Shown piece after piece: positions 1-64,000 of a DNA stretch of 64,000 bases (positions within the stretch are counted from its first letter, which is position 1; every line of letters starts with the position of its first letter). The translations under genes and the position numbers were made by a program. The DNA lies in contig NW_026861602.1 in assembly GCF_026571515.1 (NCBI RefSeq), positions 248,001-312,000 on the forward strand. Reading direction: 5' to 3'. Under the pieces are notes generated by a model. That model did not search any database. It was not told the origin of the DNA and was given only the letters and a program-made list of their open reading frames with translations. The stretch comes from Ruditapes philippinarum. Taxonomy: Eukaryota.

Positions 1-1084
1 TTTGAGATTTTAGGTTTAGAAAGCATTTAGTAAATATATTTGGTTTGGAGTGTTTAGTTAAAAAGTAATTATGTTGTAAATCTATATATATATCTATCAT
101 ATAGAACATATATGGGGCATTCTCTTAGGGACAAAATCCTAGATATATACATACCTATGTGGGGGCATTATATTGGATTTTGATTTGACATAATAGCTCA
201 ATATATATTAATATTTAATGATTTAATATACAAAAAATGTTTGCTTAGATTAAAACTTAAATACTTGAACCTTTCTATTTCATTTGTGTTAAAAGTAAAA
301 TTTTTACTTTTCCTCTATGTATCTAGAGTAACAAGGGAGATAACTCTTCAACATTTACATTCTATTCTCTTCAGATTAGTTTCCCTTGCTGCACACTAAA
401 AAAGAATTTATAATTCTTAGTATTTTAATTCACTATATTTAACAAGTTGATCATAACTTAAAAAGCAAACAATGCGAAATGAAAATAAAATGGTAATGAT
501 ACTAACAATTCTTTATTTTCTGATTTATCGAATATTGTAATATACATGTGTAACATAACATTTCTGAAATGTAGCTTTCAATGAGGAATTCTATCATTTA
601 TAACTTTCGAAAATTTAAAGAATTTCAGCACCTTTGTCTTAATTCAATAAATTTTATGTGACAGTAAATGTGCAGGATCTAAATAATTATTTTGTGTGAA
701 ATAATCACAAAAAACAAGTACAAATTCTTTGAAAATTGATATTTTACAAAATAATAAATTATCTTTTTTTCTTAAGTATTTTCAATACTTCTATAACAGA
801 ATGATAAAATAGAAAACATTTTCTATTGAAATTCATAGATTTTCTCCACATTTGAATGAATTTGATTGAGTTTTCTTTGAGTGTTCTAAAGAATCGAAAG
901 TAAAGTAGACTTAATCAAGTTCTTAAACCAAATCTAGGAAGTACATTTAATTTTGTCGACTATAATGAAAAACTGATGAAAATTTTTTAAAGGTTAAATA
1001 TCATTTTATCATTAAATTTTTATATCAAAACTTTACTATGTCTTGGTCGAGGATGGTTTTTCTATGGAGGATTTTGCGTTGCAG

Positions 1085-1200
1085 GTTCAAAGTTTTTTTC
1101 GAGGCTGGTTGTGTCGGAGAAGATGGAAGCAGATCGTGGAGCTGTATATTCGTTCCCCACATGCAGAAAGTATGAGGAAACGTAATAGCATTGTATTCAG
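1085..1200 (+). CDS. RASGRF1: RasGRF exon 1 (IQ motif)
   Basis: gcag|GTT...TTCAG|gtaatt; [38 protein letters not shown]. Confidence 0.93.
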
Positions 1201-4200
1201 GTAATTTATGAACATCCCAATATTTAACACCTTTCCCACCTCCTAAAGGTCATAAATGAACTTGTCCAGTTCCAATTCGGAACTGCCCATTATCAGTTTA
1301 AGGGAGAATTAAGGTTAATCAGCCAATAGTATAGAACCTGCATGGTCAGACTGCAGAGATAGGCTAGCCTGACTTAATACTGGTGTCTAAGGCTTAATTC
1401 TTTCGGTCCAAAAAAGTAAAAGTCATGGGTTTGATTTAATCTCCATCAATATTATGTAAAAAAAAAGAACTTTGAAACTAGAGGCTATCTGATCTGTATG
1501 AGGGGGTGTAGAAAGGTCTCCAAACTATGATACAAGCATATTTGGAGAATGTATATTATACATTGTTTACCATAGTGAGAAATATAAGTTAAAATCAGTA
1601 TATAAAGATTCTGCAGATATTCTTCACAAAAAGTTAAGTGCATGTATATTACAAAATATTGATAATTCACTATAACTACTTTCAAAACCCTTCCATCAAC
1701 AAAACAGAATGGGAACAATTTGCTTTTGTTGTGTCTCCAGAATCATCTTTACCCTACACAGCAATTTTATTCTGTAAACTAGAGCCTTCATTATAACTTG
1801 AGTATACCTCTGGCTTCATTTTGATATATAAGAATGTGACTTCTTAATGACCTTGACCTGTAACTGACCTTCAAGGTCAAGTTTTCAGAATTTAGAAAGT
1901 TTCACTTGTAACTGATTTTGGACATTAGAGTATTTCCAGGGCTTAGGGTGAAAGGTTATAACTTCTTCTTTATGTGATATGAGTTATAACTTTTTTGCAC
2001 CAAGTCCTCAGTTTGTGTTTTACAAAGATATTTTGTAAATTTCGAATAAAAAAATTAAATGAAAAATTGACTATTTCAGTATGGTAGAGTGCGAGGAAGA
2101 GTACAACCAGCAGTTGTCTACCCTGGTTACATGTTTTTTACGACCACTCAGAATGGCAGCAAGCTCTAAGAAACCTCCTATTACACATGAAGATGTTAAC
2201 TCAATATTTCTAAACAGGTAAATATACATTATCTTTCAGTCTTTTATATTTGTTGGTGGTCACACCATAGACTGATCTAGCTTTATGAAGTTTTCATTAT
2301 ATCTGGCAAGTAACTTGAAGGGGAACAGGGGTACATACCCCATACACTAATTCACTACAAGATGCTTTAAGTATATGATAGGCAAAAATATTGTAATTTG
2401 CTTAAAGGATATGTTTAAATAAAAACCTTTGAATTTGTGATGCATTGCTAGTTAAATGGAAGAGATATGTGTTAATACAACATAACTGTGATATGTTGCA
2501 AGTTAAATGGAGGGTATATGGGTTGATACAACACAAATGTGATATTTTACAAGTTAAATGGAGGATATATGGGGTGATAAAACACAAATGTGATGCATTA
2601 CAAGTTAAATGGAGGGTTTATGGGTTGATACAACACAAATGTGATGCATTACAAGTTAAATGGAGGGTTTATGGGTTGATACATCACAAATGATATGCAT
2701 TACAAGTTAAATGGAGGGTATATGGGTTGATACATCACAAATGTTATGCATTACAAGTTAAATGGAGAGTATATGGGCTGATACATCACAAATGTGATAC
2801 ATAACAAGTTAAATGGAGGATATATGGGTTGATACAACACAAATGTGATGCATTACAAGTTAAAAGGAGAATATATGGGTTGATACAACACAAGTGTGAT
2901 GCATTACAAGTTAAATGGAGAGTATATGGGTTGATACATCACGAATGTGATGCATTACAAGTTAAATGGAGGATATTGGTTGATACATCACGAATGTGAT
3001 AGATTACAAGTTAAATGGAGGAAATATGGGTTGATACAAGTTGCATAAATGATATATGGGTATTATTTAGCTGGCTGTGATACAATAAAAGTTACATGAA
3101 TGAAATTTATTCCTGATTGTAATAAATTACATAATTCTTGAATATATTGGACAATCTATTTGATGGATATATGAGAATACACCCAAACTAAAATAATTAT
3201 GAGATAGAAAATTTTACTGTGATACATTGCATTTATTGGATATATGGGAGAAAAATTCCTTAACTGTGATACATTACAAGCTAATGAGTATTAATAGGAT
3301 AAAAAATGCCTGATACAATACAAGCAAGCTACTAAATGGATATAAAAGAGAATATACCATAATTGAAATACATTACAAGCTGTTTGATGGATATGTGGGA
3401 GAAAAAAATGCTGTGATATATAACAAATTTGCTTGATGGATATATGGAAGATAATACCCTAACTGTTATACATGTGAGGTTGTTAGGTTGTTTGATGGAT
3501 ATATGGGAGATAAAAAAACTGTAACTGTGATACATTACAAGTTGTTTGATGGATATATGAGAAAACACCCTTTTTAAAATATATTACAAGTTTCCTGATA
3601 GTTATGTAGGCAAAGAACCTTAACTGTGATACATCACAAGCTGTTTGATTGATATATGGGATAAAAATACTGTGATACATTACATTTTATGGATATATGG
3701 GAGAAAAATCCCTCACCACTGTCACTGTGATACATTACAATCTAATGATGGATTAATGGGAGAATAAAATCCCCAACTGATACATTACAAGTTGCCAAAT
3801 GGATATATAAGAGAATACACATTAAATGGGATTCATTACATGCTGTTTGGTGGATATATGGGGGAAAAAAATGCTGTGATAACAACTGCTTTATGAATAT
3901 TTGGGAACTGTGTTATACATGTAAGGTTATTTGATGGATATATGGGAGAAAAATACTCTCACTGTGATACATTACAAGTTGCTTGATTGATATATGGGAT
4001 AAAAAATACTGTGATACATTACATTTAATGAATGTATGGGAGAAACAAAACCCAACTGATAAGTTGCCTAATAGATATATAAGAGAATACACCCTAACTG
4101 TGATACATTGCAAGTTGCCCGATGGATATATGGGAGAATACACCCTTACTGCGATACATTGCAATTTGCCTAATGGATATATGGGAGAGTACACCCTTAC

Positions 4201-7200
4201 TGCGATACATTGCAATTTGCCTAATGGATATATGGGAGAGTACACCCTTACTGTGATACATTGCAAGTTGCCCGATGGATATATGGGAGAATACACTCTT
4301 ACTGCGATACATTGCAATTTGCCTAATGGATATATGGGAGAGTACACCCTTACTGCGATACATTGCAATTTGCCTAATGGATATATGGGAGAGTACACCC
4401 TTACTGTGATACATTGCAAGTTGCCCGATGGATATATGGGAGAATACACCCTTACTGCGATACATTGCAATTTGCCTAATGGATATATGGGAGAGTACAC
4501 CCTTACTGCGATACATTGCAATTTGCCTAATGGATATATGGGAGAGTACACCCTTACTGCGATACATTGCAAGTTGCCCGATGGATATATGGGAGAATAC
4601 ACCCTTACTGCGATACATTGCAATTTGCCTAATGGATATATGGGAGAGTACACCCTAACTGTGATATATTGCAATTTGCCTAATGGATATATGGGAGAGT
4701 ACACCCTAACTGTGATATATTGCAATTTGCCTAATGGATATATGGGAGAATACACCCTAACTGTGATATATTACAAGTTGCCTAATGGATATATGGGAGA
4801 GTACACCCTAACTGTGATATATTGCAAGTTGCCTAATGGATATATGGGAGAATACACCCTAACTGTGATACATAATTTGCAAATTGCCTAATGGATATAA
4901 TGGGAGAAAAGACCATAATAGTGATATATTACAAGCTGTTTTGGGAGAAAATGTATTTTTACTGTGATACATTGCAAGTTTCCTAATGGATATTTTTGTA
5001 TTAGCAAACAAATCCTGATTGCATGTGGAACACCTTTTTAGAGTAAATATGTTCTTAAACATCATATTCAACAACAATGTATACAATGCCTGAAAAAGAA
5101 TTTATTTTTCATATTTAGAAAGGCATTTAGATTTTGAAGAGAATGTTTTATCAGATTTATTTTATTTTATACTTTTTATTTCAGTGAGACTTTGTTGTTT
5201 CTCCATCAAATATTTTTCAAAGGTCTATGTGCAAGACTTGAAAACTGGCCCACATTAGTGTTGGGTGAGTACATTTATGAAAACAAATTTAATTATAATA
5301 CTGAAAGTCTGTAATTTGATAACTGATTTGTGTATAAATATATACACGTCTGCTGTGAAATTATGAAGATATCCTCTAAAAAAGGAAGTTTGCTTTATTA
5401 CAAATTCATTATAAAGATTCTTGACATGTTATATGGCCATATATAAACGCTTGTTTGCAATATAACCCTCATCTAGCAACTCAGGTTATATATACAAACA
5501 GCCATTTATATTGGGCCATATAACCTTTCAAAAATCTTTATAACTAATAATATAAGAGGATACATTAACAGTGTGTCCAAATCACTTTCTAGTTCCACTT
5601 TTTAAGAGATTATGTTGTTTACTAGCCCTTTACCAGTCCTATTGTCACAAAATCTGTGACATATGTGTTGAATGATACAATTTTGACCTTTAAATGACCT
5701 TGACTGTGGAGGTCAAATTATTGAAATTTGCTTAAATTGTCATAACTTTAGTGATAGATTCATACTTTCAAGTCTTAACAACACTTATGACACAACCCTC
5801 TCTGCAGTGGCTCTTGTTTCTTACTTTATGACTTGTATCATTATAGGTGATTTGTTTGACATGTTGTTGCCTATGCTGTGTATATACCAGGAGTATGTTA
5901 GAAACCATCATTACAGTCTACAGGTTCTTGCCGAATACAAACAAAAACCGGAATTTAACAATCTGCTAAAACGTTACGAGGAGAAACCTGCGTGTGAAAC
6001 AAGGACACTAGAGATCTTCCTTACTTATCCTATGCATCAAGTTAGTATACTACATTTGATGTAGCCTCAAATGAGAAATTGTTTTTTGTTGAAGACTCAA
6101 GTGAGAAATTATTTTTTGATGAAGCCTAAAGTTAGAAGTTGTTTTTTTGATGTAGCCTCAATTAAGAAATTGTTTTATGATGTAGCCTCGAGTGAGAAAT
6201 TGTTTGTTTTTATGTAGCCTCGAGTAAAAAATTTTTTTTTGATGTAGACTCAAGTGAGAAATTGTTTTTTGATGTAGCCTCGAGTAAAAAATTGTTTTTT
6301 GATGTAGACTCATGTGAGAAATTGTTTTTTGATGTAGACTCAAGTGAGAAATTGTTTTATGATGTATCCTTGAGTGAGACATTGTTTTTGGATGAAGCCT
6401 AGAGTGAGAAATTGTTTTTTATATAGCCTCTAGTGAGAAATTGTTTTTTGATGTAGCCTAAGTGAGAAATTGTTTTTTTTTATGTAGCTTCAAGTGAGAA
6501 ATTGTTTTAAGATGTAGCCTCGAGTGAGAAATTGTTTTTTTTATGTAGCCTAAAGTAAAAAAAAAAATTTTATTTAGACTGAAGTGAGAAATTGTTTTTT
6601 GATGAAGCCTCAAGTAAAAAATTGTTTTTTGATGTAGACTCAAGTGAGAAATTATTTTTTGATGTTGCCTCAAGTAAGAAGTTGTTTTTTAGCTCACCTG
6701 AGCTTGCTCAGGGTGAGCTTTTAGGATCGGTGAATGTCCGTCGTCCGTCGTCCGTCGTCCGTCCGGCCGTCCACAATTTCTTGTGAACACTCTAGCGGTC
6801 GCATTTTTGCCTCAATCATCATCAAACTTGGTCAGGATGCTTATCTAGTTGAAAGCTCGGATGAGTTCGAACATGGGTCATCTCGGATGAAAAACTAGGT
6901 CACAAGAGCTAAAAATAGAAAAACCTTGTGAACACTCTAGAGGTCACATTTTTGACCCAATCATCATCAAACTTGGTCAGGATGTTTGTCTAGGTGATAG
7001 CTCGGATGAGTTCGAACATGGGTCATCTCGGATGAAAAAGTAGGTCACAGGAGCTATAAATAGAAAAACCTTGTGAACACTCTAGTGGTCACATTTTTGA
7101 ACCAATCATCATCAAACTTGGTCAGAATGCTTGTCTAGTCAATTGCTTGGATGAGTTCGAACATGGGTCATCTCTGATGAAAAACTAGGTCACAGGAACT

Positions 7201-10200
7201 AAAAATAGAAAAACCTTGTGAACACTCTAGTGGTCACATTTTTGACCCAATCATCATCAAACTTTGTCAGGATGCTTGTTTAGATAATAGCTCAGATGAG
7301 TTCGAATATGGGTCATCTCGGATGAAAAACTAGGTCACCGGAGCTATAAATAGAAAAACCTTGTTAACACTTTAGCGGTCACATTTTTGCATCAATCATC
7401 ATCAAACTTGATCAAGATGCTTGTCTAGGTGATAGCTCGGATGAGTTCGAACATGGGTCATCTCGGATGAAAAACTAGGTCACAGGAGCTAAAAATAGAA
7501 AAACCTTGTTAACACTCTAGTGGTCACAATTTTGACTCAATTGTCATCAAACTTGGTCAGGAAACTTGAATAGGTCATTGCTTGGAATAAATCGAACATG
7601 GACATCTCGGATGAAAAACTAGGTCACATGAGCTAAAAATAGAAAAATCTTGTTAACACTCTAGTGGCTACTGTTGTGATCCAAATATTCTGTTAATTGG
7701 TCTGAAAGTTTTTTTTGATGATTTCTAAGTCAAGATCAAACATGGGTCATCTTGGATGAAAAACTAGGTCACACCGCCCAAATATGGAAAAACCTTGTTA
7801 ACATTCTAGTGGTCACATTTTCGACTCGATTATCATCAAACTTGGTCAGGATGCTTGTCTAGGTAATTGCTTGGATTAGTTCGAAATCGCATGTGAAACT
7901 AGGTCACCGGAGCTAAAAATAGAAAAATCTTGTTAACACTCTAGTTGCTACTGTTTTGATCCAAGTATCCTGGAAATTGGTCTGAAAGTTTGTTTTGATG
8001 ATTTCTAGGTCAAGTTTGAATATGTGTCACCTGGGTAAAAAACTAGGTCGCACTGCTCAAATATGGATAATCCTTGTTAACACTGAGTCACATTTTTGAC
8101 TCACCTGTCATGAGACTTGGTCAGAATGCTTGTCTAGGTAATTGTTTGGATGAGTTTGATAATTCAGGTGAGCGATCTAGGGCCATCATGGCCCTCTTGT
8201 TTTATGTAGCCTCGATTGAGAAATTGTTTTTTTTTATGTAGCCTCGAGTAAAAAATTTTTTTTTGATGTAGACTCAAGTGAGAAATTGTTTTTTGATGTA
8301 GCCTTGAGTAAAAAATTGTTTTTTGATGTAGACTCATGAGAGAAATTGTTTTTTGATGTAGACTCAAGTAAGAAATTGTTTTTTGATGTAGCCTCGAGTA
8401 AAAAATTGTTATTGGATGTAGCCTAGAGTGATAAATTGTTTTTTGATGTAGCCTAAATGAGAAATTGTTTTTTTTATGTAGCCTCAAGTGAGAAATTGTT
8501 TTTTGATGTAGCCTCGAGTGAGAAATTGTTTTTTTGATGTAGCCTCGAGTGAAAAATTGTTTTATGATGTAGCCTTGAGTGAGAAATTGTTTTATGATGT
8601 AGCCTCGAGTAAGAAATTGGTTTTTGATGTAGCCTCGAGTGAGTAATTGTTTTTTGATGTAGGCTTGAGTGAGAAATTGTTTTGTGGCGTCATTGATTTG
8701 TCATTACTTTTGGGTTATCCAATATCAAAAAGGTCATTGGTGTATATAAGTGATTGTCTTTTATTTAAGATATGAAAAATAATATTAATATTAGAAATAT
8801 GGATGCATTATTTTCTATAGAAATTCTACAACATTCTCAAAGTTAGAAATGAAACAATTTATTTACATCTTTATATCAAAAATATACAAAATATTAATAA
8901 ACAATTATTAATATTTTAAATCAAACAAAATTGTTCATGCTCTGGGCTTTCTGAAGAGTGCAATTCAAAATGTACAAATAATGGCAAACAGAGTGTTCTG
9001 TGAGTGAAACAGGTAATAGTCCTTGTCTTGTAGGCAGGAATGGGTTTTAAGCCCTAGCTGTTATTTTCCTGAAGTATTTTTCTGAACTACAGTTGAGGCA
9101 ATAGTGTACACTTTTCTTTTTGCATAATTAAAACCAGATTTTAAAACCAGATTTTATGAGGTGAAGTATTGTCTCCATCTATTTTCAGATACCCCGTTAC
9201 ATCATTACATTACATGAACTACTAGCACACACTCCACATGATCACGTGGAGAGAAACAGTCTAGAATATGCTAAAAGTAAACTGGAGGAATTATCTAAGG
9301 TAAGTTGTTGGATTCAAAAAGATACAGGAATATGTCTGAGTCCTGACATGTCAAAAAAACTCAGAGGAATGCGTTTAATGTATTTTAAAAACAAGCTGTA
9401 CATATATAAGATTCTTGAAGTCTTGTGAATATGGTAAAAATTAGATGAAGAAGGCATTAAATTATGAATATGTTATAAGTTAAACTATAAAGTTATCATT
9501 TTATTATTATCACAATTAAACATGAACTTCTAACATCTCAATGTAATTCCTTCGTTGTTATTAAGAATCATTGGCAACTTAAGTATTGTGCTTTTGGCCT
9601 TAGACTTTTGTATTATAGTTGTAGATGGAAATTTGGCCATATTTCACTAGAAATTGTAAGTTTTATTCTGTTCCCAAAAACGTTGACTACCAAATTATTT
9701 TAATATTTCAAATATTTTCAGATTATGCATGACGAGGTGAGTGAAACCGAGAATATACGGAAGAATTTGTCAATCGAGCGTATGATTATAGAAGGTTGCG
9801 ATATTCTCCTGGATGTTAACCAAACTTTTGTTAGACAGGGTACGTATTTTTTTAAGATATTTTTATTTTTTCAAACAGGTAATATTATAGGAACACCCCG
9901 GGCAGATGGAAGGTCTGGCAGGCAGCGCCCAATTTTGTCCGGTACATATCTCCACACATGGAGGGATTTTATTTAAACTACATAGAAATGTTCACCACTA
10001 TGAAAATCCATGTCATGGGCATGAACCAGGTCTCTCTAGGTTAAAGGTCAAGGTCACACATGGAGCTTATTGAAAAATGCTTGTCCAGAGCAAAACTTTT
10101 ACATGCGAAGAGGGTTTTCAATTTACTTGGTACAAATGTTCAACATTGAGAGGTGGAGTGTCTTGCACAAAATTCAGGTCCCTTTGGCTAAGGTCAAGGT

Positions 10201-13200
10201 CACATATAAGGGTCAAAGTTCAAATAAAAATATAAAAATGTGTATAGGGACCATTTAGTCATCATTTATTGAGGAATTGTGAACAAATGGTCAGTATTAT
10301 GACAACATCTGTGACACTTGTTATTAAGGTCAATATATGCATGGTCAAGGTCACTGAAGATGATGAAATATCCATATTTCCTACACGCATGGAGGGATTT
10401 TTATGAAACTTTATAGAAATGTTCACCACTATGAGAAGCTGTGTCGCGGGCATGAACCAGAGCTCCACTTTAAAGGTCAAGTTCATACTTACAGGTCATT
10501 GAATAAAGGCTTGTTCAGAGTAACACATCTGCATGCATAAAGGGACTTCAATTTAACTTGGCAGAGATGTTTACCATTGTGAGGCAGAGTGTGGTGTGCA
10601 AATTTCAGGTCCCTGTGGTCAAGGTCAAACATAAGGGTCAAAGTTCAGATAAAGATATGAAAATGTGTATAGGTATCATTTAGTCAACATTTATTGAGGG
10701 ATTGTAACACAAATGGTCCTTAACATAGCTACATCTGTGACACTTGTACTTTAAGTCAATGTATGCAAGGTCAAGAACACTAAAGATGATGTAATATCTA
10801 GATTTTGTCTGGAACCTATCTCCTACATGCAATGAGGGGTTTTAATGAAACTTCATAGAAATGTTCACTTCTATAAGAAGCTATGGAGCACCCATGAACC
10901 AAGTCTGTAGGTCAAAGGTCAAGATCTCACATAGGAGGTATCAAATAGTGGTCATTAAAAAAGCTTGTCTGGAGCAAAAGTTCTACATGCATGGAGGGAT
11001 TTTAATTTAACACAAATGTTCACCATAATGATTGTAAGGTAGAGTGTCAGGCCCAAAATGCAAGGTCACATATAGGGGTAAAAGTTCAGATAAAAAAGTG
11101 AAGATGTGTATAAGGACCATTTAGTCATCATTTATTGAGGGATTGTAATACAAATGGTCATCATCATGACTACTGCCATGACACTTGTATGTTAGGTCAT
11201 AGTCTCTAAAAGATGATGAAATATCTGAATTTTGTCTATAGCATATCTCCTATATGCATGGAAGAATTTTTATGATAATTTATAGAAAAGTTTACCACCA
11301 TTAAATGTATTGCTTCATACATGATCCAGTTCAAAGGTAAGGGTCACACTAAGAGCTTATTTCAATGCCTATCTATAATGCCCACCAAAAGCTTTTATGA
11401 TATATTTTGTAACAATTTTGCCCTTGTTCCTTTATTATGACTCTGTTATTATAATTCTGCAGTTATGATTTTGGTACTATTATTCAGTCATGATGATTCT
11501 TTTATTATGACTCTGTTATTATGATTCTGGTATTATGTTTCTGTTATAATGATTCTGTTATTATGATTATGACTGTGTTATTGTTATTCTGTTATTATGA
11601 TAGTGAATCTTGCTATTATTATTCTGTTATAATGATTCTAGTATTATGATTCTGTTATCATGATAATGTTATTATGATTCTGTTATTATGACTCTGTTAT
11701 TATGATTCTTGTATTATTATTCTGTTATTATGATTCACTTATTATGACTCTGTTATTTTGACTGTTATTCTGATTCTGTTAAAGATGCACATTCCTCGAA
11801 TGTGAAAATAAAATTTGATGTAATCAAACTGAAATCTGAAGTGAATCTAAAAACAAACTTGTTTATTGCAATATATGACAAAATTTCTGTTTCTATCACC
11901 ATATTTCTACAACATTGCAAATAAAGCTGCTTTTAAAGTTCTGAAGCTATATTGCATTTTTGCTTCTAGTGAAAAGTTTGTTTTTTATGCCCCTAGGCAT
12001 ATAGTGATTGAACCGTCCGTCCATCCGTCTGTCCGTACGAGGTTAACCTAGAACGGCAAGTTGGATTTTTTTTAGGCTCTACCTGTACCAATTGCTTCTA
12101 AGTTTACACACTTACTAATCAATACAATGTACATGATCTGGGCAAGTTACATAACTCTGGCTTTCATATTTACCAAGTTATTGCCCTTTTCAGCACTTAG
12201 AAAATGAATAATGGTTAACCTAAAACGGCAAGTTGGAAATATCTTAAGTTCTATCTATACTAATGTGGCTTTATAATTTCCACACTTACTTATCAATACA
12301 AAGTACATAGTATTGCCAAGTTATATAACTGTGTCATCCATATTTCCCAGTTATTTCCCTTTTTTCACTTTGAAAATAGGGCCTTGTCTGGTTAACCTAT
12401 TTCGGCTAGTTGGATTTATCTTAAATTTCTCCTAATTGCTTAATTTCTTTAATGATATCTTTCATATTTAGTAGGTGAATACCTTTGATGGTCCTAATTT
12501 TTTGTGGAGTAAGCGGTCTCTAGGGTCAAGGTCACTGGTTTAAAAAATAAATATAAACATTTTTGCTCATACAGCCTTTATATTTTAGTTGATGTTTTAG
12601 TTTAATACAAACATGCCAAGGGAGGTCCTTCTTTGGGTGTAGTAAGGGGTCATTTGGGTCAAGGTCAATGTTACCAATATCAAGGTCACCAATGTTAAAA
12701 ATAGATTTTTACATTTTTACAGGTGTATTGTCCTTATTCTATAAACAGATGTTATTTATAATTGATAGAAACATAAACTTTGATGGAGTTAGTGGTCAGT
12801 TGGGTCAAGGTCACCAGTGCTAAAAATAGATTTTTACACTTTTGCTCATACAGCCTTTATTAAGTGACAGATATATTTTATATTTGGTAGGAAGATAACT
12901 TGCATGGTCATCATTTTGATTGGGGTAGGGATCAGTGGGTCAAGGTCACTTGTGCTAAAAATAGATTTTTACACTTTTGCCCATACATCTTTTATTTATT
13001 GACAGATGTATTTCATATTTGGTAGGAAGATAACTTGCATGGTATTCTTCCTTTGGATGGAGTAAGGAGTCAGTTGGGTCAAGGTCACCAGTGCTAAACA
13101 TAGATTTTTACACTTTTGCCCATACAGCCTTTATTTATTGACAGATGCATTTCATATTTGGTAGGAAGATAACTTACATGGTATTCTTCTTTTGGATAGA

Positions 13201-16200
13201 GTTAGGGGTCAGTTTGGTTAAGGTCACCAGTGCTAAAAATAGATTTTTACACTTTTGCCCATACAGCCTTTATTTAATGACAGATGTATTTCATATTTGG
13301 TAGGAAGATAACTTGCATGAAGTTGAATATTTTTCATCTTCACAAGTCAGAGCAATGACTTGGCAACTTATATTTTTCACAATTACAAAATGCTATGACT
13401 TTGTCAAGCTATATAACTTGTGTTTACAATTTTTTGGCAATTTTTCTGTCCATAACTGAGTGAATGGGTAAACATTTTTTGAAATATTGCTACTGACAAG
13501 AATCTGAGCCGGGGGCATTTGTGTTTAACAAACACGTTCTTGTTCTTGTTAAGAATCATACAAATGTACCTAAATTGAATTAATAATGTTTTGAGTTTAT
13601 AAATTATCAATAAAGCAATTGGCATATGCTTGTAAAATAAACACAAACTCAGTAAACTTTCAAGTCATCAAGAACTAGCATTTTAATATTTTTGTGACAA
13701 GAACTTGATTTTATAATTCATTTATTAAACAACATAAATAAATTTTGCAAAGACTGTTCAGATATGTTATTGTAAGAACAATGACAAAGACAAAGTGATT
13801 GAATGTGAAGTTTTTAAAATTAATTTGCCAGTTTTTAATTTACAACCTTGTGATATCATGCAGTACATACAAGATGTTTACATTTCCCTCAATCTAGTAA
13901 GTCACATTAAATGAATAAAAACACAACTCAGTCTACTTTTCAATTTCAAATTGTAATTTGTAACTGAAGCACTTGGGTAACCAATGAATAAAAAGTAAAT
14001 GTTTATTTATTTATATAGTTCTATTAAAAATTCTTGACAAGTAGAAATCCTTCAAGAGCAATTAAAATAAAATTAGGCAAAAATTGCAGTTTCATTTAGA
14101 TTAAGTCTGTATATTAGGCAAGGAATAATTTATTCCTCATCTAAAGTACCAACTAAAACATTATTTAATCTGCACAACTGCAAAAGATTATACAATTGAT
14201 CGGGGAAAAAACACAGAAAAATATAACCTTTGCATGAAGTAAAAAATATAATATCATGTCATCAGTTTCTGTTATGTTAAACAGTTATAGACAGTTTCTA
14301 AAGTGTTCAGCACACTGTCATGAATTACTAAGTTTCTGTAATGTTTAACATACAATCATAAACAGTTTCTGTAATATGTAACATACTGTCATGGACAGTT
14401 CCTGAAATACTTAAACATATTGTCATGAATATTTCCCATAATGTTAAACACACTGTCAAATTGGGAAGTTCCTGTTATGCTGAACATACAGACATGAACA
14501 GTTACTGAAATCTTTAACACACTGTCACAGAAGTTCCTGTAATGTGTATCAAACAATCTTTGACAGTTCCTGTAATGTGAACATACTGTCATGGAAGTTT
14601 TTGTAATGTTAAACAGTCATAGACTATTTATAATGTGTTGAACATAACTGTCATGAATAGATCCTATAATGTTCAACACACTGTTGTGAATTGTTCCTTT
14701 AGTGTTAAACATAATGTCATGGACAGTTGCTGAAATATTAAACAAACTGTCAGTGATATTTCCTGTAATATTGAACACTCTGTCTTGGACAGTTCCTGTA
14801 ATGCTAAAAAAACTGATCAGTTTCTAAAGTTTGAACTGTCATTAATTGATCCCGTAATGTTAACTTACTGTCATGCAAGTTTCTGTAATATTAAACAGTC
14901 ACAGACAGTTTTTAAAGTGTTCAACACACTGTCATGGAAGATCCTATAATGTAAAACACACTGTCATTGACAGTTCATGTTATGTTGAACACATTGTCAA
15001 AGACATAACACATTGTCAAAGACATATCATAAATGTACTAATGAATTTAATTTTAAGGACAATTTCTGAAAATCTGAACACACAATCATAAGGATAGTTC
15101 TTATAAAGTGTTGAACACTATCGAGGTCCATTATATGGTTACTCAAAGACATGGACTGATAATTCTGTGCCGACATGGACAGTCCAAACAATGTGTTACA
15201 CTTTTATATATACTGTGATTGACAGCTCAAGCTCTCAAAACCATTCATTAATTGAACCTGTTACACTAACATTGAAATCAGGGAAAATCATTACATGTTG
15301 TGGACGCTACAATTTAGATACAAAGTTCAACAACCTTGTTGAGTATTAATAGATCCACTAATTGGATTGGTTCCATTATGTGGAAAAATTATAACTCACA
15401 CTGTATAAATCATTTCCAATTATAGAAAGGGCGTAAAACTGTATTTTGATACAAAGATTTTCACAGAACATAATTTATAGGCCTTTAAACAGTTTTGTCA
15501 TATATAGTCTATTATATTTATAGCATTATTTGTTGTATTGAGATAAAAAAAAAAATGAGAGGAAAAAAATGGACTGATTAGTGACAATCATCGGCACCTT
15601 AGAACAGTGTAATGACTGTATATGATTATAGGAAGAAACGTGGGCAGCCGATATTGGAAATCAATAACTGTACATAGCTTAGGCTAGCTATTGGTTTTTT
15701 TCCTGATCGTCCTATTCCATCTCAATATGTTAAACATGAGGCTAGAGCCGTTTTTTCAAATCATTTTCAAAAGATCGTATTGAATATTTGTGTTTCCTGA
15801 CCAGAACTGATTCCTGTTTTTAATATAATTGTACCGTATTGGAAATACCGAACGGAAATGAGGTCACAGATTTTCACGTAGAAAAAAAAAGAATTTGGTG
15901 AGTTTTTACACAAGCTGTCTAAGACATGGTATTTTGTCTGTGGGAGTACTTCAGAGTTTTCTTAGAGTGATTTCCCTTTGCTATGTGGTTAAAGATGGCA
16001 GTAGTGGGATAATATAATCATGTTTTAAGAAAAATTGTTGATATGTGCGACATTTTTTGCTCTTCAATGATTTTTAAAAACGTGTATCATTTCTGATAAG
16101 GTTTGAGTGATAAGATAATATTAGTTTTGAGTTATATATGATCTTGTACTAATAAAGAAATTTCTTGTTTTCATATTATAAGAAAAGTGATTACATTAAA

Positions 16201-19200
16201 TATGAGCTGTTTGGTTATATTTGGTATACTATAGGTCTCATATTGCACCTCCAGCAGTACTATATAGCAGTTATAGTACTGCATATTTGTAACATGGGTT
16301 TTCATTGGATAATCTCGATGTTTATATTATCTATATATAAATAAATATATATTAACAGAGCTACTGCAAATTTATGTTTATTGGGAAAAAAATCCCAACA
16401 CAGTATTATGAATTTGTTATAATGCATTTTGACAGGTTATTTAGCCATATAGGATTTATCTTTTGCTATAAATAACCATTAACTTAAGTTAATATCTGGT
16501 TATGTAAATTTGCAATTGGTTTTATATTACTGGGTTATATAACCTGTCTTATAGTTTTAACAAATAATTTTCAAAAAGTTTATAAAGATATAATGACAGG
16601 CAAATATTTCAAAATAAATGTGTAATTATAACATTATGTAGAATAAAATAAAGTCCCTACTAAAATAAACATTTATGAAATAATGAATATTAAAACAAAC
16701 AACCAATTTTGGAGGCAAAGAAACACCAGTTACTTTAATTATTCTTAATTTTGAGTTTTTATATCTGTAAGTACACGTATATTAAAGGTCAGAATTAAAA
16801 AAATGAAACAGTATCAGAGAGCTAAGTACCACATATTTACATATTTTACAGAGTGAGCACTTTTCTTTTCATTAGAATTAAGATTATAGTAAAAAATCAT
16901 ACATAATTTCTTTTTGTAGACATGCAGTATAAAATTCGAGACATTATGATTGTCTATTGTTTAGTCACTAACATGAATGTCTTTTTTTTCACTAACATAT
17001 ACCTGTTTATGATAATCTGTAAATTACATTTACAGATATCTGTTCATTATAATCTGTTGATAACACTTACAGACACCTGTCAAGATTGTCTGTAAAATAC
17101 ATGTACAAATATCTGATCATGATCATCTGCTAATTACACTAATTAAAAGATATCTGTTCATAATCATATATTAATTACACTTAAAGATATCTGTTCATAA
17201 TCATCTGTTAATTAAACAAAGAGATATCTGTTCATAATCATCTGTTAATTAAACTAAGAGATATCTGATCATGATCATCTGTTAATTACACTAACAGATA
17301 TCTGTTCATAATCATCTGTTAATTACACTTACAGATATCTGTTCATAATTATCTGTTGTTTACATTTACAGATATCTGTTGATAACTCTTATTAATATAT
17401 GTTCATCTGTTGATAACACTAACAGCCGCCTGTACATTTGTGTTTTAAATGATAAATACGCATAAGAAATTGCTTCTGTTTCTATTTGCAGGACCTTTAC
17501 TTCAAGTTTTTCAGGAAAAGTCACGTACTAATCGTGGACGTCTGCCATCATTGACATCATCAAAGAAGGAAGAGGTCCGACAGACATATTTGTTTACAAA
17601 TCATCTTTTGCTCACCACTCGTGCAAAGGAAAATGGAAGACTACACCTGGCAAAAGTAAGAACTTTAAAGGGATTTGAGTGGTGTAGTGGTCAAGGCATT
17701 TGCCTCTCAAACCATGGTTTGTTTAGTTTGAGCACCACTTTAAAGTAAAGTGAAGCACAGTGCACAATCTGCAGCAGAGCAGCCTAATGTAGAGAATGCA
17801 ATAAACTTGAAACAACAACCTCAAGTCATAATTGTGCCGTGTCATGACAAAACCAACATAATGGGTTTGCGACCAGCATGGATCCAGACCAGCCTGCGCA
17901 TCCGCGCAGTCTGATCAGGATCCATGCTGTTCGCTATCAGTTTCTCTACTTGTAATAGGGTTTGTAAGCGAACAGCATGGATCCTGATCAGACTGCGTGG
18001 ATGCGCAGGCTGGTCTGGATCCATGCTGGTCGCAAACCCATTATGTTGATTTTGTCATGACACGGCTCAATTCACAATTAATTGAAGCTCACTACAGCAA
18101 CATCTCTCAGCAACAACCTAAGTCTTCCTCTCCCATAGGGTGTTCATCTGATACGGGTTAAACTGTATGTCAAATTTTGATGCACACCAAACAGGTCAAG
18201 GTCAATGTTAATATTGTAAGCTATTAAGCATTCTTAACATTGTTTCATATTTCAATGGTTAATCATTGTGACATAATGGTTGTAACTTTAAAAAAAATTT
18301 AATGTTCTCACTTCACATTGTGATTGCATGATTCCAGTTATTTGTTAAACACAGCAAGAATATTTTCCTTAAATATTTAATAATTATTTCAAAATTGAAA
18401 ATGATCTTGTACTCTCATAATATTCCTTTAAAGGATTCAATTGAAATTGAAAAATCACTGAATTATTTTTTGTAAACTCACTAAGCTCTTACGGACGGTG
18501 ATGCACCATTTCTTAGATATTTACCTTTTAGATATATTATACTTCACAATTGTAATGAATATATAAATAATGCTTATAATCAGAATGTAATTTAGATTAC
18601 GATGATTTTAATCTATAATATTGAGCCGTGTCACGACAAAACCAACATAGTGGGTTTGCGACCAGCATGGATCCAGACCAGCCTGCGCATCCGTGCAGTC
18701 TGATCAGGATCCATGCTGTTCGCTTACAAACTCTATAACAAGTAGAGAAACTGATAGCGAACAGCATGGATCCTGATCAGACTGCACGGATGCGCAGGCT
18801 GGTCTGGATCCATGCTGGTCGCAAACCCATTATGTTGGTTTTATCGTGACGCGGCTCATATTATTTTTCCAGAACTGCGGTAAAATCCCCCTGGCTGAAT
18901 GTACAATAATTGAAGATCCAGGTTCAGATATATTCTTCTTTGATGAAGACAGTAAGTATTAACATCAATGTTTTAGAATTTATTTTACTTTTATTGAGTT
19001 GTTATTCATTAACTAGTGTCAATACCTTCCTTCTGTACTTTGATTATTCTAGCTAGTACTATGCTTTTTTTCATGTGTGTAAGTTTTTGATTGTAAGATA
19101 TTCACCATTATTAAACAATACTATATTTTATATATTTACTCACTGTTGAGCCGGTCCCTGTATAAGATGGGGGTCTAATTTTGAACTTGAATAGGCAGTA

Positions 19201-22200
19201 TTTTACTTTGATTGTACATGTATTTGTCTGCTAACTTTAGTGATACCATTTTTGTCTGTGATAAAACTTGTTAAATTCAGTCTAACAATCGGTTATATAA
19301 GCAAGTAGACATGGCTTTATTATAAAGCTTTACCACAAAAAGACATTTCATTTCATTAAAATTAATTTAGAGTTACTATTTAAGAAATAATATATCCCAA
19401 ACAGTGATTTTATCGCTCAATAATATCACTGTTTGGAGTTTGGATGCGACGAAATACACCACGAGCCCCAGTGATATAATGATGCGCATCCGAATAACAA
19501 ACAGTGATGTTATCAAGCGATAACATCCCCGATTTGGATATATTATTTCGATTCTAACACAACATCAACAAATAAATGCTGCCATAACTGATATTAAGCA
19601 AAATTGAGCCTGATTTGCTTCTGTACTTATTTTAAGCACGTCAGATTCTTTTAGTGGTTATGTCACATGTATAATGATTACGTCACATATCTAAATATAG
19701 AACGTCAACTGTGACTCTATTGCATAATAACACACACTTTCGGTTCTTCTATATTCAATAGTGAAAAATGCGGGTCATGTTAGAATTATATTTAATACCC
19801 TTTTTATTTACCATTATTTATGTGAATGGAAAACTCTTTCCTAAGATGAATACATTTTTGTGTTCCTCATATTTTGATTTTCACAGGAAGAATAGCTACA
19901 GTATTTCAAATGTTTTCCTTCTCATATGTCATTGCGTTTTCATTCATATCTGAAAATGTACATGTTTGTCTTCAGCAACATCATTGGATTCCGTATCAAG
20001 CGCCGCTAGCTCTTCATCACAGAGTACATTGTTACCGTTACAAGCCGAGAAACAGGTCGACTACAATGGTCTCGATTTCCGACTGATCGTTGATTCTAAA
20101 AGTGGACCTCAGGTCACCATCATTCTTGTAGCATCTACTCACATAGAGAAGGCAGCTTGGTGTAGTGACATCAGTCAGGTAAACTGTGTTTACATGTATG
20201 TGTTTGAAATATGTGTTAACACATTTGTGTTTGAAATATTTGTTAACAAATAATTATGTGTTTCAAATTTGGGTTAACATTTAATGATGTGATCAATTAT
20301 GTGTTTACACCTATGTGTTTCAAATATGTGTTCACACATGTGTTTCAAATATGTTAACACATAATTATGTGAGCAAGTATGTGTTTGCACATATGCATTT
20401 CAAATCTGTGTTATTGCATATGTGATTTATATATGTTAACACATAATTATATGATCAAGTATGTGATTCAAATATATGTTTTTCATATGGTTTCAAAACT
20501 GTGTTAACACATTATGTGGTAATTCTGTGTTAACAGGCATGTGTTTTAAATTTGTGATAGCACATTAAATGTCTCAAATTTATGCTAATATGATTGCTCA
20601 TTTGAAAAAATTAGTAAATGTTTTATTTATTCATTTAACTATCAAATATGTGCAGAAAGGATTAGTTATTTTTGACATCAATATCTGTTTTACAGTTTAA
20701 GTTGTTATATATACAAGGGGTTATCCAAAAATTCGTGGACTTTCTTTGTTGCATAAAATATTTTTGAAATATTAATTTGAAATTCTTACACTGCTTAGAA
20801 GAATTACTAACAAATAAACACAGAAAAAATCATGTGAGTAGCTTCTTACATTACAACAATTTTTCATTTTACATAAACACATGTCGGCGACAGTGGCGCA
20901 CTCCAAAAAGTTATTGACGTCAACGTTATAATATTAACGTACAACTTGTGCTTCAACATTACACAGTCAATGACAGTTACTGCTTCTCCAAAGTAATGTC
21001 CATCACTAAATTTCTTATGCCACTTTAACAGAAAATGATCGTGAAATTTTCTTTTCTCCATTTGTCTGCTGATTTTTATCAAATGTTTTTGTAGGTGTCA
21101 TTTCCAAAATACAACAAAAATTTATGATCGTTTATGGTCGTGCGATTTTCAAATAACCGCGTTTCCGTCATTTTCCCGTTGTAAACAATAAAGTCGTCTG
21201 GTGTTTCTAGCGATATCAACAAAATTAAACGGAAATGACGTCTATTATTTTAAAGAATTACTTAAATGACAACATAGAAGCGGGATGTTCAGCGGGTTTT
21301 CTACGTTAATTTTTTAGTTTTTTAGCAAGAAATATACGATGACTTACTGCGCTTTTCTACCGTGCGCCGGGTGCCGTGTATGTGCTAATTTAAAAGCATT
21401 ATAAAATCATTATTTATTGACACCATTAACTGTTCCTTTCAAAATGTGTTGATAATATTCTACAATGTATGCTGATAAATTTTCATTACAATACACGTTG
21501 ACGTTCGAGAGATATTTGAAAAGTCCACAAATTTTTGGATAACCCCTCGTATTTATGGCAGACGGCAGTTTCTGTTTGATATAAGATGTATATGACAGTG
21601 TTTTCTATGTTCTATTTTGACAGTGTATAGAGAATCTACATTACAGTGATCTGTTAAATAGCTCCATGAGTGAGTCATCATCTGTAACCATGCCACAGTC
21701 AGTGAGGTATTGTTTTACATTGTTATCAGTTATCCTATATATGAGCCGCGTCATGACAAAACCAACATAGTGCGTTTGCGACCAGCATGGATCCAGACCA
21801 GCCTGCGCATCCGCGCAGTCTGATCAGGATCCATGCTGTTCGCTGTCAGTTTCTCTACTTGTTATAGGGTTTGTAAGCGAACAGCATGGATCCTGATCAG
21901 ACTGCGCGGATGCGTAGGCTGGTCTGGATCCATGCTGGTCGCAAACCCATTACTGTATAGCGCATTATATCTGCGGTGTCAAATGTTGGCGTTTTTTAAA
22001 GTGTTTTGAATTGGCGGGGTCATAAATTGGCGCAAGCGCTTTTAGACCGCCAAATTAAAACACTTGTTGGCATAAATATGGGGTCATGAATTGGCGATTA
22101 CAAATAAAGAATAAAAAAAAAAAATAAAAATAACACCGGTCACGCAGTAGTTGACTGTCCTCGTTTATTTTACGGCATACGGTATACCTATGCTTGGTCA

Positions 22201-25200
22201 CCTTTATCTTTACATCGTGCTAATTCTTATAATTAACTGGGATCAGACAGGTGTAAATATGGTACCGTGTGGTAACTGGACCATGGAAGAGAAAGGTATG
22301 CCCTATTATCCTGCAGTCTTTAAAGCGTGAAAAATTGTTCACGGTCACCACAACTGATTGCTATATAATTACAGTTATTATTAGTTTTATTTCAAATTAT
22401 GAAACATAACAGTGAAAACAAAACAAATACTAGTTTACTTAAATTCAATAATAAATGACATTTAGATTTGTTTCTCGTCGTGTGATCATCTTCGTAATAA
22501 ATACAGTATATAGATATATAATTAAATGAGTTTCGTACCAAGACTTAAAAATAAACAAATTCTTTTCAGCTTACTTGTAATGTTTATTTTTATTACAAAT
22601 AATCAAGGGATATTACTCGGACAAACCAAAGCTATTTTACCATGAGTTGTCTACCTTTCAAAGAATAATGGCGATGATCTAAAATGGCGGTGCATTAAAT
22701 TGGCGGTGTTTTGAATTGGCGCTACTGACCCTGACCGCCAATATAGCCAAATATAAACCCCCGCCAAAATAAGTACTTATACAGTATGTTGGTTTTGTCG
22801 TGACGTGGCTCATTTGTTTTACATTGTTATCAGTTATCCTATATATATTGTGTTGACTTTTATTATCTCATTGTCCTATGAGGCATATATAAATTTGTTA
22901 ACTTGTATATTTTTCATGTCATAATTATGTATGAGGGAAATAGTTTCTTGAGCTTGTATGATTTCCTTGTCCTATGAGGCAGATAATTCTTTCACAGGTC
23001 AATTTCCATTGTCTTATGAGGCAAATGAATATTTGACATGTTATTTTCATTGTCTTCTCAGGCACATATAGGTTTTGAAGTGTCTAAAATATATATGAAG
23101 TAAATAATTCTTTGACTTTTCTATTTTCATTGCCCTATGGGGCATATAAGTGTTTGACTTGTCTATTTGTATTGTTCTAAGAGGAATTTAAAACTTGACA
23201 TGTCAATTTAAATGTCCTATTAGAAAACAAATTTTCAGTCAGATTTTGTATAGCATGATAATATTGGCTGTATAATGATATTTACCAAATCAGATTTTAC
23301 AAGTTAGTGAGAGAAATTATACTGTTTTTATATTTCTAGGTCAGATCCCAAACTGTTTCGAGATGATGTGGATATCAAATTCAGCCGTACTCTCAATTCA
23401 TGTAAAGTTCCCCAGGTATATACATGTATAAGTTTCTATTCATACAAAGATACTGAAGTTGTTTAGAAATAGTTATTTATGCAATTTTCTCAGGTCCTTC
23501 ATTTATTTGGTTCAGCTTGAAGTCACACTGACAATGTAAAAACCATTTGGCGACTTCCTAGCTTCTTTGTTGGAGGAGTACCCTACATGCTCCTCTGTGC
23601 ATTATTTCAGTTACAAGTGGGCATCCAAGTAGAACAACCAAGGTTTCCAAAATCTAAATGAAGAGCCTGCTCACATGAAATAATTCAGAATCGCTGGTGG
23701 TAGTCGAACCTATAATGGCGAGGGGCAGGTGATTCAAAGATAGCAATCTTAACCACTTGGCCACTAATGCTCTTCTTAGGTACAATAAATTATTGAAACC
23801 TCTTTTTATGTAGAAAAAAATTTGCACAAAAGATCTGTATTTTTGTGATAATTTTGTTAGGTGCAGCAGAAACTTTTCAGAAATTATCTGATGGAGATAT
23901 AAAGTTATTATTGTAATATTTAATGTTTTATTTTTGTATAGATTCGGCACGGAAGTGTTGAGAGACTTCTAGAAAGGCTGACGGATCTAAGATTTCTCAG
24001 TATTGATTTCCTCAATACGTTCCTGCTCACATATCGTGTGTTCACGACTGGTCAGAAGGTGTTGGAGGCCTTGAAGAAAGTCTATAGAAGTCCTGAGGGA
24101 ATTACCTCGAGTAGCCTCGACTCAGACTTGCTACCTAATACTGATACTCCCTCAGACAAGTATGATAATAAGTCTGATTTTGATATGTTTAGTACATGTA
24201 AATACTCGTAACTTATATAATAAAAAATCGATAAAATCATTTAAACTAAGATTAGAGTCTAAGTTCTTTAAGTCCTCAGAGTCTGCAATTAAATATTTCT
24301 ATCTGAGTCTGTGATGGTTATTTTTAGGTTGATTAAGAAGTCTTGTCAAATCTTCAGATATCAGTCTTTATACAAATAAAGTAACACTTCGTGATTTATA
24401 TAAGTTATAAAGATTTTTGACAGGTTATAAGGTCCTATATAAAAGGTTGTTTGGAAATATAACCTGAGCTGCTAGACGAGAGTTATATCGCAAACAGCTG
24501 TTTATATATATGGCCATATAATGGTAACGAATTTATAATTAAGCAAGCATCATTTTTAAGAGAGAAAAAGGTAAGAATTCTTCATAAACCGACAGCAGCC
24601 ATGTATATAAAACTATATAAACATCACAATTATCCAATGGAAAGTGACATTACAAATGTGCAGTATTATAACAAACAATATATATATGATTTGATATTTC
24701 TAGAACTGTTCTGAATGCTGAATTACTTGGAAGTGCTTTGCAACAGTTTACAAAGGACCCGCCAAGTGAGGATAATAAAAATGTAATAAAGCCACGTGTC
24801 GAGAACTTAGATCGGATACGACGAATAAGCACAGGTTGTATGAAGGTAGAGATGATGAGCAGTGTCTCGAATGATGAGACATCGGCCCTTCCTACACAAC
24901 GAACAAGCACAACTACTAAACATGTTGATTTTTTAAAAAGTAAGTGGATAGTATGTACTATGTTTTGAATGAGACAGAAGGATATTGAATCTTTTGTGAG
25001 GTTATCAAATTACGTAATTCACAATATTTATCATATATAAGGAATATTTTATGATTGCTTTCCTGATGTGTTGTTTGATGCTTGATTTGGCTGTGTTTCT
25101 ATGAACAAGAAACTTTGCTCTCATTGCTCAGTACTGGTTGATTTTAGGAACAGATTCGAGAGTGTTTCAATATAGCTTATAGCTTTCAATACAAATGAAC

Positions 25201-28200
25201 TAAAATAAATTCATATAAATTAAGTGTGAATACTACCGGTACCTTACACAACATAGAGAGTGATACAGATCACACAAAGTAGCCCCATTACGTTATTCTT
25301 CTTTATAAAATGTCATCTGTGAAATATGTTAAGAAAATTTGAACAAAACTGAAGGAATATGTATATAATCTACATCATTACTAATGCAGAAGTAAAGAAT
25401 CTAGCAAAACAGTATAGACAATGAACGGGGAAGTATGAAAAGTTGAAAATAATCACACCAGAAAACTTGTAGAGACACAAATCTGTTGAATGTGAATGTA
25501 AAATTAAATGCAGCTGGTTTAATGATTATCAAAAAGTGTGTAAGTATTTATATTGAAGGTGTATCTTAAATTCTGATATTATTGTGTAGTAACCTCATTG
25601 TGTTATGACAGTATTGAGTAGGAATATCTTTGAATAATAGTGACATCTTTGAATATTGACATCATTGTATAGTGACATTATTAAAATGCTGGCATTATTG
25701 ATTAGGGACACATGTGAACACATACAGTCAAAATGTAACTGTCAGACTAGAGACTTGGTTGTCATTTACAATGTTATTTCAATGTCGTCTGCTAATTTCT
25801 TATATACACTTTACTTTTTCAGCTTTGAAACGAGAAGATTCCATGGACAGTGACGACAGTCCAAGTGAACTTGACAGTTTTCTAGATCCCCCTAAACAAG
25901 CCCCAATAGCAACATGTGAGACTCTGTGTGACTCTGAAATCCCTGATATACCTGCAATAAAAATGGATCCTTCTCTGTCGGAGGTTGTTATGCTTCCGTC
26001 GGATTTCGGTGAATCATCAACAGACGATTTTTATCTGTTGAACAATAAATATCTTATGCCAGACGTTTGCACCGGATTATCTCTGAGTGTTTCTGAATCG
26101 TTAGATTCACACGTGTACGGCCTACATTCTGTTCCCAGTTCGGAAACGTTAACACCCGGAACGCCACGACCTAGTCCAGCAACCAGCCCACTAGGCAGCC
26201 CACGACGCTCATTACCACAACCTTTGACTCCAAAAAGCGGGGAGACAAGTCCCCGAAGGCCTTCAACACCTGTTAAAATGCCGGAAAAATATTCAACAGA
26301 CTTGTTTTCATCGTCAACAACATCTCCTCTGCGACTTGGCAAGCCAAAGAAATCATCTTCACCTGTGAGAATTCCATCTCCCATAATACGATCTACCTCG
26401 CCTAAACATTCAGCTAGGTCACCTAGTACTAGTCCCAAACTGAGACGGGCCCCCTCACCTATCAGTTATAGTTACTCATCACCTAACATAGTAGCACCAC
26501 AAATCAAAGTTAAACATTGTAAGTACTGTAAAATATCAATTTGTCCTCTTTCTGATTTACTCGTAAAGTAAAACAGTATTTATTTTATCATGATTGTGAG
26601 TATTAGAACCACTTTCGAGTTATCTTTCTGGATTAATCTGGGTCCGAGGTTTTAAGCTCAAACTCAGATCTTGGGTATTTGTTTGGTCAGAAACCAAAAT
26701 AAAAGAATACACTGACCAATGGAAGTTCTGAGACTGGAGGCAGAACACAGAAAAAAGGTTATATAACCTTCAGGCCAGTACTTAGGTTTCATATGAGAAA
26801 AGAAATTTTAATTGTAACCTAGGTAGGGTTCGAACCGGGGATAGATGGCTATAGAGGCAGACATCTTTTCCACTAGGCTACTATTCTCCTCCTAATCAAA
26901 CTAATTTGTATCTTTCTGTTATGTATTTAACAACTGTATATATATTAATGAAATGCATTAAAAATAATTGGATGGTCCGTGGCTGAGTGGTTAGGGTCTT
27001 TCACTTCAAACCAATTGCCCCTCACTACTGTGGATTCAAATCCCAACAAGGACTTTGGATTCTTTCATGTGAGGAAGCTATCCAGCTAGCTTAGGAACAT
27101 CAATGGTTCTACTCAGGTGCCTGTTTGTGCCTGAAAAAATGCACTAAAGGGCACCTTAGGTCTTCCTCCACTAGTAAAGCTGAAAAGTCACCATATGTCG
27201 TGTACTGTGTCAGTGTGATGTAAAACCCAATAAAATAAACAAACATTAAAAGTGATTAAAGTAATTAGATATTTATAGAAGTTTAGGGTCATGATGATTG
27301 GTTATTTTTACATTACAGTCAGTTCAGACTCTGATACATCTACATCTATAACTCCGAGAAGTAGCTTTGCCACACATACAGATGGTTCTCCTCCTCAAGC
27401 ACGTGCAGGTGCCGTAGTGACATCATCTCGAGCATCTAAACGAAGGTACGTTTTTTACCTTACAACTTATAACTGTTTTATAATGAAGAAAATACAATTT
27501 TTTGTTTCAATTTTAATTTTTATTTCAACTGCTCATTCAACATAATTATTTAGTTGTAAATCTAAGTTATTTAATTAGTTTTCCTTTTTATACTTTTTCA
27601 TAGATTATATTGCCATTATATTTACTGTCACCATCCTGTAGAGAAATACTATTTTTATTCAGTTATAACTTACTATTGCCCATATATTTTTCACAAATGA
27701 TTTTCAATCATCTGGAGGCTTTTTAATTACTCTAAAATGATTCACTAATCCCATGTTAATGACCCTCTCACCCAAATGATCTATCACATTCATGACCTTT
27801 ATCTCTGTGATTATTTATTATTTCCCCTTGTCCCTTTTGCCAAAATTATTGATGATTTCAAATGGCTTTTATGATTGCTGTGTGGTGAAAAAAATGAGTC
27901 TTTTTTGGTCCCCTTTGCCTAATGGATTTTGCCTTAAGGATTTAAATCATCACATGTTTTTCTATCACTGTATGGATTTACCCCCAAATGGTTTATAACT
28001 TTATATGACTTTTATCTTGTTAGACTTCTCCTAATCCATTTTGCCTAAATTCATCACATCCCATGGCTTGATCAATATTGGGATTTATTATTTTCCCACT
28101 TTTCTATTTTTCCCAAATGTTTCATAACAACACAGGATTTTTATCACTGTGATGATTCATTAATTCTCCTCCTACCTTTTGTTCAAATGATTTATTACAT

Positions 28201-31200
28201 CACGTGGCATTAATGACCCTGGTGATTTATGAATTACTTGTCCCTTTTACCCAAATGACTTATAGCATCACATTGCTTTAATCGCTCTGGTGATTTATGA
28301 ATTCCCTTTGTCTTTTTCCCCCGACATTATATGGTTGTAATCCCTATAGATTTATGACTTACCCTTTTGCCTAAATTATTTATAACATCACATGGCTTTT
28401 ATTTCTTTATAAATTCCACTTGCCCTTTTCACCCAAAGAGTTTATAGTATCACATGATTTTAATCAATCTGGTGAATTCCCTTTTGCCTAAATTACAACA
28501 TCACATGGTTTAAATCACACTGGTTAATTCCCTTTTGCCTAAATTACAATGTCACATGGTTTTAATCACTCTTCTTAATCCCATTTTGCCTAAATTACAA
28601 CATCATATGGTTTTAATCACTCTGCTTAATTCCCTTTTGCCTAAATTACAACATCGTATGGGTTTAATCACTCTGCTTAATTTCCTTTTGCCTAAATTAT
28701 AACATCACATGATGTTAATCACACTGCTTAATTCCCTTTTGCCTAAATTACAACATCATATGGGTTTAATCACTCTGCTTAATTTCCTTTTGCCTAAATT
28801 ACAACATCGTATGGGTTTAATCACTCTGCTTAATTTCCTTTTGCCTAAATTACAACATCGTATGGGTTTAATCACTCTGCTTAATTTCCTTTGGCCTAAA
28901 TTACAACATCGTATGGGTTTAATCACTCTGCTTAATTTCCTTTTGCCTAAATTACAACATCGTATGGGTTTAATCACTCTGCTTAATTTCCTTTTGCCTA
29001 AATTATAACATCACATGATGTTAATCACACTGCTTAATTCCCTTTTGCCTAAATTACAACATCATATGGGTTTAATCACTCTGCTTAATTTCCTTTTGCC
29101 TAAATTACAACATCATATGGGTTAAATCACTCTGCTTAATTCCCTTTTGCCTAAATTACAACATCGTATGGGTTTAATCACTCTGCTTAATTTCCTTTGT
29201 CCTAAATTACAACATCGTATGGGTTTAATCACTCTGCTTAATTTCTTTTTGCCTAAATTATAACATCACATGATGTTAATCACACTGCTTAATCCCCTTT
29301 TGCCTAAATAACAACATCGCATGGGTTTAATCACACTGGTCAATTCCCTTTGGCCTAAATAATAACATTCCATGATTTTTAAATCACACTGGTTAATTCC
29401 CTTTGACCTAAATAATAACATCACATGATTTTTAAATCACACTGGTTAATTCACTTTTCCTTAAATTATAACATCACATGGATTTTATTACTATAGTGAT
29501 TCAAAATTCCCATATTACCTCTAGTATCTAGGGTTATTATGTTTTTTACAGCATCCTGTAGCAATGATGTACTAGTGTATCACATATTTGTCAGAATTAA
29601 GTTATTAAGTCTATCACATATGTGTCAGAATTAAGTTATTAAGTGTTTCACATATGTGTCGGTATTAGGTTATTATGTGTATCATATATGTGTCATTATT
29701 ATGTTATTAAATGTATCACATATGTGTCAGAATAAAGTTATTAAGTGCATAACATATGTGTCAGCATTAAGTTATTAAGTGTTGTTTGTTCCAGGGAGAT
29801 GTCACTAAGTCAAGTTAAAGATTTACATTGCCATTTCACACGGCCTAGGTAGTCTAAAAATAGAAACACTAGCTAGCTGTAGACTTCTTTCTTGTGTGGT
29901 CACCTTAGTTATATACATGTACACTAACTATACATATATAGTGTGGTCTAATTAATAGCTAGTTATCAAGTTAGTGACCACTTCACTCTGCTTTCTACTG
30001 GTCACAAACACACTGGCACATGTGATATTAACTGTATATACTAGTCAGATCACTTTTTTTATGCTCCCCGGAGAGAGAGCATATAGTTGCCACCTTGTCC
30101 GTCTGTCCTTCTGTCTGTCTGTCTTTTGTCTTGTCCGGAGCATAACTTGAAAACCCTTGGAGATATTTGTTTAAACTTCACACGGTGGTAGAGGGCATTG
30201 AGGCAGAGTGCAGTGTCAAAGAACGATAACTCTTTTTTGCCCATTTTTCAATTATCTCCCCTTTAAGAAAATTTTTTTCTGAGACATAACTCTAAAACTA
30301 TAAGAGATATCAACATGAAACTTTGTAGGTAGATAGATAGATCTCAATGGGTAGATGTGCAGTGCACAAGAACGGTAAACTTTGCCTTGCCTAAATTTGG
30401 AGTTATTGCCCTTTGTTCATTTTTACACTTTGAACTTTGTCCGGAACATAACTCTAATATTATAAGAGATATCAACATGAAACTTTGCAGGTAGATAGAT
30501 CTCATTGATTAGAAGTCCAGTGCTCAGAAAAGTAAATCTGCCTTGCCTTATTCAGGAATTATTGCACTTTGAATTTTGTTCAGGGACATAACTCTGAAAC
30601 TACAAGAGGTGTATTTTCCTGTGTAAAAAACCTATTTGGGGAGCATCACCCGGTTCAAACCGGACTCTTGTGTATATAGAAGTTTAATAGTGTTCTTTTA
30701 ACTTGTTTGATTGACGTGATTGTACAGTAGGTTAACCTGTACATAGAAACACCCTGTTTGATTTACGTGATTGTACAGTAGGTAAACCTGTACATAGAAA
30801 CACCCTGTTTGATTGACGTGATTGTACAGTAGGTTAACCTATACATAGAAACACCCTTTGGAAGACAAAGATTTTGGTTGTTGGTCAGAGGTGTTGTTCT
30901 GTACAGGTTAAACTTACTGAGAAGTCTTAGTTTGGGAAAAATTAAAATGGTTGTTGTAAAGAGGTCCTTGCTAGACAGAGGGCAATTCTGTAAAGGTTTC
31001 TATATATCATATATAGATCTATATTTCATACATTGTTGGGAAAATGTTAGAATAGTCTATTTTAAATACAGATTCCTAAGTACTTAATTTTCTGGCTAAA
31101 TGTTTTAATGTTGGTGGGTTTTTTTTCTCATTTTTTGGTGGTCCTGTTCCTTTTTCTTTTTTTTTCAAGATCGATAACTTATTTTTTTCAAGACAACTAA

Positions 31201-34200
31201 AAAACCATTTAAATCGATGGGTGTTTGACAAAATCATAAGATTATTGGTAGAAGTGAAGAAAAGAGAAAAAATTTAATAGTTTTATTGCTCAATATGTGA
31301 ACAACAAAAATACGAAATATATGACAGCAAATTTTATAGGGCAAGTTCCATATCTCTGGTATGTTTGAATCTTAGTTCTGTTAATAAAACATAAATGACA
31401 GGCAAGGTTGTGCTTACTTAAACTACTCTAAAAGCTATACTATAACTGTTTCATATTCATTTTAGGCATTCTATTTCTGAAACAGCTTTTCTTATTCTTT
31501 CTTTCAATCACTTTTCACTTTTTTCTGCTACAATTCAGTTCACAAGAATGTGAAAAGTGATCATACTATATACAGTAAACTCCGCTTATAACGAACTCAT
31601 TGGGACATTCAAAATCTGTTCCTTATATCCGGAGTTCTTTGTAAGCATATAGCGAATTAGTTCCTTGTATCAGAAGTTTTTATAGCGAACAGTTTTACAT
31701 ATAACAAACTAATTGTTTACCATCGTCCTCCATTTAGAACAGCATTTACTTAAGAGAAATAACTCTTTGGTTCGTCATTCTTTTCTCCCTTATATTGATT
31801 CAATAAAGAAAAAAGGAATAATTGCAATGTTGTTTCTTTTAATATAATTTTTATGTATAAATATATCTATAAGATAATTATATGATATGTACCATATATG
31901 CAATATTGTTATTTATCAACGATACAGTATCATGCACAAAAATAATCATTTTGCTTTGAAGAAGTCGCTAATTTTAGTTTGGGAATGTTTACAACTCTTC
32001 AGGTTAAATCCAATATCCAATAAACTTTTAAAAATTGTTTCTTCAACATGTGCATTAGACTCGAAGTATGATCTAATCTTGTGCAAACAATCAATAGCTT
32101 CATTTTTTTGACACAACCGGAAGATCATCTAAATAGATTTTGTCTTCGGAAGATTGACTGTCATCGTCATTATTTGTTCTCAATATATATCCGGCCAAGT
32201 TTGAATCTGTGCCGATGAAAACGAAAGAAGAAAATGCGTGATCTGTTAACGGATAGCCGATATTCTGGAGTTCGTTATAAAAGTGTAATTTTCTGTACTT
32301 TTTATGGCATTGGGACTAAAAAATTAGTTCCTTATAAGCGATAATTCCTTATAACCGTGTTCGCTGTAACCGTAATTTTTTACATTAAATAAAGAAGGGC
32401 AAAATTCGGGCCAAAATATTTTGTTCCTTATAACCGGAATTTCGCTATAACCGTGTTCGCTATATGTGAAGTTTACTGTATAGAACTAGAATGTACATGT
32501 CTCTGTATTTTGCAGTTTGATAAATCTATATCATCATATATATACATATATTTACTTTACATATATTTTCACTTCTTTGTAATATATTGTAGTTTATCTC
32601 ATATCTGACTAACTACTGGTGGATGGTCTAGATTAGCATTGTGATTCATTTAATACATGTATAGTCCAATTTTATAGACCTGTCAATTATGCATACATTA
32701 TAATTATGAACATATTATTTGAATATTATATCCAATTTGGGTAGTTTTCATCTATATTCTTAGAATTAACTTATTGACTAGGTTTTCAATGAGAACTGGT
32801 TATTGTAATGCCGACGTCTGCGGGCGCGCATCAACTTTTGGTTTCCGCTCAATAACTTGAGTTTGCTGTGGCATATTGACACCAAACTTGATGTATGGGT
32901 AGCTTATATTAAGAGACAGCTTGGGATTGCTACCCAGGTGTCCTTGATCAAGGTCAAGGTCACTGTTACTTAAAATAGAAATTCAGTTTCTGCTCAATAA
33001 TTTGTGTTTCCTTTGGCCTATTGACACCAAACTTGGTCTGTAAGTAGCTTATATCAAGAGGCAGCTTGGGATTGCTGCCCAGGTGTATGTGATCAAGCTC
33101 AAGGTCATTGTTACTAAAAAGGATATTCAGTTTCTGCTCAATAACTTGTGTTTACTTGACCTATTTACACCAAACTTGGTGTATGGATAGCTTATATCAA
33201 GAGGCTACTGGGGATAACTACCCAGGTGACTATGATTCAGGTCAAGGTCACTTAATTGCTAAAAATAATTCAGTTTTTGCTTAATAACTTGAGTTAGTTG
33301 TGACCTATTGACAGCAAATTTGGTGTGTGGGTAGCTTATATCAGGATGCAACTTGGGATTGCTACCCAGATGTCTGTGATCAAGGTCAATGTCAATGTTG
33401 CTAAAAATAGAAATTCAGTCTCTGCATAATAACTTGAGTTTGCTTAGACCTATTGACACCAAATTTAGTATGTGGGTAGCTTATATCAAGAGGCAACTTG
33501 GGATTGCTACCCAGGTGTCTGTGAACAAGGTCAAGGTCACTGTTGCTTAAAAAAGAAATTCAGTTTCACGTTATAACTTGATGTTGCTTCACCAAACTTG
33601 CTGTGTGGCAGCTTTTGACTGCCACTTAGATATATGTGAGCAAGGTCAAGGTCATTTGCTTACAATAGAATTTTCAGCTTCCACTCATTAACTTCAGCGC
33701 AATTTGACCTATTGATTGCTGTCACATCAAAACTTGGTCGTTGAAAACCTGGTTTTCGTCGCATTGCGGCGCTTCTTGTCAACTGTCATACTTTAAGTTC
33801 AGATCTTCTAGCTACAGTTAACAAATGGTCACATACCGTTAGTGACAGTAGCTCAGTAGAGAGGCAATGTGGCCATACAAAATGAAGGTTCTTGATTCAA
33901 GTCTGAATCTGCTGGTATGAATTTTCTTTGGTTTATATGTTTTATATGTTTCAAATCACAAAGAGATTTGCTTATACATTGTTATCAGAAATCCATGCAG
34001 TAATAAGATGCAACATCTTACCACTAAACATTATTGCAAGAGTTCTCTTACAAAAGGTCTTAAACTAAAAAAAATATACTGATCTGTTTGAATAAAATAC
34101 CAAAGCATAATACATTGTATACCCCAAAAATATCAAACATAATTTCAGCGTGATAGCTACATAGCTAAAACACTTGTTTGTAGTGCTATATAAGAAATGC

Positions 34201-37200
34201 ATGTAAGGCTCTAAATGGCCCCAGTCTTAGGAAAAGTTGTTTTACAATAACACACTTTATCTATGTTAAAACACTTTAAAAAAAAATTAACACTGGCTAA
34301 AGTTATTCCATATACGTGTATCTTAATGCTGGCTAAAGTTATTCCATATATCTTAACGCTGGCTAAAGTTATTCCATATATCTTTAGGTTGGCCAAAGTT
34401 ATTCCATATATCTTAACGCTGGCTAAAGTTATACCATATATCTTAACACTGGCTGAAGTTATTCCATATATCTAACTGCTGGCTAAAGTTATTCCATATA
34501 TCTTAACGCTGGCTGAAGTTATTCCATATATCTTAATGCTGGCTGAAGTTATTCCATATATCTTAACACTGGCTGAAGTTATTCCATATATCTTAACACT
34601 GGCTGAAGTTATTCCATATATCTTAACGCTGGCTGAAGTTATTCCATATATCTAACTGCTGGTTAAAGTTATTCCATATATCTTAACGCTGGCTGAAGTT
34701 ATTCCATATATCTAACTGCTGGCTGAAGTTATTCCATATATCTTAACGCTGGCTGAAGTTATTCCATATATCTTAACACTGGCTGAAGTTATTCCATATA
34801 TCTTAACGCTGGCTGAAGTTATTCCATATATCTTATAGAGACTCCTTTTTAGAGTGTGAGAAAAAATTATACAGCCTGTCTGAAACCCAGAATGCTCGGA
34901 GAACTGTGTGGCAGTTTTGCTGACAAGCTGAGACTGTCTGGCACTTAAACATTTTCTACCAAATTAGTAAACATTTTTTATATTTTTTTACCAAAACATA
35001 TATTATGTATACTGACCAAGTACCATAACTAATTTTGTTGATAAAACTGAACGAGACATTGTAGTAACTGTCTTATAACTGATGACTATAAACAGAAGTA
35101 ATCGGTTGACTCATATAATCCCTGGCCTCATCTTTATACAATGTATATATCATCTAATATAAGTTGAAACTAAAAGAGTACACGTATTTCACTTCTGATT
35201 AAGTTTTTGTTTTACAGATCTCAGAATAATTTTAGTTAAATATATGCGTTAATGACAAATGATAGCATGGTTTGTTTTTTGTTACATTCAAATGCATGAG
35301 TTTTATGCAAATTGAATGAATGAATTTATTTATTTAAGTTGCTAATTATTAGCTTTTACTTATGCGGAGTTGCTATGCAGGTTCTCTGTCAGTTAATCTA
35401 AGTTAATGTCGAGTCAGCATTTTTAGCTCACCTGAGCACAACATGCTCACAGTGAGCTATTGTGATGGCCATGTGTCCATTGTCATATGGAGTGGGTTTT
35501 GTGTCGTATATGGTTTTGTTAAACAGCATATCCTTTGAAACAGATTGTTGGAATTAAATTGACCAAACTTCTCAGGAATGATCATTAAATGGTTGTCCCT
35601 TGTCAAAGTTAACTTAAATGGTGTTGGTTGACTGCATAAATAGGTCACAGGGCCAAAAAAAGGGGTGTTTCAAAAATTCAAATTTGAAACTTTCTTGTCT
35701 GATAATACAAGGCAGAATGTAACTATATAACATTATTTAGAGGTTCTCTACCGAAGTTGCTTAAATTCAACCCTGCTTAGCCGTCATGGGTTCTTTGAAA
35801 AATCTTCTTCTTTAAAATCCTCGAGGCTTAAGACCTAAGATATTTGGTAATTGTAACCTTTATAATGATTGTTCAAATAATTGTCCTGGGTTCATAATTG
35901 TTTCCAACTCTTTTGGTCATGGGTTTTGCCTTTTATGAACTCAAATTTTTGTGGTAAGCATTATTATTAGCTTACAGCTTTTGACACCTGGAACTTTTTT
36001 CTGAGTTCTGCCTCAAATCTCTTTAAAACTTTAAAAACTTTAATTGGTCAGTGTACATTCTATGAGAGTTTCAGACCAATCAAATACCTGAGATCTAAGT
36101 TGAGCTTAGAGATTACATTTATAACCTCTGACCCACTACCATTCTGTCCTCAAGTGTTCGACTTTGGGCTAGCCCCCTTGTTTGGTCATGACATACCAGT
36201 ACTGGTTTCAAGGAATTATTCAAACAAGATCTATTTATCACTATCCAGATAAAATAAATGTATGTTTTGACTAAAAACTAAATCAAATATATTCTCAAAT
36301 TCTGTTGTTTTTTATGCTTCTTGAGAAAAAAGTTGTTAAATTAGCATATGACTATATCATAAATCCCTTTATAGCTATAAGTTATTAATGAACAATTTAC
36401 CATTCTCTTACCATTTCTAAATCTTCAAATCAAGTTCTTAAAGATAAAAGAAAAATAAAAATCTTCTGATAGAATTTATATTCTATTTCTATTATATCAC
36501 TTTTGAATCTGGTTACAGGTAAAAACAGGCTAAATTATCAAGAGATTATGATGTAAACTAAGTAACATAATTAGAGTTAACAATGAATTAGTTGTCATGA
36601 ATTACGGATTTTATTATTTCAGGTCGAGTTCATCAGCAGCTACGGCCGCGTTTGCTGCTGCGACAGCTGGATCAGGAGTTTACTCCCCTGATCAGTCCTC
36701 GGCTAGAGTGCAGAGGTTTCTCAGTGCTGGCACTGGTAATATTTCATTTCCCTATCTGTTCTTGATAATATTTTGTTTCCCTTTCTATTCTTGATAATAT
36801 TTCATTTCCCTATCACTTCTTGATAATATTTCATTTCCCTATCTGTTCTTGATAATATTTTGTTTCCCTTTCTATTCTTGATAATATTTCATTTCCCTAT
36901 CACTTCTTGATAATATTTCATTTCCCTATCTATTCTTGATAATATTTCATTTCCTTATCTATTCTTGATAATATTTCATTTCCCTATCTATTCTTGATAA
37001 TATTTCATTTCCCTATCTATTCTTGATAATATTTCATTTCCCTATCTGTTCTTGATAATATTTCATTTCCCTATCTATTCTTGATAAAATGTCATTTCCC
37101 TTTCTGATCTTGATAATATTTCTTTTCCCTATCTATTATTGATAATTTTTCATTTCCCTATTTGTTCTTGATAATTTGTCATTTCCCTATCTGTTCTTGA

Positions 37201-40200
37201 TAACCAGTGATTTTTTTGCTGTATTTTACAGCCGAAAAAAGGCTGTTTCCCATAGCCCAAAATAGGTATATTTTCCCCTAAAATTGCTAATATTTTCCCC
37301 TAAAATGCCTCGTGCTCTTCCTTACCAGAACCATGGAAAGCTATCTCTATAGATAGCCTCTGCTATGTACCATGCATGTTAAATTGAATTGATATTAATT
37401 TTTTTTTTATAAAACTAAATTGTGTGGGTAAATTCCATTTTCAGTTGATGAAATTTGATTTCAGGTATTCCCCCTTTTCTTATTTATTGCACTATATTTT
37501 CCCCTTCAGAAAGCCACAGGTTGTTTTGAAAATTGGGAAAAAAATCACTGATAACATTTCTTTTCCCTATCTATTCTTGGTCATATGTCATTTCCCTATC
37601 TGTTCTTGATAATATTTTGTTTCCCTTTCTATTCTTGATAATATTTCATTTCCCTATCACTTCTTGATAATATTTTATTTTCCTATATCTTTTCTTGATA
37701 ATATTTCATTTCTCTATCTATTCTTGATAATATTTCATTTCCCTATCTATTCTTGATAATATTTCATTTCCCTATCTATTCTTGATAATATTTCATTTCC
37801 CTATCTATTCTTGATAATATTTCATTTCCCTATCTATTCTTGATAATAATTAATTTCCCTATCTGTTCTTGATAATATTTCATTTCCTTATCTATTCTTG
37901 ATAATATTTCATTTCCCTATCTGTCCTTGATAATGTTTCATTTCCCTATCTGTTCTTGATAATATTTCAGTTCCCTATCTGTTCTTGATCATATTTCATT
38001 TCCCTATCTATTCTTGATAATATTTCATTTCTGTATCTATTCTTGATAATATTTCATTTCCCTATTGGTTCTAGATATTTTATTGCCTAATCTGTTCTGT
38101 ATTTTATTGTTCTTTAAAATCTTTATAATTATATTTCATTTTCCTTTCTTAAAATGTAAAGTTTTTGTCATGCGCCCCATGTCAGAAATTTGGTTAACCT
38201 GCTTTTAAAGTAAATTTTTCAAAAAACAGTCAAAAGATGTTATAATCAAACATTGATCAGAAGTGAAATGGAAACATTAGGGAAAAAAAGTCTTATTGTA
38301 TAAAATAGATAGAGGATATTCATATACAGAATTTATTTTCATCGAGTAATGAAAATAAATATTTTATAAGTGGTGGTGGCCACAAGTGAAATATGATAAT
38401 TTTCATATTACAAAATGAAAATAAATCCTATATACATAGAAAAACTTTTCTGTTCATTACATACTTTTTTCTCTTTTTAAACATTACAATTTGGAAGACT
38501 TCCCCTAAAATTTTATGTATTGGCTGAATTTAGAAAATATATTGCACTTCAGTGAAAAATAATTTTTTACAGTGAAAATACGGAAAATTGAAATATGCAT
38601 TTTATTTCATCAATATTTCATTATTACAAGTATATAATAAAATTATTGTTATGTAAACCATTATTTTGTTATATTAATCAGGTGCTACAGACTCGAGATT
38701 ATTAAAGAAGAGAGAGTCAGTAATAAGTACAGCAGCAACTATGAGAGTTCTTAACATAATTAAACACTGGGTCTCCAAACATTCCCAGGTATTGTTATAT
38801 TTTTTTATGTAGGTTTGTTTAAATGACTCCTAGTTTTTAGGGTAGTAGATTAAATGTCAAAATGACCTTCATCAGAAAGGCTGGCCTACAGTCTTTAGTT
38901 TTGTGTAAATGTTTCAGACTTACTGCGAACCCTCATGGGTGAATCACCAATGGTCATGATATTTCAGTATTTTTATTTAGTATTTTAGGATTTTGACTGT
39001 GTAACAATACATTTATGATGTTTTAGAATTTTAATCATGAAACAATAAATTGACAATGATATTTTAGGATTCTGTGTGTATAACAATACTTTGATTACAT
39101 TGACTATGGTATTTTAGGATTTTACTGTGTGACAATAAATTGACAATGGTATTTTTCAAATTTGACTTCATTACAATACATAAACAATGATATTTTAGGA
39201 TTTTGACTGTGTAACAATATATTTACATGATATTTTAGGATTTTGACTGTGTAACAATACATGCACTATGATAATTTAGGGTTTTGACTGTGTAACAATA
39301 CATGCACTATGATATTTTAGGGTTTTGACTGTGTAACAATACATTCACTATGATATTTTAGGGTTTTGACTGTGTAACAATACATTCACTATGATATTTT
39401 AGGATTTTGACTGTGTAACAATACATTCACTATGATATTTTAGGATTTTGACTATGTAACAAGACATTAACAATGATATTTTAGGATGTTGACTGTGTAA
39501 CAATACATGCACTATGATATTTTAGGATTTTGACTGTGTCATGATATTTTAGGATTTTGACTGTGACAATGAGCTGAAGGTATCTGTGATAGATTTTCTG
39601 GAGGAGATGGTATGTAATACAAATCTGTTACCAGCTGAACACAAGGCTGCGGCTTCAATACTGAGGACTCTTACCAAGGAAACAACAGAACCTAAAATAG
39701 ATCTCACAAAACTTCTTGCTCACCCAGAGGTAATTAGTTCATTCTTTTCTTCAGGATAATAAATAGCGGCAGCTTACCTTTAAATAATAAATCTCACAAA
39801 ATTTTCTTGCTCACCCATAAGTAGTATGCTTTTTTTCATCAGGATATTATTTAGGGGCAGCTTATCTTTCAATAATAAATCTTACAAAATTTCTTGCTCA
39901 AGCAGAGGTAATATGTAGTATGTTCATATTTCCTCAGACAGCATACCTTTCAGTTAATAATAATTAAATTTCACAAAACTTACTTGCTCGCCAAGATGTT
40001 ATAATTATGCTCACTTTCAATTTTTAATACTGATATAATTGATTGCTTTAAAAAGATAAAGTATGTCTTATTCATTAATATAATTATATTTTAGACATCT
40101 TCAAAGGACACATTTGATAGTTTATCAGCGTTAGACATATCTGAACAGTTGACATTCCTTGATCATCAAATATTTACATCTATCAGGAGCGAGTATGTCA

Positions 40201-43200
40201 TCTTCTTTTTTGTAGAAATTCTAACAAACTTGATACAAGTCATGAGGATATAAATGAATTCAAAACATTTGATTAAGACAGGTAGTGGTTGCCCACTTGT
40301 TTCTGTAATATGGCACACAGAGGCACCTGATGTTTTTCCTAAACAACTAAAGCTAGAATGTGGCAATATGACCAGAAAAACACCATATGACTGGAAAGTC
40401 ACCATATGACTAGGAAAATTCCATGACCAGAGAGTTGCAATATAACCAAAAATCACTATATAACCGGAAAGTTGCCTAATGCCTGAAAACAACTATATGA
40501 CTGGAAAGTTACCATATAACTAGAAAAAAATACCATATGACTGGAAAATTGCCATATAACTGAAATCACCATATGACTGGAAGCTTACCATATAACTGAA
40601 AACACCATATGACTGGAAAGTTACCATATAACTGAAAACACCATATGACTGGAAAGTTGCCATATAACTGAAAACACCATATGACTGGAAAGTTGCCATA
40701 TAACCAAAAAACACCATATGACTGGAAAGTTGCCTAATGCCTGAAAAATATCATAACCTGAAAGTTGCCATATGACCTTTATACAATGTAGGTGTGACTT
40801 ATAACCCAACTAAAACCATGTGTGTGGATACATGTAATTCGCTAATGGATCACACTGTATCTATTCATAAATATATATTAAAATTGTCATTGGTTATTTT
40901 GTCATGTTCATTAGAAGAACTTTTAAAATGCATTGTACTTTTCTATCCAGACTTTTCCTTACTTCATTGTTTTAACATTATCTGACTGATGAAATATTTT
41001 TGTTTTATGTAGAGAATTACTTGGACAAGCGTGGATGAAGCCTGACAAATCTAACAAAGCTCCTCATGTTCTTCTTGTCAGTAAGAGATTTAATGAGGTA
41101 AATATACTTAAATTATGTTCTGATAAGATATTGAAAAATGTCAATGAGATTAGTTGATATCACACTATGAAAAATGAGTGAGGTTTAGAATTTTTGTTTG
41201 TTTCCATTCTATACATTCTAAAATATATAGCAGATAAAAATGCATATTAAATAAGATAATGAATTTCATTTGGATAATATTTTTGTAGCACAGATATTAA
41301 ATCTGTTTAAACCTTGAAGCAAGCATTGTATAGAAATGCTCTCTAATAGGGGTACCAGTATAAAGGTATATATCTGTGAAAGCAGATGGGTAGCTTTGAC
41401 AGAAAAGACAGTGATAAGGTATTCCAGGGATTCCAAGTTTGAGTCCCTTTCATGGCTTCACATTTTCCTCACCCTGTGAGTCACAAAGTTAAATAATCAC
41501 GTTTTTCTATATGATGGCAAGATTGTAACTAGCCTGTTTTTTTTATGTGCTTCTGTTAACAAAAGCACAAACAAATACGATATAGTGATTATGTTATGAA
41601 TAATCAAAAAATATGTTATGAATAATCAAAAAATATGTTATGAATAAGCAAAAACTATCAATGCCTGAATCCTAGGCTAGATTTTAACCCTTAAACTGCT
41701 AGATGGAACCAAAAGTGGTGAAAGCCTTTGTTACCGGCATAAAACCAGGTCTGTCTGTACATCCTTGCAATCTGACCGCGCTCTATACTACTCTTGAATG
41801 ACTAACATCAAATTTTCTATATCCCTACAATTTATAATGGACAGTTCTAAAAATTGAAGCTAGACTAGTCCATAATGTAAATTCATCAGGTTATGGGTTA
41901 AAACTGGTATATTTAACCAAATTATTTTCATTTATTCAGGTTAGTCGACTGGTTGTGACAGAGATTGTAAGTAGAACCAATCTACAGGAACGTGTAGCAT
42001 GTATAGAGAAATGGGCAGCAATAGCAGATATATGTCGATGTATGCACAACTATAACGGGGTTCTTCAAATCTGTGCTGCATTTGTTAACAGCTCTGTATA
42101 TCGATTGAAGAAAACCTGGGAAAAATTGTCAAAACAGGTAAGTTATAATTTTTTATCAGAACATCATCGTACATTTTTAAGTTATCTAAAAGGATAAGAT
42201 ATAATCTGCTGTCAAACAATATGTTTTATCTAATGAGTATATGTATATTTTACACGGTCTGATTGTGAAGTTTAAATGGATCTCAAACTGTGAGATTTAT
42301 AATTATTTTTTCACCCTTTTCCATGCTGAAATATAGTAAATGGACTTGTCCATCTTTTAATTAAAACATTGATCATTTTTTTGGGGGGAAAATTCAAAAT
42401 ATGTACAGACTGAATAGTGATCGAAACTGACCGTGATAGACAGCATGGGCCCGCTGATCTTGATCTACACTGGTCACATCAGTATATTTAGTTGCTGTGA
42501 GCTCAGGCTAAACATTATTGGAATCAGATTTTTAGTCATAATATGTAATCGTTCAAACCATGAAGACTAAAGAACTTCCCTGGCAGTTCAGAAAAAAACT
42601 TCTGTGACATTCTTCAACACCTTCAACATTGTGAATTAGGAATAATATTTTTTTCAAATGATATAAGATATAGGAGTCTAATCTTGACATGCCAAAATGA
42701 TTTCTAAATTGAGAACTAAAAAGTATTAATGTCTACGAAAATTTCTCTCCAGTACTTTAAGTACTTTGATTAACTAATGTATTATTATGCTACATTACAG
42801 ACAAAACAGATGATAGAGAGGTTACAGACACTCGTATCTTCTGATGGCCGATTTAAAAACATGAGGGATGCTTTACATAGGTAATTAATATATTTTCTAC
42901 ATGTATTATGTGAATAGTTCAGCTTAATTATCATTCAATTGACCTTGTTGAAAATTTGGGACACCTTCTGGTAAAAAATTCCTTGATCCATGTCTGATTT
43001 TCATGTTATATAGAATCCTGTCCTTGTTCTTAATTTAAAGTTTTTCATGGGAGAAAACTATCTATAGCTAACAGAAATTTGGTGATTCTGCCCGGCTCTT
43101 AGGCTACAATGAATGTACCGTCATAGGCAGCATGTTGCCGCCATTTTGAAAAACTTGGACTAGATCTATATTTGAGCTATAATTAGATTACAGGATGCTT

Positions 43201-45724
43201 TTGAAAAAAAAAACATGTAAAAAAAGCGCCTACACAATTCAGACTGTTGCTAGAAGATGTGGCCGTCTTCTGTACCATAACTACACTTCCAGTAGAAGTA
43301 TGATGTTGAAAATCTGTAAATAAATATTATAATCATTGATAAGAACTGAAGTTACAATGATTAACATAAAAAGTTACTTTTTAATGCCCATTTTAATAAA
43401 TAATCACATTTAAAAAAACATAAAAACAACAACTCTGATTAGAGATTAACAAAAATTGCAGACGAGATATATATACCACCTGAATTCATTCATATCTATA
43501 GTTACTAGTAACTGTACAATATACTGCATTCACTCATTTAGATAATCTACAGTGTCCAAGAAAGCTTTGGTTTACATATTGAAAATTTTATGCTTGCTAT
43601 TAAATCATAAGGGGCTTTCCGCATCATATGTAGCACCTAATTTCATATTATTTTTATGTTACAGGTGTGACCCTCCATGTATTCCGTATTTAGGAATGTA
43701 TCTCACTGACCTGTCTTTCATTGAGGAAGGAACACCTGATATGACAGAGGACAATCTTGTTAACTTTTCTAAAATGAGAATGGTAAATTATTATACCATA
43801 TAGCCAGTAATGGTAAAGTAAAGTTGCTATAAAAGTGTATGTTTTGGCCATCTGGCTAAGTGGTTGAGGTTTCTGACTTCCAATCATGTACCCAACATTT
43901 CTGTGGGTTTGAATCCTGGTGTCAGGGACTAGATGTTTTCATGTGAGGAAGTGGTTCAGATATTTTATTGATGGTCCATGTTTCTACTTGTGTTTGAAAT
44001 AATGCACTAAGAAAACATTGTTCTTTTAAGCAACATTTTACAACTGGTTACTTAAGTTGTGAAACTCATATGTCATAATAATACTAAAATGTCATTGTAT
44101 CGCAATAGGATGTGCTTGACATCTCAATTTTGTTGCTTTCTTACAAGATACAAAATTCATTTTCTATTGTGATAAGCCTCAATTGTGTGATTTATTTCCT
44201 ACAGATGGGAATATCAATTCAATATATTTGCTTGTTATGTAGTAGAATCTAATGACCTTGAAGTTTTATATTTTATGGTATGTATTTTGTTACAGATCGC
44301 TCACGTTATCAGAGAAATACGATTATTTCAACAAACTCCATATCGCATAGAACATCATCCTCGAGTAAGTACATGTACATAGTAATTTAACACGAGATCT
44401 GATACTAAAACTGTATGCTTCAGACACATTGAAGTGAAGGTCACTCTCGGTTTGACACCCTGTCCCGACACTCATTCTTTCACATGCACTTATCCCAGTG
44501 GGCTCCCCTTACCCTGCTGAAACCAAACATGATTATCCTTCCTCACCAGTATACAGCCAGGCCAGCCTGCACATCTATGCAATCTGACCAGGCTTTTTAC
44601 TTATATTGTTGAATGACCATGTTTTCTTCTTGACTTGATGTCCCCAATATAGTCCATAAAATAGATGCTGGACAAGCTTATTAAGTTATTCAGAAGGTTA
44701 AGGGTTAAATTGTTATAAATATTGACACTTTTGTGACAGGTTTACCTAATGATTTACCATGAAACACTGATAGTAGGCATCCAGGCAACAATAACTAAAT
44801 CAAGGACTGGAGGTTTTATATCCTTTACATGGATTACATACTAACATATCAATTCCCCGTGTCAAATATAGATATTTGTTCCAAACCAAAACAAAAATTC
44901 CCAGTCCAGAATGAGCATTCACTTTATAAAATCACCTGCTGATGTGGTCTTACTATTTATTGAAAAGATAAATCTTTTAGAATATATTGTTTATTTAGCT
45001 AAGCACATGTATTATATCATTTAAGCTACATGTAAATCCAGTCAGCAGGACTTAAGTGATATATCCCAAAAATCTATATATTATCAGTCAATTTTTATCG
45101 CGGCTTGGCTTGTTTTGTAACTAAAATTGAAAATTTTAAAAATTATTTATTCAGTTTATCCCCCATAATAGTCATTGATAAGGTTGTCACTTTCCCACAT
45201 TTTCTAAATGGTCTTTCCAACATGTATGTCAGTGTGTCACGAACGGCATTTATATTTTTTTCAATCAGTTTATTTGAGATGGGAAATGAAAGCATTTCTA
45301 TTACATGTAAATACAACAACATATCAATTTACATATACTGCCTTTCTGATTTTACTAGAGGGTTGCTTGAACACTGAAAATAATTGTGTACTGTTTATTT
45401 TTGGTTAAAAAAGAAGTATTGGATATTATAATTGTTTTTCAGCCATGAACATGATTTTAAAACTTGATTTTAAAAACAGAGCATATATGATTTTAATTAA
45501 ATTTACATTTTTTTCAGTCATCATTACAAATTCTTCATTTTTACATTGTGTATGTTACACACATATTTATGTATGTACATGTATTTATTTGTTATACATA
45601 GGTAACAAATTATTTACTAGACACTACACGACTGTACGACGATGAGCAGACATATAAAGCCTCGTTAGACATAGAACCAAAGATGTCCCGTCTTTCAATG
45701 GTACCTCAAACCGGATCTTCATGA
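1085..45724 (+). CDS. RASGRF1: RasGRF1/2 orthologue (Ras-specific guanine nucleotide-releasing factor), 25 exons, 5'-partial, about 1268 aa in window
   Basis: 25 GT-AG exons with compatible phases sum to 3807 nt, ending in TGA at 45722-45724. Translation matches vertebrate RasGRF motifs as I recall them: [14 protein letters not shown] (IQ), [71 protein letters not shown] (REM), [14 protein letters not shown] (CDC25). Paralogue 1 versus 2 cannot be distinguished. Confidence 0.96.
2080..2217 (+). CDS. RASGRF1: RasGRF exon 2 (DH domain)
   Basis: ttcag|T ATG...AACAG|gtaaat; [45 protein letters not shown]. Confidence 0.93.
2435..3060. repeat. 51 bp minisatellite, variant A
   Basis: About 12 copies of gtgatgcattacaagttaaatggagggtatatgggttgatacaacacaaat. 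Confidence 0.92.
3200..4995. repeat. 51 bp minisatellite, variant B, with degenerate 5' flank and a 153 bp higher-order period
   Basis: ctgtgatacattgcaagttgcccgatggatatatgggagaatacaccctta; homogeneous over about 4090-4870; accounts for ORFs 3913..4755, 3983..4891 and 4094..4618. Confidence 0.95.
5185..5264 (+). CDS. RASGRF1: RasGRF exon 3 (DH domain)
   Basis: ttcag|T GAG...TTG G|gtgagt; [26 protein letters not shown]. Confidence 0.93.
5408..5543. mobile_element. dispersed hairpin element of about 135 bp (unclassified); other copies at about 16425-16590, 24403-24540, 62205-62345
   Basis: ttataaagatt..tgaca.gttatatggccatatataaac...ggccatataacct.tcaaaaatctttataa inverted arms recur four times. 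Confidence 0.65.
5847..6040 (+). CDS. RASGRF1: RasGRF exon 4 (DH domain)
   Basis: tatag|GT GAT...CAA|gttagt; [27 protein letters not shown]...FLTYPMHQ (within ORF 5807..6064). Confidence 0.94.
6057..8684. repeat. about 31-33 bp minisatellite (gatgtagcctcgagtgagaaattgttttt), split by a HINE insertion
   Basis: Arrays at 6057-6690 and 8201-8684 share the same unit. Confidence 0.93.
6691..8200 (+). mobile_element. Helentron-associated non-autonomous element (HINE/pearl-like) with 145 bp tandem core
   Basis: 5' AGCTCACCTG within a hairpin, (GTCC/GTC)n, about 9.5 x 145 bp units (register at 6921, 7066, 7211), 3' CAGGTGAGC, palindrome AGGGCCATCATGGCCCT, then CTTGT; inserted in a T-run with no TSD. 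Confidence 0.85.
9189..9299 (+). CDS. RASGRF1: RasGRF exon 5 (DH domain)
   Basis: ttcag|ATA...AAG|gtaagt; [37 protein letters not shown]. Confidence 0.94.
9722..9839 (+). CDS. RASGRF1: RasGRF exon 6 (DH-PH junction)
   Basis: ttcag|ATT...CAG G|gtacgt; [39 protein letters not shown]. Confidence 0.94.
9880..11350 (+). mobile_element. degraded HINE-like element with AAGGTCAAGGTCAC-containing composite repeats (about 430 bp period)
   Basis: Three copies of a tgtgtatag...catttagtca-catttattgagg block (about 10240, 10665, 11105); many AAGGTCA motifs; termini not clear. Confidence 0.6.
11430..11780. repeat. 14 bp minisatellite (ttattatgattctg)
   Basis: About 25 imperfect copies. Confidence 0.9.
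11985..13543 (+). mobile_element. HINE-like element with 139 bp core repeats
   Basis: tttt-ATGCCCC, (GTCC)n, aaggtcac units at 12942/13081/13220, 3' GGGGGCAT, hairpin gtgttt-aac-aaacac, then cttgtt. Confidence 0.8.
14250..15130. repeat. degenerate minisatellite of about 33-35 bp
   Basis: Consensus approximately aacacactgtcatggacagttcctgtaatgtt. Confidence 0.8.
16990..17425. repeat. about 36-37 bp minisatellite
   Basis: acagatatctgttcataatcatctgttaattacactt, about 11 copies, ending about 65 nt before exon 7. Confidence 0.88.
17492..17655 (+). CDS. RASGRF1: RasGRF exon 7 (PH2 domain)
   Basis: tgcag|GA CCT...AAA|gtaaga; [20 protein letters not shown]...[26 protein letters not shown]. Confidence 0.92.
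17833..18069 (+). mobile_element. palindromic MITE (TGAGCC family), copy 1
   Basis: About 103 bp inverted arms around a 31 bp spacer; near-identical to four other copies. Confidence 0.92.
18622..18858 (-). mobile_element. palindromic MITE (TGAGCC family), copy 2
   Basis: Spacer reversed relative to copy 1; TAT on both flanks; ends 14 nt before exon 8. Confidence 0.92.
18873..18951 (+). CDS. RASGRF1: RasGRF exon 8 (PH2 domain)
   Basis: tccag|AAC...GAC A|gtaagt; [26 protein letters not shown]. Confidence 0.9.
19380..19787. mobile_element. non-autonomous hairpin element (unclassified, possibly Crypton-type)
   Basis: Long imperfect inverted repeat gaaataatatatcc...ggatatattatttc, then attctaaca paired with distal tgttagaat; CpG-rich relative to the intron. 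Confidence 0.5.
19976..20178 (+). CDS. RASGRF1: RasGRF exon 9 (PH2 domain)
   Basis: ttcag|CA ACA...CAG|gtaaac; [13 protein letters not shown]...[36 protein letters not shown]. Confidence 0.9.
20183..20580. repeat. degenerate repeat of about 25 bp (atgtgtttcaaatatgtgttaacac)
   Basis: Begins a few nt after the exon 9 donor. Confidence 0.75.
20714..21549. mobile_element. mariner-type MITE
   Basis: 30 bp TIRs C(A/G)AGGGGTTATCCAAAAATT(C/T)GTGGACTTT, TA on both sides. Confidence 0.9.
21624..21706 (+). CDS. RASGRF1: RasGRF exon 10
   Basis: gacag|TGT...GTG AG|gtattg; [27 protein letters not shown]. Confidence 0.9.
21742..22812 (+). mobile_element. palindromic MITE copy 3, interrupted by a nested element
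   Basis: MITE sequence 21742-21952 resumes at 22785-22812; flanked by a 32 bp direct duplication. Confidence 0.9.
21953..22784. mobile_element. TA-targeting non-autonomous DNA transposon (Tc1/mariner-like) nested in the MITE
   Basis: TA|CTGTATA...TATACAG|TA; imperfect TIRs; subterminal TTGGCG/CGCCAA repeats. Confidence 0.85.
22850..23225. repeat. degenerate repeat of about 45 bp (ttgacttgtctattttcattgtcctatgaggcat)
   Basis: About 8 diverged copies. Confidence 0.65.
23340..23415 (+). CDS. RASGRF1: RasGRF exon 11
   Basis: tctag|G TCA...CAG|gtatat; [25 protein letters not shown]. Confidence 0.92.
23502..23766 (-). mobile_element. tRNA-derived SINE (probably Meta/MESC-type core)
   Basis: Minus strand shows A box TGGCCAAGTGG, B box GGTTCGACT, then catgtgag...gaaataatgcacagagg...; homologous to 26974-27244. 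Confidence 0.8.
23942..24159 (+). CDS. RASGRF1: RasGRF exon 12 (REM / RasGEF_N, first part)
   Basis: tatag|ATT...GAC AA|gtatga; [48 protein letters not shown]... Confidence 0.9.
24704..24939 (+). CDS. RASGRF1: RasGRF exon 13 (REM insert)
   Basis: tctag|A ACT...AAA A|gtaagt; open frame overlapping ORF 24738..24968; phases 2/1 bridge exons 12 and 14; no recognised homology. Confidence 0.8.
25090..25210 (+). mobile_element. CORE-type SINE fragment
   Basis: gtgtttctatgaacaagaaacttt...cattgctcagtactggttg...aggaacagattcgag resembles the CORE domain as I recall it. Confidence 0.45.
25823..26518 (+). CDS. RASGRF1: RasGRF exon 14 (696 nt, Ser/Pro-rich REM insert)
   Basis: ttcag|CT TTG...CAT T|gtaagt; within ORF 25714..26571; higher GC than the introns; phase 1/1. 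Confidence 0.85.
26974..27244 (+). mobile_element. tRNA-derived SINE (probably Meta/MESC-type core), near full length
   Basis: A box TGGCTGAGTGG, B box GGATTCAAATCC, core catgtgaggaagctatccagctagctt...ggttctactcaggtgcc...gggcacc...gtcttcctccac, A-rich tail. Confidence 0.85.
27319..27445 (+). CDS. RASGRF1: RasGRF exon 15
   Basis: tacag|TC AGT...CGA AG|gtacgt; [41 protein letters not shown]. Confidence 0.87.
27750..29485. repeat. 51 bp minisatellite, variant C
   Basis: ccttttgcctaaattacaacatcgtatgggtttaatcactctgcttaattt; homogeneous over about 28480-29330, degenerate upstream. Confidence 0.93.
29577..29781. repeat. 34 bp tandem repeat x6
   Basis: tatcacatatgtgtcagaattaagttattaagtg. Confidence 0.88.
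30059..30671 (+). mobile_element. short HINE-like element (ATGCTCCCC family), uninterrupted copy
   Basis: T-run, ATGCTCCCC...GGGGAGCAT subterminal IR, (GTCY)n, internal repeats of about 160 bp, 3' hairpin ccggtt-ca-aaccgg, then cttgt. Confidence 0.85.
30704..30856. repeat. 51 bp tandem triplication containing the left end of a small CAGTA-type MITE
   Basis: Units start at 30711/30762/30813; cagtaggttaacctgtaca pairs with tgtacaggttaaacttactg at about 30900-30919. Confidence 0.8.
31573..32478 (-). mobile_element. internally deleted pogo/Tigger transposon
   Basis: TA|CAGTAAACT...AGTTTACTG|TA; repeated subterminal ttataa/cgaa motifs; retains the transposase C-terminus. Confidence 0.88.
31946..32190 (-). 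pseudogene. pogo/Tigger transposase C-terminal remnant
   Basis: Acidic [22 protein letters not shown], a frameshift in an A-run, then [16 protein letters not shown]...[11 protein letters not shown] with a terminal QxxIxxFF motif. Confidence 0.7.
32775..33779 (+). mobile_element. HINE-like element with core repeats of about 145 bp
   Basis: Subterminal IR actaggttttc / gaaaacctggt; about 5.5 units (accaaacttg at 32881, 33026); 3' hairpin cgtcgcattgcggcg, then cttgt. Confidence 0.8.
34288..34834. repeat. 30 bp minisatellite, about 18 copies
   Basis: ctggctgaagttattccatatatcttaacg. Confidence 0.95.
35425..36182 (+). mobile_element. old degraded HINE (AGCTCACCTG family)
   Basis: ttttAGCTCACCTGAGCA...TGCTCACAGTGAGCT 5' hairpin; decayed core; 3' end uncertain. 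Confidence 0.55.
36623..36735 (+). CDS. RASGRF1: RasGRF exon 16
   Basis: ttcag|G TCG...ACT G|gtaata; [18 protein letters not shown]..., resembling the RasGRF AFAIATAG motif. Confidence 0.9.
36735..38070. repeat. 29 bp minisatellite starting at the exon 16 donor, split by a DNA transposon
   Basis: gataatatttcatttccctatctattctt, about 33 copies. Confidence 0.94.
37205..37550. mobile_element. 346 bp MITE with CAGTG termini and 5 bp TSD (hAT5-like)
   Basis: ATAAC|CAGTGATTTTTTT...AAAAAAATCACTG|ATAAC. Confidence 0.85.
38682..38788 (+). CDS. RASGRF1: RasGRF exon 17 (REM, second part)
   Basis: atcag|GT GCT...CAG|gtattg; [35 protein letters not shown]; an in-frame alternative acceptor lies 9 nt downstream. 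Confidence 0.9.
38975..39565 (+). repeat. 40-41 bp tandem array containing the exon 18 splice acceptor
   Basis: tgatattttag|gattttgactgtgtaacaatacattcacta, about 14 copies; the last unit is the true acceptor. Confidence 0.93.
39553..39729 (+). CDS. RASGRF1: RasGRF exon 18 (REM end)
   Basis: tttag|GAT...GAG|gtaatt; [59 protein letters not shown]. Confidence 0.92.
39693..40005 (+). repeat. degenerate repeat of about 89 bp x4 containing the exon 18 3' end and donor
   Basis: atctcacaaaa(c/t)ttcttgctc-like blocks at 39701, 39791, 39879, 39968. Confidence 0.8.
40095..40192 (+). CDS. RASGRF1: RasGRF exon 19 (CDC25 domain start)
   Basis: tttag|ACA...AGC GA|gtatgt; [32 protein letters not shown]. 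Confidence 0.92.
40280..40815 (+). repeat. 18/36 bp minisatellite expanded inside a decayed SINE
   Basis: (aaaacaccatatgactggaaagttgccatataactg)n lies between SINE-core-like and SINE-tail-like sequence. Confidence 0.8.
41013..41097 (+). CDS. RASGRF1: RasGRF exon 20 (CDC25 domain)
   Basis: tgtag|A GAA...GAG|gtaaat; [28 protein letters not shown]. Confidence 0.93.
41688..41897. mobile_element. TTAA-flanked CCC...GGG MITE (piggyBac-like termini), diverged
   Basis: TTAA|CCCTTAA...TTATGGG|TTAA; related copies at about 1225-1430, 42313-42510, 44506-44704, 54815-55015 and 56000-56198. Confidence 0.7.
41940..42137 (+). CDS. RASGRF1: RasGRF exon 21 (CDC25 domain)
   Basis: ttcag|GTT...CAG|gtaagt; [44 protein letters not shown]...[12 protein letters not shown]. 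Confidence 0.94.
42801..42880 (+). CDS. RASGRF1: RasGRF exon 22 (CDC25 domain)
   Basis: tacag|ACA...CAT AG|gtaatt; [26 protein letters not shown]. Confidence 0.93.
43665..43782 (+). CDS. RASGRF1: RasGRF exon 23 (CDC25 domain)
   Basis: tacag|G TGT...ATG|gtaaat; [39 protein letters not shown]. Confidence 0.95.
43846..44075 (+). mobile_element. decayed tRNA-derived SINE
   Basis: TGGCTAAGTGG...GGTTTGAATCC...catgtgaggaag...gaaataatgcac. Confidence 0.7.
44296..44364 (+). CDS. RASGRF1: RasGRF exon 24 (CDC25 domain)
   Basis: tacag|ATC...CGA|gtaagt; [23 protein letters not shown]. Confidence 0.93.
44506..44704. mobile_element. TTAA/CCC-type MITE copy
   Basis: cccttaccctgctg...cagaaggttaaggg|ttaa with an internal ccagcctgcacatc module. 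Confidence 0.65.
45602..45724 (+). CDS. RASGRF1: RasGRF exon 25 (last coding exon)
   Basis: catag|GTA...TCA TGA; [40 protein letters not shown]. Confidence 0.92.
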   Translation, partial: VTNYLLDTTRLYDDEQTYKASLDIEPKMSRLSMVPQTGSS

Positions 45725-45943
45725 TATATCCTTATATACGTGTACATATTCTGTGTACATGAAGGTACATTATATGGAATGTTGGTCAAATGTTAACAGA
45801 TAGCTGGGCAATTCTTTGATGAGCTACAAAAAGGATGCTTTTGATAAATTTGATAAATAGATCAAATTGTTTTATTTTGGCTTTGATGTTTGATACAGTG
45901 TGTTAATAAGTGGGTATCATTCTGTGATGTTTTATTCTTCTTA

Positions 45944-45949
45944 AATAAA
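45944..45949 (+). promoter_or_regulatory. candidate proximal polyadenylation signal AATAAA
   Basis: First AATAAA I see after the stop codon; weak evidence in AT-rich DNA. Confidence 0.3.
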
Positions 45950-47692
45950 AGAAAGCTGAATATGCTGTATAAGAATGAGGTATTGTCAGTGCTAGTACAA
46001 GCTAGAGTTGTACCAAATGATTTCTTAGAACTGAATAGTTATTTTTTGTTAGATAGATTTTTAGTTATAGACGATTTTTTGACAAATTAAATTGTCCAGT
46101 ACAAAGGGAGGTAAGTCATAAAAAACCGAAGTCATTAACAAACAGTTGTTTACACGGCCAAAACATGTTTAAAGTATTCATACGAAGTTTGTAAAGTTCC
46201 TGTTATAAATTAGAATTGGAGATTATAGAATTCATTAGTTAGCCACAGACATGTTTATAAGATACATATATATCGAAATTGTCCAATATAGATCAATATT
46301 AATCAATGTTAATCAATATAAATCAATATTAATCAACATAAATCAATATAACATACTTGCAGTATTATAACTTAACTTTCTTATAATCCAAGATACTTTT
46401 GGCCCCCAGAGATATATAACCATGAGGCCATGTTATATGACCATAAAACTATTATATGACCTAATGTAGCAATGTTATATAACCATGAGAGCTGTTATAT
46501 GATCACAGAAATGCATGTAGTTTACATGGCCACAGAGCTTTGTTATATAATCATAATGATATGCTATTTGAATACATAGATATGTTATATGACCATGAAT
46601 CACCTTTCCTAATTGATTATGGATATCTATGTTATATAACCATATATCTGTGATATATCCTTGGTGATCTGTTATATAAATCTCTGATGTGACATTTAGA
46701 CTGTATTCAAAGCAACACTTGCAGTCCTTTACTTTTGATCTGGTGACTTGATTGAAAACTAGGTATTCAATCCCATTCTGTTGAATAGTGGATGCTTAGA
46801 ATAAGGTCAAGGTTTATTAAATTTTTTGGACAGTATATTAGGGAATCCCTTTAAAATATCAGCTATTTGAGTTGGATTTTTTTCTTGCTAACATTCTTTT
46901 ACATATTAAAAGTTTAAGAGGTATTTACTTTATTAACATGTATACCTGCAAAAATATCATCAAATAAGTATGTATCATCACCTTAGTGCAGTAACACGTT
47001 AAGTCCTTCTAAATTTAATAGGAGTTAACCAGTTATTGCACTAAGGTGACAATATATTATTGGCAATAACTTCATATACTCTTTGTTCTTTTTTTTTTTT
47101 CTTTTTTTTATTAAAAACATTTTGTAACATTTTCTAAAAAATTTACTATATTATTGAATATCATTATCTTTTAAAGGGTTCAAGGGTTGTAATTAATACT
47201 TCATTAAAATTATTATTTTCTTGTATTTATTTGATTATAATGGAGATTTTACATTTGTTTTTGTTTATTTTTTTTTAAAGCATTACCATATTCTTGAACA
47301 TTGACTTTTTGCTCTTTTATTTATTAGTATTTACTTTTAGAGAAATTCTCAATGCTTTTGAGCAACTATAAGTCCATGTTATATATCTTTACATGAGCAT
47401 TATTTTACTTTATATGATATTATTATTTAAACACTGAAAGTTTTGCTGGGAATAATAAAATGTTCAGACCGAGCTTTTGGAAGAGATTATTACCTTTAGA
47501 TCTCTTCATTTGGGTGAGAAAAGTTAAAGCCTCATGCATCTGGGTGAGCGAACGAAGTTTAACAAAATCAAACTTGTTAGAGGATATATTTCTTATTTGC
47601 GAAGTATTAATTTACTTTAACACTATACATCTACCCCATTACTTAGGAGTTAGGGGTTATGTTAAGTTATTCAGAATTATGTCATGTAATTT

Positions 47693-49941
47693 TTATGCTC
47701 CCCAAAGGGAGAGCATATACATGTAGTCGCCACCTTGTCCGTCCGTCCGTCCGTCCGTTGTCTTGTTCGACCCATAACTTAAAAAACCTTGGAGATTATT
47801 ATGCCCCCATTTCGAAGAAAAGGGGGTATATTGCTTTGCACTTGTCGGTCCGTCGGTCCGTTGGTCCGTCGGTCCGTAGACCAAATGGTTTCCGAGTGAT
47901 AACTAAAGAACCCTTAGGCCTAGGAACTTCAAACTTGGTATGGTGATTGGTCATGACCAGTAGATGACCCCTATTGATTTTGGGGTCAAGGGGTCAAAGG
48001 TCAAGGTCACATTGACCTTGTAAGCAAAAACGGTTTCCGATCAATAACTAAAGAACCTCAAGGCCTAGGAACTTCAAACTTGGTATGGTGATTGGTCATG
48101 ATCAGTAGATGACCCCTATTGATTTTGGGGTCAAGGGGTCAAAGGTCAAGGTCACATTGACCTTGTAAGCAAAAACGGTTTCCGATCAATAACTAAAGAA
48201 CCTTAAGGCCTAGGAACTTCAAACTTGGTATGGTGATTGGTCATGATCAGTAGATGACCCCTATTGATTTTGGGGTCAATGGGTCAAAGGTCAAGGTCAC
48301 ATTGACCTTGTAAGCAAAAACGGTTTCCGATCAATAACTAAAGAACCTAATAGCCTAGGAACTTCAAACTTGGTATGGTGATTGGTCATGATCAGTAGAT
48401 GATCCCTATTGATTTTGGGGTCAAGGGGTCAAAGGTCAAGGCTACATTGACCTTGTAAGCAATAAAGGTTTCCGATCAATAACTAAAGAAGTTTAAGGCC
48501 TAGGAACTTCAAACTTGGTATGGTGATTGGTCATGATCAGTAGATGACCCCTATTGATTTTGGGGTCAAGGGATCAAAGGTCAAGGTCACATTGACTTCT
48601 TGGGTAGAAACGGTTTCTGATCAATAACAAAAGAACCCTTAGGCCTAGGAACTTCAAACTTGGTATGGTGATTGGTCATGACCAGCAGATGACCCCTATT
48701 GATTTTGGGGTTAAGGGGTCAAAGGTCAAGGTCACATTGACTTTGTAGGTAAAAACGGTTTCTAATCAATAACGAAAGAACCCTTAGGCCTAAGGACTTC
48801 AAACTTGGTATGGTGATTGGTCATGGTCAGTAGATGACCCCTATTGATTTTGGGGTCAAGGGGTCAAAGGTCAAGGTCACATTGACCTCTTAGGTAAAAA
48901 CGGTTTCTGATTAATAACTAAAGAACCCTTAGGCCTAGGAACTTCAAACTTGGTATGGTGATTTGTCATGACCAGTAGATGACCCCTATTGATATTGGGG
49001 TTAAAGGGGCAAAGGGCAAGGTCACATTGATCTTTTAGGTAAAAATTCTTTCAAATCAATAACTTTAGAACCCTTTGGCCTAGGAACTTCAAACATGGTA
49101 TGGTGATTGGTCATGACCAGCAGATAACCTATTGATTTTGGGGTCAAGGGGTCAAAGGTCAAGGTCACATTGACCTTGTATGTTAAAACGGTTTCCGATC
49201 ATTTAACTAAAAACACTTAGGCCTAGGAACTTCAAACTTTGTATGATGATTGGTCGTGACCAGCAGATGACCCCTATTGAGTTTTGGGTCAAGGGGTCAA
49301 AGGTTAAGGTCATGACCAGTAGATACTTGATAACCCTTATTAATTGTATGATCACCTGGTCAGAAGTCATGCATAATAACCTTATCACATGACTAATTGG
49401 CTGCTGATAGGGGGCATACATGTTCTACAAACATATCTTGTTTGTTTAAACTTCATACAGTGGTAGAGGGCATTGAGGGGGAGTGCAGTGTCAAAGAACC
49501 ATAACTCTATTTTGCCCAATTTTTTAATTATCTCCCCTTTAAAAAAATCTTGTCCGTGAAATAACTCTAAAACTACAAGAGATATCAACATGAAACTTTG
49601 TAGGAAGATAGATCCCAATGGGTAGATCTGCAGTGCACAAGAACTTGCACTCTGCCTTGCCAAATTTTGTAGTTATTGCCCTTTGTTCATTTTTACATTT
49701 TGAACTTTGTCCGGGACATAACTCGGAAACCATAAGAGGTATCAACAAGAAACTTTGTAGGTTGATAGATTGCATTGATTAGAAGTGCAGTGCAAAGAAT
49801 AGTAACTCTGCCTTGCCTAATTTTGAAATTATTGCACTTTGAACTTTTTCCAGGGACATAACTCTGAAACTACAAGAGGTGTACTTTCCTGTGTCCAAAA
49901 CCTATTCGGGGAGCATCACCCGGCTTAAACCAGGCTCTTGT
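47693..49941 (+). mobile_element. ATGCTCCCC-family HINE carrying a nested second HINE
   Basis: 47693-47797 and 49442-49941 align colinearly with the uninterrupted copy at 30059-30671. Confidence 0.88.
47798..49441 (+). mobile_element. nested HINE (ATGCCCCC family) with about 10 x 145 bp core repeats
   Basis: ATGCCCCC...GGGGGCAT, (GTCG/GTCC)n, aaacttggta at 47931/48076/48221, 3' hairpin atgtt...aacat, then cttgt. Confidence 0.88.
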
Positions 49942-50147
49942 TGTGGATTGTAAATATCTAACATTAGCTATTATAGATTTAGCCACTTTGTTTGCAGCCT
50001 TGGCAAAATTTCAACTACATGTATTTGAAATGCTCGATTTTTTTATTTTTTTAAGGATCTGGGGGCGTGCTGCTTTAAAAGTCATGATAAAAATCATTGT
50101 TTTGAAAGGATATCATTGTTTCCAGTTTAATTATCATTTGACAACAT

Positions 50148-50610
50148 CTAACCAATGAAAAATACCCTTTGTTTATCACGTGACCACAAGCAAACCAATG
50201 AGAAATCCTCTTTATTTAACATGTGACCACAAACAAACCAATGAGAAATCACTTTTATTTATCATGTGACCACAAGCAAACCAATGAAAAAATCCTCTTT
50301 ATTTATCATGTGACCACAAGCAAACCAGTGAGAAATCCTCTTTTATTTATTATGTGACCACAAGATAGCCATTGCGAAATCCTCTTTTATTTATCATGTG
50401 ACCATAAGCAAACCAATGAGAAATCCTCTTTATTTATCATGTGACCACAAGCAAACCAATGAAAAAATCCTCTTTATTTATCATGTGACCACAAGCAAAC
50501 CAGTGTTTTTATCATGTGACCACAGGATAACCAATGAGAAATCCTCTTAGTGTATCATGTGACCAACAGCCTCTTTAGTTTTGTGTATCATGTGACCACA
50601 AACAAACCAG
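50148..50610. repeat. 43 bp minisatellite, about 10 copies
   Basis: aaaccaatgagaaatcctctttatttatcatgtgaccacaagc. Confidence 0.9.
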
Positions 50611-51131
50611 TTATGCTCCAGTGTTTATCTTATGATACTATTAAGAATATTAAAACCTATCTGTTATATTTTTTTTCTACTTTTGAAATCCATTTTTTGC
50701 TGATATTTGTATAAGATGATATATGCGAATTTATTACACGTTTTTCTTAATAAATCATGTATAGCTTTTTACACATCCTCATTCGAAGATGACTTTTACT
50801 TGTTTTATTAGTGTTATTTTTTAATTCTGTTATATTTGATATCATTGCGAAGTTTGACATGTTGTAAATAGCTGTAGGAGTATAATTATCAAGCCCTTAA
50901 TGGCAGCCAATGAATATTTTGTGAACATTAGATATAGAAATTGTTTTTGTTTCATGAACAAATTTATACATTTTTTCTTTATTAGGCTTTTTGAGCATAC
51001 ATGTGCAATATGAGTGTTGGTTTTTGCTAGAAATTTAAAGACCGGTATTGTTAATGGTATAGTGGTATATTTTTAGATAAAGTACTCCCATATTTGTTGT
51101 CAAGCATTATTAAGAGTATGTTTCGTTTTTT

Positions 51132-52742
51132 AGCTCACCTGTCACAAAGTGACAGGGTGAGCTTTTGTGATCGCTTTTCGTCCGGCGTCCGTCTGTCCGT
51201 CGTCCGTCCGTCGTCCGTCCGTCGTCCGTCCGTCCGTCCGTAAACTTTTGCTTTAAATGACATCTCCTCATAAACCACTGAGCCAATTTCATCCAAACTT
51301 CACAGGAATGTTCCTTTGGTGGTCACCTTTAAAAATTGTTCAAAGAATTTAATTCCATGCAGAACTCTGGTTGCCATAGCAACCGAAAGAAGAATCTTTA
51401 AATATCTTCTTTTAAACAACCCTAAGAGCTAGAGCTTAGATATATGGCATAAAACATCTTCTAGTGAGTGTCTACCAAGTTTGTTCAAATAAAAGCCCTG
51501 GGGTCAAAATTGGCCCCGCCCCAGGGGGTCATTGATTTTCCCTATATGCATATAGTAAAAACTTAAAAAATCTTTTTTTAAAGAACCCAAAGAGCTAGAG
51601 CTAAGATATTTGGCATGAAACATCTTCTAGTGAGTGTCTACCAAGTTTGTTGAAATAAAAGCCCTGGGGTCAAAATTGGCACCGCCCCGGGGGGTCATTG
51701 ATTTTCCCTATATGCATATAGTAAAAACTTATAAAATCTTCTTTTCAAGAACCCAAAGAGCTAGAGCTAAGATATTAAGCATGAAACATCTTCTAATGAG
51801 TGTCTACCAAGTTTGTTCAAATTAAAGCCCTGGGGTCAAAATTGGCCCCGCCCCGGGGGGTCATTGATTTTCCCTATATGCATAGAGTAAAAACTTAAAA
51901 AATCTTCTTTTAAAGAACCATAAGAGCTAGAGCTTAGATATTTGGCATGAAACGTCTTCTAGTGAATGTCTACCAAGTTTGTTCAAATAAAAGCCCCGGG
52001 GTCAAAATTGACCCCGCCCCAGGGGGTCATAGATTTCCCCTATATGCATATAGTAAAAATTTAAAAAATCTTCTTTTAAAGAACCCAAAGAGCTAAAGCT
52101 AAGATATTTAGCATGAAACATCTTCTAATGAGTGTCTACCAAGTTTGGTCAAATAAAAGCCCTGGGGTCAAAATTGGCCCCGCCCCAGGGGGTCATTGAT
52201 TTTCCCTATATGCATATAGTAAAAACTTAAAAAAATCTTCTTTTAAAGAACTCAAAGAGCTAGAGCTAAGATATTTAGCATGAAACATGTTCTAATGGGT
52301 GTCTACCAAGAATGTTCAAATAAAAGCCCTGGGGTCAAAACTGGCCCCGCCCGGGGGGGGGTCATTGATTTTCCTTATATGTGTATAGCAAAAACTTAAA
52401 AATCTTCTTTGAAAAAAACCAAATAGCTAGAGTTTAGATATTAAGCATGAAACATCTTTAAGTAAATATCTACAAAGTTTGTTCAAATATAGCCCAGGGG
52501 TCAAAACTGGCTCTGCCCCAGGGGTGTCATTGTTTTTAACTATATGTGTATAGTAAAAACTTTAAAAATCTTCTTTTAAAAAACCCAATGAGCTAGAACT
52601 TAGCATGAAACATCTTCTTATGGGTGTCTACCAAGTCTGTTCAAATAAACAAATAAAAGCCCTTGGGAAAAAAATTGGCCCGGGGTTGGGGGGGGGGCCT
52701 ATATACAGGTGAGCGACCTCAGGGCCATCATGGCCCTCTTGT
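51132..52742 (+). mobile_element. HINE (AGCTCACCTG family) with 166 bp satellite core (Cg170/BIV160-like length)
   Basis: Same subterminal IR and 3' palindrome as 6691-8200; (GTCC)n; about 8 units (gggtcaaaat at 51501, 51667). Confidence 0.88.
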
Positions 52743-52964
52743 TATTTCTTCTGTAAGGTAATCTCGGCTTTCTTGATTTAAATGTGATATCCTGGCAACA
52801 GTGTGCTGATTTCATTACCTCTCCTTGCAATAATGATTACATGTCACAATAATTTTTCACGTAATGTTAAAAAAATACCCATTTTCTGGCGAATTTCTAT
52901 GAAATAGTGACCTCAGGTTGATAAAACATTAAGCTTCCTATCATAAAGTCCCTAAAATGTGATT

Positions 52965-53803
52965 CTAGTTACCTCCCCTAGAATTAAACATGCTGTCTTC
53001 ATATCTGAAGTGAAGTTTTTCCTCCCTTGGATTTAAACATACTGTCTTCATATCTGAAGTGAAGTGTTACCTCCCTTGGAATTAAACACATTGTTTTCAT
53101 ATCTGGAGTGAATTGTAACCTCCCTTGGAATTAAACATACTGTCTTCATATCTGAAATGAATTGTTACGTCCCTTGGAATTAGACTTACTGTCTCCATAT
53201 CTGAAGTGAAGTGTTACCACCCTTGGAATTAAACACACTGTCTTCATATCTGGAGTGAATTGTTACCTCCCTTGGAATTAAACACACTGTCTTCATATCT
53301 GAATGAATTGTTACCTCCCTTGGAATTAAACATACTGTCTTCATATCTGAAAATGAATTGTTACCTCCCTTGGAATTAAACACACTGTCTTCATATTTGA
53401 AGTGAAGTGTTACCTCCCTTGGAATTAAACACACTGTCTTCATATCTTGAGTGAATTGTTACCTCCCTTGGTATTAAACACACTGTCTCCATATCTGAAA
53501 ATGAATTGTTACCTCCCTTGGAATTAAACATACTGTCTTCATATCTGAAATGAATTGTTACCTCCCTTGGAATTAAACACACTGTCTTCATATCTGAAAT
53601 GAAGTGTTACCTCTCTTGGAATTTCAACACATTGTCTTCATATCTAAAGTGAAGTGTTATCTCCCTTTGAATTAAACACACTGTCTCCATATCTGAATTG
53701 AAGTGTTACCTCCCTTGGAATTACAACACATTGTCTTCATATCTGAAGTGAAGTGTTACCTCCATTTGAATTTAACACACTGTCTCCATATCTGAAGTGA
53801 AGT
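52965..53803. repeat. 49-50 bp minisatellite, about 17 copies
   Basis: tacctcccttggaattaaacacactgtcttcatatctgaagtgaagtgt. Confidence 0.93.
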
Positions 53804-54471
53804 TTAAACCCTTAACCTGCTGAATTTTCGTAAAGTATTTGCCCGAGTTTGAATTCAACCTTTTTAAATGTGATAATCTCTTAAATTAACAATTTGATAT
53901 AGGCAACACTTTCTATCAGCCTTTATTAAGCATTTTTAATTAATTTGTTGACATATCAGACAATTTAGTGAAGGAAGAGTGTTGTTAGGGTAGAGCATTT
54001 GACTCCTTAAATCTGGAGGTGGTTGGTTCGAAACCCTCTGGTGGTGTGATTCTCTTTCAAAATTCCTCAACCCATTTACTTTAGCCATTACTGATTGTGA
54101 CACCCAGAATGCTGTCTCCTTTGGTGTTCCTTAAAACACATGTCTAAGTCCATAAAGGTGTTTGACATGAAAGAAAAAAATCAAAACACAGAAGCAATGA
54201 TTATTTGCCTGCCAATATACTGCCAATTCTGACACAGGTTGTATATGTGTTTAAATACTAGAAACTTTACAATATGTGATATACACTAGAGGCATTAACA
54301 ACTTTTTATTCCAAATATTAATTACATTACTAACATTATTATTCAACTGTTATGAATTATGAAAAAACATAATTGCATTTGATTATTTAATTTGTGCAAA
54401 GTTTTAAACAGAGAAGAATGATATCTAGAAAGATCTCACTTTCTTTAAAACCAATATCATGCAAAACCTTT

Positions 54472-54708
54472 TGAGCTGCGTCACGACAAAACCAACATAA
54501 TGGGTTTGCGAACAGCATGGATCTAGATCAGCCTGCGCATCCGCGCAGTCTGATCAGGATCCATGCTGTTTGCTATCAGTTTCTCTACTTGTTATAGGGT
54601 TTGTAAGCAAACAGTATGGATCCTGATCAGACTGCGCGGATGCACAGGCTGGTCCGGATCCATGCTGGTCGCAAACCCATTATGTTGGTTTTGTCGCGAC
54701 GTGGCTCA
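54472..54708 (+). mobile_element. palindromic MITE (TGAGCC family), copy 4
   Basis: Full length; TTT on both flanks. Confidence 0.92.
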
Positions 54709-55999
54709 TTTACTTTACATAATATAATCACATAATATGTTTCTAATGAAAATAATTAGCTTTTCGATGGAGCAGTGCAAAATGGATATAACTTATTCAT
54801 TATGTAATATGAGTTACAGCTGTTTTACACCAAACCCTCATTTTGCCACCTGTAAAGAGCCAGGCAGGCTGGCACATCAGTGCAATCTGACCAAGCTTGA
54901 TTTATTGGGTGACCAACTTTGAAGTTTTATCTTGATATATATACCCCTGAAATTGATTATGAACAGTTCCAAAAATGGATGCTGGACAAGTCCATTTAAG
55001 AAATTCAGGAGGAAAAGCATTGTATTATTTATTTTGTTAGAAATGCTTTTATTGTTAGAAATATATTGTAAAGTTTATATTACTTTTTATACAAATACCT
55101 TTCAGAAATTTGTTTTTAACTTTTGGCCTAACAATAAATGGGCTAACATATGTGCATATCTAAAATATTTTGTCAAAGTTTGCATAGATTATGTATGTTT
55201 GAGGGAATAGATGTGTAAGACAATGTACAATTTAGGTTTCTCATTTTCATTATTGTTAAGGTCATTACTCAGTTTTGAGACATAGTTTTGTTATTTAATA
55301 ACTTGTTAAAAATGCTCTTTTTTCAGATAACTTAAAAGAATGCACACATACTAAAGTAAAGATCTTTAGCTCATGATCTTATTAAAATATAGAAGTTATA
55401 TAAATGTTTGCTGTTTAATTATGCAAAAACTGTCAAAATATATTAAAAAAAAATTACCCCATAGAGAGTCACAGCAACTGTTGAGTGAAATGAATTACAA
55501 TTCTTTTTCCTAGGTCATCAAATGAATTTTCAGCAAACTTGGCATTTTTGCTGTATTTCAGAATCACTTCATTGTTGGGTGGCCCTTTTCAGGGACCCTC
55601 AAAGCTAATAATAGGAAAACAATGCATCTCATCAGTTATTGACTCATTTTATTAAACAACCTAAATTATACTGGTTTATTTACAAGTTTATTCTGAAAAA
55701 CAACTGAAAATAAAAGCTTGACATGGTGTAAAGCACATAAGACTTCTTGGCAAAATTTACTATAAAATTAAAAAAAATGTACATGTATAATCACGTTGTT
55801 TTCATATGTATTGTCATAACTTAAGACATTTAGATATTAAATGATGATTTTGTACATGGGCTGCCAGTTTTAACTGGATTTTGCAAACATCATTCTTTCA
55901 ATTTAAGAACATGGGTATGATTTTTTATATTTTATAAGGACACACATATATTTTCTGCTGATTACCTGTAGCCATATATAGCAAAATTATACCTTTTAA

Positions 56000-56198
56000 C
56001 CCTTATCACACTTAATGTTTTAAAATGGACTAGGCCATCTTTCAATTTAGACAAAACCATTCATCACTTTTAGCATGAAGACCCGGGCTTTTAGATAAGA
56101 TTTCAGAATATGTGCCGACTGAATAGCGGAAAGTGCCGACCATGATCAGATATTGGTCCGCACTGGTCACATGGGTAGATGATGTGGCAGGTCAAGGG
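56000..56198. mobile_element. TTAA/CCC-type MITE copy
   Basis: TTAA|CCCTT...AAGGG|TTAA. Confidence 0.7.
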
Positions 56199-56272
56199 TT
56201 AACGTCTTCTGATATATTGATAGATTTATCTTCACAAAACTTGGTAGATAGATTCATGTGATGTGAGATTGA

Positions 56273-56390
56273 TAGGGAGCTAAAGAAAAAAAATGAGCCT
56301 AAAGAATTCTAATCACCCAACATGGCATGTTTAGGGAGCTAAAGAAAAAAAATGAGTCTAAAGAATTCTAATCACCCAACATGGCATGTT
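56273..56390. repeat. tandem duplication of about 59 bp
   Basis: tagggagctaaagaaaaaaaatgag...catggcatgtt twice. Confidence 0.85.
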
Positions 56391-56971
56391 TTACCTATAA
56401 TGGCTTTTTTTCTCAAGTATGGGCTCAAATAACCTTAAAAGAAGCTGTTGGTAGATATTTCTAACATTTAAAGTTATTTATTGGATGATTTAAACTTTTT
56501 AAGTATGTTTTGTAAATTTAGGAATTAAGTAAACCTAACTGCTGCCAAATTTTGAAACATTTCAAAATGCATTTAAAAAGAAAAGAAATTGAGTTAAGTT
56601 TTAGCCAGGAATACTCATTACATGTTATACATGCTGATTAAATATAACCATCTCATGTTTCTAGTTGTTAACATTTTAAAATGATATCATTGTTTTTAAT
56701 TATATATCTTGTTGTATTTTAGAAGTTTTGTGTACTTTTGTAATTAAGCATTCCAGTCTGTTAAACGTTTTGCTACATTTTATCTTTCTGTATATACACA
56801 AATATGGATGTTTTAAATCCGATTTTGTCTCATTTTCAATGTTATGCCATTAATTGTACATGTTTTCCCCTTGTATTTTTAAGTAAAATATTAAATACTA
56901 TATTTCTTGCTATAACTATTTGTTTTTTAATGACACCAATCTGATGTATTTGAGATATTTTACTGTTTCAA

Positions 56972-58170
56972 ACCCACTCCACTCTACTCTCGCTACCCTA
57001 TCCTACCCTACCCTCTACTCCACTACTCCATTTCATTCCACTTCCACTCCAACTCACACTCGTACTCTGCTCTGTTCACCTCTGCTTTGTTCTGTTCTGC
57101 ATTGCTCTGTTTACCTCTGCTCTGCTTTGTTCACCTCTGCACTGCTCTGTTCACCCCTGCTCTGCTCTGTTCACCTCTGCTCTGCTCTGTTCACCTCTGC
57201 TCTGCTTTGTTCTGCTCTGTTCATCTCTGCTCTGCTCTGTTCACCTCTGCTGTGCTTTGTTCACCTCTGTTGTGCTCTGTTCACCTTTGCTCTGCTCTGT
57301 TTACCTCTGCTCTGCTCTGTTCACCTCTGCTTTGTTCACCTCTGCTGTGCTCTGTTCACCTCTGCTCTGCTCTTTTCACCCCTGTTCTGCTCTGTTCACC
57401 TCTGCTCAACTCTGCTCTGTTCACCTCTGCTGTGCTCTGTTCACCCCTGTTCTGCTCTGTTTATCTCTGCTCTGCTCTGTTCACCTCTGCTTTGTTCACC
57501 TCTGCTCTGCTCTGCTTTGTTCACCTCTGCTCTGTTCTGCTTTGTTCACCTCTGCTCTGTTCTGTTCACCTCTGCTCTGCTCTGCTCTGTTCACCTCTGC
57601 TCTGCTCTGCTTTGTTATCCTCTGCTCTGCTCTGCTTTGTTCACCTCTGCTCTGCTATGCTTTGTTCACCTCTGCTCTGCTCTGTTCGCCTCTGCTCTGC
57701 TCTGCTCTGTTCACCTCTGCTCTGCTCTGCTTTGTTCACCTCTGCTCTGCTATACTTTGTTCACCTCTGCTCTGTTCTGCTTTGTTCACCTCTGCTCTGC
57801 TCTACTCGGCTCTCCTTCATTTGAATTATTCTACTTAATTGCATCTACTGTACTTCATTTTAAAACATATATAACACCATTTACCCTACTCCAACTATAT
57901 TCTATTCACACCTACACTACTGCATCAACTTAATTATTTCCTATTCCACTACATCTTATCTATTTTACACGGTCTACTCTACACTACACAAGCTAATCTT
58001 CTCCATTTTACTCTATTGCATAGACTCTTCTCCATCTTCTCTACAATTTACTCCATTAACTCTACCCCAGATTCTGTACTCCAGCTACTTTATTCTACTT
58101 TTATTTCATTTTCTTTTCCTTGTTGTTTTTTTTCACACTACAGGGTCCTTATTCTGCTCTATTTTGTCGT
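56972..58170. repeat. pentameric pyrimidine-rich microsatellite (CTCTG)n/TTCAC with degenerate CTCTA flanks
   Basis: Core 57064-57802; accounts for three stop-free C/S/A/L-rich ORFs. Confidence 0.95.
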
Positions 58171-60240
58171 ATTCTCTCGTGCATCCATATCTAATTGAAG
58201 CACACTACAACCGTTGTTGTAAAGAAGCCATTCTGCAAGGTTTTGATAGAAAAGAAAAACCAATTTTGTAAATGTGCTCGGTGCTATATTGTATCAATAT
58301 GGTCTCCCAAACGTGCATTGCCTGTCTTGGTTCTAAAAAATGTAAAGAAATTGTTATACTCAATTTGCTACGGAAGGCTTGGTAACAGTTAATCTGTTTT
58401 TGATGTTCACTCCGTATCTCTCGTGTTGCTGACTGTAAGGAAGCGTCTTCATGCAGTACCCATAATTCTAAGTGGAAATTTTTGGCGGGAAATGTAGTGA
58501 TGACATCATCAACTTTACTTTTCAATGGAACATTGAGACAATTCAACTTTTGAGAAAAAAAAGAGATGAAATGGAAATGTTAAAAGACCACCAAACACGG
58601 CAGGATTTGAAAATGAGCTAGACTCAGTTTGATAATGCAATTTGCACATTTTTACCCCCCCCCCCAGCACCGGCTGAAGTAGGATTCAACATTAAAGTGT
58701 ACAAATGAAAATCATCAAAATAAAGCAAGCTATTTCAAAACTAATCGGCATAACTTTTATAAATGTCGCAGTGTTTTACTTTGATAAGGTTCTGCCAAGT
58801 TAATCCGCAGTAATTTTTGGTCTTAAACTTTTATATTGAGTTAATGAAATTCCGATTCAATTTGAATAACTTATAGATCTACAACGATAGTTATTTTTTT
58901 TAAATAAAACTTAATGAAAGATGGAGAACAAAATAAACGCTCAAGTAAAAGTGGTCAGGTATAAACTTTGACATGGAAAAACAATACAATCGCCTATCAA
59001 TAGCTTTACACAGTCGTATCGTGTTCCAGCTCAAATGTCAAACTACTCTTACAAACTGCTCTCTACAGCTCGGGTTGTTTATGTCTTTTACTTCAGATAC
59101 GCCGAATACATGAATAATCAATGTGATTGATTTTGTTTGTTTTCTGATTACGTGTATTGAACCTTACTTTCAAAAGCGTCAAAGTATGTTTAAAAGATTT
59201 AAAACATTCGTTTGTTTAGGAATACATAAATGTTCGAAACCAGCGAACGAGTTAGTTAAGATGTTAAATTTTGCCAAGTGTTTTGAACTGATTTGCATAA
59301 ACAAATATGTTTCTTTTACGGTTTTTATTAAAATATTTATGAAGTACTCAAGAAACAGTGTGAAAGTTTGCATATTTGTTTAAAAGAGCGTGAAATCGTT
59401 TATTGTTTCTTTTAAATGGGAATACATTAATTAGCAAAAGAACAAAAAATGAATTTTCTTCACATGTTAGCAAATATAGACGCTTATCATGCGAGCCTCG
59501 TTGCAGCAAGGACTTCAGAGAAAACAAAATCTACTACGACAAGTGTTAGATTTGTCGATTCTCGACATGACGGTATGTCTTAGTTTACATTGTAAAAACA
59601 TATTTTAATTAAACATAATATGTTATAGATGTTTGTTAACCATGACAATTCTTCATCAATATATCAAAATAGCTGACCATTCGCCTTTCTATAATAAAAC
59701 TCGAAATGTTTCCTTAGAAACACGGATGAACCCACCTTTCCAATATTTTGTCAGTCTCCGGTAGGGGAGGGGAGGAGTTCGTGACAACCCGGCAAATCTA
59801 AACCGACCTCCCCTTAGTAGTTTGGGCATGGGATGGGGCACAAAAACTTATGAGAAAAAAAAACATAATGTACACATACAAATTTAACAATGTGTGTAAA
59901 AGATGACAAATTCATGAAGTTCCCAAGACTCATACATTCATTCTATTAGGAGAAAATGCGTTTAAATAGCTTATGAATCCAATACGATTCTTTTAATATA
60001 TAGTCCATACTATCAGGCACTCTCTTTCTAGGCAATGAATTATAAAAAAAAATGATGGAAAATGTTTGACATAATTTTATTATTGTCAACAACTCAATGT
60101 TACCAAGATTTGCACGTGAAAGTACATGTATAATATTCGTTGGCAAGATTATTGATTTCCTTTTTTAGCACGATTTGCACGTGCAATAACATTTTAGCAG
60201 GTCCTTAAAATACATGTGGTTTTGTATACTGGTTGTAAAC

Positions 60241-61292
60241 ATGGCTGAGTTGCATTGTAATTTGAGAGAGAGCTTATTGCAAAATTCGTGATTTATTAGG
60301 TAAATGCACTTCAGAAATAAAATGGATCTAGATTTAGTTTAAGGAGAAAATGCCCTTCCATATCGTAGATGTCATGTGGATGTCAATGTTCAAGGAAGGT
60401 AGAACTAATGTTGACGATGATCCCCGCCCTGGGCAGCTAATTTCTGCTTCCACTGAAAAAGACATCAGCACTGTGAAAGCCATAGTGGATGAAGGTGTAA
60501 GATATACTGTGGAGGAGATAAGTGACATATCAGGCCTTAGTGCGTCATATGTGTTTTCATTCTTGAAAGAAAAGTTCATTAAGGAATTGTGCGTCGCTTG
60601 GATAACTTGTATACAACTTCTGACCAGCGGGTTGAAAAAACAATTATGCCTTATTGACTAGGTTTAAAAATCGAGACCCTAGACGCCTGATAGAGATTGC
60701 CACAGCGGATGAAACATTGCTTTATTTTTTAAGTCCAAAAATAGTCAGTAACAAAATGTGGGTAGGTGAAAACAGCGATCGCCCACTTGTGCTCGACGTA
60801 GCAGGAGCGTTAAAAGAGTTATGTATTCTCTATTTTTGACAACGGTGGAATACTAGTAGTGGCCCATGTCGCTGTGCCGGAGAGGGGTAGTTTCACTGAA
60901 ACATTTTACCGTGACCATGTTCTCACTGCTGTAATTAATCACTACATTACAAATAACCCAAGATCCGGAGTGCGCAGGATCAAATCACTCCATGATATTG
61001 CACCTCGCACCGGGCAGCCTTGGTTCAAGCTTATTAAGAGGAGCAGAGGTTTTGCTACATCCCGCTTATAGCCCTGACCTCCCTCCTTGTGACCTTTGGT
61101 TATATCCATACATCAAATCTTGTCTTTCACGGTCAATTGTTCGAAACCCACAGTGCCTTCGGAAGCGCTCTCTACCAGTGTATAAAAACTATACCCAAAG
61201 AACAGTTCAAAAATGCTTTTTTTAATGGATTAATTATGAGGCTGGAAAAGCGTGTAGTGGTCCATAGTGAATATTTTGATGGACTCTACTAA
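60241..61292 (+). pseudogene. mariner (DD34D-type) transposase pseudogene
   Basis: Fragments in several frames: W..FKEGRTNVDDDPRPG (HTH linker), TADETLLYF, HDIAP, HPAYSPDLPPCDLWLYP, RLEKRVVVHSEYF; multiple frameshifts. Confidence 0.92.
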
Positions 61293-61362
61293 TTATTTTT
61301 CACAGGTATGACTTATTTATAAAATCGCACTTCCGTTTCCACTAATTAAAATATCCCCCTCG
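60241..61362 (+). mobile_element. decayed mariner element; only the right TIR is recognisable
   Basis: ...ccgtttccactaattaaaatatccccctcg|TA at 61362; no matching left TIR seen. Confidence 0.75.
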
Positions 61363-62641
61363 TATCTTGATTAAGTAATAATAAAAACACCTAATATAAG
61401 AATTAACAAGAATGTCTAAATTTTTTAAAGACGAAATTTTAAGTTATTAATCCCAATAAATTTTAATGGAGTGCCTTTAAATGAACCCTTAGCATGCAGG
61501 TGACAACATATACCTCCATCCCTAAAACTGACGTATGGCCTTGTCTAGATTGAAATATGGATATGTCAATTAAAATATTAGCATTGTTACAATTTAGAGG
61601 TTGAATGTATGGGAGTCGTGTGTTTATTGTGTTTTTATCGAATATTCTATGATATTTAAATATTTTTAGATATCATACTTACGGAAGCGTATCAGGGCCT
61701 ACAGTTGGTGCGATGTTTTGCGCTAAATCGACTTATTTTTATTCGCATTGATAAGATGTTTTTGCATTTCTCAATAAAACTTGCTAACAAAGATGAGAAA
61801 CTTTTAGGCATTGCAACTGATTTTTTCTCGATATGTAGGTAATAATCTCTGAAAAGATGAAATAAAGAGTATATCATTGTATTATAACGTTCGTAACGCG
61901 ATAGAAGTATTGGGTGTTAAAAAGGTAAATTTATAATTTTTAAAAATAAAATGCAAATTATCAGCTGATTTGGGATTTTATATATTTGTACATACACATA
62001 ACTATTTAATACACATTGCGTTACTGTAATATCTTTCTGTAAATTGTTTTACTTGTTACTTTAAGAATCTAATTTATTTTGATATTGTACGTTGATTTTT
62101 ATTTGGATAGCACTACCATTTATTTTATCAATACAACCGCTGTAAAATAATAAATTTATTTCCATTTTTCCTCAAATTGATGAATTGTGCAATTTTATAA
62201 TTTGGTTATAAAGATATTTGGTTAGGTTATATATCCGTAAATGAAAAGATGTTTGCATATATAACCCTCACCCAGCGACTCGTGTTATATAAACTTATAA
62301 CCGTTTATACCTGGTCATATAACCTGTCAAAAAAATCAAAAATCTATTTAACCAATTACAAATAATATCATTACTATTGCTACTTATTATAAAGGGTCCA
62401 ATGATTTTATTTTTATTTAATTTTTTTTTTTACTGCAAGTCATAATAGTTTATGCTTTATATTTTAGTTGCCGTGATTGCACTTCATTACTATTTACATA
62501 CGATTAAAACCTGTTTGTCAAGTGGATTTTTTTAAAAAGAGCCTTTTCATTTGGGTATATTAATGTAAGTGTATAGGAGTGTTTAAATAGGCAAGTTAAT
62601 TTGAACAAGACCTAGGCTACCTGTCAACTCAATTCATTATT

Positions 62642-62878
62642 TGAGCCGCGTCACAACAAAACCAACATAGTGGGTTTGAGACCAGCATGGATCCAGACCA
62701 GCCTGCGCATCCGCGCAGTCTGATCAGGATCCATGCTGTTCGCTTACAGACCCTATAACAAGTAGAGAAACTGAAAGCGAACAGCATGGATCCTGATCAG
62801 ACTGCGCGGAGGCGCAGGCTGGTCTGGATCCATGCTGGTCGCAAACCCATCATGTTGGTTTTGTCGTGACGCGGCTCA
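62642..62878 (-). mobile_element. palindromic MITE (TGAGCC family), copy 5
   Basis: Full length; ATT on both flanks; spacer orientation as in copy 2. Confidence 0.92.
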
Positions 62879-64000
62879 ATTAAAGATATAGAGACGTAGC
62901 AATGTATTTCACTTCCGATTTATTTTCTGCACTTTAGTTAAACATACACTCTTGCACTTTAAGATTGTTAAGGAAATAGTAACCAAAACAGTACAAGATT
63001 GAAACACTGTCTTACAAAATGCATCATAATCTATACATTTATACTTAGATATTAAACTGTGTATAAAATTTTAAATCAAAGGCCTCGTATTTCTGATTGA
63101 AAAGCTCATGAATTATTTCTAGAATGTATCGAGTTACAAAAGAAATCAATTTACATTGTGAAAATATAGATAAAATGGGCCAGGTTTAAGGTCCGTTCAT
63201 TTGACACAAAAATAACCCATACGGTGTTACTTTATATCTATTTATGGTAGTAGTGAATACCTGAGACGACCAGGCGTTCAATATATCAATTGGTTTAAGC
63301 CAAACATCGTTATTGATTTCAGTTGAAGTAATGTAGGAACGGATAGTTTCGTGTCAAGTCCGTTGATTCTACGATATCTTTTACACCTACCGTCTTTATA
63401 TATCGTCATTTAAATGCAATTTTTTAACCGTTAAAGAGTAATTTTGTGTAATATTGCGGTTTATATTTAATTATTTTGTAATACTTTTAACAGTAAGGTG
63501 TTTACACTGTTTTTAAAAGAGGAATTATCTACTGTTGGTAAATAACCTATATATCTAGACGTATTAAAAATGTGATGTAGGTGAAAGGTGTTATATGTAA
63601 ATGGACATAAAGTTACATTCTTGATTAAAACATGAAGGATTTGGGTAGCGGCCGGCGGTCTGCTTTGAAGCAACATCGTTATAATGACGTAACTAGTAGT
63701 AAGTAAATCATATTTTTATATTTTTTATAAGAGAGATTCATATATATATATAAGATTTAGTTTAACTATATTTTTATTACTTTTTTCTTTCTATACAAAA
63801 AATACCTAAGACATAAGTTTACAGTATTTAAATAACCATATACTGTAGTTGTTTATAAAAGAAAAAAATTCGGGCCACATGTTTAACAGCGTTAGAAAGT
63901 TTGCACTTCCAGTACTTTCTCAGTTTTTTTATTTAATAGATGTACATAAAGTCTGATGTATTTTAAGTGTTCAATAAATGGTATACATGATCAATCAATC

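Follow-up and report, generated by a model that had tools for sequence, protein, structure and literature searches.

The intron upstream of one exon of a clam gene holds a tandem array in which the acceptor junction of that exon is repeated many times, all copies preceding the site that yields the annotated protein, and the question is where these copies came from, how they are passed over, and whether they serve the gene. A preliminary description of the locus had proposed two answers: either exon definition or the position of the branch point leaves the copies ignored, or the array is a poison cassette, tunable by copy number, that produces NMD targets or an isoform without the CDC25 domain. 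Both are weighed here within the whole stretch of DNA analysed, 64,000 nt of Ruditapes philippinarum (the window).

Host gene and gene model

A model of 25 exons from 1085 to 45724, with AG and GT ends at every exon, reproduces residues 227-1494 of a named R. philippinarum protein, ras-specific guanine nucleotide-releasing factor 1-like isoform X3 (P0001), with 0 mismatches, and identifies the host gene as RasGRF; the translation of 39553-39729 is 100% identical to P0001 (59/59 residues). P0001 carries PF00169, PF00621, PF22697, PF00618 and PF00617, and has PH, DH, PH, REM and CDC25 on one chain, the arrangement that marks a RasGRF. The RhoGEF, RasGEF_N and RasGEF profiles match exons in the window. 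The exon that follows the array encodes the end of REM and the linker before CDC25, with RasGEF (CDC25) profile matches in later exons, and the intron after it is 365 nt long. Its designation as exon 18, like that of exon 17 before it, is correct in window numbering only; residues 1-226 are encoded upstream of the window.

The use of 39553 as the first base of exon 18 is predicted from the annotated protein model (P0001) and from conservation, the spacing of the W..KH..DF motif across the exon 17/18 junction being constant in 113 of the 122 long proteins scanned and the motif absent in the remaining nine. Comparison with P0001 bears out the earlier claim that only the most distal AG yields the full-length protein, since no other start than 39553 gives the annotated product. 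In Tegillarca granosa, two proteins with adjacent locus tags (P0005 and P0006) each have REM and CDC25; either the gene has been copied in tandem there or the assembly has duplicated it.

Organization of the acceptor copies

By TRF, 38981-39539 is an array of 41-bp units (13.5 copies, 81% matches), and 39514-39565 is a pair of 27-bp units. Used as a probe, the 24 nt that span the working junction recovered 15 copies of the exon-18 acceptor junction at offsets of -585 to -27, four of them identical to it (24/24) and 14 with the AG, and the same 15 were recovered when the AG positions were left out of the scan. Fifty exon edges were scanned, and each of the other 49 has two such copies or fewer at the same threshold. 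In local alignments compared with shuffled intron, only three of the 50 edges reach a z of at least 4 for a copy in the adjacent intron, namely the exon-18 acceptor (10.6), the exon-18 donor (15.9) and the exon-16 donor (6.1). The array of acceptor-junction copies is thus real and far above chance.

The position first given for it was 38975..39570, but its 5' limit reaches back to about 38953. Some 13 upstream units had been counted as keeping the AG, in agreement with 13 of the 14 copies inside that span, but the word intact does not suit the 5' copies, which are degenerate (5' units are 61-90% identical to other copies). In the last unit (Table 1) the A of a branch-point-like YTRAY is at position 39533 (-20), and the core units have YTRAY at -33/-34.

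The copies stand head to tail and span the intron end and the exon start, the splice dinucleotide is found in many units, though not in every one, and a homogeneous core is bordered by divergent units. These are the features of the tandem copies of intron/exon boundaries that were termed 'mirages' in amphioxus (PMC3087553). By structure the array is a splice-junction minisatellite of this kind, and what had been treated as unusual belongs to a class already described in amphioxus and human.

Table 1. Features in and around the exon-18 acceptor array (window positions).
Feature	Position	Strand	Remarks
Preceding coding exon (number 17 in the window), within REM/RasGEF_N domain	38682..38788	+	Donor GT at 38789, phase 0
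Intron holding the acceptor array, 764 nt	38789..39552	+	From the gene model
Most 5' junction copy, degenerate	38953..38967	+	AG at 38966-38967; lies outside the span of the preliminary description
U-rich tract and AG (38987-38988)	38968..38988	+	Best-scoring acceptor of the array; candidate ancestral acceptor
Degenerate 5' units, 38-50 nt	38989..39186	+	One without AG (39157)
Donor-like GT sites 39109 and 39149	within 38989..39186	+	Could close a stop-bearing pseudo-exon of 120 or 160 nt
Homogeneous core, 40-41-nt units	39187..39525	+	AG in all; 83-100% pairwise identity
Last unit, shortened to 27 nt	39526..39552	+	Gives the working acceptor its upstream context
Working acceptor AG	39551..39552	+	Sole AG yielding the annotated protein
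Coding exon 18, 177 nt, phase 0	39553..39729	+	P0001 residues 1180-1238
Donor-side mirage of exon 18, unit of about 88 nt	39696..40010	+	Three downstream copies, GT at 39821, 39908 and 39998

Origin of the repeat unit

The unit joins the end of the intron to the start of the exon, the latter with a 2-nt TG-type expansion, and closes with a 13-nt tail; its main source is the first 20 nt of exon 18. Thirteen decoy junctions were compared: in 11 of them 8-10 of the 13 tail bases agree with exon positions +8..+20, and in the other two 6/13 do; at least nine such matches occur in 0.19% of intronic 13-mers. Bases -12..-9 of the working acceptor are the same as exon +17..+20, a microhomology of 4 nt. 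Slippage at this microhomology would have duplicated a segment running from 8 bases before the junction to about 20 bases into the exon. Another incomplete copy of exon +8..+20 could then have been added to it, bringing the unit to about 41 nt; this unit would have expanded, with homogenisation of the 3' core, leaving the intact exon behind the last copy. Since a duplication of the junction necessarily copies the AG as well, the decoys need no functional explanation. A dispersed element or transposon was rejected as the source, the best match to the unit elsewhere in the window being 25/41 on either strand, and the unit is thus local.

The copy at 38988 is set apart by a U-rich tract upstream, and scores 8.1-10.0 in four PWM windows, compared with 1.5-3.8 for the working acceptor and a median of 7.1-7.6 for real acceptors. 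Set against a leave-one-out median of 7.1 and a second-lowest real site of 0.2, it scores 8.3 and the working acceptor 1.5. The matrices were built from no more than 23-24 of the gene's own sites. It may be the ancestral acceptor, and probably is, in which case the upstream context of the working site would be recycled exon sequence. The degenerate copy at 38967, which has a 5' context like that of the working site, allows another history.

Selection of the last AG

The sequence of the acceptor itself cannot select the last AG, and acceptor strength was rejected as a discriminator, the PWM not favouring the working site. Masking of the copies by RNA structure was also rejected, as 38950-39600 folds worse than 20 of 20 shuffles (z +4.2). 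A search of 38700-40200 for known RNA families gave 0 Rfam matches up to E 1.

The introns on either side of exon 18 both exceed 250 nt (764 and 365 nt), and the exon may therefore be recognised across its length. The last AG would be paired with the donor at 39730, as it alone leads into sequence that is exon-like and richer in purines, and the exon that it gives is the shortest. By 4-mer composition of the 60 nt after the AG, exon-likeness ranges from -0.68 to -0.30 among the 15 copies and reaches -0.04 at the working site, where the intron median is -0.32 and the real-exon median 0.23; the start of the working exon is thus only modestly exon-like, and its place below the real-exon median counts against selection by exon definition. 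There are 2 GAR triplets in the 564 nt of the array and 9 in the 177 nt of exon 18. Paired with 39730, the copies would give exons of 204-762 nt and the working AG gives one of 177 nt, the median internal exon being 118 nt. Reed and Maniatis, in 1986, reportedly found the choice between duplicated 3' sites to be decided by the neighbouring exon sequence. The long flanking introns recall human cases of exon-centric proximity, in which the sites closest across the exon are favoured when flanking introns exceed about 250 nt (PMC9225289), although those data come from human pairs of alternative sites and may not hold for molluscs, and for human 3' sites under exon definition the preference for the upstream site is described as 'significantly reduced', not clearly reversed (PMC9225289). 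The same source cites Reed and Maniatis 1986 for intron-centric proximity.

The branch-point-like motif at -20 may assist the working acceptor. In the gene's other acceptors YTRAY lies at -18..-30 in 7/24 and at -31..-45 in 6/24, so that its position does not discriminate, and the distance of this candidate motif from the AG is suggestive only. Where a decoy was used on rare occasions, a stop would follow and, by the general NMD rule, the transcript would be removed as noise, not as regulation. The first of the two proposals, that the copies are ignored by exon definition or by branch-point position, fits the anatomy of the locus and the precedents from amphioxus and human. As judged from the sequence, the array is probably silent, left behind almost neutrally by the turnover of tandem repeats in a clam intron rich in them, and expanded after a slippage duplication, with the last AG picked by exon definition.

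Comparison with other junction minisatellites

Like the amphioxus mirages (Adh3, BflGb6, BflGb9, TnC and PGBD5), the clam array consists of minisatellite-like tandem copies of a boundary, many but not all of them with AG or GT, with a homogenised core and a divergent edge, and in both systems 5' and 3' boundaries can be copied. Amphioxus units measure 10-160 bp, those of Adh3 10-72 bp (PMC3087553), and the clam acceptor unit 41 bp. There are 3-6 acceptor-side copies in BflGb6, in BflGb9 the 3' exon boundary is copied (PMC3087553), and the mirages of PGBD5 and troponin C (TnC) are similar (PMC3902484). The clam array differs in having a bivalve host, in its 15 acceptor copies as against the 3-6 of BflGb6, and in that both ends of one exon are copied. 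In amphioxus, RT-PCR suggested no interference with splicing, and the globin mirages were proposed to seed new introns (PMC3087553). Silence and length polymorphism were tested in amphioxus, whereas the clam array is known from one genomic sequence.

In human, arrays on the donor side are described in which F7, LMNB2 and PDGF use the authentic site only, while CBS and 6-16 also use the two nearest copies (PMC1557585). The clam array resembles them (the F7 IVS7 37-bp VNTR, CBS, 6-16, LMNB2 and PDGF) in that a splice site is reiterated within a minisatellite and the site next to the intact exon is the one used, exclusively or mainly in the human genes and by prediction in the clam. The F7-type arrays, being on the donor side, have been explained by 5'-to-3' scanning from the exon. 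The clam copies are transcribed before the used site, and first-come scanning would therefore pick the wrong AG. The 25-bp VNTR of ABCA7 intron 18 (12-427 units) is another junction minisatellite whose use gives a premature stop, and its length tracks splicing and expression (PMC5954066). It can serve as a model for a length-dependent effect, with the difference that it is donor-side with a measured effect on splicing and expression, whereas the clam array is acceptor-side and known from sequence alone. No report of a junction minisatellite in a mollusc was found in the literature searched, the coverage of which excludes most subscription journals.

If the clam mirage is silent, the result is a modest one that extends a structure of amphioxus and human to a bivalve. 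It would also provide, in an invertebrate, a clean natural experiment on how a 3' splice site is chosen, since all 14 AG-bearing copies are upstream of the used site, and among the upstream copies four are identical to it over 24 nt and one is stronger. Exon definition could likewise be tested in this mollusc, where a stronger twin upstream is apparently passed over in favour of a weak site. Annotators should be warned that such arrays can attract false junctions. The array would matter more only if leakage scales with allele length, or if mirages are common across bivalves and seed new introns.

Decoy use and regulatory role

Every AG copy leads, in phase 0, to a stop after 4-15 residues, and the stops lie 177-741 nt upstream of the donor junction of exon 18, all of them more than 50 nt before the downstream junction, as in a poison exon. 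The translation reported earlier for the penultimate short unit, DFDCVMIF and a stop, was recovered, with the TAG of the working acceptor (39550-39552) as the stop; that given for a typical unit is exact for one copy (39402), the other copies giving variants of 4-15 residues. AGs situated 27-600 nt upstream of 23 other acceptors were used as controls, and since 583 of these 592 also give a stop or a frameshift, the premature stops carry no information on function and cannot be read as a signal.

Another possible reading is that the array is leaky, an unselected modifier of dosage in which 39525, 39484 or 38988 takes a measurable share of splicing. The working acceptor is weak, and 38988 outscores it and would leave an intron of 200 nt, within the range of intron definition, so that leakage is plausible; this combination counts against a silent array, and four copies are identical to the working junction at 24/24 positions, with all stops placed more than 50 nt before the downstream junction. 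Longer alleles would then lower RasGRF mRNA through NMD or cause exon skipping, as with the ABCA7 VNTR, for which retention of one unit, skipped exons and an expression that falls as the VNTR lengthens are described (PMC5954066), and the use of the two nearest pseudo-sites in CBS and 6-16 (PMC1557585) points the same way. However, intron-like sequence follows every copy, the amphioxus mirages, one of them on the acceptor side, were reported without aberrant mRNA (PMC3087553, PMC3902484), and the clam array is known from one sequence only, so leakage of this kind is considered unlikely, if still worth bearing in mind. A more specific scenario appears distinctly unlikely: that the duplication moved the exon 564 nt from a strong ancestral acceptor at 38988, with which the weak, exon-built site would now compete by intron definition, the length of the array setting RasGRF dosage via NMD.

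That the array is a selected device is highly improbable, whether as a poison cassette (by way of a pseudo-exon at 38989-39108 or by direct use of decoys) or as the source of an isoform that contains DH-PH and lacks CDC25, in either case tuned by copy number. The candidate pseudo-exon of 120 nt has an acceptor score of 8.4, a donor score of 5.8 and a stop at codon 10, and a truncation at the junction would remove the entire CDC25 domain, which starts in the following exons. Pairs of such strength are nevertheless common, as 10 of the 21 strong AGs in the 40,833 bp of intron have such a donor, and stops are the default for intronic AGs. The AG is kept in 14/15 copies. Mean identity over the remaining 23 positions is 0.887, and dinucleotides elsewhere on the intron side persist in 12-15 of 15; the retention of AG is therefore like that of its neighbours, with no selection for or against it seen across the 15 copies, a comparison of low power, and the selected splice signals of a poison exon were not found at that power. 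A search with the sequence flanking the junction gave 141 homologues, and no mollusc protein without PF00617 is present among the 120 of them that were listed, a set in which 90% clusters can hide isoforms and which leaves out the other five members of the P0001 cluster (further annotated isoforms). Three of the 120 do lack the domain, namely a Limulus partial, a Hyposmocoma partial and a Diachasma uncharacterised protein. Of nine short ORFs, eight, which are mollusc-like, continue without a break into the sequence upstream of the exon, and none of the eight has an in-frame junction copy, as judged by eye in one frame, which makes this a weak test. The tunable cassette and the CDC25-less isoform proposed earlier thus find no support, although the occasional leak to the nearest copies in human arrays and the length effect in ABCA7 leave them a small probability. 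An in-frame microexon of 12 nt, closed by a GT within each unit, was also considered and is unlikely, none of those GTs reaching a donor score of 3.

An assembly artefact, from mis-joined or stuttered reads, is barely credible: tandem repeats are hard to assemble, and one published R. philippinarum assembly, which may not be the source of the window, is described as having about 4% heterozygosity and about 25x long reads, but neighbouring units carry variants in common and divergence is graded from 5' to 3' (61-100%), which argues against assembly stutter, there is no N in the window, and the flanking coding sequence is exact.

Donor copies of exon 18 and other tandem arrays

The donor of exon 18 is duplicated as well (Table 1), a feature missed in the preliminary description. 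GT is in register in 3/3 copies, and that at 39908 scores 6.6 compared with 8.8 for the real donor (39730). Within exon 18 itself, a donor-like GT at 39610 scores 8.1, close to that same value, and its use would drop 120 nt in frame.

In the window, 22 merged tandem arrays account for 12,020 bp, compared with 40,833 bp of intron, and five of the 22 lie within 20 bp of an exon edge where 1.44 are expected (p 0.011, one of two thresholds tried); these are at 6055, 20185, 36737, 38981 and 39696, and four of them are at donors. Enrichment of arrays directly overlapping exon edges (0 bp) is not significant (2/22, p 0.25). The R. philippinarum genome is estimated to be 48-61% repetitive (PMC9803972). 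Should mirages prove frequent at the edges of clam exons, splicing variation in bivalves would have in them a widespread and fast-mutating source.

The 29-bp array at 36736-38065 begins at the exon-16 donor, where the real donor has GT; in the 25 copies counted, AT stands at that place, so that the array is anchored at a donor and its copies lack the splice signal. At 6055-8683, one 30-bp array continues on the far side of a 145-bp array (6780-8156), as though an insertion had broken it in two, and holds several high-scoring pseudo-exons. A 51-bp period is common to four otherwise unrelated-looking arrays (2436-3039, 4064-4907, 28459-29492 and 30704-30857). The pyrimidine-rich pentanucleotide satellite at 57065-57813, of about 150 copies, gives rise to spurious long open frames, and the overlapping open frames at 60338-61292, which are in pieces, resemble a decayed mariner/Tc1-type transposase. 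Arrays with units of 145-166 bp occur at 6736-8156, 32841-33567, 47844-49312 and 51178-52649, three of the four preceded by a short GTCC-type microsatellite, and we take them to resemble non-autonomous Helitron-like or satellite-bearing elements of bivalves.
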